NCBI GenBank assembly: GCA_051880415.1
Contig: JBJENX010000050.1
Coordinates: 2,594 to 66,593 of the forward strand
Reading direction: 5' to 3'
Length of the DNA: 64,000 bases
Source of the DNA: Lachnospiraceae bacterium
GTDB taxonomy: Bacteria; Bacillota; Clostridia; Lachnospirales; Lachnospiraceae
Shown piece after piece: positions 1-64,000 of this stretch. A program made the translations under genes and the position numbers. Within the stretch, counting starts at the first letter, position 1; the number at the start of each line of letters is the position of its first letter. Under the pieces are notes generated by a model. It saw only the letters and a list, made by a program, of their open reading frames with translations. It had not been told where the DNA came from and made no database searches.

Positions 1-1148
1 CCAATAACCGGGTAATTGGATTTGGCGGACGTACTATGGGGGATGGAAAACCGAAATATATAAATACCCAGGATACTTTGGTATTTGATAAAAGCCGTAA
101 CTTATATGGCCTTAATCTTGCAAAAAAGAGTAAGCGAAGTGGAATTATTTTTTGTGAAGGATATATGGATGTTATTTCCATGCATCAGGCAGGCTTTGAT
201 AATGCGGTGGCATCCTTAGGTACTGCCCTTACAGTGGGACAGGTTAATCTGATAAAACGATTTACGGATCATGTATATCTGGCATATGATAGTGATGAGG
301 CGGGAACGAAGGCTGCATTAAGAGCTCTTGAAATTATGAGGGAATTTGAAATGCCGGCGAGGGTCATTTCCTTAAAGCCATATAAGGATCCTGATGAACT
401 TATTCAGGCTGAAGGAACGGAGGCATTTGAGGAACGGATTAAAAAGGCAAAAAGCGGTACCATGTTTGAGGTTGATATGCTTGCCCAAAGATATAATCAG
501 GAAGATCCGCAGGAAAGAACCCAGTTTCAAAAGGAAGCTGCAAAACGGCTTGCCCTTATTATGGATCCTTTGGAACGTAAGAATTATATAGACAGTGTGT
601 CAGCAGTATATGATATAGACAAGGATGCATTAAAGGAAACCGTTACAAGATATGGAGTATCTCAGGGAGCGGGAATTCAGAATGATGTTTTTATGAGACC
701 AAAACCTAAAGCATCTCCGGAAGAAGAAAAGGAAAAACAGCAGTTAAAAACAGAAAGACTGTTAATAACCTGGCTGATAAATGATAATTCATTATTTGAT
801 GTATTAGAGGGCATAATAACTCCGGATGATTTCTTTGAATCTACTTATCATGAGATTGTAAAGGAATTATTTGAACAATACAAAAACACCGGAGGTGTGA
901 CGCCGGCAGCAATTATGAATCATTACGAAAGTAAAGAGGAGCATGAGAAGGTTTCAGAAATCATGCAGCAAAATTTTGATAAAGAAATAGAAGAAAAAGA
1001 GAAATATGCTGTAGTTCTTGAACTGGTAAAAAGAATCAAAAAAAGAAGCATTGACCATCAGATTAATAATTGCAAAGGTGACAGTGAAAAACTGGGAAAA
1101 CTTATGATGGAAAAAGCACAGCTTAACAAATTAAAACTTAAGATATAA
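1..1148 (+). CDS. dnaG: DNA primase DnaG, C-terminal portion (5' end lies upstream of the window)
   Basis: The frame is open from nt 3 (NNRVIGFGGRTMGDGKPKYINTQDT). It has a Toprim-like CEGYMDVIS...YLAYDSDEAG segment. It sits directly upstream of sigA, as in the conserved dnaG-sigA operon. Confidence 0.9.
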   Translation, partial: NNRVIGFGGRTMGDGKPKYINTQDTLVFDKSRNLYGLNLAKKSKRSGIIFCEGYMDVISMHQAGFDNAVASLGTALTVGQVNLIKRFTDHVYLAYDSDEAGTKAALRALEIMREFEMPARVISLKPYKDPDELIQAEGTEAFEERIKKAKSGTMFEVDMLAQRYNQEDPQERTQFQKEAAKRLALIMDPLERKNYIDSVSAVYDIDKDALKETVTRYGVSQGAGIQNDVFMRPKPKASPEEEKEKQQLKTERLLITWLINDNSLFDVLEGIITPDDFFESTYHEIVKELFEQYKNTGGVTPAAIMNHYESKEEHEKVSEIMQQNFDKEIEEKEKYAVVLELVKRIKKRSIDHQINNCKGDSEKLGKLMMEKAQLNKLKLKI

Positions 1149-1188
1149 TTAGGGAAAACTGACAGGTAACAAAGGGAGGATAAAAACC

Positions 1189-2406
1189 ATGGCAGAAAAG
1201 AATACACCGGTTGTAGATGAAGAAAAGTTTCAGGAGAGACTGAATGAGCTTTTGGCAATGGCAAAAAAAAGAAAGAATGTAATTGAAGATACAGAGATTA
1301 TTGCATTCTTTACAAAGGATTTTGACCTAACCACGGAGCTTATGGAACGCATTTTTGAGTTTTTAGAGCAGAACAAAGTGGATGTTCTAACAATTCCTGA
1401 TGATGAAGAACCGGATGAAGAGGCCTTATTAGAGGTAGAAAATACAGAAGATATTGAAGTGGATAAGATTGATTTGTCGGTTCCGGAGGGTACAAATATT
1501 GAAGACCCTGTCCGCATGTATTTAAAGGAAATCGGTAAAGTTCCCCTTTTAAGTGCTGAGGAAGAGATTGAACTTGCACAACAAATGGAAGCAGGGGATA
1601 TGGCTCAGATTCAGATAGAAGAAATGGGTGATGAACTTGACGAGGAGACAAAGAAGGAACTGAATAAGCTGATTGCCACAGGGGATTATGCCAAGAAAAA
1701 GCTTGCAGAGGCGAATCTTCGACTTGTTGTTAGTATTGCAAAACGATATGTAGGAAGAGGTATGCTGTTCCTTGACCTGATTCAGGAAGGTAATTTGGGT
1801 TTGATTAAGGCAGTTGAGAAGTTTGACTATCGTAAGGGTTATAAGTTCTCTACCTATGCAACATGGTGGATTCGTCAGGCAATTACAAGAGCCATTGCAG
1901 ATCAGGCAAGAACCATTCGTATTCCTGTTCATATGGTTGAGACAATTAACAAATTAATCCGTGTATCCCGTCAGTTGTTACAGGAATTAGGTCGTGAGGC
2001 AACACCTGAGGAGATAGCAGAGGAGATGGATATTCCTGTTGAGAGAGTACGGGAAATTCTTAAGATTTCCCAGGAGCCTGTTTCCCTTGAAACACCAATT
2101 GGCGAAGAGGAAGACAGTCATTTAGGTGATTTCATTCAGGATGAAAATGTACCTGTTCCTGCTGATGCGGCTGCATTTACCCTTCTTAAGGAACAGCTTG
2201 TTGAAGTGCTTTCGACCTTGACAGAAAGAGAGCAGAAGGTATTACGTTTGCGTTTTGGATTAGATGACGGACGGGCAAGAACCCTTGAAGAGGTTGGTAA
2301 GGAGTTTAATGTAACCCGTGAACGTATTCGTCAGATTGAGGCTAAGGCATTGCGTAAATTAAGACACCCAAGCCGCAGCCGTAAGCTTAGAGATTACTTG
2401 GAGTAA
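1189..2406 (+). CDS. sigA: Primary RNA polymerase sigma-70 factor (RpoD/SigA)
   Basis: Acidic N-terminus. Region 2 reads [27 protein letters not shown] and region 4 reads [15 protein letters not shown]...[30 protein letters not shown] lies upstream. Confidence 0.97.
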
Positions 2407-2409
2407 AAT

Positions 2410-3132
2410 ATGAATTTATCATTAAGAATGGAGGCTGTGGTGAGCTTGGTTTCACCGCAGTCCTTTACCATTGCAGATGTTGGGTGTGACCATGCATATG
2501 TGTCCATTGCATTAATAGAGAGAGGACTGGCTTCAAAGGTTATAGCAATGGATGTGAGAGAAGGTCCCCTTGGTATTGCACAAACCAATATTACAAATGC
2601 AGGTTTACATAATGTCGTTGATGTGCGGTTAGGCGATGGACTGGAAAAATTGGCACCTGATGAGGCGGATACCATAATCATTGCAGGTATGGGAGGCTTG
2701 TTAATGACGGGGATATTGGAGCGGGGCAGTCATATACTGGAAAAGGGGAAACCTACCTTAATATTGCAGCCCCAGTCAGAGTTGTCAAATGTGAGACAAT
2801 ATATAATGAAGCATGGATATGAAATCATTGAGGAAAAAATGCTGATGGAAGAGGGTAAGTATTATACAGTAATGAAAGCCCTGCCATCCCGTGAGGAAAG
2901 GGAGTACGTCTATAAAGAGGAGGATTATGAATACGGTTATTACAATCTCCTTCATAAAAATCCTGTATTGTATCAGTATTTGGAAAAGGAACGGAAGGTT
3001 CTATCAGAGATATATGACAATCTTATGAAGCAAAAAGAAGAACTGTCTCCCAAAACCCGGATAAGGATAAATGAGCTGCAACATGAACTTGCCCGGAATG
3101 AGAGGGCTTTGCTAAGATATAAGGAGGTGTAA
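2410..3132 (+). CDS. trmK: tRNA (adenine22-N1)-methyltransferase TrmK-like
   Basis: Has the IADVGCDHAYVSIALIE and IIAGMGG motifs. Its position after sigA and before a nif3-family gene matches the Firmicutes yqfN-yqfO arrangement. Confidence 0.8.
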   Translation: MNLSLRMEAVVSLVSPQSFTIADVGCDHAYVSIALIERGLASKVIAMDVREGPLGIAQTNITNAGLHNVVDVRLGDGLEKLAPDEADTIIIAGMGGLLMTGILERGSHILEKGKPTLILQPQSELSNVRQYIMKHGYEIIEEKMLMEEGKYYTVMKALPSREEREYVYKEEDYEYGYYNLLHKNPVLYQYLEKERKVLSEIYDNLMKQKEELSPKTRIRINELQHELARNERALLRYKEV

Positions 3133-3135
3133 AAG

Positions 3136-3930
3136 GTGAAGTGTCAGGATATTGTTGACATTTTGGATAAACTGTCACCGAAAGAATATGCCTGTGACTG
3201 GGATAATGTAGGGCTTTTGGTAGGAAGAAAGGACAGGGAAATCAATAAGATATTAGTTTCCTTAGATGCCTCGAAAGAGGTGGTGTTATACGGGGTAAAT
3301 CAGGGTTTTGATATGATAATTACCCACCATCCCATGATATTTTCTTCTCTTAAGCAGATAAATGAGGATGATTTTACGGCAGAAAAGGTGCTGACGCTGG
3401 CAGAAAAGGGCATATGCTATTACGCAATGCATACAAATTTTGATGCAGTAGGAGGAATGGCAGAGCTGGCAGCGGGACCCGGGTATCTGAATCTTTCGGA
3501 TACAAGTCCCATTGATATATGTCCCGGAACCAATGAGGGAATGGGCCGGTATGGAAAACTTCCCAAACCTATGACCGCAAAAGAAGCGGCACAATATGTA
3601 AAGGAGAAGTTTCATATTGACTTTGTAATGCTTTATCAGGGAAAAGAACAGGAGGATAAGGTGTTTCATAAGATAGCAGTGTTACCGGGCTCAGGAAAAA
3701 GTGAGATGAAAATGGTAAAAGAAAAAGGCTATGACTTGTATCTGACCGGTGATTTCGGACACCATGGTGGTATCGATGCAATGGATATGGGATTAACGGT
3801 AATTGATGCAACCCATTATGGTTTGGAGCATATTTTTGTTAAATATATAACGGAATATCTGGAAGAAAGGGTTAAGGAAAATGTAATCATTGAAGCATAT
3901 CATGCTTCCTGCCCTGTTCAGATTCTATAA
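3136..3930 (+). CDS. Nif3-family dinuclear metal-centre protein (YqfO-like)
   Basis: Has ITHHPMIF, YAMHTNFD and DATHYGLEH motifs. GTG start 8 nt after an AAGGAGG RBS. Confidence 0.85.
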   Translation: MKCQDIVDILDKLSPKEYACDWDNVGLLVGRKDREINKILVSLDASKEVVLYGVNQGFDMIITHHPMIFSSLKQINEDDFTAEKVLTLAEKGICYYAMHTNFDAVGGMAELAAGPGYLNLSDTSPIDICPGTNEGMGRYGKLPKPMTAKEAAQYVKEKFHIDFVMLYQGKEQEDKVFHKIAVLPGSGKSEMKMVKEKGYDLYLTGDFGHHGGIDAMDMGLTVIDATHYGLEHIFVKYITEYLEERVKENVIIEAYHASCPVQIL

Positions 3931-3954
3931 AATATATAGTCAGGAGGGATTACT

Positions 3955-5613
3955 ATGATAAGAATTACAATTGATGGTGTTACTTATGATGTGGAGAAGG
4001 GAATAACCTTACAGGAAATTGCAAAACAATATGGAAACAGTGAGAAGGGAATCATTGTACTTGCATATGTAAATGGGCGTTTGACGGAGCTTTACAAACC
4101 GGTTCGCTTTGATTCGGAAATATCCTTTGTTACAACGGCTGAAAAAGTAGGATCGGATACATATAAGAGAAGTATGACATTGCTTATGTTGAAATCCTTT
4201 AGAGAAGTATTGAAGAAACGTGGTCATAATGGCTGGATTCGTGTGTTGTTTTCCTTGAGTAAGGGATATTACTGCGAGTTAAACAGTAAAACTGCAAAGG
4301 TTACGGAAAGTCTTTTAAAAGAAGTAACAGAGAAAATGCAGGAGTTAGTAGAAAAAGATCTTCCTATTGAGAAGCATACTTATAAATCTTCTGATTTGAT
4401 GAAACGTTTTGAGAGCCAGGGAAGACAGGACAAAGTAAAGCTTTTTAAATATCGTCGGGCTTCCAATGCCAATGCATACCGTCTTGACGGATATGAAGAT
4501 TATTACTATGGCTATATGGTTCCTTCTACCGGTTATTTAAAACAGTTTGCACTTTATCCTTATGAAGATGGATTTGTACTGCAGATGCCGGAACGCCGCA
4601 ATCCGGATGTTCTTTCGGAGTTTAAACCTGCCAAAAAACTATTTTCCGTGTTAAAACAGTCAGATGACTGGGGCGTTATGCTTAATATTGATACGGTTGG
4701 CGGGTTAAATGATGCCATTGCAAAAGGGGATATTAATGACCTGATGCTGGTACAGGAGGCATTGCAGGAGAAAAATATTGCAGAGATTGCAGCACAGATA
4801 TATGAGCAGGATAAGAAGATTATTTTAATTGCAGGACCAAGCTCTTCCGGTAAGACAACATTTTCCCACAGATTAAGTATCCAGCTTCGTGCTCTTGGAT
4901 TAAAACCTCATCCTATTGCCCTTGATAATTATTTTGTAGACAGGGAATATACACCAAAGGATGAAAATGGAAATTATGATTTTGAATGTTTGGAAGCTGT
5001 TGATGTGGGACAGTTTAACCAGGATATGGCAAGACTTTTAGATGGAGATGAAGTAATGATGCCTACTTTTAATTTCCAGCTTGGAAAGAGAGAATATCGT
5101 GGTAATACTTTAAAGTTAGAGGAAGATGACGTACTTGTGATTGAAGGAATTCATGGCCTTAATCCAAAAATGAGTGAGGGACTTCCTTCTTATAGTAAGT
5201 TTAAAATCTATATCAGTGCCCTTACCCAGTTAAATGTAGATGAGCACAACAGAGTGGCTACTACAGATGGACGTTTGATTCGCCGTATTGTAAGGGATGC
5301 CAGAACCCGTGGTAACAGTGCCCAGTCAACCATTGCCATGTGGGATTCAGTAAGACGGGGTGAGGAGAAGAACATTTTCCCTTATCAGGAGGAAGCAGAT
5401 GCAATGTTTAATTCCGCTTTAATATATGAATTATCTGTTATCAAACCATATGTTGAGCCATTGTTATTTGCCATTCCGTCTGATGCCAAAGAATATCAGG
5501 AGGCAAAGCGTTTGTTAAAATTCCTGGATTATTTCTTAACTGTTAGTTCGGAAAATATACCAAATAACAGTATTTTGAGGGAATTTGTAGGAGGAAGCTG
5601 CTTCCCTGTATAA
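3955..5613 (+). CDS. TGS-domain / uridine-kinase (PRK/UDK) family nucleoside kinase-like protein
   Basis: The N-terminus is TGS-like (IRITIDGVTYDVEKGITLQEIA). A P-loop (IAGPSSSGKTTFSHRL) is followed by a DNYF motif typical of the uridine kinase family. Confidence 0.75.
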   Translation: MIRITIDGVTYDVEKGITLQEIAKQYGNSEKGIIVLAYVNGRLTELYKPVRFDSEISFVTTAEKVGSDTYKRSMTLLMLKSFREVLKKRGHNGWIRVLFSLSKGYYCELNSKTAKVTESLLKEVTEKMQELVEKDLPIEKHTYKSSDLMKRFESQGRQDKVKLFKYRRASNANAYRLDGYEDYYYGYMVPSTGYLKQFALYPYEDGFVLQMPERRNPDVLSEFKPAKKLFSVLKQSDDWGVMLNIDTVGGLNDAIAKGDINDLMLVQEALQEKNIAEIAAQIYEQDKKIILIAGPSSSGKTTFSHRLSIQLRALGLKPHPIALDNYFVDREYTPKDENGNYDFECLEAVDVGQFNQDMARLLDGDEVMMPTFNFQLGKREYRGNTLKLEEDDVLVIEGIHGLNPKMSEGLPSYSKFKIYISALTQLNVDEHNRVATTDGRLIRRIVRDARTRGNSAQSTIAMWDSVRRGEEKNIFPYQEEADAMFNSALIYELSVIKPYVEPLLFAIPSDAKEYQEAKRLLKFLDYFLTVSSENIPNNSILREFVGGSCFPV

Positions 5614-5691
5614 AGAAAAGATATGGAATTATCTGATTTTGTCGAATTTGTGAAAATTTAATGAAAAAAGAGGCTTAATTTGTGCAATGTA

Positions 5692-5720
5692 GTGACAAGA
5701 TTCGTCTCTTGTGTTATAAT
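5692..5720 (+). promoter_or_regulatory. Candidate sigma-A promoter with extended -10
   Basis: -35 GTGACA (5692-5697), 17-nt spacer, TG at 5712-5713, -10 TATAAT (5715-5720). It lies upstream of the ORF starting at 5806. Confidence 0.55.
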
Positions 5721-5805
5721 ACATTTATAAATGGTCTGCATTTACAGTGACCGCATTACGTTAATGGAGGTATTGATTGTACAATTATGTAAGGAGGGCT
5801 GTATT

Positions 5806-6525
5806 ATGGGTGTTTCAGGACAAAGATTCGATTTACTTCAGATGAGAGAATATTTTGAAAAACAGATACCTGGCGTTCGACTTATTAGCGATTTAACGTT
5901 AAGCGAGACTGACTTTAAGAGCTTGGGCGCAAAATTAAAGTCTGCCTTTTCCTTTACAGACCGAAAAGATGGTATCGAAGAGATTATGGTATGCTACCTG
6001 GTTTATTGGGTATATGCATTACACTATTGGGATGAAGAGACGGGAATCCATGATGAATTGACGGATTATTGTGCCAAACTGCCGCAGTATCAGTTAAGAC
6101 GTCATTTTCAGTTGTTATTGGATATCTTTGCTGATTACAATATAGACGATTTCGGATATCAGGGAGGCGATGTTGGAGAGCTTTGTTCCAGATTGATTGC
6201 CAGACATGCAGGTATTCCGGATGATGAGAAGTACCAAGTGTTTGAACTGATAGACGATTATCGGAATCAGAATGTTTCTGTAGATACCATGGTTGCTGAT
6301 ATTTATGCCCATCTTCCTTATAAGAGCCAGTACATATTTTCACTATTGGATGAGGCTTCCAGACAGGAAATAATATGGGAGATTCGGACAATCATGGCCG
6401 AGGTAAGCGGTGGTACCCATACAAGAGAGGAATTATTGGAGCGTTATCCACGGATTTCAATAAGTTTAATAGATTATTGTTTGTATTGGCAGGAGAATCA
6501 TACGATTCTTGATCAGGCTAAATAA
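5806..6525 (+). CDS. Hypothetical protein (no recognisable domain)
   Basis: ATG at 5806 is preceded by TAAGGAGGG. The ORF-track start at 5731 lacks an RBS. The ORF is long and has ordinary composition. Confidence 0.5.
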   Translation: MGVSGQRFDLLQMREYFEKQIPGVRLISDLTLSETDFKSLGAKLKSAFSFTDRKDGIEEIMVCYLVYWVYALHYWDEETGIHDELTDYCAKLPQYQLRRHFQLLLDIFADYNIDDFGYQGGDVGELCSRLIARHAGIPDDEKYQVFELIDDYRNQNVSVDTMVADIYAHLPYKSQYIFSLLDEASRQEIIWEIRTIMAEVSGGTHTREELLERYPRISISLIDYCLYWQENHTILDQAK

Positions 6526-6526
6526 C

Positions 6527-6569
6527 CAAAAAGGAGTTCTAACCCTTAGGGGCAGGAACTCCTTTTTGA
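6527..6569. terminator. Bidirectional intrinsic terminator
   Basis: Stem AAGGAGTTC (6531-6539) pairs with GAACTCCTT (6556-6564). An A-run lies on the left and a T-run on the right. It sits between the + strand ORF and the minus-strand rnpB. Confidence 0.8.
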
Positions 6570-6593
6570 TTTATCTTATGAATAATTCATATG

Positions 6594-6938
6594 TATGACT
6601 CAGCCGATAAGCCGGGTTATGTCGTTGAATGATCATCTATCTAGACCTGCTGTTACCAACAGGTTCAAGCAACCTACCCGAGAACGTGACGGGCAGCCAC
6701 ATGGTTCTCTGTTCGGTCTTGCTTCGCATGGGGTTTACAGAGCCTGCCTTGTTACCAAGACAGCGGTGAGCTCTTACCTCGCCTTTCCACCCTTACCAGT
6801 TGCCTGGCGGTATATTTCTGTTGCACTAGCCTGGGAGTCGCCTCCACCGGACGTTATCCGGCATGCTGCCCTATGAAGCCCGGACTTTCCTCACCTGCAG
6901 GATTTCTCCTTTGCAGCCGCGATCATTTGTCTGAGTCG
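6594..6938 (-). ncRNA. rnpB: RNase P RNA, bacterial class A
   Basis: The minus strand carries GAGGAAAGUCCGGGCUUC (rc of 6875-6892), GGUAAGGGUGGAAAGGCGAGGUAAGAGCUCACCGC, and ACAUAACCCGGCUUA near the 3' end. P1 can form between GACUCAG (5') and CUGAGUC (3'). Confidence 0.93.
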
Positions 6939-7768
6939 ATTTCGATTGTAGCATATTGATTTCCCCTTTGCAAGGTGTCATTGTAATGGGTTATTTTAGG
7001 AGAAATCTTTATCTGTTCATATAGTTTATGATATTCTTCGGAAGATAATTCATTTATATAGTTTTTAATATATTTTTTATGAATTCCAAGATCTGCCAAG
7101 GTGTCAACTGCCTTGTTATATGCAATGGCGGCAGTAATCTTATCAGTATATCTGCCCACCAAATAATTGCCCCGGATGTGAATGACACATTCATATACAT
7201 TTTGATCAATACCTGTTTCCGTGGCTTTTTTAGTGACACCCATGTATTCATTTATTACCTGAATATTTTCGTAGCGGAAATCCCTGTCATTTTGATTCAC
7301 AAATATATAATCACTGCCTTTTTTGGCATAATTTTTAATGCCATAACGGCCCAAAATATTATACTGGCTTCCGTAGTCACATATAAAATAGTAGCCTCCC
7401 CGGATCTGAATCTTATGATTTGCGTAATAAAACAAATCCTCCCTGTCAAATATCAGATAATGTTCCTTGTTGATATAATAATAAAAGAAGCCTTTTTGCA
7501 GATAAATGGGAGTTTTAAAGTAAAGTCCCGTGTTTCTGTAATTGATAAGTATGACAAATTTGGAAAAATCCAGAGCGAAAGTGTCTTTATAATCATCTAT
7601 TGTATATTTTCCTTCCCGAAGGATACTTATAGCTTCAACATAGGCCTGATGTGCCTTTTCTTCCGTATCAAAGCTGCCAAGACTTACATGCTTTGATTTA
7701 ACTGAAAGAGAGGAACGGTAGTAAGAGGTTCCGTCTTTTTTCTTTGCTTTTGTAACACCCGGCAACAT
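6923..7768 (-). CDS. AP2-like DNA-binding domain protein (phage/mobile-element type), two AP2-like repeats
   Basis: N-terminal GVTKAKKKDGTSYYRSSLSVKSKHVSLGSFDTEEKAHQAY fits the AP2/integrase DNA-binding pattern. A second copy reads HIRGNYLVGRYTDKITAAIAYNKAV. A GGGAGG RBS lies upstream. Confidence 0.6.
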   Translation of the reverse strand: MLPGVTKAKKKDGTSYYRSSLSVKSKHVSLGSFDTEEKAHQAYVEAISILREGKYTIDDYKDTFALDFSKFVILINYRNTGLYFKTPIYLQKGFFYYYINKEHYLIFDREDLFYYANHKIQIRGGYYFICDYGSQYNILGRYGIKNYAKKGSDYIFVNQNDRDFRYENIQVINEYMGVTKKATETGIDQNVYECVIHIRGNYLVGRYTDKITAAIAYNKAVDTLADLGIHKKYIKNYINELSSEEYHKLYEQIKISPKITHYNDTLQRGNQYATIEIDSDK

Positions 7769-7825
7769 ATAGATTACCTCCCTGAATTATCTTCATAAAA
7801 TGAGTTTCCCAATTACCTGTACATA

Positions 7826-8314
7826 TCATATATGCATGAGGGAAAAAATGCAAATAATATCTGATGTGTTTTGGGCAGTTATTGTAGCCAGTTTGTAAAA
7901 TTCATCGGTGGAGAGAAGCATTTTATTATCTGCTAAATAATCTTTCATTTCCTTGAAAATGCGAATTAATATTTTGCTTTGTTTTATAGCCAATTCTCCT
8001 CGCAAGACAGTCATTAACATATAAATACCCTGTTCAGTGAAAGCATGGGGTAAATATCTGCTTTTGGAATTTATATTTGCGGTCAAAAATTTTGACCGCA
8101 AACTTTCTACTTCCTGTTGTGTCAATTCAAACATAAAGTCATTATCAAATTTATCTAAATTATTTTTTACCTGCTGATTAAAAGCTTTTGTGGAATATCC
8201 ATAAATCTTTGCAAGGTCTGAATCCAACATAACCTTTTGACCTCGTATTGTGTATATTAAGTTTTCTACATCTGATTGATTTACAACCAGTATTTCATTT
8301 GTGTTTTCTTTCAC
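7826..8314 (-). CDS. ORF6N (KilA-N-related) domain protein
   Basis: IRGQKVMLDSDLAKIYGYSTKAFNQQVKNNLDKFDNDFMFELTQQE...YLPHAFTEQGIYMLMTVL is the classic ORF6N pattern. The likely start is the GTG at 8314, 6 nt after AAGGAGG; the ORF-track start is 8332. Confidence 0.7.
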   Translation of the reverse strand: MKENTNEILVVNQSDVENLIYTIRGQKVMLDSDLAKIYGYSTKAFNQQVKNNLDKFDNDFMFELTQQEVESLRSKFLTANINSKSRYLPHAFTEQGIYMLMTVLRGELAIKQSKILIRIFKEMKDYLADNKMLLSTDEFYKLATITAQNTSDIICIFSLMHI

Positions 8315-8350
8315 ATAAACCTCCTTATACATGTGTTTCTTGTCATATTA

Positions 8351-8402
8351 AAAATGGTAAACCTGCCTCTGATAAAAGGCAATCATGAAAATTAGAAGAT
8401 AA
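8351..8402. repeat. 52-nt direct repeat, copy 1
   Basis: AAAATGGTAAACCTGCCTCTGATAAAAGGCAATCATGAAAATTAGAAGATAA is identical to 8838-8889. Confidence 0.9.
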
Positions 8403-8453
8403 TTTGTTACGATTATATATTGTTTACTATATTAGTTTTAGAACCGCTCATAA

Positions 8454-8481
8454 TTGACAATTATGTATAATTTGCTATAAT
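8454..8481 (+). promoter_or_regulatory. Consensus sigma-A promoter for a short antisense RNA
   Basis: -35 TTGACA (8454-8459), 16-nt spacer, -10 TATAAT (8476-8481). No ORF follows. The transcript would run into the terminator at 8542-8586. Confidence 0.6.
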
Positions 8482-8487
8482 ATGCTT

Positions 8488-8586
8488 AACAAGAGAGCCG
8501 GTGCCTAGATATAGCCTAGCTGCCGGGAAATAATGAACTACAAAAAATAGTGCCTTAGTTTACCAGACAGAGGGCGCTATTTTTTG
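8488..8586 (+). ncRNA. Candidate type I antitoxin sRNA, convergent with and overlapping the 3' end of the toxin mRNA
   Basis: It is bounded by the consensus promoter and the bidirectional terminator. It contains a GCCGGUGCCUAGAUAUAGCCUAGCUGCCGGG stem-loop. Its 3' end overlaps the toxin stop codon and 3' UTR. Confidence 0.4.
8542..8586. terminator. Bidirectional intrinsic terminator shared by toxin mRNA and antisense RNA
   Basis: ATAGTGCC (8547-8554) pairs with GGCGCTAT (8573-8580) with one G-U pair. It is flanked by A6 on the left and T6 on the right. Confidence 0.65.
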
Positions 8587-8663
8587 CGTTTGATGTAAAT
8601 AACAAGAGTTACAACAGCGCAAAGCATAATTACAAATTGAAATAAATCAGTATATGTAACCAT
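8577..8663 (-). CDS. 28-aa hydrophobic peptide, candidate type I toxin (BsrG / holin-like-toxin style)
   Basis: Hand translation gives MVTYTDLFQFVIMLCAVVTLVIYIKRKK*. It has a single TM helix and a KRKK tail. A GGGAG RBS lies 9 nt upstream and can pair with an upstream CAGCU segment. The ORF is too short to appear in the ORF track. Confidence 0.55.
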   Translation of the reverse strand: MVTYTDLFQFVIMLCAVVTLVIYIKRKK

Positions 8664-8837
8664 TGGCACCAGCTCCCTTCATAAGTATTCAGCAGCTGAC
8701 ATATCGCCCCACCGGCTCCCCGGTTAAATATATTATATTGTTAAAAAGAAATGTATACAGTTTGTAATCAGTTCAAAATTATTTGTTTCTTTTAAGTCAT
8801 CAATACAAGTAAAAATTAATTTTTTTAATAAATCATA

Positions 8838-8889
8838 AAATGGTAAACCTGCCTCTGATAAAAGGCAATCATGAAAATTAGAAGATAAA
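8838..8889. repeat. 52-nt direct repeat, copy 2
   Basis: Identical to 8351-8402. A second shared block, TTGTTTACTATATTAGTTTTA, occurs at 8420-8440 and 8950-8970. Confidence 0.9.
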
Positions 8890-9056
8890 AGATTATATTT
8901 TATTCAATATAAGATAGATAATTATGCGTAATGTATCTATCCAACAATCTTGTTTACTATATTAGTTTTAAAAGCCATGATTGTCAAGGATGTTATTCAT
9001 TATTATTTGTGTCAACATTTTATTGGCAATGTTACAGTTTTGTCTATAAACAGCTT

Positions 9057-9191
9057 CAGGAAGAGAAAATGGATTCCAAAAGGGATATTTGCGACTGTCA
9101 GTACTTAATGAGTGCAAAGCACGAATTTAGTACTGCTACGGGTCGCAATTAAGCGCAAGCGGTCCCGTATTGGAACCATTTTTCTCGCCTG
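9057..9191. repeat. Long imperfect palindromic element (family copy) in the leader of the 3D-domain gene
   Basis: The outer arms are CAGGAAGAGAAAATGGATTCCAA and TTGGAACCATTTTTCTCGCCTG. Inner pairings are GCGAC/GTCGC, CAGTAC/GTACTG and GTGC-AAA-GCAC. The core resembles 15665-15745. Confidence 0.7.
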
Positions 9192-9290
9192 ATGCATATT
9201 AGTTGAAAAGAATTATTTTGAATGATATAATCGGAAGCGTAAATAAAAACCGGCATACATAATGTGTATGAATTTTGAAGGTAGAAACTT

Positions 9291-10190
9291 ATGAAGAAGA
9301 AAGTGAAAGTCTCAACTGTAATTGGTACAGTGATTCTGCTTGTATGTACCGCGGGAATCGGATATACGGGATACAGGGTAATTGCAAAATCGGGGGAAGT
9401 CCCGGGTAAGCTTATGAGTTTATCAACAGCAGCTGATAACCTGTATTATAATAATGATATGTCCTATGTAAGAACCATGTCCCGGGTTCAGAAGGTGGAT
9501 TATGAAACAATGAAATATGGATATTTAGATGACGTGAATCTGGCAAGGATGGATTATCTGGATACTTATTATGACAATGAACGGATGGTAGAGGTTCGTG
9601 CGAAGAATGATTTGACCGCTATGGAGAACTGGTCGTCAGATGTGCTTGCTTATGAAGAATTCAAGGCAGAACAGGAAGAAGCTGCCAAGAAGGCAATTGC
9701 AGAAGCGGAAGCGGCAGAGGCAGCAGCGGAAGCAGCCAGAAAGGCGAAAATAGATGCTATTACTGCATCTATTTTGAAGACGGATGAGGTTTCTACCGGT
9801 TATATTGACGTTGGAGACAGTTCTAATCTTGGTTATGGAGATACGGCTACAAATGGCGGTGCTATCGGACCAAAGGTGATAGCAGATAAGCATGGAGAAA
9901 GCCTTGGAATATTTAATATAACGGCGTACTGTACATGCCGTGTATGTTGTGGTGTATATTCAGGAAGAAACCGAACCGCCAGTGGTACGGTGCCTACGTC
10001 TAACCGGACGGTTGCGGTTGACAGAAGTATTATTCCTTTTGGAACGAAGCTTGTAATTAACGGACAGGTATATGTGGCAGAGGATGTAGGTGGTGCAATT
10101 CAGGGAAAACATATTGATATGTTTTTCTATACCCATGCGGAAGCAACGAGATGGGGAAAACGTAATATGGAAGTGTTTTATTATGATTAA
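9291..10190 (+). CDS. Membrane-anchored 3D-domain (MltA/RlpA-like barrel) cell-wall protein
   Basis: N-terminal TM anchor. Ala/Glu-rich linker. The C-terminus reads FNITAYCTCRVCCG...RTASGTVP...VAVDRSIIPFGTKLVING..YVAEDVGGAIQGKHIDMF. Confidence 0.8.
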   Translation: MKKKVKVSTVIGTVILLVCTAGIGYTGYRVIAKSGEVPGKLMSLSTAADNLYYNNDMSYVRTMSRVQKVDYETMKYGYLDDVNLARMDYLDTYYDNERMVEVRAKNDLTAMENWSSDVLAYEEFKAEQEEAAKKAIAEAEAAEAAAEAARKAKIDAITASILKTDEVSTGYIDVGDSSNLGYGDTATNGGAIGPKVIADKHGESLGIFNITAYCTCRVCCGVYSGRNRTASGTVPTSNRTVAVDRSIIPFGTKLVINGQVYVAEDVGGAIQGKHIDMFFYTHAEATRWGKRNMEVFYYD

Positions 10191-10277
10191 GAAATCATTA
10201 CATATACTTGCGTATTTTGGGATAATATGTTAAAGATATAGAAGGAAATTAAATTGATAAAAAGAGAGGATAAAAAC

Positions 10278-11765
10278 ATGGCAGTAACATACAAAAGTAC
10301 ACGTAACAGTAATGAGACGGCAACAGCTTCTGAAGCGATATTAAAAGGTCTTGCAGAAAATGGTGGTTTGTTTGTACCGGATCATATTCCTGCATTAGAT
10401 GTAGATTTGAATGACCTTGCGAAAATGAGCTATCAGGAGGTTGCTTATGAGGTTATGAGCAGAATGCTTACGGACTTTACGGAAGAGGAGTTAAAATACT
10501 GTATTAACAGTGCTTACGACAAGAAGTTTGATACAGATGTAATTGCTCCTTTGGTAAAGAAAGCAGGTGCTAACTATTTGGAGTTATTCCATGGTTCTAC
10601 CATTGCATTTAAGGATATGGCTCTTTCCATTTTGCCATATTTATTAGTAACTTCAGCGAAAAAGAATAACATTAAAAATGATATTGTTATCCTTACTGCT
10701 ACCTCCGGAGATACAGGTAAGGCTGCATTAGCAGGTTTTGCAGATGTTCCGGGAACAAAAATAATTGTATTTTATCCAAAGAATGGTGTAAGCCCAATTC
10801 AGGAAAAACAAATGGTAACCCAAAAGGGTGATAATACGTCGGTAGTAGGTATTATCGGTAATTTTGACGATGCCCAGACCGGTGTGAAGAATATGTTTAA
10901 TGATAAGGTGCTTGCAAAAGATATGGATGATAAGGGATTCCAGTTTTCTTCTGCAAACTCAATTAATATTGGACGTCTGGTTCCTCAGATGGTTTACTAT
11001 GTATATGCCTATACACGTTTAGTGGCAGATGGAACCATTAAGGCGGGAGATAAGATAAATGTAGTGGTTCCAACAGGAAACTTTGGTAATATTCTTGCGG
11101 CTTTCTATGCAAAGGAAATGGGACTTCCTATTGCCAAATTTATCTGTGCGTCAAACGAGAATAAGGTATTGTTCGATTTCTTTGAAACAGGTGTATATGA
11201 TAAAAACAGAGAATTTATTTTAACTACATCACCTTCCATGGATATTTTGATATCAAGTAACTTAGAGCGGTTAATTTATAAGATTGCCGGTGATGATGCT
11301 AAAAAGAATGCAGAGCTTATGAAGGCACTTTCTTCACAGGGTAAATATGAGATAACAGAAGAAATGAAAAAGAATCTTTCAGAGTTTGCCGGTGGATATG
11401 CAAGTGAGGCTGAGTGTGCAGCAACAATTAAGAAGGTATATGAAGAAGATAATTATATCATGGATACCCATACAGCGGTGGCAGCAGCTGTATATGATAA
11501 GTATGTTACAGCAACAGGGGATAAGACTCCTACAGTGATTGCCTCAACAGCCAGCCCATATAAGTTTACAAGAAGTGTTATGGAAGCAATCGATCCTAAG
11601 TACGCAGCACAGGGTGACTTTGAATTAGTGGATGAATTAAATAAGTTATCCGGTGTTAAGATTCCTCAGGCAATTGAGGACATTAGAAGTGCAGCAGTGT
11701 TACATGACACTGTATGTGACAAGAGCGAAATGGAAGCTACCGTAAGAAATATTTTGGGATTATAA
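10278..11765 (+). CDS. thrC: Threonine synthase
   Basis: Has the FHGSTIAFKDMALS PLP-lysine motif and TATSGDTGKAA. ATG at 10278 follows a GAGAGGA RBS; the ORF-track start is 10254. Confidence 0.9.
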   Translation: MAVTYKSTRNSNETATASEAILKGLAENGGLFVPDHIPALDVDLNDLAKMSYQEVAYEVMSRMLTDFTEEELKYCINSAYDKKFDTDVIAPLVKKAGANYLELFHGSTIAFKDMALSILPYLLVTSAKKNNIKNDIVILTATSGDTGKAALAGFADVPGTKIIVFYPKNGVSPIQEKQMVTQKGDNTSVVGIIGNFDDAQTGVKNMFNDKVLAKDMDDKGFQFSSANSINIGRLVPQMVYYVYAYTRLVADGTIKAGDKINVVVPTGNFGNILAAFYAKEMGLPIAKFICASNENKVLFDFFETGVYDKNREFILTTSPSMDILISSNLERLIYKIAGDDAKKNAELMKALSSQGKYEITEEMKKNLSEFAGGYASEAECAATIKKVYEEDNYIMDTHTAVAAAVYDKYVTATGDKTPTVIASTASPYKFTRSVMEAIDPKYAAQGDFELVDELNKLSGVKIPQAIEDIRSAAVLHDTVCDKSEMEATVRNILGL

Positions 11766-11774
11766 GGTAAATGC

Positions 11775-11916
11775 AGACATTTGCGAAATAGTGATTTCAT
11801 ATAATACGTATTGTGAATATATACGAACTTTGCTCGGCTAACGTTCCTAATGCCGTCGCAAAGTTGTATATATTTCATAATACGTATATTTACATTATTG
11901 AGTTTCGCAAATGTCT
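11775..11916. repeat. Long imperfect palindromic element (family copy) downstream of thrC
   Basis: The termini are AGACATTTGCGAAA (11775-11788) and TTTCGCAAATGTCT (11903-11916). Inner arms are TATATACGAACTTTGC and GCAAAGTTGTATATA. Confidence 0.8.
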
Positions 11917-11948
11917 ATATTTACAGATAATTAGGGAGGTGAGATGAT

Positions 11949-13484
11949 ATGGATGCTTCTAAGGTAAGATATAGAGTGCAGAAAATGACAGAATTGACAG
12001 AAGATGAATTTATATCCTGTGCAGAGTTATTTAGTGCCAATTATGGATATTATCGTGAGGATTCGCCATTTCATCCGGGACAGTCGATACGAATGTCCGG
12101 TTCCTTTTTTGAACGAAAATACAGACATTCTAATGTGTATATAGCATCTGCAATATATCGAAAAAAAAGAGTGGGTCAGGCAATCTACATTCGTAAGCAT
12201 TATGAAGATGTGGGAACCATGACCTGGGTATTGCAGCTGGTTGTAGCAGATGGATATCGTAAGTATGGAATTGGAAGTCAATTGCTTCATTCCATTTGGG
12301 GATTTTCAAATGATTTTGCATGGGGATTGGCTACTGCAAATCCTTGTACCATCAAGGCGCTGGAGTCCGCAACATTTCGGAGATGTGACCCTGTATATAT
12401 AAAGGATAATTTAAAATATATTAAACGTTTAGCTGATGAAATTCATTTTGTTGATACGGAAGAATATATAGTTGATGAAGGGAATGGATCTTTTGTAAAT
12501 ACAGAATTTTTTGTGGATAATGCAGAATATGTGAATGCTTATAAACAGATTCCTGACTGGAAATTGGGAAAGTTAGAACCCGGATATGAGTGGCTTGCAT
12601 TTACATTTCGTGAACAGGATGTGGATAAACAAAGTTTTGAGAAACATTTTTCAAAAATGTTGGAATTCTCTGATGAAGGCCTTAAGGATGCCTATAGTCG
12701 TATGAATATGTCTTCCCAAGGTTGGACTAAGGGGACTTCCAATGAAGTTGATTATATTAAGTCTGTTGTTCCGAAACTACAGGGAACATCAAAGATTCTT
12801 GACTTAGGATGTGGGCTTGGACGACATGCATTGGCATTTAGTACTGAGGGATTCTCTGTCAAGGGTGTGGATTTTTCAAGTAATCATATTAATTATGCGA
12901 AAAAAAAGGCACTATCTTATCATGTACGAGATAATGTAAAATTTGTAACCAAAGATATCCGATCATTTTGTGATAATGAACAGTATGATTTGGTTTTGGC
13001 TTTGTATGACGTAATAGGTTCTTATCCTGGTAAAGAAGATAATATGAAAATATTACAAACCATAGTTTCTCATATGAAAAATGACGGATATTGTGTGATA
13101 TCAGTTATGAATATGGAGTTAACAAAATCCATTGTTCCGAAGTCGAATCATATAGATGTAGAAAAGGATATTCAAAAACTCTATGATTTACAACCTAGTT
13201 CTATTATGCAGATATCAGGGGATATTTTTAATCCGAAATATATTTTGATTGACAAAGATACAGATGTGATATATCGGAAAGAACAGTTTTCTGAGGATCG
13301 CAATCTTCCGGCAGAATATATTGTTCGAGATAAAAGATATATGAGAAATGAAATAGAAAATATGTTAGAAAGTGTTGGTTTAACAATTATTACATCAAGG
13401 TATGTACAAGCGGGACATTTTGATGTAGAATTGAGTGCGACTGACAATAGGGCAAAGGAAATATTAATAATTGCAAAAAAATAA
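11949..13484 (+). CDS. GNAT N-acetyltransferase / class I SAM-methyltransferase fusion protein
   Basis: The N-terminal part has a GNAT motif A-like LVVADGYRKYGIGSQLLHSIW. The C-terminal part has MTase motif I, ILDLGCGLGRHALAF..GVDFS. Confidence 0.7.
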   Translation: MDASKVRYRVQKMTELTEDEFISCAELFSANYGYYREDSPFHPGQSIRMSGSFFERKYRHSNVYIASAIYRKKRVGQAIYIRKHYEDVGTMTWVLQLVVADGYRKYGIGSQLLHSIWGFSNDFAWGLATANPCTIKALESATFRRCDPVYIKDNLKYIKRLADEIHFVDTEEYIVDEGNGSFVNTEFFVDNAEYVNAYKQIPDWKLGKLEPGYEWLAFTFREQDVDKQSFEKHFSKMLEFSDEGLKDAYSRMNMSSQGWTKGTSNEVDYIKSVVPKLQGTSKILDLGCGLGRHALAFSTEGFSVKGVDFSSNHINYAKKKALSYHVRDNVKFVTKDIRSFCDNEQYDLVLALYDVIGSYPGKEDNMKILQTIVSHMKNDGYCVISVMNMELTKSIVPKSNHIDVEKDIQKLYDLQPSSIMQISGDIFNPKYILIDKDTDVIYRKEQFSEDRNLPAEYIVRDKRYMRNEIENMLESVGLTIITSRYVQAGHFDVELSATDNRAKEILIIAKK

Positions 13485-13555
13485 TATACAAGACAGTTCG
13501 TTGGTACCATCCTGTCTATAAATAAAACTAGGGCTTGAAACATAGGTAGTATATT

Positions 13556-13598
13556 AGACACTTATATTCGGGACCCCTGAGTATAGGTGTCTTTTTTA
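13556..13598 (+). terminator. Intrinsic terminator
   Basis: AGACACTTATATTCGGG pairs with CCTGAGTATAGGTGTCT using G-U pairs. A T6 run follows. Confidence 0.75.
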
Positions 13599-13690
13599 AT
13601 TTTTTTATAATTTGACACAGAACCTCATGACTATAGTCTTGAGATTCTTTTGAAAGAGTATGAATTGAGGGGAATTGGAAAACGCATTAT

Positions 13691-13735
13691 GCGAAAGCGT
13701 GCCTTGCGTTGGACTATTTGTTTTGTACAATGTAG
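13691..13735. repeat. Partial copy of the palindromic-element family, upstream of queD
   Basis: GCGAAAGCGTGCCTTGCGTTGGACTATTTGTT aligns with GCGAGAGCGTGCCTGCGTGGATATTGTT at 15715-15745. Confidence 0.6.
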
Positions 13736-13790
13736 TTTAAGCAAGTTGCGTTTCCCAATTTGTGAAGGTTTTTGAAGGAAGGAGAAATAT

Positions 13791-14210
13791 ATGTACACAT
13801 TGCAAACAAATGCATGCTTTGACAGTGCCCATTTCCTTAAGGGGTATGAGGGTAAATGCAGTAACATACACGGACACCGCTGGATGGTTGAAGTGACGGT
13901 TGCCTCTGAGGATGTGGAGAAAGAGGGACAGATTCGGGGCATGATAGTGGATTTTAAAACATTGAAAAATGATTTGAAGAGTCTTGCAGATGAGCTTGAC
14001 CACAAACTGATTATAGAAGAGGGAAGCCTTAAGGAAAAAACAAAGGAGGCATTGCTTTCTGAGGAATTTTCCATTGTAGAGGTTCCTTTCCGACCTACCG
14101 CAGAAAATCTGGCAAAGTATTTTTATGATGAAATGGAAGAGAAGAATTATCAGGTGGTTTTGGTAAAAGTATATGAAACTCCAAATAATTGTGCAGGATA
14201 TAGCAGATAA
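13791..14210 (+). CDS. queD: 6-carboxy-5,6,7,8-tetrahydropterin synthase
   Basis: Has CFDSAHFLKGYEGKCSNIHGHRW and the expected size. A GGAAGGAG RBS lies upstream. Confidence 0.9.
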   Translation: MYTLQTNACFDSAHFLKGYEGKCSNIHGHRWMVEVTVASEDVEKEGQIRGMIVDFKTLKNDLKSLADELDHKLIIEEGSLKEKTKEALLSEEFSIVEVPFRPTAENLAKYFYDEMEEKNYQVVLVKVYETPNNCAGYSR

Positions 14211-14232
14211 TGAAAGTGGTAAAGTATAGGAA

Positions 14233-14904
14233 ATGAAAGTTGTTGAAAAGTTTGTAAGTATAAACGGTGAAGGGCAAAGGGCAGGGCAGCTTGCGTTGTT
14301 TATCCGTTTTGCCGGTTGTAATTTAAATTGTGAATATTGTGATACGAAATGGGCGAATCAAAAGGATGTTATCTATACAGAGTATACACCGGAGGAATTG
14401 GTTGACATAATACTGGATTCCGGAATATATAATATTACTCTTACAGGGGGAGAACCTTTGTTACAGAAGGATATGGCAAATCTTTTGATGTTACTGGGAG
14501 ACCGTAAACATTCCATGTTACATGTTGAGATAGAAACCAATGGCAGTGTGAATATTAAGCCATTTCTTGATTTAGATTTACCCTTTGTTACTTATACCAT
14601 AGATTACAAAACAGGTGCCAGTGGTATGGAAGGTAATATGTGTATGGATAATTTCTTAAATGTTCGGAAAGAGGACACTGTAAAGTTTGTGGTAGGCAGT
14701 CCTTCTGATATGAACCGGAGTAAAGAAATGATAGACGAATATAGTTTGATAGAAAAAGGCTGCGGCATCTATATAAGTCCCTGCTTTGGGAAAATAGAAC
14801 CTGCCGATATGGTGGATTTTTTAGTAAGAGAAAAATTAAATGGCGTAAATATACAGCTACAGTTACACAAATATATATGGGATCCCGATAAACGGGGTGT
14901 ATAA
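14233..14904 (+). CDS. queE: 7-carboxy-7-deazaguanine synthase (radical SAM)
   Basis: FIRFAGCNLNCEYCDTKW gives the Cx3Cx2C cluster motif. TLTGGEPL is also present. Confidence 0.9.
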   Translation: MKVVEKFVSINGEGQRAGQLALFIRFAGCNLNCEYCDTKWANQKDVIYTEYTPEELVDIILDSGIYNITLTGGEPLLQKDMANLLMLLGDRKHSMLHVEIETNGSVNIKPFLDLDLPFVTYTIDYKTGASGMEGNMCMDNFLNVRKEDTVKFVVGSPSDMNRSKEMIDEYSLIEKGCGIYISPCFGKIEPADMVDFLVREKLNGVNIQLQLHKYIWDPDKRGV

Positions 14905-14932
14905 GAGACAGATATAGTTAGGAGGATATAAA

Positions 14933-15511
14933 ATGGCAATTGACCAGGAAGCAATTAAGGAACATATAAGAGGCATTCTTGTGGCATTAGGGGATGACCC
15001 TAATCGGGAAGGACTTAAGGAAACACCGGACAGAGTGGCGAGAATGTATGCAGAAGTATTTGAAGGCATGAATTATACCAATGATGAACTGGCGGAGATG
15101 TTTTCAAAGAATTTTGAAATGCCGGAAAAAGCTTCTGACGATATGGTTTTAGTAAAGGATATTGAGGTGTTTAGTTATTGTGAACACCACATGGCATTAA
15201 TGTATGACATGAAGGTTTCTGTTGCATACCTTCCTCATGGCAAGGTGATCGGACTTAGTAAAATTGCCCGTATTGCAGATATGGTTGCTAAACGTCTTCA
15301 GTTACAGGAGCGTATCGGAAGTGATATTGCAGAAGTAATCAGTAAAGCAACAGGCTCCAAAGATGTGGCAGTCTATATTGAGGGAAATCACAGCTGCATG
15401 ACCGCCAGAGGAATTAAAAAGCCTTCTGCAAAAACAATCACCACAACCTTTAGAGGAAGATTTCAGGATGATATGAATCTGCAGAACCGATTCCTGATAC
15501 AGGCGAAGTGA
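14933..15511 (+). CDS. folE: GTP cyclohydrolase I
   Basis: Has [23 protein letters not shown] and [12 protein letters not shown]. Confidence 0.93.
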
Positions 15512-15566
15512 GTTTAGTACCGCTGCGAGACGAGGGTAGCGCAATCGTACCTGTGTCGAATTGTGG
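15510..15566. repeat. Direct-repeat unit 1 of the GAGTTTAGTACCGCTGCGAG element
   Basis: GAGTTTAGTACCGCTGCGAGACGAGGGTAGCG begins inside the folE stop codon. It repeats at 15689-15745, and a diverged copy occurs at 9123. Confidence 0.75.
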
Positions 15567-15583
15567 ATTTTGTATAACGTATT

Positions 15584-15793
15584 CAGGTAATTGCGAAACT
15601 TCTGAAAATGTATATTTAGTTGTGCAGATTTGACAAGCATCCTAAGCAGGTGCTTTGAGACCGCCGGCACTTAACGAGTGTGAAACACGAGTTTAGTACC
15701 GCTGCGAGGCGAGAGCAGCGAGAGCGTGCCTGCGTGGATATTGTTAAAACTGCACAACTTTTATAGAAAAACTAGGAGTTTCGCAATTACCTG
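15584..15793. repeat. ~210-nt imperfect palindromic element inside the que operon (between folE and queC)
   Basis: CAGGTAATTGCGAAACT (15584-15600) pairs with AGTTTCGCAATTACCTG (15777-15793). AGTTGTGCAG pairs with CTGCACAACT. The apex contains direct-repeat unit 2 (15689-15745). Confidence 0.8.
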
Positions 15794-15823
15794 GCATTTA
15801 TATATGTTAAAGGAGTGACGAGT

Positions 15824-16501
15824 ATGAATATGAATACAAGAAATAAGGATGCAGCAGTTGTTGTATTTAGTGGTGGACAGGACAGTACCACATGTCTTTT
15901 ATGGGCCATGAAACGTTATAAGGAGGTAGTTGCAGTTTCCTTTGACTATGGTCAGAAACATAAAGCTGAGCTTGCCTGCGCAAAGGAGATTACAACGCAG
16001 TTAGGGGTTGAATGGTATGTAATGGATATGTCATTGCTTAATCAGTTAGCACCAAATTCCTTAACAAGAGCTGATATATCCGTAGATGAAAATGCACCGG
16101 AGGAAGGGGCGCCAAACAGTGTGGTGGATGGACGTAATATGTTATTTCTTACCTTTGCAGGGGTGTTTGCCAAGCAGAGAGGAATTACGGATTTGGTTAC
16201 CGGTGTTTCCCAAAGCGATTTTTCAGGTTATCCGGATTGCCGGGATGTATTTATTAAGTCTTTAAACACAACATTAAATCTGGCCATGGATTATACATTT
16301 TGCATTGAGACTCCTCTTATGTGGATTGATAAGGCAGATACATGGAAACTGGCGGATGACCTGGGAGGACTTCAACTGGTCCGTGACAAGACCTTAACCT
16401 GTTATAACGGAATAAAAGGGGATGGATGCGGTCATTGCCCAAGCTGTAAGCTAAGACGTGAGGGATATGAGGAGTTCTTGAAGCGGTATAAAAATAAATA
16501 G
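15824..16501 (+). CDS. queC: 7-cyano-7-deazaguanine synthase
   Basis: Has the [15 protein letters not shown]-loop and the C-terminal zinc motif [13 protein letters not shown] at 15824 lies 8 nt after AAGGAG. Confidence 0.93.
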
Positions 16502-16598
16502 GTATATGGATACATTGTTATTCACATGCATATATGGTATAGTGGGATATATTTTAGGTTAAATATATATAATGCATTATTGGAGGATGTCTGTTAAG

Positions 16599-17483
16599 AT
16601 GAAGAACCTTTTATTTATCATTAATCCTTCTGCAGGAAAGAAGGCAATCAGAAGCCGGTTATTTGAGATTGTGGATTTATTTGTTAAGGCAGATTATAAC
16701 GTCAGAGTATATCCGACGCAGTCAAAGGGAGATGCAACCCGTATTGCGTCAGAGGAAGGCTGGCTTTATGATCTGATTGTGTGTGCCGGAGGTGACGGCA
16801 CCATGGATGAGGTGGCTCAGGGAATTATGAAATGTGGCTGCGATACGCCGATTGGTTATATTCCATGTGGTACCACCAATGATTTTGCATGTAGTCTGGG
16901 AATTCCAAGGGACCCAATCCGTGCAGCAAAGAGGGTAATAAAATATCAGCCCCGTCCAACGGATATCGGAACCTTTAATGGGGATTACTTTAGCTATGTG
17001 GCAGCTTTTGGAGCATTTACGGAGGTTACCTATACAACTTCCCAGGAGATAAAAAACAGTATCGGTCATGCGGCATATTTGATTGAAGCCATTAAGAAAC
17101 TGCCAACATTAACCTCTTATCATATGAAGATTACATATGATGGTAATGTAATTGAGGATGATTTTATCATCGGAATGATAACCAATGCCTCCCAGATTGG
17201 CGGTTTCCCTACACCCAATGCGAAGCTGGCAGAATTTGATGATGGATTATTTGAGGCACTTTTTGTTAAGTACCCAACCAATCCTATTGATTTACAGGCT
17301 ACAGTAACAGCGTATTTTATGGGGGAAATGAATCCGGAATATATGTATCAGTTTAGGGCAGGTAAGATTATTGTGGAAAGCATTGAACCTATTGCATGGA
17401 CCTTTGATGGTGAATTTGGAGGAAATGTTACATATGCGGCAATTGTGAATTGTCAGAAAGCCCTTAACTTGATACGAAAGTAG
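16599..17483 (+). CDS. Diacylglycerol/lipid kinase family protein (YegS/DagK-like)
   Basis: Has LFIINPSAGKK and VCAGGDGTMDEV motifs. The start is ambiguous between 16572, 16587 and 16599. Confidence 0.85.
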   Translation: MKNLLFIINPSAGKKAIRSRLFEIVDLFVKADYNVRVYPTQSKGDATRIASEEGWLYDLIVCAGGDGTMDEVAQGIMKCGCDTPIGYIPCGTTNDFACSLGIPRDPIRAAKRVIKYQPRPTDIGTFNGDYFSYVAAFGAFTEVTYTTSQEIKNSIGHAAYLIEAIKKLPTLTSYHMKITYDGNVIEDDFIIGMITNASQIGGFPTPNAKLAEFDDGLFEALFVKYPTNPIDLQATVTAYFMGEMNPEYMYQFRAGKIIVESIEPIAWTFDGEFGGNVTYAAIVNCQKALNLIRK

Positions 17484-17490
17484 GTAGAAT

Positions 17491-18507
17491 ATGAAGAAAC
17501 AAATGATAACGGTATTTACTTTTGTGTGTTTTTTGATGACAGGTATTTTGTCCGGTTGTGAGGAGATACCATATACAGTAACAGACAGAGAGTATTACAA
17601 AACACATACGGGAACAGAAGAAAGTAATACAACATTTCCGCAATGGGAGGATAAAACAGGTAAAAAAGATGATATGGATGAGACTTCCGGTGTCATTACG
17701 GATTGTATGCTTCGTACCGGGGTGGAAACAGATTCGTATGGTGATGCATCAAAAAACGACAAAAAGGTAGTGATTCCTGCTAATATGGCATTCGATATTC
17801 TTGATATGGATGGTAATTTTTTTCAGGTGGAATTTGATGGTACAAAAGTATGGCTGCCCTCCAACAATTGTTTGATTAATGTTAAACAGTTTATACCTAC
17901 TTTACAGGTTGATTTATCCCTTTCCCATTCTCCCAATTACTATAATATTGGTGGAAATAGCATAACGGGTTTAACTGATTTGCAGTTATACAATAACGAA
18001 GGTTCGGTTAATGGTAGTGAGGTATGGACTCGTTATGAGGTTGCGGAGAAGCTTTTGAAAGCCCAGGAGATATTTTTGAAGGATGGTTACAGCATTAAAG
18101 TGATAGATGCATACCGGCCAAACAGTGCTACAATAGCATTGAAAGATGGATTAAATGAATATCTTAAAACATCAGAAGGTCGTGATTTGAGACAGGAATA
18201 TATGACCGGTTATGAACCGGGTTCTTTTCTGGAACAAAATGAATCACCGCACAACTATGGTGCAGCGGTGGATATTACACTGGTGGATATTGATTCAGGG
18301 AATGAACTTTCCATGCCCTCTGACATATATACGTTAGATGCAAGCTCTGTTTATGAAACGTGGTGTGTATTGTCAGATGAGAGAACAAGTCATGGTGAGT
18401 ATATACGGGGAAAAATGGCAGAATGTGGTTTTGTAATATCTGATACAAAATGGTGGCATTTCTATGTAGACTCTATAGAACACACTGTTTTTGATATTCC
18501 AAATTAA
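17491..18507 (+). CDS. Exported lipoprotein, peptidase M15 (VanX/D-Ala-D-Ala dipeptidase-like) with SH3-like domain
   Basis: Has an LSGC lipobox. M15 motifs are IDAYRP, SPHNYGAAVDITLVD and KWWHFY. An upstream segment (FFQVEFDGTKVWLP) looks SH3b-like. Confidence 0.75.
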   Translation: MKKQMITVFTFVCFLMTGILSGCEEIPYTVTDREYYKTHTGTEESNTTFPQWEDKTGKKDDMDETSGVITDCMLRTGVETDSYGDASKNDKKVVIPANMAFDILDMDGNFFQVEFDGTKVWLPSNNCLINVKQFIPTLQVDLSLSHSPNYYNIGGNSITGLTDLQLYNNEGSVNGSEVWTRYEVAEKLLKAQEIFLKDGYSIKVIDAYRPNSATIALKDGLNEYLKTSEGRDLRQEYMTGYEPGSFLEQNESPHNYGAAVDITLVDIDSGNELSMPSDIYTLDASSVYETWCVLSDERTSHGEYIRGKMAECGFVISDTKWWHFYVDSIEHTVFDIPN

Positions 18508-18530
18508 TGAATAATATATATATGGGAGAT

Positions 18531-18570
18531 AAGGGATGCGATAATAGTATTGTTATTGCATTCCTTTTTT
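18531..18570 (+). terminator. Intrinsic terminator
   Basis: AAGGGATGCGATAA pairs with TTATTGCATTCCTT using two G-U pairs. A T-run follows. Confidence 0.8.
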
Positions 18571-18600
18571 AAATGGATATTATAAATATGAGCTTTTTCC

Positions 18601-18630
18601 TTGCTAAAGTAGTGTGTTTTGGAGTATAAT
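18601..18630 (+). promoter_or_regulatory. Candidate sigma-A promoter of glmM
   Basis: -35 TTGCTA (18601-18606), 18-nt spacer, -10 TATAAT (18625-18630). Confidence 0.5.
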
Positions 18631-18688
18631 GTATTGATATGTTTTGCTGATTTATAAAATTAGCAATGAAATAAAGGAGATATATTTT

Positions 18689-20041
18689 ATGGGTAAATAT
18701 TTTGGTACAGACGGATTTCGTGGGGAAGCAAATGTTGATTTAACAGTAGAGCATGCCTATAAGGTAGGCAGATACTTAGGATACTATTATGGAAAGCAGC
18801 ATGAAGATGGAAAGGCAAGTATTGTAATCGGTAAAGATACAAGACGTTCTTCCTATATGTTTGAGTACGCTTTGGTAGCAGGTCTTACGGCAAGCGGAGC
18901 AGATGCATATCTTATGCATGTGACCCCGACTCCAAGTGTGTCTTATATTGTAAGACTGGATGAGTTTGACTGCGGAATCATGATATCTGCCAGTCATAAC
19001 CCATATTATGATAACGGTATTAAGATTATTAACGGACAGGGCTTTAAATTAGAGGCTTCCATAGAGGAAGAGATTGAGGCATATATTGACGGGGAGATTG
19101 GTGAGATTCCTTTTGCCACCAAAGAAAAGATTGGTAAAACGGTAGATTATTATATGGGACGTAACCGTTATATCGGTTATCTGATTACTTTGGTTACCAA
19201 GTCCTATAAGCATGTACGGGTTGGTCTTGACTGTGCCAATGGTGCATCCTCCTCTGTTGCAAAGGCTGTATTTGAGGCAGTAGGAGCTAAGGTTTATGTG
19301 ATTAATAATGAGCCAAATGGTGTGAATATTAATACAGACTGTGGTTCTACCCACATTGAACAGTTACAGGCTCTTGTTAAGGAGAAGAATCTGGATATTG
19401 GTTTTGCCTTTGACGGAGATGCAGACAGATGTTTAGCTGTAGATGATAAAGGTGAGATTATAGACGGAGATAAGATATTGTACGCCTGCGGATGTTATTT
19501 ATCTGAAAAAGGTGAGCTTAACAACAATACGGTAGTAACAACGGTGATGTCTAATCTTGGTTTATATAAAGCGTTTGATAAGAAGGGTATTGCTTACGAA
19601 AAGACTGCTGTTGGAGATAAATATGTATTTGAAAATATGATGGAGAACAATCATTCTCTTGGTGGAGAACAAAGTGGTCATATTATTTTCAGTAAGTATG
19701 CAACCACGGGAGATGGTGTTCTTACTTCCATTAAGGTTATGGAGGCTATGCTTGCAAGGAAATGTAAGTCCTCAGAATTATGTAATGGGCTTACCATCTA
19801 TCCACAGCTGCTTGTTAATGTCCGGGTTAAGAGTAAACCGGAAGCAAGAGCAGATGAAGATGTTATTGCGGCAGTACATAAGGTGGAAGAGGCTCTTGGA
19901 GACGAGGGAAGAATTCTTCTTCGGGAAAGTGGAACGGAGCCTGTGATTCGTGTCATGGTTGAGGCTTCTACGGATGCACTTTGTAAACAGTATGTGGATG
20001 AAGTGGTTTCCGTGATTAAAGCAAAGGGACACGAAGCATAG
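18689..20041 (+). CDS. glmM: Phosphoglucosamine mutase
   Basis: The N-terminus is MGKYFGTDGFRG. The SASHNPYYDNGIK phosphoserine loop, FDGDADR and GGEQSGH are present. ATG at 18689 follows AAAGGAG. Confidence 0.95.
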   Translation: MGKYFGTDGFRGEANVDLTVEHAYKVGRYLGYYYGKQHEDGKASIVIGKDTRRSSYMFEYALVAGLTASGADAYLMHVTPTPSVSYIVRLDEFDCGIMISASHNPYYDNGIKIINGQGFKLEASIEEEIEAYIDGEIGEIPFATKEKIGKTVDYYMGRNRYIGYLITLVTKSYKHVRVGLDCANGASSSVAKAVFEAVGAKVYVINNEPNGVNINTDCGSTHIEQLQALVKEKNLDIGFAFDGDADRCLAVDDKGEIIDGDKILYACGCYLSEKGELNNNTVVTTVMSNLGLYKAFDKKGIAYEKTAVGDKYVFENMMENNHSLGGEQSGHIIFSKYATTGDGVLTSIKVMEAMLARKCKSSELCNGLTIYPQLLVNVRVKSKPEARADEDVIAAVHKVEEALGDEGRILLRESGTEPVIRVMVEASTDALCKQYVDEVVSVIKAKGHEA

Positions 20042-20142
20042 AAAGATTTGCATATGTGTAAACTATGATTACAGTAAAAGGGAGTATCTATGGTACATAG
20101 CAGATAATCCATGGATATGGGTATGATTGCGAGGATAAATAT

Positions 20143-21597
20143 ATGGAGACAGAGAATAAGTCCAGTTGGATAAAGCACATTGATTTTTCTCTTATCGATT
20201 TACTTTGCTTAGAAGTAGCATATATAATTGCATATATGAGATATTATGGCGGATTTTCCACTATTTATTGGGAAAGGTATCAGACCCTTGCTTTATTGTT
20301 GGCGGTTGTTCAGATTGCAGTAGATGTAATTATGAGGAACCATCAGAATATATTAAGGCGGGAGTTTTACATTGAGATTATTGAATCTGTGAAGCAGGTT
20401 AGTATTGTAATGCTTTCCTTAATCTTTGTATTGTTCTGTATGAAGGATTCGGCACTGTATTCCCGTGTGATATTGATAAGTACATGGGTCATTGCGTCTG
20501 CCTTAACCTTTTGGGTCCGCCAGTGTTGGAAGCTTTGGCTTCGCAGGTATTACCACAAACATAAGAAGCTTCCCCATGCCTTAATTATTACAACTAAGGA
20601 TGAGGCCGAAGCCTGTATCAGGGATTTTAAGAATCGTAAGGTGCTTGATATTAATATCCGGGGACTATTAATACTGGATGAGGATATGAAAGGCGAAGAA
20701 ATAGAGGGTGTTAAAGTAGTCGCCAACAAGGATGATATCTGTAATTATGCCATGGAGCATGTGTTGGACACTGTGTTTGTCAGTGTTGAACATTACTCAA
20801 GACAGTTAAATAAAATGCTTAGCAAACTGGTAAGTATGGGTGTTACACTGCATATCAATGTATCTTCCCTGTATTCTAATTATCCCAATACCCGTATTGA
20901 AGAGTTTAACGGTTACTCTGTTGTAACCTCAAGTACCAATAAGATTACTTTGGGACAGCGATTTGTGAAAAGGACTATGGATATTGTAGGAGGTTTTATA
21001 GGCTGTTTACTAACCTTAGTTGCATTTGTTTTTGTGGCACCGGCAATGATGATAATTGATCCGGGTCCTATATTCTTTTCCCAGGAGAGGGTTGGAAAGA
21101 ACGGAAGAAAGTTTAAGATGTATAAATTTCGTTCCATGTATGTGGATGCAGAGGAACGGAAGAAAGACCTTTTAGATCAAAATGAAATGGATGGGTACAT
21201 GTTTAAGATGACGGAGGATCCAAGGATTATCGGAAGTCATGTAGTGGAGAAGAATGGTAAAAAGGTATTTAAACGTGGATTTGGTGGCTTTTTACGGGCT
21301 ACCAGCATTGATGAAATGCCTCAGTTTTTTAACGTTCTTAAAGGTGATATGAGTCTGGTTGGAACGAGACCGCCTACAGCAGAAGAGGTAGAACAGTATG
21401 ATTATCATCACAAGGTTCGTCTTGTTATGAGACCGGGGATTACAGGCTTATGGCAGGTGAGCGGCCGTAATCAGATTGTGGATTTTGAGAAAGTGGTAAA
21501 GTTAGATAAACGTTATATTGAAAACTGGTCCATTGGATTGGATATGCGGATATTACTTCGTACAATTGCAGTTGTGTTCACAAATCAGGGAATATAA
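20143..21597 (+). CDS. Polyprenyl-phosphate hexose-1-phosphate transferase (large WbaP/CpsE/WsaP-type priming enzyme)
   Basis: Several N-terminal TM helices and a central Rossmann-like region. The C-terminal sugar-transferase domain reads PIFFSQERVGKNGRKFKMYKFRSM...DEMPQFFNVLKGDMSLVGTRP...PGITGLWQVSGRN. Confidence 0.9.
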   Translation: METENKSSWIKHIDFSLIDLLCLEVAYIIAYMRYYGGFSTIYWERYQTLALLLAVVQIAVDVIMRNHQNILRREFYIEIIESVKQVSIVMLSLIFVLFCMKDSALYSRVILISTWVIASALTFWVRQCWKLWLRRYYHKHKKLPHALIITTKDEAEACIRDFKNRKVLDINIRGLLILDEDMKGEEIEGVKVVANKDDICNYAMEHVLDTVFVSVEHYSRQLNKMLSKLVSMGVTLHINVSSLYSNYPNTRIEEFNGYSVVTSSTNKITLGQRFVKRTMDIVGGFIGCLLTLVAFVFVAPAMMIIDPGPIFFSQERVGKNGRKFKMYKFRSMYVDAEERKKDLLDQNEMDGYMFKMTEDPRIIGSHVVEKNGKKVFKRGFGGFLRATSIDEMPQFFNVLKGDMSLVGTRPPTAEEVEQYDYHHKVRLVMRPGITGLWQVSGRNQIVDFEKVVKLDKRYIENWSIGLDMRILLRTIAVVFTNQGI

Positions 21598-21645
21598 AAA
21601 ATAATAGTTGCGTAAATGTGATTATACTAACAGGAAAGAACGGAT

Positions 21646-22902
21646 ATGAATATAGGGTCAGATAAAAGGGATAAAGTTCAACATGTATTTTTAATAGGAG
21701 CCAAGTCACTTGGTGCTTATGGTGGATATGAAACCTTTATCAATAAATTGACAGAATATCATCAGAATAATGATAAGCTTCAATACCATGTTGCATGTAA
21801 GGCAAATGGAGATGGATGCATGAAAGAATCCGATATAGAGGGCATTATGGCTCTTGCACATCCGGAATTTTTTGCGGAATCGGAATTTATGTATCATAAT
21901 GCCCATTGTTATAAACTTCATGTGCCAAGTATAGGTCCTGCTCAGGCAATTTATTATGATATAAGAGCTTTGCAATACAGCTGCAGATATATTAAGACAC
22001 ATCATATTGAACATGCAGTTGTGTATATTATGGCATGCCGGATTGGTCCCTTTATGAAGCATTTCTGTAAGAAATTGCATAAATTAGGAGCTAAGCTTTA
22101 TGTGAATCCGGATGGGCATGAATGGATGCGGGCAAAGTGGAACAGGTTTATTCGCAGATATTGGAAGCTTAGTGAAGGACTTATGGTAAAGCATAGTGAC
22201 CTGGTTATATGTGATTCTGTAAATATGGAGAAATATATACATGAATGTTATGATGGCAGATGGACGCAAAATCCTTCTACTACCTATATTGCATATGGGG
22301 CAGAAACAAGGAAGAGTATACTTTCCGATAATGATAAGGAATTACTGTCATGGTATCAGGAAAAGCAATTATCCCCTAAGAAGTATTATCTTGTGGTAGG
22401 AAGATTTGTTCCGGAGAATAATTATGAAACCATGATTCGGGAGTATATGAAAAGTAATACAAATAAGGATTTTGCCATAATTACTAACGTAAATGATAAG
22501 TTTTTAAATGAACTGGAGGATAGGCTGCATTACAAAAAAGATGATAGGATTAAATTTGTGGGAACAGTCTATGACCAGGAACTTTTGATGAAGATTCGTG
22601 AGAATGCCTATGGTTATTTTCATGGACATGAGGTAGGAGGAACCAATCCCAGTCTTTTGGAGGCTCTTGGAAGTACAAGACTAAACATGCTTTTAAAAGT
22701 GGGATTTAACGAAGAAGTGGCGTTGGATAGTGCCTTATATTGGACAAAGGAAGAGGGCAATCTGGCAAAGATTATAGAGCAGGCAGATAGAATGACGGAA
22801 GAAGAGATTGCCCAATATGGTCAAAAGGCAACAAACAGAGTAAAGGAAGCCTATAGTTGGGAATATATTTGCAGTGAGTATGAGAAGGTATTTTTACAAT
22901 AA
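21646..22902 (+). CDS. DUF1972-type GT4 glycosyltransferase (WchF/RgpA-like, rhamnosyltransferase-like)
   Basis: The N-terminus, FLIGAKSLGAYGGYETFINKLTEY, is typical of DUF1972. The C-terminal part has a GT1-fold EX7E-like region, GHEVGGTNPSLLEALG. Confidence 0.8.
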   Translation: MNIGSDKRDKVQHVFLIGAKSLGAYGGYETFINKLTEYHQNNDKLQYHVACKANGDGCMKESDIEGIMALAHPEFFAESEFMYHNAHCYKLHVPSIGPAQAIYYDIRALQYSCRYIKTHHIEHAVVYIMACRIGPFMKHFCKKLHKLGAKLYVNPDGHEWMRAKWNRFIRRYWKLSEGLMVKHSDLVICDSVNMEKYIHECYDGRWTQNPSTTYIAYGAETRKSILSDNDKELLSWYQEKQLSPKKYYLVVGRFVPENNYETMIREYMKSNTNKDFAIITNVNDKFLNELEDRLHYKKDDRIKFVGTVYDQELLMKIRENAYGYFHGHEVGGTNPSLLEALGSTRLNMLLKVGFNEEVALDSALYWTKEEGNLAKIIEQADRMTEEEIAQYGQKATNRVKEAYSWEYICSEYEKVFLQ

Positions 22903-22964
22903 TGAAGGGTCGCTTTTAATTGTGACCGGAAGAATTATTATGAAATACTGCCAGAGTAAGGAAT

Positions 22965-23930
22965 ATGGAATATAATGATAAGACGGTTGCTATCTGTATG
23001 GCAACATATAATGGTGAAAAGTATATAGAGGAGCAGATTCAGTCGATTATAGACCAAACCTACAGGGAATGGGTTTTGTTTATACATGATGATGGTTCAC
23101 AGGATGACACGGTTAAGTGTATACAGAGATTTCTGAATGCGGATGCAGATAGAAAGAATCAAATCATATTACTGGAAGATACTCTGTCTTTTTGCGGAAG
23201 TGCCAAGGATAATTTTGCCGGGATTCTGGATTATGTAAAAAAGAATTATGATTTTTCATATTTTATGTTTGCGGATCAGGATGATGTATGGCTTCCTGAT
23301 AAGATAAGGTTAAGTATGGAGAAGATGTTAGAATCGGAGAAGTCTGACAAAAGTATTCCGATACTGGTTCACACTGATTTAAAGGTTGTGGATGAGCAAT
23401 TAAAGGTTCTGGGTGATTCTTTTATCAGGTACAGGGCACTGAATCCAAGGGTTAGAGATATAAATCATCTTCTTGCACAAAATAATGTGACAGGCTGTAC
23501 TATGTTGTGGAATAAGCCGTTGAATGATGTGATTAATCTGGGAAACCCTGAAGTGGCAATGCATGACTGGTGGTTTTCAACCTCAGCCAGTTTGTTTGGC
23601 AGGATTGAGTTTGTAGATGAACCAACGGTTTTGTATCGGCAGCATGACAGTAACACTGTGGGAGCAACAAAGGTGAATACCATAGGATTTATTGTTAAAC
23701 GGTTGCTTGGCAATAATCATGTAAAACAAACAATACAGCTTTCAGTCAATCAGGCACAGGGATTACTGCGTTGTTATGGAAATGATATAAATCGGGAAAA
23801 CTATGCAATATTAGAGAAATATGCTACACTATACAGAAACGGAAAAATAAAAAGATGTCGGATTTTGATTGGAAACGGATATCTGAAACAGGGAATTATA
23901 CAGAGAATTGGGCAGTTAATGTATGTTTGA
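22965..23930 (+). CDS. GT2 glycosyltransferase (RgpB/WbbL-like)
   Basis: Has VAICMATYNGEKYIEEQIQSIIDQTY, HDDGSQDDT and ADQDDVW (DxD). Confidence 0.8.
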   Translation: MEYNDKTVAICMATYNGEKYIEEQIQSIIDQTYREWVLFIHDDGSQDDTVKCIQRFLNADADRKNQIILLEDTLSFCGSAKDNFAGILDYVKKNYDFSYFMFADQDDVWLPDKIRLSMEKMLESEKSDKSIPILVHTDLKVVDEQLKVLGDSFIRYRALNPRVRDINHLLAQNNVTGCTMLWNKPLNDVINLGNPEVAMHDWWFSTSASLFGRIEFVDEPTVLYRQHDSNTVGATKVNTIGFIVKRLLGNNHVKQTIQLSVNQAQGLLRCYGNDINRENYAILEKYATLYRNGKIKRCRILIGNGYLKQGIIQRIGQLMYV

Positions 23931-23983
23931 TATTCTTTTCATACAGATAAAAAGTTAGACATAGACAGAGGAGTTTCGAAAAC

Positions 23984-25375
23984 ATGAATAAGAAACAATT
24001 ATTAAAATATACTGTAGTTTTTTTTGTTGTTGCAATTATGACGGTTATAACCTGCTGCTGTCAGTTGTATAATGGTAAAAATATTATATTATCTATGGAT
24101 GTTGATAAAGATACATGTGCAGGTGAAGAGTTTTCGGTTTATTATACAACAAAAGAGAATCAGGAATTCACAGACGAGATGAAAGTATCAATGACCATTG
24201 CATATGAGGGGGATTCTTTATATCAATTTGCATTACCCAATAATGTTCAAAGAATAAGATTAGACCCTGGTACAAAGGTTTCAACTGTAACGCTTCGTAA
24301 TATTATGTTTTCCTATGGAAGCAGAGATTTGGAGATAGGGGACCGGATTGGTGATGATATTGAATCCACACATGATATTTCAGGGTATACTTATCAAGAG
24401 AATATGTTAACACTTCAAACAGAGGGTACAGATCCATATTTCGTCTGGGACATATCTGATTGGGGTATGAATGAATATGCATCAAAGCATATCCAAAATA
24501 TGAATTGGGTCATAAAAATCGCAGCAGATATTATTGCGTTACTATTATTAATTGTTTATTTAAAGAAGTTTGATTTCTTTGTAGAGTTCCCTGCTGAGAT
24601 TTATCATAGTAAACGTTTGATTTTACAATTGTCTAAGAATGATTTTAAGACAAAGTATGCAGGCTCATATCTGGGAATTGTGTGGGCTTTTGTACAACCG
24701 ATTGTAACAGTGGTTCTTTATTGGTTTGTTTTTGAGAAGGGCTTACGTGCCGGTTCCATGGTTTCCGTACCATTTGTTTTATGGTTGATTGCGGGACTAG
24801 TTCCGTGGTTTTTCTTTTCCGATGCAGTGCCGGGAGGAACCAATGCATTAATTGAATATCAATACCTGGTAAAAAAGGTTGTGTTTCAGATAGATATTTT
24901 ACCATTGGTGAAGGTATTTTCTGCTATGTTTGTGCATGTGTTTTTTGTTGTATTTATGCTGATTTTATATAGTTGTTATGGATATTTCCCAAGTATGTAC
25001 ACCTTGCAGATCCTGTATTATTCCTTCTGCACATTCGTGTTAGCTTTGGGAATTGTATATGCAACATCGGCAGTGGTAGGTTTTTTTAGGGATTTATCCC
25101 AAATAATTAATATCGCATTACAGGTTGGAACATGGTTAACTCCGATTATGTGGAATTTTGACAGCATGAACTTACCGGGTTGGCTAAGATTAATTTTTCA
25201 GATGAATCCAATGTTTTATATAGTACAGGGATATCGGGATGCTTTGATTGATCATGTATGGTTTTGGGAAAGACCGGGAATTACATTATATTTTTGGATG
25301 ATAACAGTTTCAATTCTTGGTATTGGAACAATGATTTTTAAGAAATTAAAAATACATTTTGCTGATGTCTTGTAA
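23984..25375 (+). CDS. ABC-2 (Wzm/TagG/RgpC-type) polysaccharide export permease with ~190-aa N-terminal TM-anchored extension
   Basis: The C-terminal ~270 aa read KNDFKTKYAGSYLGIVWAFVQPIVTVVLYWFVF followed by about 6 TM helices. The N-terminus has TM1, about 150 aa of hydrophilic sequence, then TM2. Confidence 0.8.
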   Translation: MNKKQLLKYTVVFFVVAIMTVITCCCQLYNGKNIILSMDVDKDTCAGEEFSVYYTTKENQEFTDEMKVSMTIAYEGDSLYQFALPNNVQRIRLDPGTKVSTVTLRNIMFSYGSRDLEIGDRIGDDIESTHDISGYTYQENMLTLQTEGTDPYFVWDISDWGMNEYASKHIQNMNWVIKIAADIIALLLLIVYLKKFDFFVEFPAEIYHSKRLILQLSKNDFKTKYAGSYLGIVWAFVQPIVTVVLYWFVFEKGLRAGSMVSVPFVLWLIAGLVPWFFFSDAVPGGTNALIEYQYLVKKVVFQIDILPLVKVFSAMFVHVFFVVFMLILYSCYGYFPSMYTLQILYYSFCTFVLALGIVYATSAVVGFFRDLSQIINIALQVGTWLTPIMWNFDSMNLPGWLRLIFQMNPMFYIVQGYRDALIDHVWFWERPGITLYFWMITVSILGIGTMIFKKLKIHFADVL

Positions 25376-25427
25376 TATATCCTTCGTGGGATTTTAATAG
25401 TGTAAAGATTGACTGGAGATAGTACAG

Positions 25428-27593
25428 ATGGAAGGTAATAAGGAGAATACAAATCAATTTGATATGTTTTGTCAGAGGATTCTGCCGTCCTTTATGTATA
25501 AAACAATCCGTTGTGTAACACATGAGGGTGTTCGGGTATTTTATTTTAAACTGCTTCGAATGATGAACTTAAAAAATCAGTATCCAAAGTGGATATTACA
25601 GAATGAAACTGATTTGTTGAGGGTAGAACCATTAGAATATAACCCACTTATTTCAGTTGTGGTTCCGGTTTATAATGTGAAAAGTAAATTATTAATTGAC
25701 TGTATTGAATCTGTTGTAAACCAGACCTATAAAAATTGGGAATTATGTCTGGTAGATGATTGTTCCACCATGGAAAGTGTTGGGACGGTATTACATTCTT
25801 ATGAGGGTAATGAAAAAATCAAGATAACATATCGTAAGGAAAACGGACATATATCAAGAGCTACTAATACAGGTATAGAGATGGCAACAGGGGAGTTTGT
25901 GGCTTTGTTGGATTGTGATGATTTGCTGGCTCCAAATGCTTTGTATGAGATGGCAAAGAAGCTTAATTCAAATAAAGAATATGATTTTATATATAGTGAT
26001 GAAGATAAGCTGTCCCCGAATGGAAAAAAACGGAAACATCCATTCTTTAAACCGGATTGGTCTCCAGATACATTCATGTCATTAATGTATACCTGCCATT
26101 TTGCAATGTTTCGAAAATCGCTGTTGGATGAGCTTGGAGGAATGAGAGTCGGCTTGGAAGGCTCACAGGATTATGATTTGGTTCTCCGGGTCATGGAAAA
26201 AACAGATAAAATCGGTCATATTCCTAAGATTCTTTATCATTGGAGAGAAAGAAAAGGATCCACGGCAGATAAAATGACTGCAAAACCATACATTATTGAG
26301 GCAACTAAAAAAGCAAAACTGGATGCATTGGAAAGAAGAGGATTATCCGGCCGGTTGGAATATCTTGAAGATATTGTAATGTTTAGAATTGTATATGATA
26401 TTAAAGAGAATCCCAAGGTTAGCATTATTATTCCTTCCAAGGATAATTATAATATTTTAAAGCAGTGTATTGAGTCTGTTAATTCCGTTACTGAGTACAA
26501 CAACTATGAGATTATCGTTGTGGATAATGGAAGTATAGAAGAGAATAGAAAACTGTATGAAAAGCTTTGTGAGGATAATGGCTGCCACTACCATTATGAG
26601 CCAATGGAATTTAATTTTTCCAGAATGTGCAATATTGGGGCATCAATTGCAACGGGAGAGTATTATTTGTTTCTGAATGACGATATAGAGATTCAGGGAC
26701 CCCAGTGGCTTACCAGAATGTTGGGACAGGCACAGTTATCCCATGTAGGAGCTGTTGGATGCCGGTTGATATATCCCAACACTAATTTTATTCAGCATGC
26801 AGGTGTGGTAAATTATGAAATTGGCCCGGGACATGCTTTTCATCAGACAAATGATGATATGAATTGTTATTGGGGAAGAAATAAAGTTGATTATAATTTT
26901 GTTGCGGTAACAGGAGCTTGTTTACTGGTATCAAAGAATAAATATGATGAGGTTGGTGGTTTTGAAGAGGATTTGCCGGTGGCATATAATGATGTAGAAC
27001 TATGCTTTAAACTGGTTGAAGCAGGTTATTATAATGTGTTACGGAATGATGTGCGTATGCTTCATTATGAATCGGTAAGCCGGGGATATGATGATGTAAA
27101 TCCTGAAAAACTGGAACGACAGAAGAGGGAGATGGCAAAATTATATGAATTACATCCGGGATTTGTTGGATATGACCCATGTTATAATCCAAATCTTTCA
27201 CGGAATAAAGGTGATTTTACCTTTAATGTAATGAATGCAAAAAGAGTATCCCTTCCCCGGGTTGTTCATTTAGATGTAAAAGAAGATAATATTATAGAAT
27301 ATGGAATAGATGAAATAAAGATTGACGAGATTCTGTTTATTACAGGGTGGGCATTCATAGGAAAAAAGCCCGGAAATATTCAGGTGTTGTTACAGGGAAA
27401 TAACGGTGAACAATATATAGTGAAAACATATCGTTATTACAGGCCGGAAATCCGTAATGCTTATGGAAATAAAAAACTGGCATTTTCCGGTTTGGAGGTG
27501 GCAATCGATATTAAAGATTTGCCTAAAGGAAGATATAGTATATACTTTATATCTAAAGAAAATGCCGTGAAAGTGGATTCTGTAACATTATAG
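25428..27593 (+). CDS. Dual-GT2 glycosyltransferase (polymerase-like) with C-terminal beta-rich domain
   Basis: GT2 domain 1 has ISVVVPVYN...LVDDCST...LDCDD. GT2 domain 2 has VSIIIPSKDN...VVDNGS...LNDD. It is a paralog of residues ~430-1080 of the 35675 ORF. Confidence 0.8.
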   Translation: MEGNKENTNQFDMFCQRILPSFMYKTIRCVTHEGVRVFYFKLLRMMNLKNQYPKWILQNETDLLRVEPLEYNPLISVVVPVYNVKSKLLIDCIESVVNQTYKNWELCLVDDCSTMESVGTVLHSYEGNEKIKITYRKENGHISRATNTGIEMATGEFVALLDCDDLLAPNALYEMAKKLNSNKEYDFIYSDEDKLSPNGKKRKHPFFKPDWSPDTFMSLMYTCHFAMFRKSLLDELGGMRVGLEGSQDYDLVLRVMEKTDKIGHIPKILYHWRERKGSTADKMTAKPYIIEATKKAKLDALERRGLSGRLEYLEDIVMFRIVYDIKENPKVSIIIPSKDNYNILKQCIESVNSVTEYNNYEIIVVDNGSIEENRKLYEKLCEDNGCHYHYEPMEFNFSRMCNIGASIATGEYYLFLNDDIEIQGPQWLTRMLGQAQLSHVGAVGCRLIYPNTNFIQHAGVVNYEIGPGHAFHQTNDDMNCYWGRNKVDYNFVAVTGACLLVSKNKYDEVGGFEEDLPVAYNDVELCFKLVEAGYYNVLRNDVRMLHYESVSRGYDDVNPEKLERQKREMAKLYELHPGFVGYDPCYNPNLSRNKGDFTFNVMNAKRVSLPRVVHLDVKEDNIIEYGIDEIKIDEILFITGWAFIGKKPGNIQVLLQGNNGEQYIVKTYRYYRPEIRNAYGNKKLAFSGLEVAIDIKDLPKGRYSIYFISKENAVKVDSVTL

Positions 27594-27628
27594 ATGTAAC
27601 CGCTTTTTCGGTGTATAGGAGTAATGAC

Positions 27629-28930
27629 ATGAGCAATGATATAGCAATTAAAGTAGAGCATCTGACTAAGATGTATAAATTATATGATAAACCATCTGAC
27701 CGATTAAAAGAGTCTTTGGGCCTTTCTAAAAAGAAAAAATATCAGGAGCATTATGCATTAAAGGATGTAAGCATGGATATTAAGAAAGGTGAGACTGTTG
27801 GTATCATTGGAACGAATGGTTCCGGAAAGTCAACGATTCTTAAGATTATTACCGGGGTATTAAATCCTACAAGTGGCAATGTGTCCATTGATGGAAGAAT
27901 CTCAGCGTTGTTAGAGCTGGGAGCCGGATTTAATATGGAATATACAGGAATTGAAAATGTATATCTGAATGGAACCATGATAGGTTTTTCCAAGGAGGAG
28001 ATTGATGAACGTCTGGATGATATTGTTGCATTTGCTGATATTGGAGAATTTATTCATCAGCCTGTAAAATCATATTCCAGTGGTATGTTTGTGCGACTTG
28101 CTTTTGCTGTTGCAATTAACATTGATCCGGAAATTCTGATTGTTGATGAAGCATTGTCGGTAGGTGATGTGTTTTTTCAAACAAAATGTTATCATAAATT
28201 CGAGGAATTTAAAGAACAGGGAAAAACTATTTTATTTGTAAGTCATGATCTTGGAAGTATTGCAAAATATTGTGACAGAGTGGTTTTGTTAAATAAAGGT
28301 GAAAAAAAGGCTGAGGGAGAACCTCAGGAGATGGTTGACCTATACAAAAAAGTAATGGTTGGTCTTGATGGTGAGGATAATTGTAACCTCAAAAGAGATT
28401 CAGAGGATTGTACGAATGAACAAAAATTGGGAGAGAATAACAACCAACATACCACTTGGAAAGAGCAGCTTCGTTTAAATCCAAATGTGAATGAATATGG
28501 AAATGGAATGGCAGAACTTATTGATATTGGTATTTTTGATGAGAATGGGATAGTGACAAGCTCTATCATGAAAGGTACAAGGTTTACACTTAAATCAAAA
28601 GTGAAATTTTATGAAAAAGTGCAGGATCCAATATTTACATTTACATTTAGAGATATAAAGGGTACTGATATAACCGGTACAAATACAATGTATGAGAAGG
28701 TTAGTATTGGTTCTGCAAATCCACAGGAAGTGTATATTGCTTCGTTTGAACAGAATATGGATCTACAGGGTGGAGAGTATCTTTTATCAATGAGTTGTAC
28801 AGGTTTTGTAAATGGGGAATTTGTGGTATATCATAGGTTGTATAATGTTGTAAATGTGACTGTTATTTCGGGAAAAAATACGGTTGGTTTTTATGATATG
28901 AATTCTATAACAAAGATTGTAAAAGAATAG
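27629..28930 (+). CDS. ABC transporter ATP-binding protein (Wzt/RgpD/TagH-type) with C-terminal Wzt_C-like glycan-binding domain
   Basis: Has Walker A GTNGSGKST, signature YSSGM and Walker B ILIVDEALS. The C-terminal ~145 aa read NEYGNGMAELIDIGIFDENG...FRDIKGTDITGTNT...LQGGEYLL. ATG at 27629 follows TAGGAG. Confidence 0.88.
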   Translation: MSNDIAIKVEHLTKMYKLYDKPSDRLKESLGLSKKKKYQEHYALKDVSMDIKKGETVGIIGTNGSGKSTILKIITGVLNPTSGNVSIDGRISALLELGAGFNMEYTGIENVYLNGTMIGFSKEEIDERLDDIVAFADIGEFIHQPVKSYSSGMFVRLAFAVAINIDPEILIVDEALSVGDVFFQTKCYHKFEEFKEQGKTILFVSHDLGSIAKYCDRVVLLNKGEKKAEGEPQEMVDLYKKVMVGLDGEDNCNLKRDSEDCTNEQKLGENNNQHTTWKEQLRLNPNVNEYGNGMAELIDIGIFDENGIVTSSIMKGTRFTLKSKVKFYEKVQDPIFTFTFRDIKGTDITGTNTMYEKVSIGSANPQEVYIASFEQNMDLQGGEYLLSMSCTGFVNGEFVVYHRLYNVVNVTVISGKNTVGFYDMNSITKIVKE

Positions 28931-28942
28931 GAGAACAAAACG

Positions 28943-29902
28943 ATGAAGTTAATAATTCAAATACCATGTTATAATGAAGCAGAAACATTAGAAATTGCAT
29001 TAAATGACCTTCCAAAACATATTGATGGAATTGATGAAATAGAATATCTTATTATCAATGATGGGAGTAAGGACAATACAGTAGAAGTTGCTCGTAATTG
29101 GGGAGTTCATTATGTTGTTAACTTTAAAAGAAATAAAGGACTTGCAAAAGGGTTTATGGCCGGACTTGATGCATGTCTTCGTAATGGAGCGGACATTATT
29201 GTCAATACGGATGCAGATAATCAATATAATGGAGATGATATTGAAAAATTAGTTCGACCCATTATTGAAGGGAAGACAGACATTGTTATTGGAGAGAGAC
29301 CGATTGACCAGACAGAACACTTTTCTCCACTTAAAAAGAAATTACAACATTTTGGTAGCTGGGTTGTAAGAGTAGCTTCTGATTCGGATATTCCTGATGC
29401 ACCAAGTGGATTTCGTGCATATAGCAGGGAAGCTGCATTGAGAATAAATGTGACGAATGAATACACATATACATTGGAGACAATTGTACAAGCCGGAAGA
29501 GAGAAGATTGCTCAAACGTCTGTGCCGATTCGAACAAATGAAGAGTTAAGACCGTCGAGATTATTTAGCAGCATGTTCGGTTATGTTAAGAAATCCATGG
29601 TTACAATTATCCGGGCTTTTATGATGTACAAGCCTCTTAAGTTTTTTACGATTATTGGAATCATCCCATTTCTACTGGGGGTTGGTTTAGGATTAAGATA
29701 TGTAATAATGTTATGTATAGACGGGGCAGATGGGCATGTTCAGTCTTTGATACTTGCCAGTATACTGATTTTGATGGGATTTATGACGATTATTATTGGT
29801 TTGCAGGCTGATATTATTGCCCGAAATCGAAAGTTATTAGAGGATATTCAATATCATGTGAGAAAACTTGACTATGAGGGAAAGAATACAGATGATAAAT
29901 AG
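28943..29902 (+). CDS. GT2 polyprenyl-phosphate glycosyltransferase (CsbB/GtrB/ArnC-like)
   Basis: Has IIQIPCYNEAETLE, LIINDGSKDNT and NTDADNQY. Two C-terminal TM helices match the GtrB-type architecture. Confidence 0.75.
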   Translation: MKLIIQIPCYNEAETLEIALNDLPKHIDGIDEIEYLIINDGSKDNTVEVARNWGVHYVVNFKRNKGLAKGFMAGLDACLRNGADIIVNTDADNQYNGDDIEKLVRPIIEGKTDIVIGERPIDQTEHFSPLKKKLQHFGSWVVRVASDSDIPDAPSGFRAYSREAALRINVTNEYTYTLETIVQAGREKIAQTSVPIRTNEELRPSRLFSSMFGYVKKSMVTIIRAFMMYKPLKFFTIIGIIPFLLGVGLGLRYVIMLCIDGADGHVQSLILASILILMGFMTIIIGLQADIIARNRKLLEDIQYHVRKLDYEGKNTDDK

Positions 29903-29913
29903 GTATATATAAT

Positions 29914-30942
29914 ATGGAAAAGAGAGATTACAGAATTGATTTATTAAGATCAATTGCACTTGGTTGTATTATACTTGCACATGTAGGACCATCTTCTTTT
30001 GTATTTGAGTTGCGAAATTTTGATGTGACATGTATGTGTTTTTTAATGGGAATGTCTTATTGCCTGACAGCAAAAGATTTGGATTTTTTTGGTTATATTC
30101 ATTATATTATCAAAAGATTTAGACGACTTGTGATTCCAACATGGATTTTTCTGACGATATATTTTATTGTTTTTAATTTTTTGGGGATATCTTTCACTTT
30201 GCATGATTACAAATACTCATACTTTATGATTGACGGAATAGGATATGTTTGGATTATGCGGGTATATATGTTGATTGCAATTTTAATGCCTTTCTTTATG
30301 TTTATATGTAAGAATGTAAATTCAGAAGGTATTCTGTTGTTTATACTAATAATATGTTATGGATCTTATTTGTATTTGATAGATGTATATAATAGTGGAA
30401 TCGTGTCGGGGCATCATATTAATATATTATTTATGTATTTTGTATTATACGGAATTGGATTCGGTCTGATTTCTTATATCGGATTGATATATACTCAAAT
30501 ATCATCTAAGATGAAAGTTGTGATTTTTTTATTGTTGGGGGCCTGTTTTTTACTGATTGTAAATAATAATGGTTTTATGAGTCTTCAGGCATATAAATAT
30601 CCACCGACTGCATATTACATTACATATGGTATATGCGTTAGCATAATATTATACGAGCTGTTTGGTTTGAAAATATTTGAAAAGTTTATAAATTTAAAAA
30701 TATGGACATGGATTTCTAAAAATTCATTGTGGTTGTATTTTTTGCATGTATTTCCTGTGACGGCAATTAAAATATATAATTTGGGTTGTATTGAGAACAC
30801 AACAGTATTTCGATGGTTGTTTTGTGTTGTGATAGCAATTATAATGACATTAATGATGAACAACTTAATTAAATATGGAAAAATAGGAAAGAAGAAAGCA
30901 TATGAGAGATTTCATAAAGAGAATGTGGAAAAAATTCGTTAA
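29914..30942 (+). CDS. Acyltransferase family 3 membrane O-acyltransferase
   Basis: The N-terminus reads RIDLLRSIALGCIILAHV. About 10 TM helices follow. Confidence 0.8.
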   Translation: MEKRDYRIDLLRSIALGCIILAHVGPSSFVFELRNFDVTCMCFLMGMSYCLTAKDLDFFGYIHYIIKRFRRLVIPTWIFLTIYFIVFNFLGISFTLHDYKYSYFMIDGIGYVWIMRVYMLIAILMPFFMFICKNVNSEGILLFILIICYGSYLYLIDVYNSGIVSGHHINILFMYFVLYGIGFGLISYIGLIYTQISSKMKVVIFLLLGACFLLIVNNNGFMSLQAYKYPPTAYYITYGICVSIILYELFGLKIFEKFINLKIWTWISKNSLWLYFLHVFPVTAIKIYNLGCIENTTVFRWLFCVVIAIIMTLMMNNLIKYGKIGKKKAYERFHKENVEKIR

Positions 30943-31333
30943 TCGAGAGACTATATTATATGGTATATTTGGTGTAGGTACTTCCATATTAAATGTGGTT
31001 CTATTTAAAGTTTTGTTATTAACAAATATGGAGTACAAAGTTGCAAATTTGATAACAATTATTGTTGTAAAATTAGCAGCTTATTTATGTAATAAGAATT
31101 TTGTTTTTCAAAGTCACTGTAGTAATTTTTTAGAGTTGTTAAAGGAGTTTGGAAGGTTTGTTGTTGCACGTGGCGCTACTGCATTGATTGATTATTTTGG
31201 TGTGATATTATTGGTAGAACTATTGGATGCAAACAAAGTTATAAGCAAGATATTTGTTACGGTTTTGGTTATTGTAATTAATTATTTTGTCGGGAAGAAA
31301 CATGTGTTTAAAAATATCAAGACGGATGATTAA
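30902..31333 (+). CDS. GtrA-family small membrane protein (lipid-linked sugar translocation)
   Basis: About 140 aa with 4 TM helices. Has YGIFGVGTSILNVVLFKVL and KNFVFQS motifs. The start could be 30902 or 30923. Confidence 0.75.
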   Translation: MRDFIKRMWKKFVNRETILYGIFGVGTSILNVVLFKVLLLTNMEYKVANLITIIVVKLAAYLCNKNFVFQSHCSNFLELLKEFGRFVVARGATALIDYFGVILLVELLDANKVISKIFVTVLVIVINYFVGKKHVFKNIKTDD

Positions 31334-31356
31334 CAAGTCAACAGGAGATTATTTTA

Positions 31357-33660
31357 ATGAATTATAAGATTATTAAACAAGCATTAATTGAAAAAAAAGA
31401 ATATGTTTTTGCAACTAGTGTATGGTTTTTATTAATTCTTTTGTTATACGGTAGATTTATCTTCACTGATGCACAGATATCACCAACCAATCTTATGTAT
31501 TCTTTTGCGGTTCCATATTCGTCGTATGAAATAGAAACTGAGGGTCCATTATTATCCGATCCGGTTGATCAACAATTGCCACCTTTGTATAGCATTTATA
31601 AGCTTCATGATTCTATATTTTGGAATTCTGATATGGCTTTTGGAACAGCAAATACTTTAGAAACAGTGATGTATCCTTTAAATTGGGTGTTTGTTTTACC
31701 AATGGGGATAGCATTTTTATTAAAATGTGTTTTGAAGACGTCAATTGCTTATTTTGGTATTTATCTATTAATAAGACAGATAAAGTGTAATAATAGTTCA
31801 GCAATAATAAGTGCATTAATGTATTCATGTTGTTCGGGAATGGTTACATGGTTTTATTGGCCTCATACAGATGTTATGGCTTTTGCACCATGGGCCTTTT
31901 TGTACGCAGATAAAATGATGCAATCCAAAAACTTTAAATATGCAATACATTTGGGAATGATTATTTATTTATTGATTGTTGCGGGGATGCTTTCATTTGC
32001 CGGATATATATTATATATGGTAGGCTTTTATGTGTTATTTGGTGCAATTATAAATAACAAAAAACATATAAAAGCAATTATAAAAATATATTTTTTCTTT
32101 GCGAGCTCTGTGGGATTAGGACTTGTTATGTCGTTACCATATTTAAAACAGATGATTAGTGAGGTTATTGATAATGGATATGCGGATTCTCGTTTAAGTA
32201 TGGCAAGAAGTATATTTAGCTTCTCATATCTAAGAACTTTCTTTTTGCCATATTTTAGAAATGAATTGTCTATTACTTTTACGGAAGGAACTTTTTATAT
32301 AGGTCTTTTGGGTGTACTTTTGGTTGGTCTGAGTTTTGTATACATCCGACAAATAAAAAATAAATATTGGCCAATCTCAGCAATGATATTAGCGGTTTTA
32401 TTATTTACTCATTGGTTAGATGAAATATATGTTTTAATGCCAGCGGTAAATACATCTTCGAGGCTTAGGTTGGTAAATCCTTTTGCGTTAGTATTATGCG
32501 TTATTGTTGGATTAGTATTTAATCAATTTAATAAATCATGCTCTGAAAAAAATAGTACAATAAGATATTTTATTATGCGATGTATAATATATGTTGTTGT
32601 TGTATTTGTCGCAGTTCATTATGCAAAAGTTGAAATTCTTTTTGATGGTAACGAATATAAGAAAATGCTTGTCGTGTTGGCTGGGTTTATCATACTTTTG
32701 GAGTTATATATTAATGGTAGGAATATAAAAGGAAAATTGGTTTCGTATGGTTTGTTATTGGTTTTTTTATTTGTCGATATGATACCATTTGTTGAGGAAT
32801 ATCAACCTGTAATTTATGGTGATGTCGATATGATTCCGGAACCAACAGAAAGTGTAGAATTTCTTCAAAATAATTTAGATGATGCAAGAATTTATCCGAT
32901 TTCAGGGTGGACAATGTTCCCGAATTCCAATGAGTATTATAATATTTCAAGCATATCGGGGCATGGATTTGTAAATACAAATCAAGATGTGATAAGCTAT
33001 TTGAAGATTGTAGACGATGAGTGTTATGCAACTGTAACTAATGTTCATGGTCAAAAAGTTGATAATTATAACTTACTTTCATGGGCAGGTGTAAAGTATA
33101 TAGTTTGTGATAAAAATTCAAGTGCAAATATGGAACAGGGGCTGAAAAAAGTTCATGAAGGAAATGATGGAGTAGATATATATGAGTTGGAACAGTATGC
33201 ACCTAGAATATATTTGGCAGAAAATGCAGTAAAAATAAAAAAATCAGAGTTAATATTAGATGAAATGGCGAATCTATATAAGCCCAATACAGTATATTTT
33301 GAAAAGGAAAATGGAAAAGATTATAATTATACATTATCAAAAACAGAAGAATTAAAAGTTATTCAAAATGAAGATGATAACGTGAAAGTATCTGTTAACC
33401 TCGAAAATGGAAGATATGTAGTATTTAACGATTATTATAATGATGATTGGAATGTATATGTGGATGGAGAACTTTCAAATCTTGAAAAAGTTAATTATTT
33501 ATTTAAAGGAGTTTATGTAGAAAAAGGTGAACATATAGTAGAGTTTAGGTATAATTCTAAGAATTTGATTGTTTTAATGTTCATATCATCAATTTGTTTT
33601 GTGTCGTGTATAATTAGTTTAATAGTTCTGACGAAAAAAACAAGTGGAGGTAAGCTGTGA
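31357..33660 (+). CDS. YfhO-like polytopic membrane glycosyltransferase (GT-C-type, extracytoplasmic)
   Basis: 767 aa with many TM helices and a large C-terminal extracytoplasmic domain. An N-terminal SDPVDQQLPPLY...W....G....YPLNW pattern resembles the YfhO first-loop region. It is adjacent to CsbB-like and GtrA genes. Confidence 0.55.
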   Translation: MNYKIIKQALIEKKEYVFATSVWFLLILLLYGRFIFTDAQISPTNLMYSFAVPYSSYEIETEGPLLSDPVDQQLPPLYSIYKLHDSIFWNSDMAFGTANTLETVMYPLNWVFVLPMGIAFLLKCVLKTSIAYFGIYLLIRQIKCNNSSAIISALMYSCCSGMVTWFYWPHTDVMAFAPWAFLYADKMMQSKNFKYAIHLGMIIYLLIVAGMLSFAGYILYMVGFYVLFGAIINNKKHIKAIIKIYFFFASSVGLGLVMSLPYLKQMISEVIDNGYADSRLSMARSIFSFSYLRTFFLPYFRNELSITFTEGTFYIGLLGVLLVGLSFVYIRQIKNKYWPISAMILAVLLFTHWLDEIYVLMPAVNTSSRLRLVNPFALVLCVIVGLVFNQFNKSCSEKNSTIRYFIMRCIIYVVVVFVAVHYAKVEILFDGNEYKKMLVVLAGFIILLELYINGRNIKGKLVSYGLLLVFLFVDMIPFVEEYQPVIYGDVDMIPEPTESVEFLQNNLDDARIYPISGWTMFPNSNEYYNISSISGHGFVNTNQDVISYLKIVDDECYATVTNVHGQKVDNYNLLSWAGVKYIVCDKNSSANMEQGLKKVHEGNDGVDIYELEQYAPRIYLAENAVKIKKSELILDEMANLYKPNTVYFEKENGKDYNYTLSKTEELKVIQNEDDNVKVSVNLENGRYVVFNDYYNDDWNVYVDGELSNLEKVNYLFKGVYVEKGEHIVEFRYNSKNLIVLMFISSICFVSCIISLIVLTKKTSGGKL

Positions 33661-34793
33661 TGCGAGAGTTACATGAGGATAAAAAAGATGCATCTGTTGA
33701 GTTGATGAGAATAGTTGCATGTATAACAGTTATTGCGACACATATCAAATTGCGTGATTTTGTTTGTTTAGATGGAACTATTAATAAAAGTCAAATTTTT
33801 CTTGCAAGTTTTGCCGGAACAGAAGGTGTGGCAGTTTTTTTTATGATTGCAGGTTTTTTTATGTTCCGAAGTAATAGTTTTAAAAAGATGATTTCCCGTT
33901 GTGTGAAATCCATTATATTACCAAGTTTAGTTTATGTGATATTACTATGTTTTTTGGGGGAATGGATAAGCGGAAGACAGAATGTACTAATTTCAATAAA
34001 AACAGGGATACAATATATAAAACCTACAATAATAGGCATTTTAAATTGGGATGCTAATGCTTTTATGCATGGGGGACATTTGTGGTATATTTTTACATAT
34101 ATTCAGTGTATGTTATGGTTTCCGTTATTAAAATATGTTTGTACAGAATTGGATAAAAATGCTATAAAGGTTAGGCGATATATTATGATAATGGCCATTT
34201 TAAATATTTGCATCAATGATTTAAAAAAGATATTTACTTCAGGGATAGTAACGGTAACAGCCTATACCATCGTAAGTATAGCATTGTTTGAGATGTTGTG
34301 GGGATATGAATTATATACCAATATTAGGGGGAAGTGCTTAAACAATAGAGTGATTCGCGTTGTGGTATTCTTTCTATATTTTGTATTACATTACGTGAAT
34401 TATCTCATTGGTTTGTATTTGTTTCAGGTGACGGATGGAACGACATGGGGATTTGCGTGGAATAATCTTGTATATATTTTGTCTGCAACATGCTTGATTA
34501 TTTTTTTCTTTACCTTTGATTTTAAACATAAAAAAATTATTAACTTTATATCTTCTTGCACTTTTTATATTTATATAATACATTATGCTTTGGTTGTAAA
34601 ATTTGAAACGTCTGGATGGCACAGTCGTATAGTTGATTATTTTATCATGAAAAATGATAATATTTTTGGAGAAATTGGATATACAGTTGGATATACCTTA
34701 ATTATATTTATTCTGTCATTTTTGATTTCGGAGATAATTATGGAGTTACAGGCGATTATTGGTTTATTGAAAAAAAAGATAAGTAGAGGGTGA
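33660..34793 (+). CDS. Acyltransferase family 3 membrane O-acyltransferase (second copy)
   Basis: Has VELMRIVACITVIATHI and is polytopic. The ATG overlaps the upstream stop codon (TGATG). Confidence 0.75.
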   Translation: MRELHEDKKDASVELMRIVACITVIATHIKLRDFVCLDGTINKSQIFLASFAGTEGVAVFFMIAGFFMFRSNSFKKMISRCVKSIILPSLVYVILLCFLGEWISGRQNVLISIKTGIQYIKPTIIGILNWDANAFMHGGHLWYIFTYIQCMLWFPLLKYVCTELDKNAIKVRRYIMIMAILNICINDLKKIFTSGIVTVTAYTIVSIALFEMLWGYELYTNIRGKCLNNRVIRVVVFFLYFVLHYVNYLIGLYLFQVTDGTTWGFAWNNLVYILSATCLIIFFFTFDFKHKKIINFISSCTFYIYIIHYALVVKFETSGWHSRIVDYFIMKNDNIFGEIGYTVGYTLIIFILSFLISEIIMELQAIIGLLKKKISRG

Positions 34794-34802
34794 TGATCAT
34801 AT

Positions 34803-35654
34803 ATGGGAAATAAATATATTGATTTTTTTAATAAAAATTCTAATATAGAACAGGGCTTATCAAGAATAGATGATTATGATTTGTTTTATCAGTTTGCACC
34901 TATGAGGAAAAATATTATCAATTGGTATAAATATAAAGAAAATTCAACTGTGTTAGAGATCGGTTGTGGTTGTGGAACATTAACAGAGTTTTTTTTAGAA
35001 TTTGCAAAAAATGTGACTACTCTTGAAATTGATGATGAGTTATTTGCAATGAGTAAATTGCGTTTTAACGATATTGAAAATGTGGATAACCGTTGTGGAG
35101 ATTTTTCTGCAATAAGGGAATATGAAAAGTTTGATTATATTGTAATGATTGGTGTATTTGAAAAACTGGGGAAATATTTTCCTTATTTAAATGTAAATGA
35201 TATGGAACAACTATATGTTCAATATTTAAGAATTATATGTTCCCATTTGACTGAAAATGGGGAAATTATAATTGGTTTAGATAATAAATATGGCTTAAAA
35301 TTCTGGTCTGGAATGAAGGATGAATTTAGTGGAAAAGAATTTTATGGAATTGAAGGAGATGTATCTGAGGCCTCTCTTAGTAGATTTGGTTATAAAAATC
35401 TGATGAGTTTGTTTAATAGAATTAAAGATATTCATATTGATTATTACTATCCGGTTCCGGATTTTCGATTTCCAACAGAAATATATTCAGATGAGTATCT
35501 TCCCAAACCGGGATGTATAAATAAAATAACTCCATCTTATAGAGAAAATCGCTTGATGATATTTGATGAGGTTCGCGCATTTGAAAATATATGTAAAGAT
35601 GGACTTTTTAAAGAATTTGCAAATTCTTATCTTATGATATGTAAAAAGAAATAG
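34803..35654 (+). CDS. Class I SAM-dependent methyltransferase with ~90-aa C-terminal extension
   Basis: Motif I is VLEIGCGCGTLTEFF. An acidic loop reads TLEID. The post-I region reads YIVMIGVFE. Confidence 0.75.
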   Translation: MGNKYIDFFNKNSNIEQGLSRIDDYDLFYQFAPMRKNIINWYKYKENSTVLEIGCGCGTLTEFFLEFAKNVTTLEIDDELFAMSKLRFNDIENVDNRCGDFSAIREYEKFDYIVMIGVFEKLGKYFPYLNVNDMEQLYVQYLRIICSHLTENGEIIIGLDNKYGLKFWSGMKDEFSGKEFYGIEGDVSEASLSRFGYKNLMSLFNRIKDIHIDYYYPVPDFRFPTEIYSDEYLPKPGCINKITPSYRENRLMIFDEVRAFENICKDGLFKEFANSYLMICKKK

Positions 35655-35674
35655 CGAAAATAATATTTGTGTAG

Positions 35675-38600
35675 ATGGAGAATAGAATGGAAAAGATAAT
35701 ATATACAAAATATAACTCAACTAGAAAACCGGAATTTCGTCTTATGACATCAATAATTGAATCAGAAGATGGATGGTATGTTAAAAAAATGCCTATTGAA
35801 AATGATGCGTATAAACTTATAGATAAAATAAAAAATAATTATTCACTGCTATTATCCTGTAATTATGATTATATACCGGTGGAATATTGTGAACAATCAG
35901 GTGGTCTTTGTTTTAAATATATTACAGGAGAATCTCCGTTGGATTCAATAGATTTTCGGCATGAGAAATTAGAGACCATAATTAATAAAATTAAAGATGT
36001 TATTGGTTGTATTTTTCCTGTTGATGATACTAATTGTAAGAGGTTTGAATATTGTGATTCGTTTGAAGAAATGTTTCCAACGTGCAGACCTAGTGAAAAT
36101 GAAAAAAGTTACTATATTTCAAATATTGATTCTATTTTTGATAATTTTATTATTAAAGATGATAAAATTTGGTGTATAGATTATGAATGGGTTGTTGATT
36201 TTGATGTCCCAATTCGTTATTTAGTATATAGAGCATTACATTATTTGTATTTAGAAAAAAAAGTATTTTTAGATTCTTATATAAATGAGGAAACTTTTTT
36301 GTCTCAATTTGATTTCTCAGACAAAGATATAGAATTATTCTACAGTATGGAGATGAAGTTTCAACAATATGTATATGGTGAAAATTGGCAGTGTGATTTG
36401 CTTGGAAAATATGAGAAAAAGAATAATATTTTGAACCCATCGCAAACAGAAGTTGAGTTGTTAAATAAAGAGATAGAAATGAAAAATGTTCATATTAAAA
36501 ATTTATCTGCTCAAATTGAAATAGATACCAATAAAATGGAAAATATGAATACATTAATTAATCAAAAAGATGTGCATATTGGAAATTTAAGTAGGGAGCT
36601 AAAAAATAAAGATGTAATAATAGAAAACAAAGAAATAATAATAGAAGATAAGGATATTCATATATCCAATTTAAATAAGATAATTAAAGATAAGGATTTA
36701 CAAATCGGGGCTTTGAGTGAATATGTGTCAAAAGTAAAAAGGGCGTTTCGTGATCCGCTGTATGCGACTAAAATTTTCTGTAAGAAGATTTTGCGTAGAA
36801 TAAAATCCAAAAAAAATCAGTTTGTGGATAGTTATTATGATAAGAAATATAGAGATTTAAGAGAGATAAGTGTAGACGAAAAGTATCGTAAATGGATTGT
36901 ACAATTGGAAAAACAAGATTGCATAAGAGAAACTTTTGAGTATAATCCTATGATTTCTGTTTTAGTGCCGGTATATAATGTATTAGACAAACATCTGGTT
37001 CCATGTATTGAGTCTGTTCTTAATCAAATATATACTAATTGGGAGTTGTGTCTTGTTGATGATGCATCCACGTGGGGGAATGTAAAAAAGACATTAAAAG
37101 GATATGAAAATCATGAAAGGATAAAAGTAATATATAGAGAAGAAAACGGACATATATCAAGAGCTACAAATTCTGCATTAGAAATTGCAACTGGAGAATT
37201 TGTTGCATTTTTGGATTGTGATGATTTGTTGAGTCCAAATGCGTTATATGAGGTTGTTAAGAAACTAAATGAAGATGCATCCCTTGATTTTATATATAGT
37301 GATGAGGATAAAATTGATGATGATGGTAATAATCGCCATATGCCCCATTTTAAACCGGATTGGTCTCCGGACACATTGCTTTCTATGATGTATACATGTC
37401 ACTTGGGCGTTTATAGAAGAACTATTCTAAATAAAATTGGGGGATTTAGAGTCGGTTATGAGGGTGCCCAGGATTATGATATGACCCTGCGGTTTGTGGA
37501 ACAAACTAATAAAATTGGACATATATCTAAAATATTATATCATTGGAGGGAACGGGCAGAATCAACAGCGGGTGCTTCTGATGCAAAACCCTATATAATT
37601 GAAGCTAATAAAAGGGCAAAAGAAGATGCATTACTAAGAAGATGTATTAATGCAAGTGTTGGACGAATTGAGAACAGCTTTTATTTTAGAATAAGATATG
37701 TGGTTGAAAATAATCCTAAGGTAAGTATATTGATTCCTTCAAAAGATAACTATAGGATTTTAAGACGTTGTGTAGATTCAATCTATATGAAAACAGAGTA
37801 TAAAAACTTTGAACTTATTTTAATAGATAATGGTAGTTCTGGTCATAATAAATTATTATATAGTGCTTTGGCAGATCAATATGGATTTAAATATATTTAT
37901 AAAAAACAGGATTTTAATTTTTCTAGAATGTGTAATATTGCTGCCCAAAATGCATCTGGAAAGTATTTCTTGTTTTTGAACGATGATACTGAAGTTTTAT
38001 CAGGTGATTGGTTAGAGTTGATGTTGGGACAAGCGCAGCAAAGTCATGTTGGTGCGGTAGGAGCAAAACTTTTATATCCTGAGACAGAGAATATTCAGCA
38101 TGTTGGAATAATTAATTTAAAAGTTGGACCATCTCATGCATTTGCTAATTATCCTGACAATCAAATATATTATTTCGGCCGTAATTATATTGAATACAAT
38201 TATATAGCTGTTACGGGAGCTTGTTTGATGATAGAAAAAGATAAATTTGAACAAGTTGGTGGATTTGATGAAGAATTAGCAGTTGCATATAATGATGTTG
38301 ATCTTTGCTTTAAGTTGGTAGAGGCAGGATATTATAATGTAGTGCGTAATGATGTTATTTTATTGCATTATGAATCTATTAGTCGGGGATATGATAATAC
38401 GGATGATGAGAAATTTAAAAGATTAACAAAGGAACGGGAAAAGTTGTATCAAAAGCACGAAATATACCGTGAGTATGATCCTTTTTACAATATTAACTTG
38501 TGCGATGACAATATAGATTATTCTTATAATTATTCAAATGTAATGAGCAAAATGATGGAAGTGAGTACTAATCCGGTTGAAGCTAAAGATGCGACTACAT

Positions 38601-38917
38601 TAATTGGTAATATTGATATTGTGAGAAATCAAAAGCAGATGTATATTGAGGGATGGGCGTTTGTTCGTGGTTATAGAAGAAATAATAATAATAGCATTGT
38701 TATTTCTTTAAAGGGTAAAAATAAAACTTATTATATTCATACTGAAAAAACCATGAGAGAAGATGTTGTGAATTTGTATCCGAATGAACAACATATAAAA
38801 TACATTGGTTTTAAGTGTCAGTTTGAGAAGGAAAGTCTTGAAAGTGGTAATTATCAAATTGGAATTATTTGCAAAAAACAATTGCTAATAACCGATAAAG
38901 TATTAGAAATTATATAG
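35675..38917 (+). CDS. Multidomain protein: kinase-like N-domain, coiled coil, two GT2 domains, C-terminal beta-rich domain
   Basis: IDSIFDN...CIDYEW (aa 151-172) gives the APH/protein-kinase-like DxxxxN and IDxE motifs. Heptad repeats span about aa 258-360. The GT2 domains have ISVLVPVYN...VDDAST...LDCDD and VSILIPSKDN...IDNGS...LNDD. The alternative start at 35687 has the better RBS. Confidence 0.8.
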   Translation: MENRMEKIIYTKYNSTRKPEFRLMTSIIESEDGWYVKKMPIENDAYKLIDKIKNNYSLLLSCNYDYIPVEYCEQSGGLCFKYITGESPLDSIDFRHEKLETIINKIKDVIGCIFPVDDTNCKRFEYCDSFEEMFPTCRPSENEKSYYISNIDSIFDNFIIKDDKIWCIDYEWVVDFDVPIRYLVYRALHYLYLEKKVFLDSYINEETFLSQFDFSDKDIELFYSMEMKFQQYVYGENWQCDLLGKYEKKNNILNPSQTEVELLNKEIEMKNVHIKNLSAQIEIDTNKMENMNTLINQKDVHIGNLSRELKNKDVIIENKEIIIEDKDIHISNLNKIIKDKDLQIGALSEYVSKVKRAFRDPLYATKIFCKKILRRIKSKKNQFVDSYYDKKYRDLREISVDEKYRKWIVQLEKQDCIRETFEYNPMISVLVPVYNVLDKHLVPCIESVLNQIYTNWELCLVDDASTWGNVKKTLKGYENHERIKVIYREENGHISRATNSALEIATGEFVAFLDCDDLLSPNALYEVVKKLNEDASLDFIYSDEDKIDDDGNNRHMPHFKPDWSPDTLLSMMYTCHLGVYRRTILNKIGGFRVGYEGAQDYDMTLRFVEQTNKIGHISKILYHWRERAESTAGASDAKPYIIEANKRAKEDALLRRCINASVGRIENSFYFRIRYVVENNPKVSILIPSKDNYRILRRCVDSIYMKTEYKNFELILIDNGSSGHNKLLYSALADQYGFKYIYKKQDFNFSRMCNIAAQNASGKYFLFLNDDTEVLSGDWLELMLGQAQQSHVGAVGAKLLYPETENIQHVGIINLKVGPSHAFANYPDNQIYYFGRNYIEYNYIAVTGACLMIEKDKFEQVGGFDEELAVAYNDVDLCFKLVEAGYYNVVRNDVILLHYESISRGYDNTDDEKFKRLTKEREKLYQKHEIYREYDPFYNINLCDDNIDYSYNYSNVMSKMMEVSTNPVEAKDATTLIGNIDIVRNQKQMYIEGWAFVRGYRRNNNNSIVISLKGKNKTYYIHTEKTMREDVVNLYPNEQHIKYIGFKCQFEKESLESGNYQIGIICKKQLLITDKVLEII

Positions 38918-39105
38918 TCGTAGGAAGACAATTATCGATATGACATGGATATTGTTATTTTTAGTGTGTAGTAAGTACTGCAGATTCCGATGTTTGCATA
39001 GTAGATGAAAGTATGCTAGTATTGAAAAGATTGTAAAATATATGGTTTTGTCGCATAAGAATATAGTTTATATATCTGCGACAAGTAACGTAAGTGAGGA
39101 AACAC

Positions 39106-40980
39106 ATGAAAAAATTTTTGATAACAAAGATAAATGATTCAATATGGATGCGACGGTTTTTTTTGTTTATTTTTGATATAATATCAATAGCAATAGCCAG
39201 TTATTCTGCATTATTAGTTCGGTTTGATTTTTCATTTGATTTAATTCCCGAAAACTATGAAAAAATAGTAGTCCAGATGCTACCGTTCACAATTATTACT
39301 ACTATTGTAGTATTTATAGTATTTCGTCTCTATTCAAGTCTTTGGACATATGCAGGAGCAACAGAATTGACTTATATTTTGGGAGCAGGGGTTACATCCG
39401 GTTTTGTTAATATGTTTTTAATAATCACATGTTGCCGAAAGGTGTTGGTTCCTTTGCCAAGAAGTTATTATGTGTTATATACAATTGTCTTAATTGGATG
39501 TGTATTCATTAGCAGATATGCCTATCGGATGATTCGGTCATTATTACAAAAAAGAGTTACGGATGCGGAAAAAAAGAAAGTATTAATTGTTGGTGCGGGT
39601 AGTGCAGGTGATGCATTGATTCGGGAAATCAATCACAGTGATTATATTAATATGAAGGTAGTGGGGGTTATTGACGATAGTAACAGCAAAATAGGTAATT
39701 ATATTCATGGAGTGAAAGTTCTTGGTGACCGCAATGCGATTTTGGATAATGTGAAAGCGTTAAATGTGGATGAAATCATTGTTGCTATGCCGTCTGTTGC
39801 GACAAGTGAAATAAAAGATATATTAGACATCTGTAAAGAATCTGGTTGTGAATTAAAGAGGCTTCCGGGTATGTATCAGCTGGTCAATGGAGAGGTTAGC
39901 GTTAGTAAATTACGGGATGTTGATGTTAATGATTTATTGGGGAGAGAACCAATACAGGTTGATTTAGACTCTATTATGGATTATGTTTCTGACAGAGTCA
40001 TAATGGTTACCGGTGGTGGTGGTTCTATCGGGAGTGAATTATGTCGCCAGATAGCAAAGCATAATCCGAAGCAGTTAGTATTGGTAGATATTTATGAAAA
40101 TACCACATATGATATCCAAAATGAATTAAAAAAGAATTTTCCAGAACTGAATCTGGTGGTTTTGATTGCGTCGGTTCGGAACACAAAGCGTATGGACCAG
40201 ATTTTTGAAATATATCGTCCGGAAATAGTATATCATGCCGCAGCACATAAACATGTTCCATTAATGGAAGATAGTCCGAATGAGGCAGTAAAGAATAATG
40301 TACTTGGAACTTGGAAGGTGGTACAGGCTGCAGATAAATGGCATGTGAAACGGTTTGTAATGATATCTACAGATAAAGCAGTAAACCCCACAAATATCAT
40401 GGGAGCAACAAAGAGGATTTGTGAAATGATTATTCAGGCCTATGATAAGCATTCTGAAACTGAATTTGTTGCAGTTCGTTTTGGGAATGTTTTGGGAAGC
40501 AATGGAAGTGTAATACCACTATTTAAAAAGCAGATAGAAGCCGGTGGACCGGTTACAGTAACGCATCCGGATATTATTCGTTACTTTATGACTATTCCGG
40601 AAGCAGTGTCTTTGGTTTTGCAGGCAGGTGCTTATGCAAAGGGAGGAGAAATTTTTGTCTTGGATATGGGAGAACCAGTGAAAATTCTGGATTTGGCAAG
40701 GAATCTTATTCTTTTATCAGGGCATAAACCAAATGAAGATATTATGATTACATTTACAGGGTTACGTCCGGGTGAAAAATTGTATGAAGAAATGTTAATG
40801 AAAGAAGAGGGAATGCAAAATACTGCTAATAAATTGATTTATATTGGAAAACCCATTGAGATGGATGAAGAGAAGTTTATGCGACAGTTAGAAGAAATAA
40901 GAGATTATGTAGTAGAAGAACCGGATGATATTCGTGAGGTTGTGCAGAAGATGGTACCTACGTATCATTTCAAAAGGTAG
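39106..40980 (+). CDS. Membrane-bound UDP-N-acetylglucosamine 4,6-dehydratase (CapD/PglF/WbpM family)
   Basis: Four N-terminal TM helices. Has VTGGGGSIGSEL and ISTDKAVNPTNIMGATKR. ATG at 39106 follows GAGGAA. Confidence 0.9.
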   Translation: MKKFLITKINDSIWMRRFFLFIFDIISIAIASYSALLVRFDFSFDLIPENYEKIVVQMLPFTIITTIVVFIVFRLYSSLWTYAGATELTYILGAGVTSGFVNMFLIITCCRKVLVPLPRSYYVLYTIVLIGCVFISRYAYRMIRSLLQKRVTDAEKKKVLIVGAGSAGDALIREINHSDYINMKVVGVIDDSNSKIGNYIHGVKVLGDRNAILDNVKALNVDEIIVAMPSVATSEIKDILDICKESGCELKRLPGMYQLVNGEVSVSKLRDVDVNDLLGREPIQVDLDSIMDYVSDRVIMVTGGGGSIGSELCRQIAKHNPKQLVLVDIYENTTYDIQNELKKNFPELNLVVLIASVRNTKRMDQIFEIYRPEIVYHAAAHKHVPLMEDSPNEAVKNNVLGTWKVVQAADKWHVKRFVMISTDKAVNPTNIMGATKRICEMIIQAYDKHSETEFVAVRFGNVLGSNGSVIPLFKKQIEAGGPVTVTHPDIIRYFMTIPEAVSLVLQAGAYAKGGEIFVLDMGEPVKILDLARNLILLSGHKPNEDIMITFTGLRPGEKLYEEMLMKEEGMQNTANKLIYIGKPIEMDEEKFMRQLEEIRDYVVEEPDDIREVVQKMVPTYHFKR

Positions 40981-41040
40981 AATTTATAATCAATACCGAG
41001 AAAAATCGTGGCATGAAGAAGATATAAGAGGTAAAATTAG

Positions 41041-42273
41041 ATGAATAGTTTTGTACAAGAAAAAAAATTTAATATTCCATTTTCTCCACCGGATATTTCA
41101 GAACTAGAGATTGCAGAGGTTACACAGGCTCTTCGTTCCGGTTGGATTACAACAGGACCGAGAACAAAAGAACTGGAAAAAAAAGTCGCAAATTATATCA
41201 ATGTGTCGCGGTGTGTATGTTTAAATTCCCAAACAGCATGTGCAGAGATGACGCTGCGGATTCTTGGTATAGGTCCAGGTGATGAAGTTATTACTACTGC
41301 CTATACATATACAGCCACTGCTTCTGTGGTGTGTCATGTTGGTGCAAAGCTTGTTCTGGTGGATATACAAAAGGATAGTCTTGAGATAGATTATGATGAC
41401 CTTAGTGATAAGATTACGGAAAAAACAAAGGTGATTATTCCTGTTGATCTTGCAGGGATTCCGTGTGATTATGATAGAATATTTTCAATTGTTGAAAGAA
41501 AAAAACAGTTGTTTCATCCTTCAAATTCATTGCAAGCCATATATGGAAGAATAATTGTTATGGCAGATGCTGCTCATGCATTTGGCGCATCATGGCACAA
41601 AAAAAAGGTAGGGTCCGTAGCAGATTTTAGTAATTTCAGTTTTCATGCAGTAAAAAACTTTACAACAGCAGAAGGTGGTGCTGTTACATGGAAATCCCAA
41701 AAAGGGGTTGATGACGAAGAATTATATTATCAGTATCAACTATTGTCGTTACATGGACAATCAAAGGATGCTTTGGCAAAAACACAGCTTGGAAGCTGGG
41801 AGTATGATATTGTAGACACAAATTATAAATGCAATATGACTGATGTTTTGGCGGCAATAGGTCTGGCGCAGATACAGAGGTATCAGGATATTTTGGCTAG
41901 GAGAAAGGAAATTATTGAAAAATATGATAATGCATTCCGTCCACTTGGCATAGAAGTATTGGATCATTACAATGAAGAACATCACTCTTCAGGTCATTTA
42001 TATATCACCAGGGTTCCGGGAATTACATTGGAGCAGAGACAGAAAATAATAGAAAAGATGGCAGAGCAGGGAATTATATGTAATGTACACTATAAACCAT
42101 TACCAATGATGACTGCTTATAAGAATTTAGGATTTCGAATTGAGAATTATCCGAATGCTTATGATTTTTTCAAAAATGAGATAACACTTCCTCTTCATAC
42201 AAGGCTAACGGAAGAGGAAGTGGTTTATATAACGGAGCAGTTTGGCAGAATAGTAAAAGAATATATAATATAA
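41041..42273 (+). CDS. DegT/DnrJ/EryC1 PLP-dependent sugar aminotransferase (PglE/WcfR-like)
   Basis: Has GWITTGPRTKELE. The PLP lysine lies in SFHAVKNFTTAEGGAV. Confidence 0.9.
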   Translation: MNSFVQEKKFNIPFSPPDISELEIAEVTQALRSGWITTGPRTKELEKKVANYINVSRCVCLNSQTACAEMTLRILGIGPGDEVITTAYTYTATASVVCHVGAKLVLVDIQKDSLEIDYDDLSDKITEKTKVIIPVDLAGIPCDYDRIFSIVERKKQLFHPSNSLQAIYGRIIVMADAAHAFGASWHKKKVGSVADFSNFSFHAVKNFTTAEGGAVTWKSQKGVDDEELYYQYQLLSLHGQSKDALAKTQLGSWEYDIVDTNYKCNMTDVLAAIGLAQIQRYQDILARRKEIIEKYDNAFRPLGIEVLDHYNEEHHSSGHLYITRVPGITLEQRQKIIEKMAEQGIICNVHYKPLPMMTAYKNLGFRIENYPNAYDFFKNEITLPLHTRLTEEEVVYITEQFGRIVKEYII

Positions 42274-42301
42274 AAATATGTGGATATAGGAGAATGATGG
42301 A

Positions 42302-42988
42302 ATGCTAAAGGAATGGAAGCTATTACCTGAATATATGAGAACAGAAGCAGTACGACCGTATTATGACAGTTTAAAAAAAAAGGAAAATAGTCTTTTGCTA
42401 AAGCGAATTTTTGACTTTATTACCGCAATAATTATGCTCATTCTATTACTTCCGTTATTTCTTGTTATCTCAGTTTTAATTGTTATGGATTCTAAGGGTG
42501 GAGTGTTTTTTCGACAGGAACGAATTACGCAATATGGAAGAAAATTCAAAATTTATAAGTTTCGTACTATGGTAATAGATTCTGACAAGTTAGGCTCACA
42601 GGTAACAGTAAAAAACGACAGACGGATTACTAAAATTGGACGGATATTACGGAAGTACCGGTTGGATGAGTTACCGCAGCTATTGAATATTATCCAGGGA
42701 GATATGAGTTTTTGTGGAACACGTCCTGAGAGTACATACTATGTAAAAAAGTATTCAGCGGAAATGTTTGCTACTTTACTTCTCCCGGCAGGTGTTACAT
42801 CAGAGGCGAGTATCCGTTATAAGGATGAAGCAGTACTTTTGGAGAATGCAGAGAATGCAGATGAGGTTTATATTAATAAGATTTTGCCGGAGAAGATGAA
42901 GTATAATCTTGAAAGTATAAGCAATTTCAGTTTGCTTCGAGAATTGAAAACAATGATACAAACGGTAATGGCAGTTCTGCATGATTAA
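42302..42988 (+). CDS. Small monotopic phosphoglycosyl transferase (PglC/WcfS-type priming enzyme)
   Basis: One N-terminal re-entrant helix. Has VFFRQERITQYGRKFKIYKFRTM and DELPQLLNIIQGDMSFCGTRP. Confidence 0.9.
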   Translation: MLKEWKLLPEYMRTEAVRPYYDSLKKKENSLLLKRIFDFITAIIMLILLLPLFLVISVLIVMDSKGGVFFRQERITQYGRKFKIYKFRTMVIDSDKLGSQVTVKNDRRITKIGRILRKYRLDELPQLLNIIQGDMSFCGTRPESTYYVKKYSAEMFATLLLPAGVTSEASIRYKDEAVLLENAENADEVYINKILPEKMKYNLESISNFSLLRELKTMIQTVMAVLHD

Positions 42989-43014
42989 TGTAATCTTGAG
43001 AGGAAAATATAGAA

Positions 43015-44160
43015 ATGGGAAAGTCAATGAATAGAGATAAACTGACGGTTGCTTTGATTACGAATCACGATGATGATGTATATTGTTTTAGGAAGGAACT
43101 GATTGCAGCAATGCAAAAGGCTGGCTATAATGTGCTGATTTCCTGTCCTTATGGTGAAAAACTGGAATTAATGAATAGCATTCGGTTTAAGCATGATAAT
43201 GTATATATTGATCGAAGAGGTACAAATCCGATATCTGATTTTAAATTATTAGTTCATTATCGCAGAATGCTATGTAGATACCGCCCAGATGTTGTATTGA
43301 CGTACACATCGAAGCCAAATGTATATGCTAGTCTGGCTGCAGCAAGTCTTAGTATTCCATACATGAATAACGTTACCGGTCTGGGGAGTGTGCTTAGTAT
43401 GGGAACGGTAATGAAGACTTTTGTTATGACTCTATTTAAATTGGCATTTCGAAAATCGACCTGTGTTTTTTTTCAAAATGAAGATAATATGAATTCTGCA
43501 ATAAAGCAGGGATTGGTACATGGTGAATATCAGTTAATCCCCGGTTCCGGAGTTAATACGGAATGCTTTCCTTTACAGGATTATCCAAATGGTGGGAACG
43601 GTATAGACGGAGATATAATAGTATTCAATTATATTGGAAGAGTACTTCATGATAAGGGCGTAGATGATTATATTGAAGCTGCGAAAAGGATTAAAGAAAA
43701 GTATCCCAATACAGAATTTAACATTATTGGATTTGTTGAGCCAACAGAACGTCATTACGAAGAAGAACTGAAAGAGTTGGAAGAACAGAAGATTGTGATA
43801 TATAGAGGTCAACAAAAGGATGTGAAACCATTTATTAAAAGAGCCCATGCGATTATTCATCCATCTACTTATGGTGAGGGAATGAGTAATGTTCTTCTGG
43901 AAAATGCAAGTTCCGGAAGATTCCTGATTACGACGGATAATCCCGGTTGTAAGGAGACCGTTTTGGATGGCAATACAGGTTTTCTGTATCATGGAGGAGA
44001 TGTAGATGCTTTAGTTGAACGGATAGAGGAGTTTCTGGCATTGGATAATGAAAAGCGAAAGAAAATGGGTAAAAAAGGTAGGTCCTATGTACAAGAGAAT
44101 TTTTCCCGTGATATCGTGGTAAATGCCTATTTGGAAAGGATTCGGAAAATAACAGAATGA
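43015..44160 (+). CDS. GT4 (GT-B fold) glycosyltransferase
   Basis: The C-terminal EX7E-like region reads PSTYGEGMSNVLLENASSGRFLITTD. Confidence 0.8.
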   Translation: MGKSMNRDKLTVALITNHDDDVYCFRKELIAAMQKAGYNVLISCPYGEKLELMNSIRFKHDNVYIDRRGTNPISDFKLLVHYRRMLCRYRPDVVLTYTSKPNVYASLAAASLSIPYMNNVTGLGSVLSMGTVMKTFVMTLFKLAFRKSTCVFFQNEDNMNSAIKQGLVHGEYQLIPGSGVNTECFPLQDYPNGGNGIDGDIIVFNYIGRVLHDKGVDDYIEAAKRIKEKYPNTEFNIIGFVEPTERHYEEELKELEEQKIVIYRGQQKDVKPFIKRAHAIIHPSTYGEGMSNVLLENASSGRFLITTDNPGCKETVLDGNTGFLYHGGDVDALVERIEEFLALDNEKRKKMGKKGRSYVQENFSRDIVVNAYLERIRKITE

Positions 44161-45221
44161 ATATGGATGAAAAAAAGCAACAGATTAAGAATAAAATAGT
44201 ATTTATTGTTCCCTATTTTGGGACGTTTCCCCCTTATTTTATGGAGTGGATGTATTCAGCAGGATATCTGGCTGATCAGAATATTGATTTTCTTTTGATT
44301 ACAAACAATGAGTTGGAATGTTTGATCCCGTCCAATATTCGATTGCTTCCAATGTCTTTTGAGGAATTTAGAAAGAAGGTTCAGGATAAGTTTGATTTTC
44401 AGGTTGCATTGGATACCCCATATAAAATTTGTGACTTTAAACCTGCATTGGGTTATATATTTCAAGACGAAATAAACCAGTATCAATTTTGGGGTAACTG
44501 TGATATTGATCAGGTTTGGGGAGATGTTCGAAAATTTATTACAGATGATATTTTAAATCAATATGATCGAATTCAGTTTCTTGGACATTTCATATTATAT
44601 AGAAATGTTGAGAAAATCAATACTCTGTTTATGAAAAAGGGTGGTATATACGATTATCAGAAAGTTTATTCTACTCCGATGCATTATTCTTTTTGTGAGC
44701 ATTCCGGGATGATGAGTATTGTTGTAAAGAATAATATTAGTAACTATATTGCAACAAATTATATAGATGTTTCACCGACTTGTAACAGAATATGGGTATT
44801 GCGTGTTCCTAATTACCATTATCAGATTATATATTGGTCGAATGGAAAGGTATATAGAACATATCTGGATAAAAATGAGAGAATGATTACAGAAGAATAT
44901 ATGTATTTTCATTTTCAAAGAAAGTCACCAAAGGGTTTGGAATGCTGGGAAAGTAGAACACCAAAAGCTTTTTTGCTTCATAAGGATAGCTTTATTGAAT
45001 TTGTTCCTTCTGAATTGACAATAGATAGATTAAAGATATTATCTGATTTCATTAGTGAAGAAGAAGACAGGAGAGAAAATCGGGAATATATTATTTCGAA
45101 TATAAAACGTTTTTTCAAAATACCAATGCAAAACAAAATCCTTTGGATAAAACAAAAAATTGCAACAAGAAAATTAATTCAAAACGTAAAATACTTTGGA
45201 GAACATTATTCTAATGTATAA
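44157..45221 (+). CDS. DUF6625-like putative glycosyltransferase
   Basis: Has FIVPYFGTFPPYF...FLLITN...YKICDFKPALGYIFQDE...FWGNCDIDQVWGDVRKF...GHFILYRN, a pattern I recall from capsule/EPS loci. The start overlaps the upstream stop (ATGA). Confidence 0.5.
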   Translation: MNMDEKKQQIKNKIVFIVPYFGTFPPYFMEWMYSAGYLADQNIDFLLITNNELECLIPSNIRLLPMSFEEFRKKVQDKFDFQVALDTPYKICDFKPALGYIFQDEINQYQFWGNCDIDQVWGDVRKFITDDILNQYDRIQFLGHFILYRNVEKINTLFMKKGGIYDYQKVYSTPMHYSFCEHSGMMSIVVKNNISNYIATNYIDVSPTCNRIWVLRVPNYHYQIIYWSNGKVYRTYLDKNERMITEEYMYFHFQRKSPKGLECWESRTPKAFLLHKDSFIEFVPSELTIDRLKILSDFISEEEDRRENREYIISNIKRFFKIPMQNKILWIKQKIATRKLIQNVKYFGEHYSNV

Positions 45222-45255
45222 AGTATATGATATAGTGTTTTATTCTGTAAATAAT

Positions 45256-45903
45256 TCATCCGGAATGTTTAACATTATTGAATGCTAAAACCCAATCAAA
45301 TTGATCCAGTCTACGCTTGAACGGACCTGTATAAGCTGTCATTATGTCAACAAAATCCTTATTTTCAGAACCTTTGATATAATAGGTGTGTTGTAAGTTC
45401 TTATATGGAATATGTGTGAAACAGACGCCGGAGTAATTTTTTTTACTTAAAAATTCATCAAATTGTGCTACCATATTGGGGGAACAAAAATTTCGATCAT
45501 TCATGATGAAATACAAGCGTTGAAAATTAATTCTGGTCTTTCTCTCGTTCCATTTTTCTTGTGCTTCTTCAACAGAATGATAATGTACAAGATGTAATTT
45601 AATATCTCCTAAAAGAGCAACCGGATAGCCTTCCTGTTTTTCGTCTTCAGGACATTCAATAAAAGGCTTATCCAGATAGTACTTTATATTGTTTATAAAT
45701 TTCAAATAATCCTGTGCATCCATATACATATTGATGGTTGGAGATAAAAATTGCATATTAAAATCATGATATAACATACCGCCAGTATAGTCAGAAGAAA
45801 TAATGGTGATATTCTTATCATTTAAATATCTTTCTTTTTTTCTCATGAGTAACAGATATCGAAGTTGATTTCTTATACCTTTTAAAATTGTTTTTAATGT
45901 CAT
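45256..45903 (-). CDS. DUF1919-like EPS-locus protein (only minus-strand gene inside assembly line B)
   Basis: Has ITIISSDYTGGMLYHDF...SPTINMYM...HYHSVEEAQEKWNERKTRINF. ATG at 45903 lies 7 nt after GGAGG; the ORF-track start is 45957. Confidence 0.6.
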   Translation of the reverse strand: MTLKTILKGIRNQLRYLLLMRKKERYLNDKNITIISSDYTGGMLYHDFNMQFLSPTINMYMDAQDYLKFINNIKYYLDKPFIECPEDEKQEGYPVALLGDIKLHLVHYHSVEEAQEKWNERKTRINFQRLYFIMNDRNFCSPNMVAQFDEFLSKKNYSGVCFTHIPYKNLQHTYYIKGSENKDFVDIMTAYTGPFKRRLDQFDWVLAFNNVKHSG

Positions 45904-46264
45904 AGAATGCCTCCGAAACTTGGATTTGAAGATATATAATAAAAAGTTTGTTAACAAAAAATAATTATAAGTATCTTTCTTATATTTGTCAATTGAGAGA
46001 TAACTATTATAAATAGGTAGATTGCTTAAAATTACAAAAACGGAAGAGTCCTCTAAAGACTATGAGAATTGACATATTTTTTGCAATATGCTACCATGTC
46101 GATGATAAAAGACAGAACAAGTATACGAAGAAAAATGAATTGTATGGCATTTGTGAAAAAGTTGAAATGAAGAAACACTCTTAATGTAGGAAATATGATG
46201 GATTTTAAATTGAATTTTTAGGAACCATTTACATCAAAGAAATCAAGATAAAGGAATTATAAAA

Positions 46265-47422
46265 ATGAAAATAGTGTATACGGTGGCAACATATTATCCT
46301 GAAACCAACGGAGTTCAGACTGTGACACAGAAACAAGCTGAAGCTTTGGTAGAATGTGGTTATGAAGTTGTTGTAATTTGCGGAAATAAAAAGCAACAGT
46401 GTGAAGAAGAAGTATATCATGGAGTAAAAATTCTACGAATAGATGCTTTTAATAAAATTATATTTAATTGTGGTGATAAGGTTAGATTTCGAGAATTAGT
46501 AAAAAGAGAGTGTGATAATGCTGATTTTCTGATTACAGTATGTCTACTGTCATTTGCAACGAATTGGTTGTTGGATATGTTGGAAGAATTGAAATGTCAG
46601 AAGATTTTGTATTTACACGGCATTGCTGATTTTGAACCTTTACAATTACGTCAATTGGGAATCGTACAATTTGTGTATCGTACAATCAGGAAGTGCTATT
46701 GGAAATGTTATTATGCCATGCACTGGAATGAATTGAAGAAATTCCAGGCGATTATTCATATCCATGAACAGGATGGCAGCTTAGATTATGTTATGCAACA
46801 TGGCTATATAAATAATTATATTATTTATAATGCAGTTGAAGATGCTTTGTTTGAAACAGAACAATGTAGAACTGATGGAAACTATTTTCTTTATATAGCT
46901 AATTATTGTAATGGAAAGAATCAGAAAGAATTGCTACAATATTTTTATGAGGCTGATTTGCCATGTGGTCTGGTGTTGATTGGCAGTGAAGATAATAAGT
47001 ATTATAAAAAATTACTCAAATTAAAAAACCGTTTACAAAAAGTGTATACGAAAAAAGATGTGCAAATTTTACATCATGTAGACAGAAAACGTACAATAGA
47101 ATATATTCAACATGCAAAGGCAATCGTCATGACTAGTAAAGCAGAGCAGTTTCCAATTTCGATTTTAGAGGCTATGGCGGCAAGGAAACCATTTATCTGT
47201 TCTGATGTGGGTGTTGTATCCAATCTGCCCGGTGGAATTATATATCATAATTCAAAAGAATTGGTTAATGCACTTTGGAAATTATACGAAGATAAAGAAT
47301 ATTGTGCTATACTTGGAACTGAGGGTAATACTTATGCTATGGAGCATTTGACTATGAAACGACATATATCTGACATGGAAAAAGTTCTGTTGCATATACA
47401 GGAAAATATGAATGAGGGGTAG
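46265..47422 (+). CDS. GT4 (GT-B fold) glycosyltransferase
   Basis: The N-terminus is MKIVYTVATYYPETNGVQTV. The C-terminal part reads SKAEQFPISILEAMAARKPFICSDVG. Confidence 0.75.
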   Translation: MKIVYTVATYYPETNGVQTVTQKQAEALVECGYEVVVICGNKKQQCEEEVYHGVKILRIDAFNKIIFNCGDKVRFRELVKRECDNADFLITVCLLSFATNWLLDMLEELKCQKILYLHGIADFEPLQLRQLGIVQFVYRTIRKCYWKCYYAMHWNELKKFQAIIHIHEQDGSLDYVMQHGYINNYIIYNAVEDALFETEQCRTDGNYFLYIANYCNGKNQKELLQYFYEADLPCGLVLIGSEDNKYYKKLLKLKNRLQKVYTKKDVQILHHVDRKRTIEYIQHAKAIVMTSKAEQFPISILEAMAARKPFICSDVGVVSNLPGGIIYHNSKELVNALWKLYEDKEYCAILGTEGNTYAMEHLTMKRHISDMEKVLLHIQENMNEG

Positions 47423-47509
47423 GCTATTATGGAGCCTGAGAAAAGGATTTTTTATAAGAGCTTTTTTGATACATGTTACTATTAATTACGAGCAATTGCT
47501 GATGATTTT

Positions 47510-49414
47510 ATGTGTGGAATTAACGGATTATTTGATTTTAAAAGAAAATATAATATGGAAAAAAGCTGGGAAATTGTACATCGGATGAACGAGCACATTA
47601 TATATCGTGGACCAAATCATGAGGGTATATATCAGCATGAGAATGTTACAATGGGAATGCGTAGACTTTCTATTGTAGATTTAAATTCTGGAAATCAACC
47701 GGTATTTAATGAGGATAAAAGTATAGCCGTAGTTTTTAATGGTGAAATATACAATTTTCAACAGCTTCGAGTGGAATTACAGGAGTGTGGTCATTATTTC
47801 TATACCAATACAGATACTGAGGTAATAGTCCATGCTTATGAAGAGTATGGTATTGGTTTTTTGGATAAAATTGATGGGATGTTTGCTTTTTCTTTATATG
47901 ATCAAAGCAAAGAAGAATTGTTAATTGCAAGAGATCGTATGGGGGAAAAACCATTATATTACTATGTAGACGATAACCGGTTTTTGTGGGCATCAGAATT
48001 AAAAAGTATTATTGGAACCGGGATCGTTCCAAAGGAAATATCAAAGCAGGGATTGAATCAGTATTTACAGTTGACATATATTCCTGCTCCGTTATCCATC
48101 TATAATAACGTTTATAAGGTTCTGCCGGGACATTACCTGTGTGTATCTCAGGAAGGTACTGTGAAAGATGGAGAATATTGGAGTCTTCGTAATATAAAAA
48201 AGAATACTGATATTACATATGAAGAGGCTCAGCAGAGATTGAAAGAATTAATAAAATCCTCAGTTCGGGACAGAATGGTATGTGATGTTTCTTATGGTGC
48301 ATTTTTATCTGGTGGTATTGATTCTGGTACGATAGTTGGAATTATGTCAGAGTTAGCTGAGAGTCCGGTTGACACTTTTACAATGGGATTTCAGGAAAAG
48401 GAATATGATGAAAGAAAACGTGCGAAAAAGGTTGCACAGATGCACAAAACCAATCACCATGAATATGTGCTAGACTTTGGTCAGGTACTTGAAAAACTGG
48501 ATTTAATTTTAGAAAAGATGGACGAACCTTTTTCTGATCCATCTTTGCTTCCGACTTACTTTGTTTCCGAATTTGCAAGTGAACATGTTAAAGTTGTTTT
48601 AACAGGTGATGCAGGAGACGAACTGTTTTTGGGATATAATAAATATTTGATTAATTATTACAGCACGATGTATAAAAAGTTTCCTAAGTGGATGAGATTT
48701 CTTTTTAAAAGTATTGTATTGAAACTTCCGGACAAATCTGCATTAACCAGAAAAATGCGTAAGGTATTAAATTGTGCAGAAAAAGATATATTTACTCAGA
48801 GGAAAGAATTAATGACTTGTGGATTTAAGGAATATGAATGTTCTTTACTTTTGAAAAATCAGTTTTATGATAAAAATAGTATGGATTTTGTTTTGCATAA
48901 ATATGAAGAGTTGAAAAATTCTACAGAATGGAGTAAGACACAGTATCTGGATTTAAATATAGTGTTAGAAGGTGATATGCTGACAAAGGTTGATCGGGCA
49001 AGCATGCTGCATTCTTTAGAAACAAGAACACCTTTGTTATCAAGAGATATTATTGAATTTGCATTTAGTCTTCCGGATGATTATAAAATTAAAGGGAAAA
49101 AATTGAAAAGTATTATGAAAGATGCTTTTTCAGATTTATTACCAAAAGGATTTGTCAATATGCCAAAATCAGGTTTTGAAATCCCGCTGGATTATTGGTT
49201 TCGAAATCAGATGCAGAGTGAAATAGAGGAATTGTTAAATGAAGAAACTATCTGTGAACAGGGAATTTTTGATGAATCATATGTGCGGCAGATTTTAGAG
49301 GAACATTATTCTGGTAGGAAAAATCGAAAATCTGAGATATGGACACTGTTTGTGTTCCAAAAATGGTATATGAAAGAATTTGCAAATAAAGGAAATGAAT
49401 CATGTGTAAGGTAA
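47510..49414 (+). CDS. Asparagine synthase (glutamine-hydrolysing) family amidotransferase
   Basis: MCGI gives the N-terminal nucleophile Cys. The PP-loop is FLSGGIDSGTIVG. It is 634 aa long. Confidence 0.9.
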   Translation: MCGINGLFDFKRKYNMEKSWEIVHRMNEHIIYRGPNHEGIYQHENVTMGMRRLSIVDLNSGNQPVFNEDKSIAVVFNGEIYNFQQLRVELQECGHYFYTNTDTEVIVHAYEEYGIGFLDKIDGMFAFSLYDQSKEELLIARDRMGEKPLYYYVDDNRFLWASELKSIIGTGIVPKEISKQGLNQYLQLTYIPAPLSIYNNVYKVLPGHYLCVSQEGTVKDGEYWSLRNIKKNTDITYEEAQQRLKELIKSSVRDRMVCDVSYGAFLSGGIDSGTIVGIMSELAESPVDTFTMGFQEKEYDERKRAKKVAQMHKTNHHEYVLDFGQVLEKLDLILEKMDEPFSDPSLLPTYFVSEFASEHVKVVLTGDAGDELFLGYNKYLINYYSTMYKKFPKWMRFLFKSIVLKLPDKSALTRKMRKVLNCAEKDIFTQRKELMTCGFKEYECSLLLKNQFYDKNSMDFVLHKYEELKNSTEWSKTQYLDLNIVLEGDMLTKVDRASMLHSLETRTPLLSRDIIEFAFSLPDDYKIKGKKLKSIMKDAFSDLLPKGFVNMPKSGFEIPLDYWFRNQMQSEIEELLNEETICEQGIFDESYVRQILEEHYSGRKNRKSEIWTLFVFQKWYMKEFANKGNESCVR

Positions 49415-50289
49415 GTGTATTAATGAGTGTATATCATGAGAAAGAAGAGTATTTAAGAAGAAGCATTGAAAGCATTTTGAACCAGACATTTGAGGATTTT
49501 GAATTTCTCATTTATGATGATGCTACGTCTATGGATAATAAAGTGATATTGCAAGAGTATGCAAGGAATGATTCCAGAATTAGAATTATTGAAAATCCGG
49601 AGAATCGAGGTTTAACTTATAATTTAATACGTGGTGTAAAGGAAGCGAGAGGCGATTATATTGCAAGAATGGATAGTGACGATATCAGCAAAGAGTTTCG
49701 CTTGAAAAAACAGGTGAAATATATGGATTGCCATCCGGATGTGGCACTTCTGACTACTAGTGTAGATTGGATAGGAGGAAAAAGAAATTTGGTACGTCGA
49801 TGGATTACGTCAGGAGATTATCTTAAGGCCACTCTATTGTTTAACAACAGTTTTCCTCATCCTACAGCCATGATGCGAAGGAAATATTTGGAGCAGTATG
49901 AACTTAACTATGATATTCAAATGAAAAAAGCTCAAGATTATGATTTCTGGGTTCGAATTGCAGAGAAAGGAAAAATTGCCTTTTTAAGAACTTCTTGCGT
50001 GAAATATAGAATACATGAAGAACAGATTTCTCAGCGTAATTCTAAAGAACAAAATTGTTTTGCTAATCAGATTCGTATACGACAATTACAAAATATGGGG
50101 ATAATATTATCCACAGAGGATGAGCAGATATATCTGACCTTTTGTGACGGAAGGTTGGGAATGAAGGTTTTGAGCTGTTGGAAAAGAATTAAACGGATAA
50201 AAAAAGAGATTCTTATGAGCGGAAATTATAATAATTTCTGGATAAACTACCTGTTTTGGTTTCGTTTTATTAGAAATTGTATATGTTGA
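49402..50289 (+). CDS. GT2 glycosyltransferase
   Basis: Has VSVLMSVYHEKEEYLRRSIESILNQTF, IYDDATS and RMDSDD. Confidence 0.85.
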   Translation: MCKVSVLMSVYHEKEEYLRRSIESILNQTFEDFEFLIYDDATSMDNKVILQEYARNDSRIRIIENPENRGLTYNLIRGVKEARGDYIARMDSDDISKEFRLKKQVKYMDCHPDVALLTTSVDWIGGKRNLVRRWITSGDYLKATLLFNNSFPHPTAMMRRKYLEQYELNYDIQMKKAQDYDFWVRIAEKGKIAFLRTSCVKYRIHEEQISQRNSKEQNCFANQIRIRQLQNMGIILSTEDEQIYLTFCDGRLGMKVLSCWKRIKRIKKEILMSGNYNNFWINYLFWFRFIRNCIC

Positions 50290-50301
50290 TAAGGGGATAA
50301 A

Positions 50302-51510
50302 ATGGACATAAAGAATACAATCAAAAATCACATTTCATGGAAGGTATTAGATGAATTAAAAGAAATACGTTCGTATCCTGCAACTCGTAGGATGGACAAG
50401 ATTTATAGTGAGTATTGTTCGACAGTAAATATTTTGGAGCAGAAAAATAAAATAGAAAAAAAAGCATTAGAATATGTGAAGAATCTTCAGGTAGAAAATG
50501 CAAGATATCGATTTTCTGAAGATGCACCGCAAGAATCTCTGTATGCTTCTGTTTTTGCATGCCTTGTTAAAGGTTTGTTTGATGCTATTTCTGAGGCAGA
50601 GCAACAGGAATGGCTGGATTATTTCAATCAATGTCAAAGGAAAGAAGATGGTCTGTTTGATGATGGAATCATAAATGATACTTTATATTATACAGATAAA
50701 AGAGGATATGGGGCACGACATTTGGCAGGGGTCATCATTAATGCTTATGATCGCTTAGGTGGGATTCCGCCATATGAATTTCAATATCTTAACGAATACA
50801 AAGAGCCGGATAGCATGATTCATTGGCTGTCTAATCTGGATTATAGACGTATTTGGGGAAGCAGTAATGAGATTATGAATGTTGGAACGGTTATGCAGTT
50901 TGCCAGAGACAGAATGGGAATGCCATTTGATGATGCTTTGGAAGCAATGGAGGATTTTTTGTTAAAAAAAATACGAAAGGAATATGGCCTGTGGTATGAA
51001 GGCAATATTGACAGCAAAACAGGAATGTATGAAGCAATACGTGGTGCATATCATATATTTCCGGTGTTGTGGTATGATAATATAGAAATTCCTTATGCAG
51101 ACCGTTGTTTGGAACTGTTGTATCGCAGTCAAAATGCGTGGGGTGGATTTGATAATTTAATTGGTTCAGGCGCCTGTGAAGATATCGATGCTATTGATCC
51201 CTTACTTCGTTTATCCATTCAGGAAAAGAAAGATACACAGGAGTTGAAGGAGATATTAGAACGGGCAGAGCGTTGGATTTTGTTTAATCAGAATACGGAT
51301 GGCGGTTTTGTATTTGATCGAAAGGGCAGATTTGATTGGGGGAAACAGGAGAGCTTGTCCAGTGCCAGTCAGCATAGTAATATTTTTGCCACATGGTTTC
51401 GAATATTGTCATTGCAATTAATTGATAATTATCGCAATCAGAATAATGAACATCGGATTTGGACACCGTCATATGAATGTCCCTTGTTTCAGAAAAGAGA
51501 AATTAAATGA
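50302..51510 (+). CDS. Hypothetical cytoplasmic protein with prenyltransferase/terpene-cyclase-like (alpha/alpha toroid) repeats
   Basis: Repeat-like QNAWGGFDN and QNTDGGFVFDR motifs recur. No signal peptide or TM helix is present. Confidence 0.4.
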   Translation: MDIKNTIKNHISWKVLDELKEIRSYPATRRMDKIYSEYCSTVNILEQKNKIEKKALEYVKNLQVENARYRFSEDAPQESLYASVFACLVKGLFDAISEAEQQEWLDYFNQCQRKEDGLFDDGIINDTLYYTDKRGYGARHLAGVIINAYDRLGGIPPYEFQYLNEYKEPDSMIHWLSNLDYRRIWGSSNEIMNVGTVMQFARDRMGMPFDDALEAMEDFLLKKIRKEYGLWYEGNIDSKTGMYEAIRGAYHIFPVLWYDNIEIPYADRCLELLYRSQNAWGGFDNLIGSGACEDIDAIDPLLRLSIQEKKDTQELKEILERAERWILFNQNTDGGFVFDRKGRFDWGKQESLSSASQHSNIFATWFRILSLQLIDNYRNQNNEHRIWTPSYECPLFQKREIK

Positions 51511-52901
51511 AAACGAATTTAGTAAAAAATACAATTTGGTTATCAATTGGTACTGTGCTTTCAAAGGGATTACTATTTATAATGCTTCCTCTATTTACTG
51601 CATGGTTGACTACAGAAGAATATGGAATATTTGATTTGCTATATACCTATGTTTCCCTATTGATTCCTGTTCTTACACTTGCTACAGGAGAAGGAGTGTT
51701 CCGGTTTTCTATTGAGAGTTCAGAGCAGGAACGGAAGCAGTACATTACAAATGGTTTTGGAATTATAACATTAAATTATATCCTTTTTGCAGTTGTTTTG
51801 ATCATTGTAAATATGTTTGTTCCGATTTCATATTTAGGAGCATTTCTGCTTTTGCTTTTGGGAAGTCTTTTGAATGAGTATTTGTCTGCTTATTTACGTG
51901 CAACAAAGCAACTTAAGATATATTCTTTTAGTAATGCAATTTCTGTGGTTTTAATTGCATTAATGGTTACGTTATTGGTTTATTTTCTACATTGGGGCGT
52001 ACAGGGAATCTTGCTGGGGTATGCGATTGGTTATATTGTTGGGGACTTTTTAATTTTATTGATTGCGAGATTCTTTCAAAACTTTTCTTTTTACACAATG
52101 AATTGTTCAGTCATACGCCGTTTGGTTAAGTATTCTGTTCCACTGGTATTAAATAATATTTCATGGTGGTTCATGAATGTCTCAGACCGATCGATGGTTT
52201 CTTATTATTGGGGAAATGGGGCAAATGGCATCTATGCTATTGCTTGTAAGATACCATCGCTTTGTACGGCTATTTTTAGTGTGTTTAATATATCCTGGCA
52301 GCAGACGGCATCTGAGATGATTAATGAAGCAGAGATAGAAGCATATTTTAATCAGGTATATAATCGGATGGTTCGTGTTTTAGTTTCTATATGCAGTGGG
52401 ATTCTGGCGTGTAATTTTTTGTTCTTTCAATTCTTTTTTGAAAACAAATATTATGAAGCACATTATTATGTAGGCCTTCTTGTAACGGCGGCAATGCTTT
52501 TATCCTTGTCTCAATTCTACGGTGGAGTGCAGATTGCATTAAAACAACCTAAATGGGTAGGATATACCACGGCTATTGGAGCAATTGTGAATGTAGTGCT
52601 AAATGTGGCAACTATTCAGTTTTGGGGATTGACTGCTGCGTCAGCCACTACGTTAATTGGAAATGCAGTAATTTTATTGATTCGAAAGATACATGTTGAA
52701 AAAAAATATTGTATTCGTGTGAATAAAGATGGATATCTTTATCTTATGATTTATTTATATTTTGCGATTTCTTCTTATTTTGTGAAAAATATGATTTTTA
52801 ATTGCATAAATTTGTTGCTTGCAGTTGTACTTTTTTGTATTATTAATAAGGATTATGGAAGACGATTTGTCATGGCATGGAAGAAAAGAGGAAAACAATG
52901 A
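51507..52901 (+). CDS. wzx: Wzx-type oligosaccharide flippase (MOP superfamily)
   Basis: The N-terminus is KNTIWLSIGTVLSKGLLFIMLPLFTAWLTTEEYG. About 12-14 TM helices follow. The start overlaps the upstream stop (ATGA). Confidence 0.8.
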   Translation: MKTNLVKNTIWLSIGTVLSKGLLFIMLPLFTAWLTTEEYGIFDLLYTYVSLLIPVLTLATGEGVFRFSIESSEQERKQYITNGFGIITLNYILFAVVLIIVNMFVPISYLGAFLLLLLGSLLNEYLSAYLRATKQLKIYSFSNAISVVLIALMVTLLVYFLHWGVQGILLGYAIGYIVGDFLILLIARFFQNFSFYTMNCSVIRRLVKYSVPLVLNNISWWFMNVSDRSMVSYYWGNGANGIYAIACKIPSLCTAIFSVFNISWQQTASEMINEAEIEAYFNQVYNRMVRVLVSICSGILACNFLFFQFFFENKYYEAHYYVGLLVTAAMLLSLSQFYGGVQIALKQPKWVGYTTAIGAIVNVVLNVATIQFWGLTAASATTLIGNAVILLIRKIHVEKKYCIRVNKDGYLYLMIYLYFAISSYFVKNMIFNCINLLLAVVLFCIINKDYGRRFVMAWKKRGKQ

Positions 52902-53704
52902 AATTAATAAATGGATGGAAGCGTTATAAAAAATGTATCAGAACCTTTGGATTTTTGGATGGATGCCGGATGTTTTTATCGTTGCTGGATATGAGGGTCA
53001 GACGTTCAGAAAAAAAGAAAGAGTTTGCAGTAAGAGTTCCAAGATTAAAAAAACAATATTTGTATCTTAGAAAAAATTCTACTGATTTGTTTTTGGCAAT
53101 GGAATTACTGTGTAAGGATGGAGAGTATGATTTTATGTTAGAGGAACCATATAGGGCATTGTTGGAGAACGCACAGGTAATTGTAGATGCCGGGGCAAAT
53201 ATCGGTTTATTTTCTCTGATTTGTAAAAGTATTAATTCTAGGGCAAAGATTATCTGTATTGAACCGGAAAGTGATAATTACCATCTTTTATCTAAAAATG
53301 TAATAGATGGGACATGTTATAAAAATGGGTTATGGAATAAAGATGCAAAACTGCAGGTTGTACCAAGAAATACCGGGGAATGGGGATTTATTGTCAAAGA
53401 AGTGGAAGAATCTGCATCTAATACAGATGTAATTGAAGCAATTAGTATTGATTCGATTATGAATCGAGAAGAAATTAACCATATTGATATTTTGAAAATA
53501 GATATTGAGGGCTCTGAGTATGAGCTATTTGATGAAACGGCAGAAGCATGGTTAGATCAGGTAAAGTGTCTTATTATAGAGTTGCATGATAGGATAAAGG
53601 AAGGATGTTCAAAACGGGTACTGGAACGGATGGCATCACATGATTTTTCATATAGTAAATATGGTGAAAATTATGTTTTTATAAAAAAACAACTAGAGAG
53701 GTAA
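52898..53704 (+). CDS. FkbM-family methyltransferase
   Basis: Has VIVDAGANIGLFSL and ILKIDIEGSEYELF. ATG at 52898 overlaps the wzx stop (ATGA). Confidence 0.8.
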   Translation: MKLINGWKRYKKCIRTFGFLDGCRMFLSLLDMRVRRSEKKKEFAVRVPRLKKQYLYLRKNSTDLFLAMELLCKDGEYDFMLEEPYRALLENAQVIVDAGANIGLFSLICKSINSRAKIICIEPESDNYHLLSKNVIDGTCYKNGLWNKDAKLQVVPRNTGEWGFIVKEVEESASNTDVIEAISIDSIMNREEINHIDILKIDIEGSEYELFDETAEAWLDQVKCLIIELHDRIKEGCSKRVLERMASHDFSYSKYGENYVFIKKQLER

Positions 53705-53708
53705 CGAT

Positions 53709-54779
53709 GTGGATGAACTTCAACAAATAATTCGAATTGTAATAGTAGGAAGTATATTATTGATATCCTGTTATTTGACAGGGAGTCTGGTAAATAAAAG
53801 CTGGAAAATTGAATCAGATAAAGGAATTCTTTTTCGAGTTTCTAGTATTAGCATTATAGGGTGGCTGATAGAATTAGCGATTTTTCAAATTCTTAGTGTA
53901 CCTATGGTTATTTTGAATATTCCTTTTACAAATTTAGTATATATATATACATTATGTATTGTGGTGATTTCTTTTGTTGCTGTTTTAGTCTGCAGAAAAG
54001 AACTTTTTTTAATATCCCCAAAAAAGTTTGAGGGATGGAATCTTTATCGTGTATTTGCAATCGGATTAATATTGTTTCAGATAGTTTTTCTGTTTTTTTT
54101 ATATCAGGTGTCTGAAGATGGGATTTTTGATTACACGGTAGTTGCAAATACAATTCGATGTAATACGATGTTTCGAACCTATCCATATACCGGATATGAA
54201 TGCAGTCTGGTATATTTTTCAGATCGCTTTATTAACGGATATTATATGTATCGGGCTTTTCTTACAAAGGTTATGGATTTCCATCCAACAATGGTGGGAC
54301 GAACGATTCTTCCACCAATTAGTTTAATGCTATCGTATGCTTGCTATTATCGATTAGGAAATTATTTGCTTAGAGATGATAAGAAAACAGATATATTTAT
54401 GATATTTTTGAGTGTACTTAATATCTTTGGTTCTGTACGTTTGACCCCTATGGTAACATTAATGACAGATGCAACAAATGGAAAAACTCTATTTGTAAAC
54501 ATCGTTTTTCCATTAATGATTTTGAGTTTTTTGAGCCAACTGGAAAGTAGTAACAAAAAGAAACATTATTTCTTTTTGCTACTACTAAACATATGTGCAT
54601 CGGCAATGTCTACTACAAGTTTGTTCTATGCAGCATTCATTACGGTTTTGTTTGCCGGAATTGTGGCATATAAGAAAAAAAGAATTAGAGAACTTTTGTA
54701 CTCCTTTTTGACAATCATACCCAATATTGTGTATTTTATTCTTTATTTTTTGGAAAAGGGGTTTGAGTTATGGAAATGA
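53709..54779 (+). CDS. Polytopic membrane protein, module A copy 1 (uncharacterised, possibly DUF6077-like)
   Basis: About 10 TM helices. It is a paralog of 56735-57781; for example FHPTMVGRTILPPISLMLSY aligns with FHVTTIAHTIIPAVFLLIGY. Confidence 0.5.
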   Translation: MDELQQIIRIVIVGSILLISCYLTGSLVNKSWKIESDKGILFRVSSISIIGWLIELAIFQILSVPMVILNIPFTNLVYIYTLCIVVISFVAVLVCRKELFLISPKKFEGWNLYRVFAIGLILFQIVFLFFLYQVSEDGIFDYTVVANTIRCNTMFRTYPYTGYECSLVYFSDRFINGYYMYRAFLTKVMDFHPTMVGRTILPPISLMLSYACYYRLGNYLLRDDKKTDIFMIFLSVLNIFGSVRLTPMVTLMTDATNGKTLFVNIVFPLMILSFLSQLESSNKKKHYFFLLLLNICASAMSTTSLFYAAFITVLFAGIVAYKKKRIRELLYSFLTIIPNIVYFILYFLEKGFELWK

Positions 54780-55627
54780 TTTGGGGTTGGTTGATTGGAA
54801 TTATAACTGAATGGATGACTTCTTGGCAAGGTAGCGGTTTGTTTATATTGTTTTTGTTTTCTCTGCTGTATTTGTTTAAATATAAAGAAGAAAAAATGAG
54901 TATCATATTGATATTCTGTATAAGTATTTTAATTTTATTTTTTAATCCGATTTTCTATGGAATAATGATAGATATTTTTAAAATGTATACGCTTTATCCG
55001 AGATTGTTATTATGTATGCCAATTAGTATAGTTATTGCATATGTATGTACGGAATTGGTTTGTAATAGTAGTAATTGTAAAGAGTGTAATACAAGACTTA
55101 TTGTTGGAATGCTAATAGTTATTTTTGCAGGTAACTGTGTTTATTCTACCGATCAAATAAGCAAATCAGAAAATTGGTATCATATTCCTTCTGAAGCAAT
55201 TGACATTGTGGAAGCACTCGAAGGGGACTCCGGTAATCTTGAAGAAGTTGTTGTTGCGATGCCTTATTATCCTGCGTGCAGATTTGTATACCTTGTGGAT
55301 GATTCCTTCCATATGCCTTACGGACGAAGAGGATGGGGAAGCACCGGTCCGGAATCAAAAGAGTTATCGGAACATTTATTTGACCATTCTTGGGATTATG
55401 ATATTATATTAAAAGATGCATATATATGTAATTGTAATTATCTGGTTGTGTATAAGGATGTACCTTCGGATGGATTTTTATCATATGGCTGTCAGATTGT
55501 TGGTGAGACTGATAACTATTATATATATAGTATGAAGGATTATGTTGCAGAATCCCCTGGGATAGAAGAACAGCGATTGAAGTATATTGAACAATGGGGT
55601 GGAAATGATTGGAGAAAATCAGAGTGA
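54770..55627 (+). CDS. Membrane protein with extracytoplasmic C-domain, module B copy 1
   Basis: 4-5 N-terminal TM helices and a soluble domain. It is a paralog of the first ~240 aa of 57785-59350 (FNPIFYGI/YNPLIYYI; HMPYGRRG/SMPYGRDA; NYLVVY/EYLVVIY). Confidence 0.5.
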   Translation: MEMIWGWLIGIITEWMTSWQGSGLFILFLFSLLYLFKYKEEKMSIILIFCISILILFFNPIFYGIMIDIFKMYTLYPRLLLCMPISIVIAYVCTELVCNSSNCKECNTRLIVGMLIVIFAGNCVYSTDQISKSENWYHIPSEAIDIVEALEGDSGNLEEVVVAMPYYPACRFVYLVDDSFHMPYGRRGWGSTGPESKELSEHLFDHSWDYDIILKDAYICNCNYLVVYKDVPSDGFLSYGCQIVGETDNYYIYSMKDYVAESPGIEEQRLKYIEQWGGNDWRKSE

Positions 55628-56688
55628 TGGATAATAGAAGCTTAAGCGAAAAAGAGTTTTCAAATAAAATTAAGCTCATTTCCTTTGTAATGGCATGTAT
55701 GGTTGTTTCATGGCATAATTACACAAATCTGACTTATAATTTGGATGATGGTATGATGAGTGAATTTGTTAAATTATTTGTGCAGGTTATACATAATATT
55801 GAACAAATTGCGGCAGTACCCTTTTTCTTTTTAATTTCTGGTTTTCTTTTTTTTCGTAATTATACACTGAAGGATACAGGGAAAAAGTGGAAATCTCGAA
55901 TTCGTTCGATAGTTGTTCCTTGGATTCTGTGGGGAAGTTTAAATTGGATTGGTTTTTTGATTCTGGATTTGTTGACTGGTTATCAAGTTGAAAGTGTGGA
56001 TTTTAGTCTGGATAGTTATTGTTCTGTAGTATTTGCAAATAAAGGGACAATATATTGGTATTTACAAACCAGTATATTCTTTTTTCTTCTGGCACCGTTG
56101 CTATATCTGTTGCTCCGAAATTATGGAAAACCTACAGGGACGATTGTGTTATGTATTGTAATGGGTATTTGTACAAGCAGTATAATGCCGGACGGTAATA
56201 TAGTCGATGGGTCTTTGGGTGGATTTTTGCCATCAAGAATTTACAATATAGGGTATTTTATGCTTGGAAGTTATATTGCAATTAATCATCAGAAACTTGT
56301 ATTTATAAGGAGTAAAGAGCTAACAATATTTGGTGTAATAGGAAGTGTAATTTGTTCCGTTTTGGTACAATTTTTCCCAGCGAAGGGAATTCTATTATCC
56401 GTTTTTTGTATTTGTGTCTGGTTTGCATTTGATTGTGTTGATTTTAATAAAGAATTTCCATGGTTTGTTGAGATGAGCTTTTTTATTTATATGCTACATT
56501 CTCCGGTTATAAATATTATTAGAAGAGTTTTTTTATACGTTGGAGGTCAAGCATCTCCGGTGTGTGCTTTTGCAAGTTTTATTCTTTCACCACTACTAAC
56601 CTTGATTGTAGTGTTATTTATGGCATATGTTTTGAAGAAGTATTTTAATAGAGTTTGGAAACTTTTGAATGGTGGACGTGCATCATGA
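55609..56688 (+). CDS. Acyltransferase family 3 membrane O-acyltransferase (third copy)
   Basis: Has KIKLISFVMACMVVSWHNY and is polytopic. The alternative start at 55627 overlaps the upstream stop. Confidence 0.75.
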   Translation: MEKIRVMDNRSLSEKEFSNKIKLISFVMACMVVSWHNYTNLTYNLDDGMMSEFVKLFVQVIHNIEQIAAVPFFFLISGFLFFRNYTLKDTGKKWKSRIRSIVVPWILWGSLNWIGFLILDLLTGYQVESVDFSLDSYCSVVFANKGTIYWYLQTSIFFFLLAPLLYLLLRNYGKPTGTIVLCIVMGICTSSIMPDGNIVDGSLGGFLPSRIYNIGYFMLGSYIAINHQKLVFIRSKELTIFGVIGSVICSVLVQFFPAKGILLSVFCICVWFAFDCVDFNKEFPWFVEMSFFIYMLHSPVINIIRRVFLYVGGQASPVCAFASFILSPLLTLIVVLFMAYVLKKYFNRVWKLLNGGRAS

Positions 56689-56734
56689 TATAATTGTAAA
56701 TGATATTTTGAGTTGCAATACAGGAGATATTAAT

Positions 56735-57781
56735 ATGGTTTTATTAAAATGTGTTATTTTTATATTGATAGTTGTTTTGATTCCCATGTTGATTGGTGAA
56801 TTGGTTGTTTACAGGGATAATTCGGATTTTTTACAGTCTGTCTTTATGAAATATATGATGGGATTTTTTGCTGTAATGTCGCTTTTTTGGATATTATGTC
56901 TTGTGATGACTTTTTTAAAGATTTCATTTACTAAACTATGCATTGTTTATTCTGGTTGTCTTGTGTTATTAAGTATTATTTCAATTTGTCTGTGTTATGT
57001 AAAAGAACAGAAGTGGAAGAAAAAGTGGAAATATTCCAGACCGAAGGGATGTGAGATATTATATTTAATTCTGTTCGTTTTTCTTTTAGGGGTACAGGTT
57101 TATTATTCTGTTTTTTATGATTCTACAATATGGAGTTATGATGATGTAACCTATGTGGTGTTATCTCAGGATACAATTAGCAGTGACCATATGTATATGT
57201 CAAATGAAGTAACTGGATTAATGACAGACTTTTCTCCTAAACGTGTTTTAAATTCATGGCCGATTTATATAGCATATTTATCTAAAATGACAGGGTTTCA
57301 TGTGACAACAATTGCACATACAATTATTCCTGCTGTTTTTCTTCTTATTGGATATGGAGTATATAATTTTCTTGCGACTGGTTTGCTGAAGGATAGAGAG
57401 GATAGACTGATATTTTTGTGTATACTTTCTGTTCTGTTTATTTTTGGATTCCATACGCCATACTCCTTGACATTTCGTTTTTTGATTACATTATGGCAGG
57501 GGAAAGCTGTATTATTTGCGATTGTATTGCCGTTTCTGTTTGCTTTTTTGCCAAGGATTTACGAACGGAAGTTTTATATGAGAACAGCTTGTTATTTGCT
57601 CATTACGTCTATGACAGCATGTTCTCTTACAATGATGGGGTCTGGAATGACAATTGCAGTTTGTGTAGTAATGTGGATGGTTTTTTCAGTATGTAAGCGG
57701 AGATTAACAGGTACATGGTATTGTTTTTGGGGTTCGATAATTCCTGCCATTCAAATGGGTATATATTTATTGTTGAGGTGA
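56735..57781 (+). CDS. Polytopic membrane protein, module A copy 2
   Basis: ATG at 56735 follows AGGAGA; the ORF-track start is 56669. It is a paralog of 53709-54779. Confidence 0.5.
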   Translation: MVLLKCVIFILIVVLIPMLIGELVVYRDNSDFLQSVFMKYMMGFFAVMSLFWILCLVMTFLKISFTKLCIVYSGCLVLLSIISICLCYVKEQKWKKKWKYSRPKGCEILYLILFVFLLGVQVYYSVFYDSTIWSYDDVTYVVLSQDTISSDHMYMSNEVTGLMTDFSPKRVLNSWPIYIAYLSKMTGFHVTTIAHTIIPAVFLLIGYGVYNFLATGLLKDREDRLIFLCILSVLFIFGFHTPYSLTFRFLITLWQGKAVLFAIVLPFLFAFLPRIYERKFYMRTACYLLITSMTACSLTMMGSGMTIAVCVVMWMVFSVCKRRLTGTWYCFWGSIIPAIQMGIYLLLR

Positions 57782-57784
57782 AAT

Positions 57785-59350
57785 ATGGAGATCGTTAAAT
57801 TTTATCAAGAACTAACAAATGCCTTTTGGGGAGAATATAGTTATCAGATATTATTTTACTTAAGTTTAATATTAATTTGGCTCTTGGAAAAAAATAATGA
57901 AAAAAAAGTAGGTGTTTTATGGTATTCTGTTTTTGTTTTCTTTATAATTTATAATCCGTTAATATACTACATTTCTCAAGTGTTTTTTACTAGAAAAAGT
58001 GGCTTGGTGGCGTATTACAGCAGATTGTTTTATTTGATACCGGCTATATTTATAATTGCATATGCGATGGTGTTAGTTTTAAAGCAAACTTCCGGTAGAA
58101 AAAAGGTTGTTTGTACAATGTTAATTATGGTAGTGCTTGCAATTGGCGGTCATAGTGCATATGGAGAAGATTGGTTTGTAAAGGCTCAAAATGTAAATAA
58201 AGTTCCTGAAGATGTAAAACAGGTGAGTTGTATGTTTCCGGGAGATGGTTTGATTTCGATTATGGCACCATCAGATTTGGTGCCATATATGAGACAGATT
58301 GATTCTAGATTTTCCATGCCATATGGAAGAGATGCGAGTAAGTTTACAATTAGTAATCAGCTCCAAAGTGTAGCGCCGGATGTCAATATGGTTTTAGACT
58401 ATGCAATTGAAACAAATACAGAGTATTTAGTGGTTATTTATAATGAAGAAGCCTTGAAATTATATATGCAACAAGGATGTGAAGTTATTGGCTATACGAA
58501 TCATTATGTTGTGATTCGGCAGCCTGGTTCCAAAATGTCGGATGGTTCGCAAGAAGCTACGGTTACACAATATTATGATGATTCTGGCTTGCAAGCCATA
58601 TTTTATACAATTGAGACGGAAACTGGGAAGTTGATTTTGATTGATGGTGGTAGTTCGGATAATGTAAAACAGGTTAGAACTGTAATTAATGATTTAGGTG
58701 GTACAGTGGATGCATGGATTCTTACGCATTACCATAAAGACCATGTGGATGCTTTTAACGACATATATGCTGACCCACAGGGAATTGTGATTAAACAGAT
58801 ATATGATTCTCCGATAGATTATGGCAAATATATAGAAGTTGCAAAAGAATGGGATTTCCCAGAATCGTATGAAAAGTATTTGGCAGTGACCAAAGATGCA
58901 AGTAATATTACTCACCTCAAGGAAGGGGATACATTGGATATTGATGGTTTGAGTATATATATTTTTGGCTCTTATGGTGATGTGGCTTTGGAGAATGGTT
59001 CTGGCGATATACCCAATAATGCATCATTAGTATTTAAAATTGCAGGAGAAGAAGATAGTATTTTGTTTTGTTCGGATTGCCATGATGCGTCTATGGCGGA
59101 TTATTTTATGGATAAATATACGAGTGAGGAACTTCATGCAAAATATGTGCAGTTGGGACATCATGGAAATAATTCATTTCCAACGTATTTTTATGATTAT
59201 GTGAATCCGGATATTGTACTGTTTGATAGTCCGGAATGGTTAATGACCGGAGAATCTTATTCCGCAAAAGATTTGAAAGAGTATTTTGAGGATAAAGATA
59301 TTATTTGTTTTGATTACACTACAGCACCAAATAAATTTGCAATTAAGTAG
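57785..59350 (+). CDS. Module B copy 2 fused to a C-terminal ComEC-type metallo-beta-lactamase-fold domain
   Basis: The N-terminal part is paralogous to 54770-55627. The C-terminal part has LILIDGG, THYHKDH (HxHxDH, nt 58727-58744) and VQLGHHGNNSF. Confidence 0.7.
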   Translation: MEIVKFYQELTNAFWGEYSYQILFYLSLILIWLLEKNNEKKVGVLWYSVFVFFIIYNPLIYYISQVFFTRKSGLVAYYSRLFYLIPAIFIIAYAMVLVLKQTSGRKKVVCTMLIMVVLAIGGHSAYGEDWFVKAQNVNKVPEDVKQVSCMFPGDGLISIMAPSDLVPYMRQIDSRFSMPYGRDASKFTISNQLQSVAPDVNMVLDYAIETNTEYLVVIYNEEALKLYMQQGCEVIGYTNHYVVIRQPGSKMSDGSQEATVTQYYDDSGLQAIFYTIETETGKLILIDGGSSDNVKQVRTVINDLGGTVDAWILTHYHKDHVDAFNDIYADPQGIVIKQIYDSPIDYGKYIEVAKEWDFPESYEKYLAVTKDASNITHLKEGDTLDIDGLSIYIFGSYGDVALENGSGDIPNNASLVFKIAGEEDSILFCSDCHDASMADYFMDKYTSEELHAKYVQLGHHGNNSFPTYFYDYVNPDIVLFDSPEWLMTGESYSAKDLKEYFEDKDIICFDYTTAPNKFAIK

Positions 59351-59390
59351 CGGGAGGATGTCAGTCTATGCTAATCCTTCCGCTATTATT
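59350..59390. terminator. Bidirectional terminator between convergent genes
   Basis: GCGGGAGGAT pairs with ATCCTTCCGC with one G-U pair. A T-rich tract follows. Confidence 0.6.
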
Positions 59391-59404
59391 GATTAAAATA
59401 TTTA

Positions 59405-60496
59405 TTAATTGTTAATTTGATAAAAATCTTTATACCAGTTTGTAAAATTTCTTAGCCCATCTCTTAAATTTGTATCTGGTTTAAATCCGTAATCTCTTTC
59501 CAGTGGATATGTATCCGCATAAGTAACAGCCACATCTCCCGGTTGCATAGCAACCAGTTCTTTATGAGATTCAAAATCATAGTCTTCAGGAAGAATACCT
59601 GAGTTGACAAGTTCTTCCTGAAGAATGGTCACAAAGTCTAATAAGCTCTCTGGATTGTTGTTGCCAATGTTATATAAGGCATATGGAGGAATGGGAAGTC
59701 CATCTTCGCCTTTTTTTCGTTCGGGAGCACCGGACATAACTCGCATAATACCTTCTACAATATCATCTATATAAGTAAAATCACGTTTACAGTTTCCATA
59801 GTTGAAAATCTGAATTGTTTCACCTTTAATGAGTTTGTTGGTAAATCCAAAGTAAGCCATATCCGGTCTGCCGGCAGGACCGTATACCGTAAAGAAACGG
59901 AGTCCGGTAGAAGGAATATTATAGAGTTTACTATAGGAGTGGGCCATTAACTCATTACTCCTTTTTGTAGCTGCATAGAGAGACACCGGGTGCTCTACTT
60001 TATCATCTGTACTGTAAGGCACTTTTTTGTTTGTTCCATATACAGAAGAGGAAGAAGCATACACAAGATGTTCCACCCCTTTTGCATGGTTGTCGTAGGA
60101 ATGACGGCATGCTTCCAGAATGTTGTAGAAACCTATTATATTTGAATTAATATAGACATCCGGATTTACAATGGAGTAACGTACACCGGCTTGGGCAGCA
60201 AGATTAACAACAATATCCGGTGTATGGTCAGCGAATATCTGTTCAATCACTGACTTATCAGAAATATCACCTTTATAAAAAATATACTTACTTTCAGGAT
60301 GTTCAGTCATGCATTTTTCAATTTCAGAAAGTCTCCATTCCTTGATGCTGACATCATAGTAATCATTCATGTTATCAATACCAATAATGGAAATGGGCGA
60401 TTGTGTTCTTAACAACTCTAGTACAAGATTGCTACCGATAAAACCGGCAGAGCCTGTTACAAATACAGTTTTATTCCGTAATTCAATATGATTCAT
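59405..60496 (-). CDS. NAD-dependent UDP-glucuronate 4-epimerase (Cap1J/Gla-like SDR)
   Basis: Has VFVTGSAGFIGSNL, ASSSSVYG and YAATKRSNE (YxxxK). ATG at 60496 follows GGAGAA; the ORF-track start is 60565. Confidence 0.85.
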   Translation of the reverse strand: MNHIELRNKTVFVTGSAGFIGSNLVLELLRTQSPISIIGIDNMNDYYDVSIKEWRLSEIEKCMTEHPESKYIFYKGDISDKSVIEQIFADHTPDIVVNLAAQAGVRYSIVNPDVYINSNIIGFYNILEACRHSYDNHAKGVEHLVYASSSSVYGTNKKVPYSTDDKVEHPVSLYAATKRSNELMAHSYSKLYNIPSTGLRFFTVYGPAGRPDMAYFGFTNKLIKGETIQIFNYGNCKRDFTYIDDIVEGIMRVMSGAPERKKGEDGLPIPPYALYNIGNNNPESLLDFVTILQEELVNSGILPEDYDFESHKELVAMQPGDVAVTYADTYPLERDYGFKPDTNLRDGLRNFTNWYKDFYQINN

Positions 60497-60515
60497 AATA
60501 TTTATTCTCCAGAGG

Positions 60516-61982
60516 TTAATCTCTTTTAAAAATATCGCGTGTATATACTTTGTTAGCGACATCATCTAAGCAGGCATCATATCTGTTTGCGATAATTGAT
60601 TGGCTCATTTTTTTGAATTTATTTAAATTATTAACTATCTTTGAACCAAAGAAGGTAGTTCCGTCTTCCAATGTTGGTTCGTAGATAATAACTGTAGCAC
60701 CTTTTGCCTTAATACGTTTCATGACACCCTGGATAGAAGATTGGCGGAAGTTATCGGAATTACTCTTCATGGTAAGCCGATAAATACCGATAACGACCTC
60801 TTTTTCTTTGTTTTTATCATAAAAACTATTTGCACCATAGGCACCGGCTAATTCCAAAACCCTGTCTGCAATAAAATCTTTTCTGGTGCTGTTGCTTTCC
60901 ACAATGGCACTCATCATGTTCTGTGGTACATCAGCATAGTTGGCAAGTAACTGCTTTGTATCCTTTGGAAGACAATACCCACCATAGCCAAAAGAGGGGT
61001 TGTTATAATGGGTTCCGATTCTCGGATCAAGGCAGACACCATTGATGATGTCCTGAGTATTCAATCCTTTCATTTCCGCATAGGTATCCAATTCGTTAAA
61101 ATAAGATACACGAAGGGCAAGATAAGTATTTGCAAATAATTTAACTGCCTCTGCTTCTGTATATCCCATAAATAGAGTGTCAATATTTGTCTTAATTGCT
61201 CCCTGACGAAGCAGGTCTGCAAATATATGGGCAGCTTCCTCGGTAGTTTCATCACAGGATACGATAATTCTGGATGGATACAGATTATCATATAATGCTT
61301 TTGATTCCCTTAAAAACTCAGGACTGAAGATGATATTTTGGGTGTTGTATTTGCTTCTGACACTTTCTGTATATCCAACGGGAATGGTACTTTTGATAAC
61401 CATAATTGCCTGAGGATTTACTTTAAGCACAAGCTCTATCACTGCTTCAACTGCAGAAGTATCAAAGTAATTTTTGTGGCTGTCATAGTTGGTTGGAGCA
61501 GCAATCACAACATAGTCTGCATTTTTATATGCATTTTCTCCATCTAAAGTAGCTGTTAAGTTAAGTTCCTTTTCGGCCAGATATTTCTCAATATATTCAT
61601 CCTGAATAGGAGAAATTCTCTTATTAATCATATCTACCTTTTCAGGAACAATATCTACAGCAGTAACATGGTTATGCTGTGCCAACAATGTGGCAATGGA
61701 TAACCCTACATATCCGGTACCGGCTACTGCAATATTCATAGGCTTAAGATTTGCAAAAATCTCTGTTGTTTCATCTTCATATATGTCTGCCGGGTCAAAA
61801 TCCAGAACTTCAGAAAGAAGGTCTAATTGTGGAATGGAAGGAATATAATCCCCCTGTTCCATACGGCTGATCATGGAACGGTTAATTCCTGTTTTATCAG
61901 ATATCTGTTGCTGGGTAAGGGATAATTCTTTGCGCTTGTTAGAGATTATAGCTGCTAATTTGTCTTTTGAAAACTTTCTCAT
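60516..61982 (-). CDS. ugd: UDP-glucose 6-dehydrogenase with N-terminal XRE-type helix-turn-helix domain (fusion)
   Basis: aa 1-70 read [38 protein letters not shown], an HTH_XRE pattern. From aa 82 the sequence reads [14 protein letters not shown]...GGYCLPKD. An AGGAGG RBS lies before 61982 and none lies before the internal Met. Confidence 0.9.
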
Positions 61983-62133
61983 ATGGACCTCCTTGATAGG
62001 TGTATTGTGAGTAGAATGTTATCATATGACACAATATATGTCAATAATGAATGGTTTTGCGTTTGTTTGATGTTTTTAACAACGAACCGAAGAAAATAAA
62101 TTACTCATTGAAGGCAACCTATCATGTTGCTGA

Positions 62134-62346
62134 CTGGCACATAGAATTAATGTATCAATTAACACAGATGATATTGGAGTCTTTGATACTTCTTTAAGTA
62201 ATGAATATGCACTGTTATTAAGTGCGATTGTGAGAAAAAGACATCAAGAGAAAAATTATAATGATGAAGCTGTATATGAATATTTAGATTATTTAAGGCA
62301 GAATGGTTTAAATATGTCATTTGGAAATAATACATCTCTGTTTTAA
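62134..62346 (+). pseudogene. 3' remnant of an adenosine/AMP-deaminase-family gene
   Basis: A 70-codon open frame without a start reads LAHRINVSINTDDIGVFDTSLSNEYALLLS..., matching the C-terminal s.NTDD...EY signature of the adenosine deaminase family. An in-frame stop lies immediately upstream, at 62131. Confidence 0.55.
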
Positions 62347-62507
62347 GGTTAATTCAATGCCCTACCTGATTCATATTTGGATTGGATGGGGTATTTTTTT
62401 GCTTTACCTACACATATGCAAGTTACTTGATTTTCAAATACCATATATATTAAAGGAGTGGTGGTTGGAAGAGTTATTGGAAGTATAGAGTAAAGGAGAT
62501 GCTAATT

Positions 62508-62816
62508 ATGCCTAAGGATATATGTGAAAAAAAAGGAAAGTGGCCACAGTACACGTATTATATGTGTAAAGAAAATATAGTTCCAACAGATAGAATACAG
62601 AGAGAATCAGAGGTTTTTCGTCGGATTGAAACAAATGATAACAATTTGGATGAAGTAATACCTAAGGAGGGAACATTTTATATTCGACTTTCAAGTGCCG
62701 GCAATTTTAAGAGTGAGGACGTTGTTGAGATATACGAGCATAATAGAACTCGTGTAGGGAAATTCAGGATTGTAACAAAAAAGAGTGATATGTATTTGGA
62801 ATTAATACGTATTTAG
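62508..62816 (+). CDS. Small hypothetical protein
   Basis: ATG at 62508 lies 9 nt after AAGGAG. It is 102 aa long with no recognisable motif. Confidence 0.4.
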   Translation: MPKDICEKKGKWPQYTYYMCKENIVPTDRIQRESEVFRRIETNDNNLDEVIPKEGTFYIRLSSAGNFKSEDVVEIYEHNRTRVGKFRIVTKKSDMYLELIRI

Positions 62817-62882
62817 GATGAAACATGTAAAATAACCTTTTGAACACCACGCATTTGAAAAATTAAAGAGAAGGAGACTGTT

Positions 62883-64000
62883 ATGGCGAAAAATGGTGCG
62901 ACTGGTAATAATTCGAATGTAACAAATGGTGGTCTGCAGGAAGATAAACCGAAAACAAAAAAGAATGGTGAAGGTGAACCAAAAGAGGAAAGAAGTTTTC
63001 TTGATACGCTTTATGAAAATATAACTGATGTTATAGGTGGAGATAATCCCAATCAGTATTTTTGTATGACTCTGCCGGGAACTATTGTGAATCCATCAGA
63101 TTATCAATATGATGTGGAGGGCGAAAAACCGGCACATGTTAAAGCAAATGAGTCTAAGCTTGTAAATAAATTATTTGATGCCTGTTTTATGACGGCATCG
63201 GATAATGGAAGACAATTACAGAATCAGTATAGAACTGCATTAAATATGCTGTCCCCAAAGTTAAACAGGGATCTGTTTGAAATGAAAGTGAGACTCCGTG
63301 AGGTGCTTATGACACCATATCAATATGATTTTGGAAATGGTGTTGAGGACTCCATGACTTTGGAACAGGTGTTTTATCGTTTGTATAGTGATTATGTGGC
63401 GGCAAAAGCTGAATGGAATCAAAAGCAGATGGATAAAAAGGCGGAATTAAAGAGGACTATAATTGATCCCAATGAGCGTCGGGATGCTTATCTGGAGTGG
63501 TATGGTCTTGTAGCAGAAACAGAGAGGGTAATGCTTGAGGAAAAATTGGGAAAGGTTCTCAACGTATTTTCTCCCGGTGATATGAATATTATTAATGGGA
63601 TTCTTAATTGTGGTGTCGGTGGTGAGATTGAAAATGCCCGTTCTGCCATGGATATGGTGGAAGAATTAAGTCCGGATGGAGGTTATGTGTATCCGGTTAA
63701 TTTATATCCCAAAAACTGGTTTGATTTATTGGATTCTTCCTTTACCGGAGTAGATTTGCTTGAAAGTCCGGCTGCATTATCACAGAGGATGAAAACCCTT
63801 GAGATGCAAAGAAGCAATCTTATGCTGAATATTTCAAAACTAACATCAACCATACCGGACGATTCGGAGGTGGATGCTTTACAAAAAGCATATCAGGAGG
63901 CTGAAGATGCATTTCATACATTGGTAAATGAATGTGTGAATGCTAACAAGAATGCAACTGCAGATGTTGTAAAAGGAATCGTATCTTTATGTAGTAAAAA
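62883..64000 (+). CDS. Large hypothetical protein, N-terminal 372 aa (continues beyond the window; not in the ORF track)
   Basis: AAGGAG lies 6 nt before the ATG at 62883. The frame stays open to nt 64000. It begins MAKNGATGNNSNVTNGG...QYFCMTLPGTIVNPSDYQYD, with a disordered Lys/Gly-rich N-terminus followed by helix-rich sequence. Confidence 0.6.
   Translation, partial: MAKNGATGNNSNVTNGGLQEDKPKTKKNGEGEPKEERSFLDTLYENITDVIGGDNPNQYFCMTLPGTIVNPSDYQYDVEGEKPAHVKANESKLVNKLFDACFMTASDNGRQLQNQYRTALNMLSPKLNRDLFEMKVRLREVLMTPYQYDFGNGVEDSMTLEQVFYRLYSDYVAAKAEWNQKQMDKKAELKRTIIDPNERRDAYLEWYGLVAETERVMLEEKLGKVLNVFSPGDMNIINGILNCGVGGEIENARSAMDMVEELSPDGGYVYPVNLYPKNWFDLLDSSFTGVDLLESPAALSQRMKTLEMQRSNLMLNISKLTSTIPDDSEVDALQKAYQEAEDAFHTLVNECVNANKNATADVVKGIVSLCSK

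Follow-up and report, generated by a model that had tools for sequence, protein, structure and literature searches.

Two adjacent ORFs on the forward strand of a gut Lachnospiraceae genome encode a methyltransferase and a large protein that joins a kinase-like domain, a coiled coil and two GT2 modules. Sequence comparison identifies ORF6 of Klebsiella pneumoniae O7, and not WbdD, as the true relative of this pair, which is a Gram-positive version of the ORF6-type enzyme and not a new kind of system. In the present member the methyltransferase is split off, and the pair lies in a Firmicute wall-glycan locus. It is quite likely that the two ORFs work as a split ORF6-type terminator-polymerase in the ABC-transporter-dependent synthesis of a glycan, within a cell-wall polysaccharide locus. 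All coordinates (Table 1) are positions in the 64,000-nt window, i.e., the whole stretch of DNA analysed and not the feature itself.

Table 1. Positions of the two ORFs, their domains and the associated genes in the window
Feature	Positions	Strand	Evidence
Polyprenyl glycosylphosphotransferase, Cps2T-type beta-1,4-rhamnosyltransferase, single GT2 (initiation/adaptor)	20143..23930	+	NCBIfam, Pfam
Wzm ABC-2 permease, 463 aa, ~200-aa N-terminal extension	23984..25375	+	Pfam ABC2_membrane, aa 213-421
Paralogous dual-GT2 protein, 721 aa, same tail, without kinase or coiled coil	25428..27593	+	
Wzt ABC ATPase, Wzt_C carbohydrate-binding domain at its C-terminus	27611..28930	+	Pfam ABC_tran 5e-24, Wzt_C 7.4e-40
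Class I SAM methyltransferase ORF, 283 aa	34803..35654	+	Pfam methyltransferase families
Large ORF, 1080 aa: kinase-like, coiled coil, GT2, GT2, beta tail	35675..38917	+	
APH/choline-kinase-like domain, aa 1-~250 (likely start Met5, nt 35687)	35675..36427	+	Fold model, invariant residues, hhalign
Coiled coil, aa ~252-356, ~15 heptads	36428..36742	+	Heptad register, shuffle test
21-nt (one-heptad) DNA tandem repeat inside coil	36603..36657	+	Tandem Repeats Finder: 2.6 copies, 79% matches
Basic amphipathic junction segment, aa ~353-380, RAFRDPLYATKIFCKKILRRIKSKK	36731..36814	+	Charge, hydrophobic moment
GT2 module 1, aa ~420-660	36935..37654	+	Pfam Glycos_transf_2
GT2 module 2, aa ~661-940	37655..38494	+	Pfam Glyco_tranf_2_3 and Glyco_tranf_2_2
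C-terminal beta-sandwich tail, aa ~951-1080	38525..38917	+	AlphaFold2, all beta

Homology of the pair to O7 ORF6

The two ORFs, separated by 20 nt, are present as the first-pass annotation had placed them, although the 1080-aa ORF probably begins in reality at Met5. The ATG at this codon is preceded by GGAG 6 nt upstream, and the database protein P0004, identical to the large ORF, is 1076 aa long.

ORF6 of K. pneumoniae O7 comprises a methyltransferase, a cryptic APH-like kinase, a coiled coil and two GT2 rhamnosyltransferase modules, and has been demonstrated to phosphorylate its glycan acceptor and to methylate it afterwards, forming a methyl-phosphate cap (PMC11231755, Kelly et al., J Biol Chem 2024). 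The published list of its orthologues contains proteobacteria and cyanobacteria only (PMC11231755). All catalytic modules of ORF6 have homologues in the window pair in the same order, and both systems feature a coiled coil.

The methyltransferase was recognised as a class I SAM enzyme in the first reading, in agreement with motif I VLEIGCGCGTLTEFF at aa 50-64 and with matches to the Pfam families RrnaAD (3.8e-10) and Methyltransf_12/25/31/23/11. Over aa 21-234 it scores 55 bits against the ORF6 methyltransferase domain and 96 bits against the orthologue from Cyanobacterium stanieri, and the matched region takes in a C-terminal extension specific to the family, NxxGLK[YF]...GIEG...PD[YF][KR][LF]P. 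In many relatives the same methyltransferase is fused directly to the N-terminus of the kinase-like domain. The protein is predicted to be the phosphate O-methyltransferase of the terminator, acting on a phospho-sugar.

The two GT2 domains and the beta-rich tail of about 110 aa described earlier were also recovered. Pfam places the former at aa 428-588 and 681-895 (2.6e-50); module 1 shares 43% identity (206 aa aligned) with the first ORF6 GT2 module (from residue 766), and module 2 shares 51.5% (163 aa aligned) with the second (from residue 1141).

The kinase profile of the window aligned with the O7-ORF6-type kinase family in hhalign with 98.2% probability across the entire domain (E 6.3e-14, 205 columns), and D152 was aligned to the catalytic Asp D441 of the O7-type motif 'F[IL]DAVPQN'. 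The same profile matched O7-type homologues with 28-37 bits. The comparison was made with profiles of ~50%-identical ORF6 homologues, ORF6 itself being represented by an OCR fragment (residues 1-442), which alone gave no significant match to the window kinase profile.

The systems differ in several respects. The methyltransferase is a separate ORF in the window and fused in ORF6, and the window kinase subfamily is far diverged from the O7 kinase, with only ~16% identity. An Ig-like carbohydrate-binding module is reported between the kinase and the coil of ORF6, whereas the window protein has no space for one, since its kinase ends at about aa 250 and the coil begins at about aa 252. In turn, ORF6 appears to be devoid of the C-terminal tail, because the supplementary alignment of the paper stops soon past the shared FYN(V/I)NL motif. 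In the window the host is a Firmicute, the glycan belongs to the wall and a second dual-GT2 paralogue is present, whereas the O7 product is an LPS O antigen.

The architecture had been regarded as undescribed in the first-pass annotation. This does not stand: the fully fused form was characterised biochemically in 2024 (PMC11231755), and the split form is common, with 60 of the 120 homologues listed covering at least 95% of the large protein at 39-52% identity and having no methyltransferase Pfam domain. All named split-form homologues listed are annotated as 'glycosyltransferase' only.

Coiled coil, locus and proposed mechanism

The coiled coil, proposed earlier at about 100 aa, runs unbroken in one heptad register over aa 252-356 (~105 aa). 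The contrast in hydrophobicity between a/d and other positions was 0.547 versus 0.146 ± 0.06 in shuffled sequences, and none of 20,000 shuffles reached this value. A K[DN]xHIxNL motif recurs with a period of 28 aa. If straight and alpha-helical, the coil would be roughly 15 nm long. Across 118 homologues the length of the linker ranges between 85 and 443 aa, and the domains on either side are conserved. By analogy with WbdD, WbbB and O7, we infer that the coil of the large protein is a chain-length ruler. The junction segment carries a net charge of +5 to +8 with a hydrophobic moment of up to 0.58, and its equivalent ('KAxKNPFY...KK') forms the end of stand-alone kinase and coiled-coil homologues; it is possibly a membrane-association or docking helix.

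The AlphaFold2 model of the tail (aa ~975-1080) is an all-beta sandwich (pLDDT 94.3). No PDB match with E < 0.01 was obtained; weak likeness was seen to Ig-like folds, CBM21 folds and the carbohydrate-binding domain of A. aeolicus Wzt. The tail, a candidate carbohydrate-binding or docking module, is also found in the 721-aa paralogue and in methyltransferase-kinase-coiled-coil-tail proteins lacking GT2. The paralogue, a candidate second polymerase component, aligns along 716 aa with residues 367-1080 of the large ORF at 50% identity; its identity to either ORF6 GT module is 45%.

A Wzt-type ATPase with a cap-binding-type C-domain, as the first reading had it, is indeed encoded in the locus, and this domain has its closest solved relative in A. 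aeolicus Wzt (8dku, E 3.5e-6). Wzm and Wzt are export partners shared with the ORF6 cluster (PMC11231755). The N-terminal extension of Wzm (aa 1-205) had no match in Pfam. The polyprenyl glycosylphosphotransferase scored 367 bits with NCBIfam EPS_sugtrans (cut-off 296), and the NCBIfam Cps2T equivalog was matched with 566 bits (cut-off 500) and is counted as rhamnose context for the locus; no dTDP-rhamnose genes were found within the window. The gene order Wzm, Wzt(Wzt_C), methyltransferase, kinase was observed in all seven independent related loci. The kinase-like domain family comprises 2,364 cluster representatives, in which the domain either stands by itself or is joined to the methyltransferase or to GT2 modules; the fusions seen are methyltransferase-kinase-coiled coil, methyltransferase-kinase-coiled coil-GT2-GT2 and kinase-coiled coil-GT2-GT2.

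From the homologies shown we infer the chemistry and geometry of the following mechanism. The phosphoglycosyl transferase and the Cps2T-like rhamnosyltransferase would first produce a primer linked to polyprenyl phosphate. A chain that is probably rich in rhamnose would then be extended on the cytoplasmic side of the membrane by the GT2 pair at the C-terminus of the 1080-aa protein, probably with participation of the 721-aa paralogue, while the ~105-residue coil would keep the N-terminal APH-like kinase at a fixed distance from the polymerase. On reaching the kinase, the non-reducing end of the growing chain would be phosphorylated with ATP, and the separate methyltransferase, presumably docked on the kinase domain, would methylate the phosphate. 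The methyl-phosphate cap, which the pair probably makes, would stop extension and be read by Wzt_C of the Wzm/Wzt exporter, so that only finished chains would be exported. Side-chain glycosylation (GtrB-like, GtrA and YfhO-like GT-C proteins) and O-acetylation would follow outside the membrane. The functional reading given initially, i.e., a methyltransferase-kinase capping module on a coil ruler attached to a dual-GT2 polymerase and a cap-reading Wzt, is supported.

The glycan could instead be modified other than by a terminating cap, through internal decoration or direct O-methylation of a sugar hydroxyl with a separate role for the kinase, the coil serving for oligomerisation only. Hydroxyl O-methylation has precedents in E. 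coli O8 WbdD and Geobacillus WsaE. The latter, an S-layer glycan enzyme of Geobacillus stearothermophilus, combines a methyltransferase with two rhamnosyltransferase domains and is not known to contain a kinase; its system is Gram-positive and depends on an ABC transporter, and the rhamnan that it makes is methylated at the non-reducing end, the cap being 2-O-methyl-rhamnose. Methyl-only terminators exist (PMC3482155), and sequence does not fix the acceptor sugar, the phosphorylated position or whether the methyl goes to phosphate or to a hydroxyl. This alternative is nevertheless unlikely: the methyltransferase and the kinase are always paired or fused in the family, the former is homologous to the O7 phosphate methyltransferase, and the hypervariable coil length and the Wzt_C linkage fit the terminator/ruler logic of O9a, O12, O4 and O7.

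Fold and affinities of the kinase-like domain

The catalytic signatures IDSIFDN (aa 151-157, nt 36125-36145) and CIDYEW (aa 167-172, nt 36173-36190) lie where they had been placed. They are not chance matches, because D152, N157, D169, E171 and W172 are invariant, together with K38, in 34 diverse homologues 25-39% identical to the window domain; the spacing of K38, D152, N157 and D169 is APH-like. No Pfam or NCBIfam model was matched by the window domain. Its AlphaFold2 model (pLDDT 94.6, pTM 0.90) was compared with the PDB by Foldseek, the check suggested at first pass, and the best 50 matches listed were all LicA, APH(2'')/(3'), macrolide phosphotransferases or Rio kinases (probability 1.0). 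On this model the assignment to a kinase fold of the APH/choline-kinase/Rio type holds, so the outcome that was to count against the first reading, a fold other than a kinase, did not arise.

The best Foldseek match was the pneumococcal choline kinase LicA (4r7b), and the methyltransferase of the methyltransferase-kinase relative P0083 matches plant phosphoethanolamine N-methyltransferases (4.5e-9). A small-molecule substrate might accordingly be envisaged, e.g., for an ethanolamine/choline kinase and a phosphoethanolamine N-methyltransferase-like enzyme leading to a phosphocholine wall decoration. We consider this very unlikely, as no LicC or LicD-type cytidylyltransferase/phosphocholine transferase was found among the ORFs scanned, the best PDB matches of the window methyltransferase are generic rRNA and cyclopropane-fatty-acid methyltransferases, and both activities of the homologous O7 enzyme are directed at a glycan (PMC11231755). 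There would also be no obvious need for an obligatory coil, a GT2 fusion or a strict Wzt_C linkage.

WbdD (E. coli O9a / K. pneumoniae O3; PDB 4AZS family) shares much of the logic of the ORF6-type pair: an N-terminal methyltransferase and a kinase form a methyl-phosphate cap, the ruler is a coiled coil, and the cap is read by the carbohydrate-binding domain of Wzt (PMC3482155). The domain order is the same, and the D-x4-N...D geometry equals that of the WbdD catalytic residues N356/D369 (PMC3482155). True membership of the WbdD family, with common ancestry of the eukaryotic-protein-kinase-like kinase and the methyltransferase, is still slightly less probable than a small-molecule substrate. 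Neither the kinase-like domain alone, the 34-sequence profile (E up to 10) nor P0083 matched any WbdD chain or other kinase among PDB sequences, WbdD was absent from the best 50 Foldseek matches, and the authors of the work on ORF6, the demonstrated homologue, call its kinase 'quite different' from WbdD, which applies to both sequence and structure (PMC11231755). The domain is thus indicated to group with APH/AmiN-like kinases rather than with WbdD, whose kinase is Src-like, or eukaryotic-type protein kinases. In addition, WbdD recruits the polymerase WbdA, whereas the window coil is fused to the GT2 pair, and WbdD has a C-terminal membrane helix, whereas no transmembrane segments were found along the full length of the large protein. 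The comparison with a WbdD-style module therefore stands as functional analogy and fails as descent.

Least probable of all is a catalytically dead pseudokinase whose only role would be to dock or scaffold the methyltransferase: a Gly-rich loop motif is not apparent and no Pfam kinase model matches, but the phosphoryl-transfer residues are invariant at 25-39% identity, and the Asp aligned to D152 is essential in ORF6 (D441A; PMC11231755).

WbbB of K. pneumoniae O12 / Raoultella terrigena is likewise a single polypeptide of terminator, coiled-coil ruler and two-GT polymerase (summarised in PMC11231755); its terminator is a beta-Kdo glycosyltransferase, in place of the kinase/methyltransferase pair of the window.

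Organisation of the two reading frames

Both reading frames proposed in the first-pass annotation are real and correctly placed, with 20 nt between them. The upstream one retains its assignment as a class I SAM methyltransferase: motif I VLEIGCGCGTLTEFF is present and Pfam class I SAM families match. In the 1080-aa ORF, Pfam places the two proposed GT2 domains at aa 428–588 and 681–895 and recognises only these, with no family found for the first ~420 aa or the last ~130 aa. The signatures IDSIFDN and CIDYEW were likewise located where they had been described.

Coordinates of the gene pair and of other features in the window
Feature	Position (nt)	Length
Protein with uridine-kinase/PRK domain	3955–5613	552 aa
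Protein with class I methyltransferase domain	11949–13484	511 aa
Wzm permease	23984–25375	463 aa
Dual-GT2 paralogue without kinase or coiled coil	25428–27593	721 aa
Genes between wzt and methyltransferase	28943–34793	
Methyltransferase	34803–35654	283 aa
Kinase–coiled coil–GT2–GT2–tail ORF	35675–38917	1080 aa
Likely start codon of this ORF (ATG, Met5)	35687	
Signatures IDSIFDN and CIDYEW	36125–36190	
Tandem repeat in coiled-coil region	36603–36657	21-nt unit
β-sandwich tail	38525–38917	
Second polysaccharide locus	39094–59350	
Sugar-nucleotide dehydrogenase fusion (− strand)	60516–61982	

A GGAG lies 6 nt 5′ of the fifth codon of the large ORF, and its identical match in the database, P0004 (‘MAG: glycosyltransferase [Lachnospiraceae bacterium]’), has 1076 aa; therefore, Met5 is the likely true start. 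Homologues all start with M-[KE]-K-[IV]-[IL]-Y-T-K-Y-N. A strongly charged, basic amphipathic stretch (aa ~353–380) follows the coiled coil, and no transmembrane segment was found in the 1080-aa protein. The C-terminal ~110 aa form a β-sandwich in the AlphaFold2 model (pLDDT 94.3), for which Foldseek found no significant solved relative (best E 0.011). The same tail ends three methyltransferase–kinase–coiled-coil proteins that have no GT2 modules (P0018, P0091 and P0142), so it is an independent module. The 721-aa paralogue is 50% identical to aa 367–1080 of the large ORF, tail included. Its gene sits between wzm and wzt, and a similar arrangement is seen in the related locus L006.

The kinase-like domain and its relation to ORF6 and WbdD

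The N-terminal domain (N-domain, aa 1–~250) gave no match in Pfam and NCBIfam even at E 10, and PDB sequence searches with the N-domain, a 34-sequence profile and a fused relative returned no kinase and no WbdD. A word-index homologue search found three proteins only, and an exhaustive profile search was needed to recover the family, which comprises 2,364 representatives of clusters at 50% identity at E ≤ 1e-3 (1,819 at E ≤ 1e-10). The named relatives, from Lachnospiraceae, Clostridiales and Bifidobacterium, are all labelled only ‘glycosyltransferase’. Across 34 aligned members, each 25–39% identical to the window domain, residues K12, K38, D152, N157, D169, E171, W172, P179 and R186 do not vary. 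By sequence, these residues fit the β3-Lys, D-x4-N and metal-Asp pattern of protein-kinase-like enzymes. The catalytic residues are intact, and the reading of the N-domain as a pseudokinase is not favoured.

The AlphaFold2 model built on the 34-member alignment (pLDDT 94.6, pTM 0.90) gave 67 Foldseek matches against the PDB at E ≤ 1e-3. Each of the best 50 of the 67 is choline kinase LicA, an APH(2″)/(3′) enzyme, a macrolide phosphotransferase or a Rio kinase, with probability 1.0 and TM up to 0.53. As modelled, the N-domain has a bilobal fold and belongs to the APH/choline-kinase branch of the protein-kinase-like superfamily; the fold check suggested in the first-pass annotation thus came out in favour of a kinase. 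A role of the kinase and methyltransferase in small-molecule or phosphocholine synthesis was considered and then rejected, as the ORFs scanned yielded no LicC- or LicD-type cytidylyltransferase or phosphocholine transferase.

The fused methyltransferase–kinase–coiled coil–GT2–GT2 architecture was characterised in 2024 for ORF6 of Klebsiella pneumoniae O7 (Kelly et al., 2024; PMC11231755). A homologue search for the exact ORF6 protein did not return it (best match 54% identical), and therefore the comparison rests on ORF6 relatives and on OCR text of the supplementary alignments of that paper, from which residues 1–442 and parts of both GT modules were rebuilt. In phmmer searches, the window methyltransferase matched rebuilt ORF6 1–442 with 55 bits (aa 23–226) and the Cyanobacterium stanieri orthologue with 96 bits. 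It has in common with ORF6 a class I SAM core and a C-terminal extension, GLKYF...GIEG...PDYKLP. According to BLASTP, GT2 module 1 is 43% identical to ORF6 766–1140 over 206 aa, and GT2 module 2 is 51.5% identical to ORF6 1141–1414 over 163 aa.

The link between the kinases became significant only once full-length O7-type homologues were used. With the OCR-rebuilt 1–442 fragment, neither the kinase profile nor the subfamily profile gave a significant match, and only the first strand aligned. Against 120 full-length homologues of ORF6-N (~50% identical to it), the window family profile scored 28–37 bits in the catalytic loop and C-lobe (hmmsearch). Comparison of a diverse kinase-family alignment (A3) with the O7-type kinase alignment by hhalign gave a probability of 98.2% and E 6.3e-14 over 205 columns, covering the whole domain. 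D152 falls opposite the Asp in F[IL]DAVPQN (D441), and the partner of D169 is the Asp in IDKEW. The window pair resembles ORF6 in having, after the methyltransferase, an APH/AmiN-like domain with a catalytic Asp equivalent to D441, and an extended coiled coil separates terminator from GT modules here too.

Taken together, the methyltransferase, GT2 and kinase comparisons thus show that each catalytic module of the pair has its homologue in ORF6, in identical order. The two systems differ in that the methyltransferase and kinase of ORF6 form one polypeptide, whereas the window methyltransferase is separate and ends upstream of the kinase ORF.

The first-pass annotation had read the pair as WbdD-style, after the E. 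coli O9a enzyme. The capping logic of that reading is supported by the ORF6-type homology; descent from WbdD is not, since no WbdD match was found and the fold is APH-like, not Src-like. No WbdD chain appeared among PDB sequences in phmmer and hmmsearch searches up to E 10. As to the Src-like (eukaryotic-protein-kinase) fold of WbdD, the window model is closest to structures of APH, choline kinase, macrolide phosphotransferase and Rio, and WbdD is absent from the best 50 of 67. The WbdD terminator is unfused and recruits WbdA through a C-terminal membrane-binding helix, whereas coiled coil and GT2 pair form one polypeptide in the window. True membership of the WbdD family is not favoured, and the closest known system, judging by homology, is ORF6.

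The kind of system is already known, its fused architecture since 2024. New are the separate gene for the methyltransferase, the lack of the internal carbohydrate-binding module reported for ORF6, the C-terminal β-sandwich tail common to the ruler-less paralogue and the Firmicute host. A very large unannotated kinase subfamily can also now be recognised, from its profiles, as belonging to the ORF6 terminator class, and the APH-like sugar-end kinase family is tied by profile homology to the one biochemically proven example, ORF6. A literature search for a Gram-positive counterpart (WbdD with WsaE, methylphosphate with rhamnan, methyltransferase–kinase terminator) found none beyond PMC11231755.

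Coiled coil, architectures and synteny of relatives

The coiled coil proposed earlier is genuine. One heptad register is kept over aa 252–356, with a heptad contrast of 0.547 versus 0.146 ± 0.06 for shuffled sequences, and none of 20,000 shuffles reached the observed value. A K[DN]xHIxNL motif recurs along the coil at intervals of 28 aa. The tandem repeat inside the coil (2.6 copies, 79% matches) has a unit of exactly one heptad (NKDVIIE / NKEIIIE / DKDIHIS), and it could allow an in-frame change of ruler length. In 118 homologues, kinase and GT2 are conserved on either side of a linker that may be as short as 85 aa or as long as 443 aa, a pattern that would be expected of a length-setting spacer. 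It is conceivable, though we consider it improbable, that slippage at the repeat alters ruler and glycan length in frame between strains or cells, and that the ruler-bearing 1080-aa and ruler-less 721-aa proteins form a mixed complex, possibly via their shared β-sandwich tails, so that stoichiometry and coil length tune the modal length. We know of no description of either idea for a Firmicutes terminator–ruler system.

Architectures were counted in the best 151 of the family representatives (2,364 at E ≤ 1e-3). A kinase with or without coiled coil and no further detected module accounts for 85 of the 151, and the kinase, coiled coil and GT2 modules with or without tail for 42. The methyltransferase precedes the kinase, with or without coiled coil, in 15; it is joined to kinase, coiled coil and GT2 modules, with or without tail, in 6, and to kinase, coiled coil and tail in 3. 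The fused relatives have a methyltransferase that is homologous along its entire length to the separate one of the window; counterparts of the two window ORFs are therefore joined into single genes elsewhere. Fused forms also occur within the kinase subfamily of the window, and stand-alone kinase–coiled-coil relatives exist. Two strongly divergent kinase subfamilies carry a fused ORF6-type methyltransferase, namely the window type (P0044, P0083, P0085, P0090 and P0099) and the K. pneumoniae O7 type (P0152–P0271), which are ~16% identical and joined only by profile-to-profile comparison.

A search for related loci with alignment A2 gave only five genome loci. Of nine related loci, eight have the methyltransferase split off from the kinase, and L009 has it fused. 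The seven independent loci stem from metagenome contigs as well as Lachnospiraceae and Ruminococcaceae genome bins. In all of them wzt (with Wzt_C) comes first, then the methyltransferase and then the kinase, and wzm lies upstream in every case where the contig extends there. Two of the loci have only five genes in a compact cassette: wzm, wzt, methyltransferase, kinase–coiled coil–GT2–GT2–tail and phosphoglycosyl transferase.

Locus context and the predicted glycan

The window is chromosomal and carries dnaG, sigA, trmK and NIF3 in an arrangement that we take to be typical of Firmicutes. Upstream of the pair lie, in order, genes for an EPS-type polyprenyl glycosylphosphotransferase, a GT4, a single GT2, Wzm, the 721-aa paralogue and Wzt, then a GtrB-like GT2, GtrA, a YfhO-like protein and two AT3 acyltransferases. 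The initiating transferase matches Bac_transf, Wzm matches ABC2_membrane, and the GT4 passes the NCBIfam equivalog cut-off for the β-1,4-rhamnosyltransferase Cps2T (566 versus 500 bits). The expected Wzt-type ATPase with a cap-binding-type C-domain was borne out by Pfam (ABC_tran and Wzt_C, 7.4e-40), the nearest solved relative of the C-domain being A. aeolicus Wzt. By its gene content, the locus encodes an ABC-transporter-dependent glycan pathway with a predicted cap-reading Wzt. No rml genes were found within the window. The upstream gene set (Cps2T-type GT4, Wzm/Wzt, GtrB/GtrA/YfhO and AT3) points to a probable rhamnose-containing wall glycan that is ABC-exported and then decorated outside the membrane.

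By homology with ORF6, the pair is predicted to add a non-reducing-end methyl-phosphate that ends the chain and licenses export. We infer that the kinase would phosphorylate the last sugar at the non-reducing end when the chain has grown long enough to span the coil (~15 nm if straight), and that the free-standing methyltransferase would then dock and methylate the phosphate; the cap would stop the GT2 pair and be read by Wzt_C. The linkage of Wzt_C with the methyltransferase–kinase is conserved across related loci, and glycan decoration at non-terminal positions is not favoured. From the locus, a glycan of defined length, capped with methyl-phosphate and probably rich in rhamnose, is predicted for a Lachnospiraceae bacterium. 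The strategy of terminator, coiled-coil ruler and cap-reading Wzt was worked out on Gram-negative O antigens, and it is indicated here as common also among Firmicutes of the gut and rumen, in their loci for wall polysaccharides. To our knowledge, chain-length setting of ABC-exported wall glycans in these bacteria has been little studied. The result is of use for annotation and for the study of Gram-positive wall-glycan chain-length control; it offers no new mechanism and is not mechanistically surprising.

Several other features of the window were recorded. Wzm has a ~200-aa N-terminal extension (nt 23984–24600) without a Pfam match, and in the related loci L001, L005 and L007 it is ~270–280 aa long. 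Between wzt and the methyltransferase lie genes for a GtrB-like polyprenyl-phosphate sugar synthase, for GtrA, for a YfhO-like membrane protein of 767 aa and for two AT3 acyltransferases. Together they look like a set of three components for glycosylation outside the cytoplasm, combined with O-acetylation. Directly downstream of the pair comes another polysaccharide locus, which is Wzx-type (flippase). It encodes a 628-aa Polysacc_synt_2 dehydratase, a DegT aminotransferase, a small Bac_transf protein, GT4 and GT2 enzymes, DUF6625, DUF1919 (− strand), an asparagine-synthase-like protein, an FkbM methyltransferase and two DUF6077 proteins. In the 511-aa protein, the class I methyltransferase domain covers aa 270–400 only, and in the 552-aa protein the uridine-kinase/PRK domain occupies the C-terminal half only, the N-terminal part of each having no assignment. 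The UDP-glucose/GDP-mannose dehydrogenase on the reverse strand carries an N-terminal HTH_3 domain of the DNA-binding kind, an unusual fusion.
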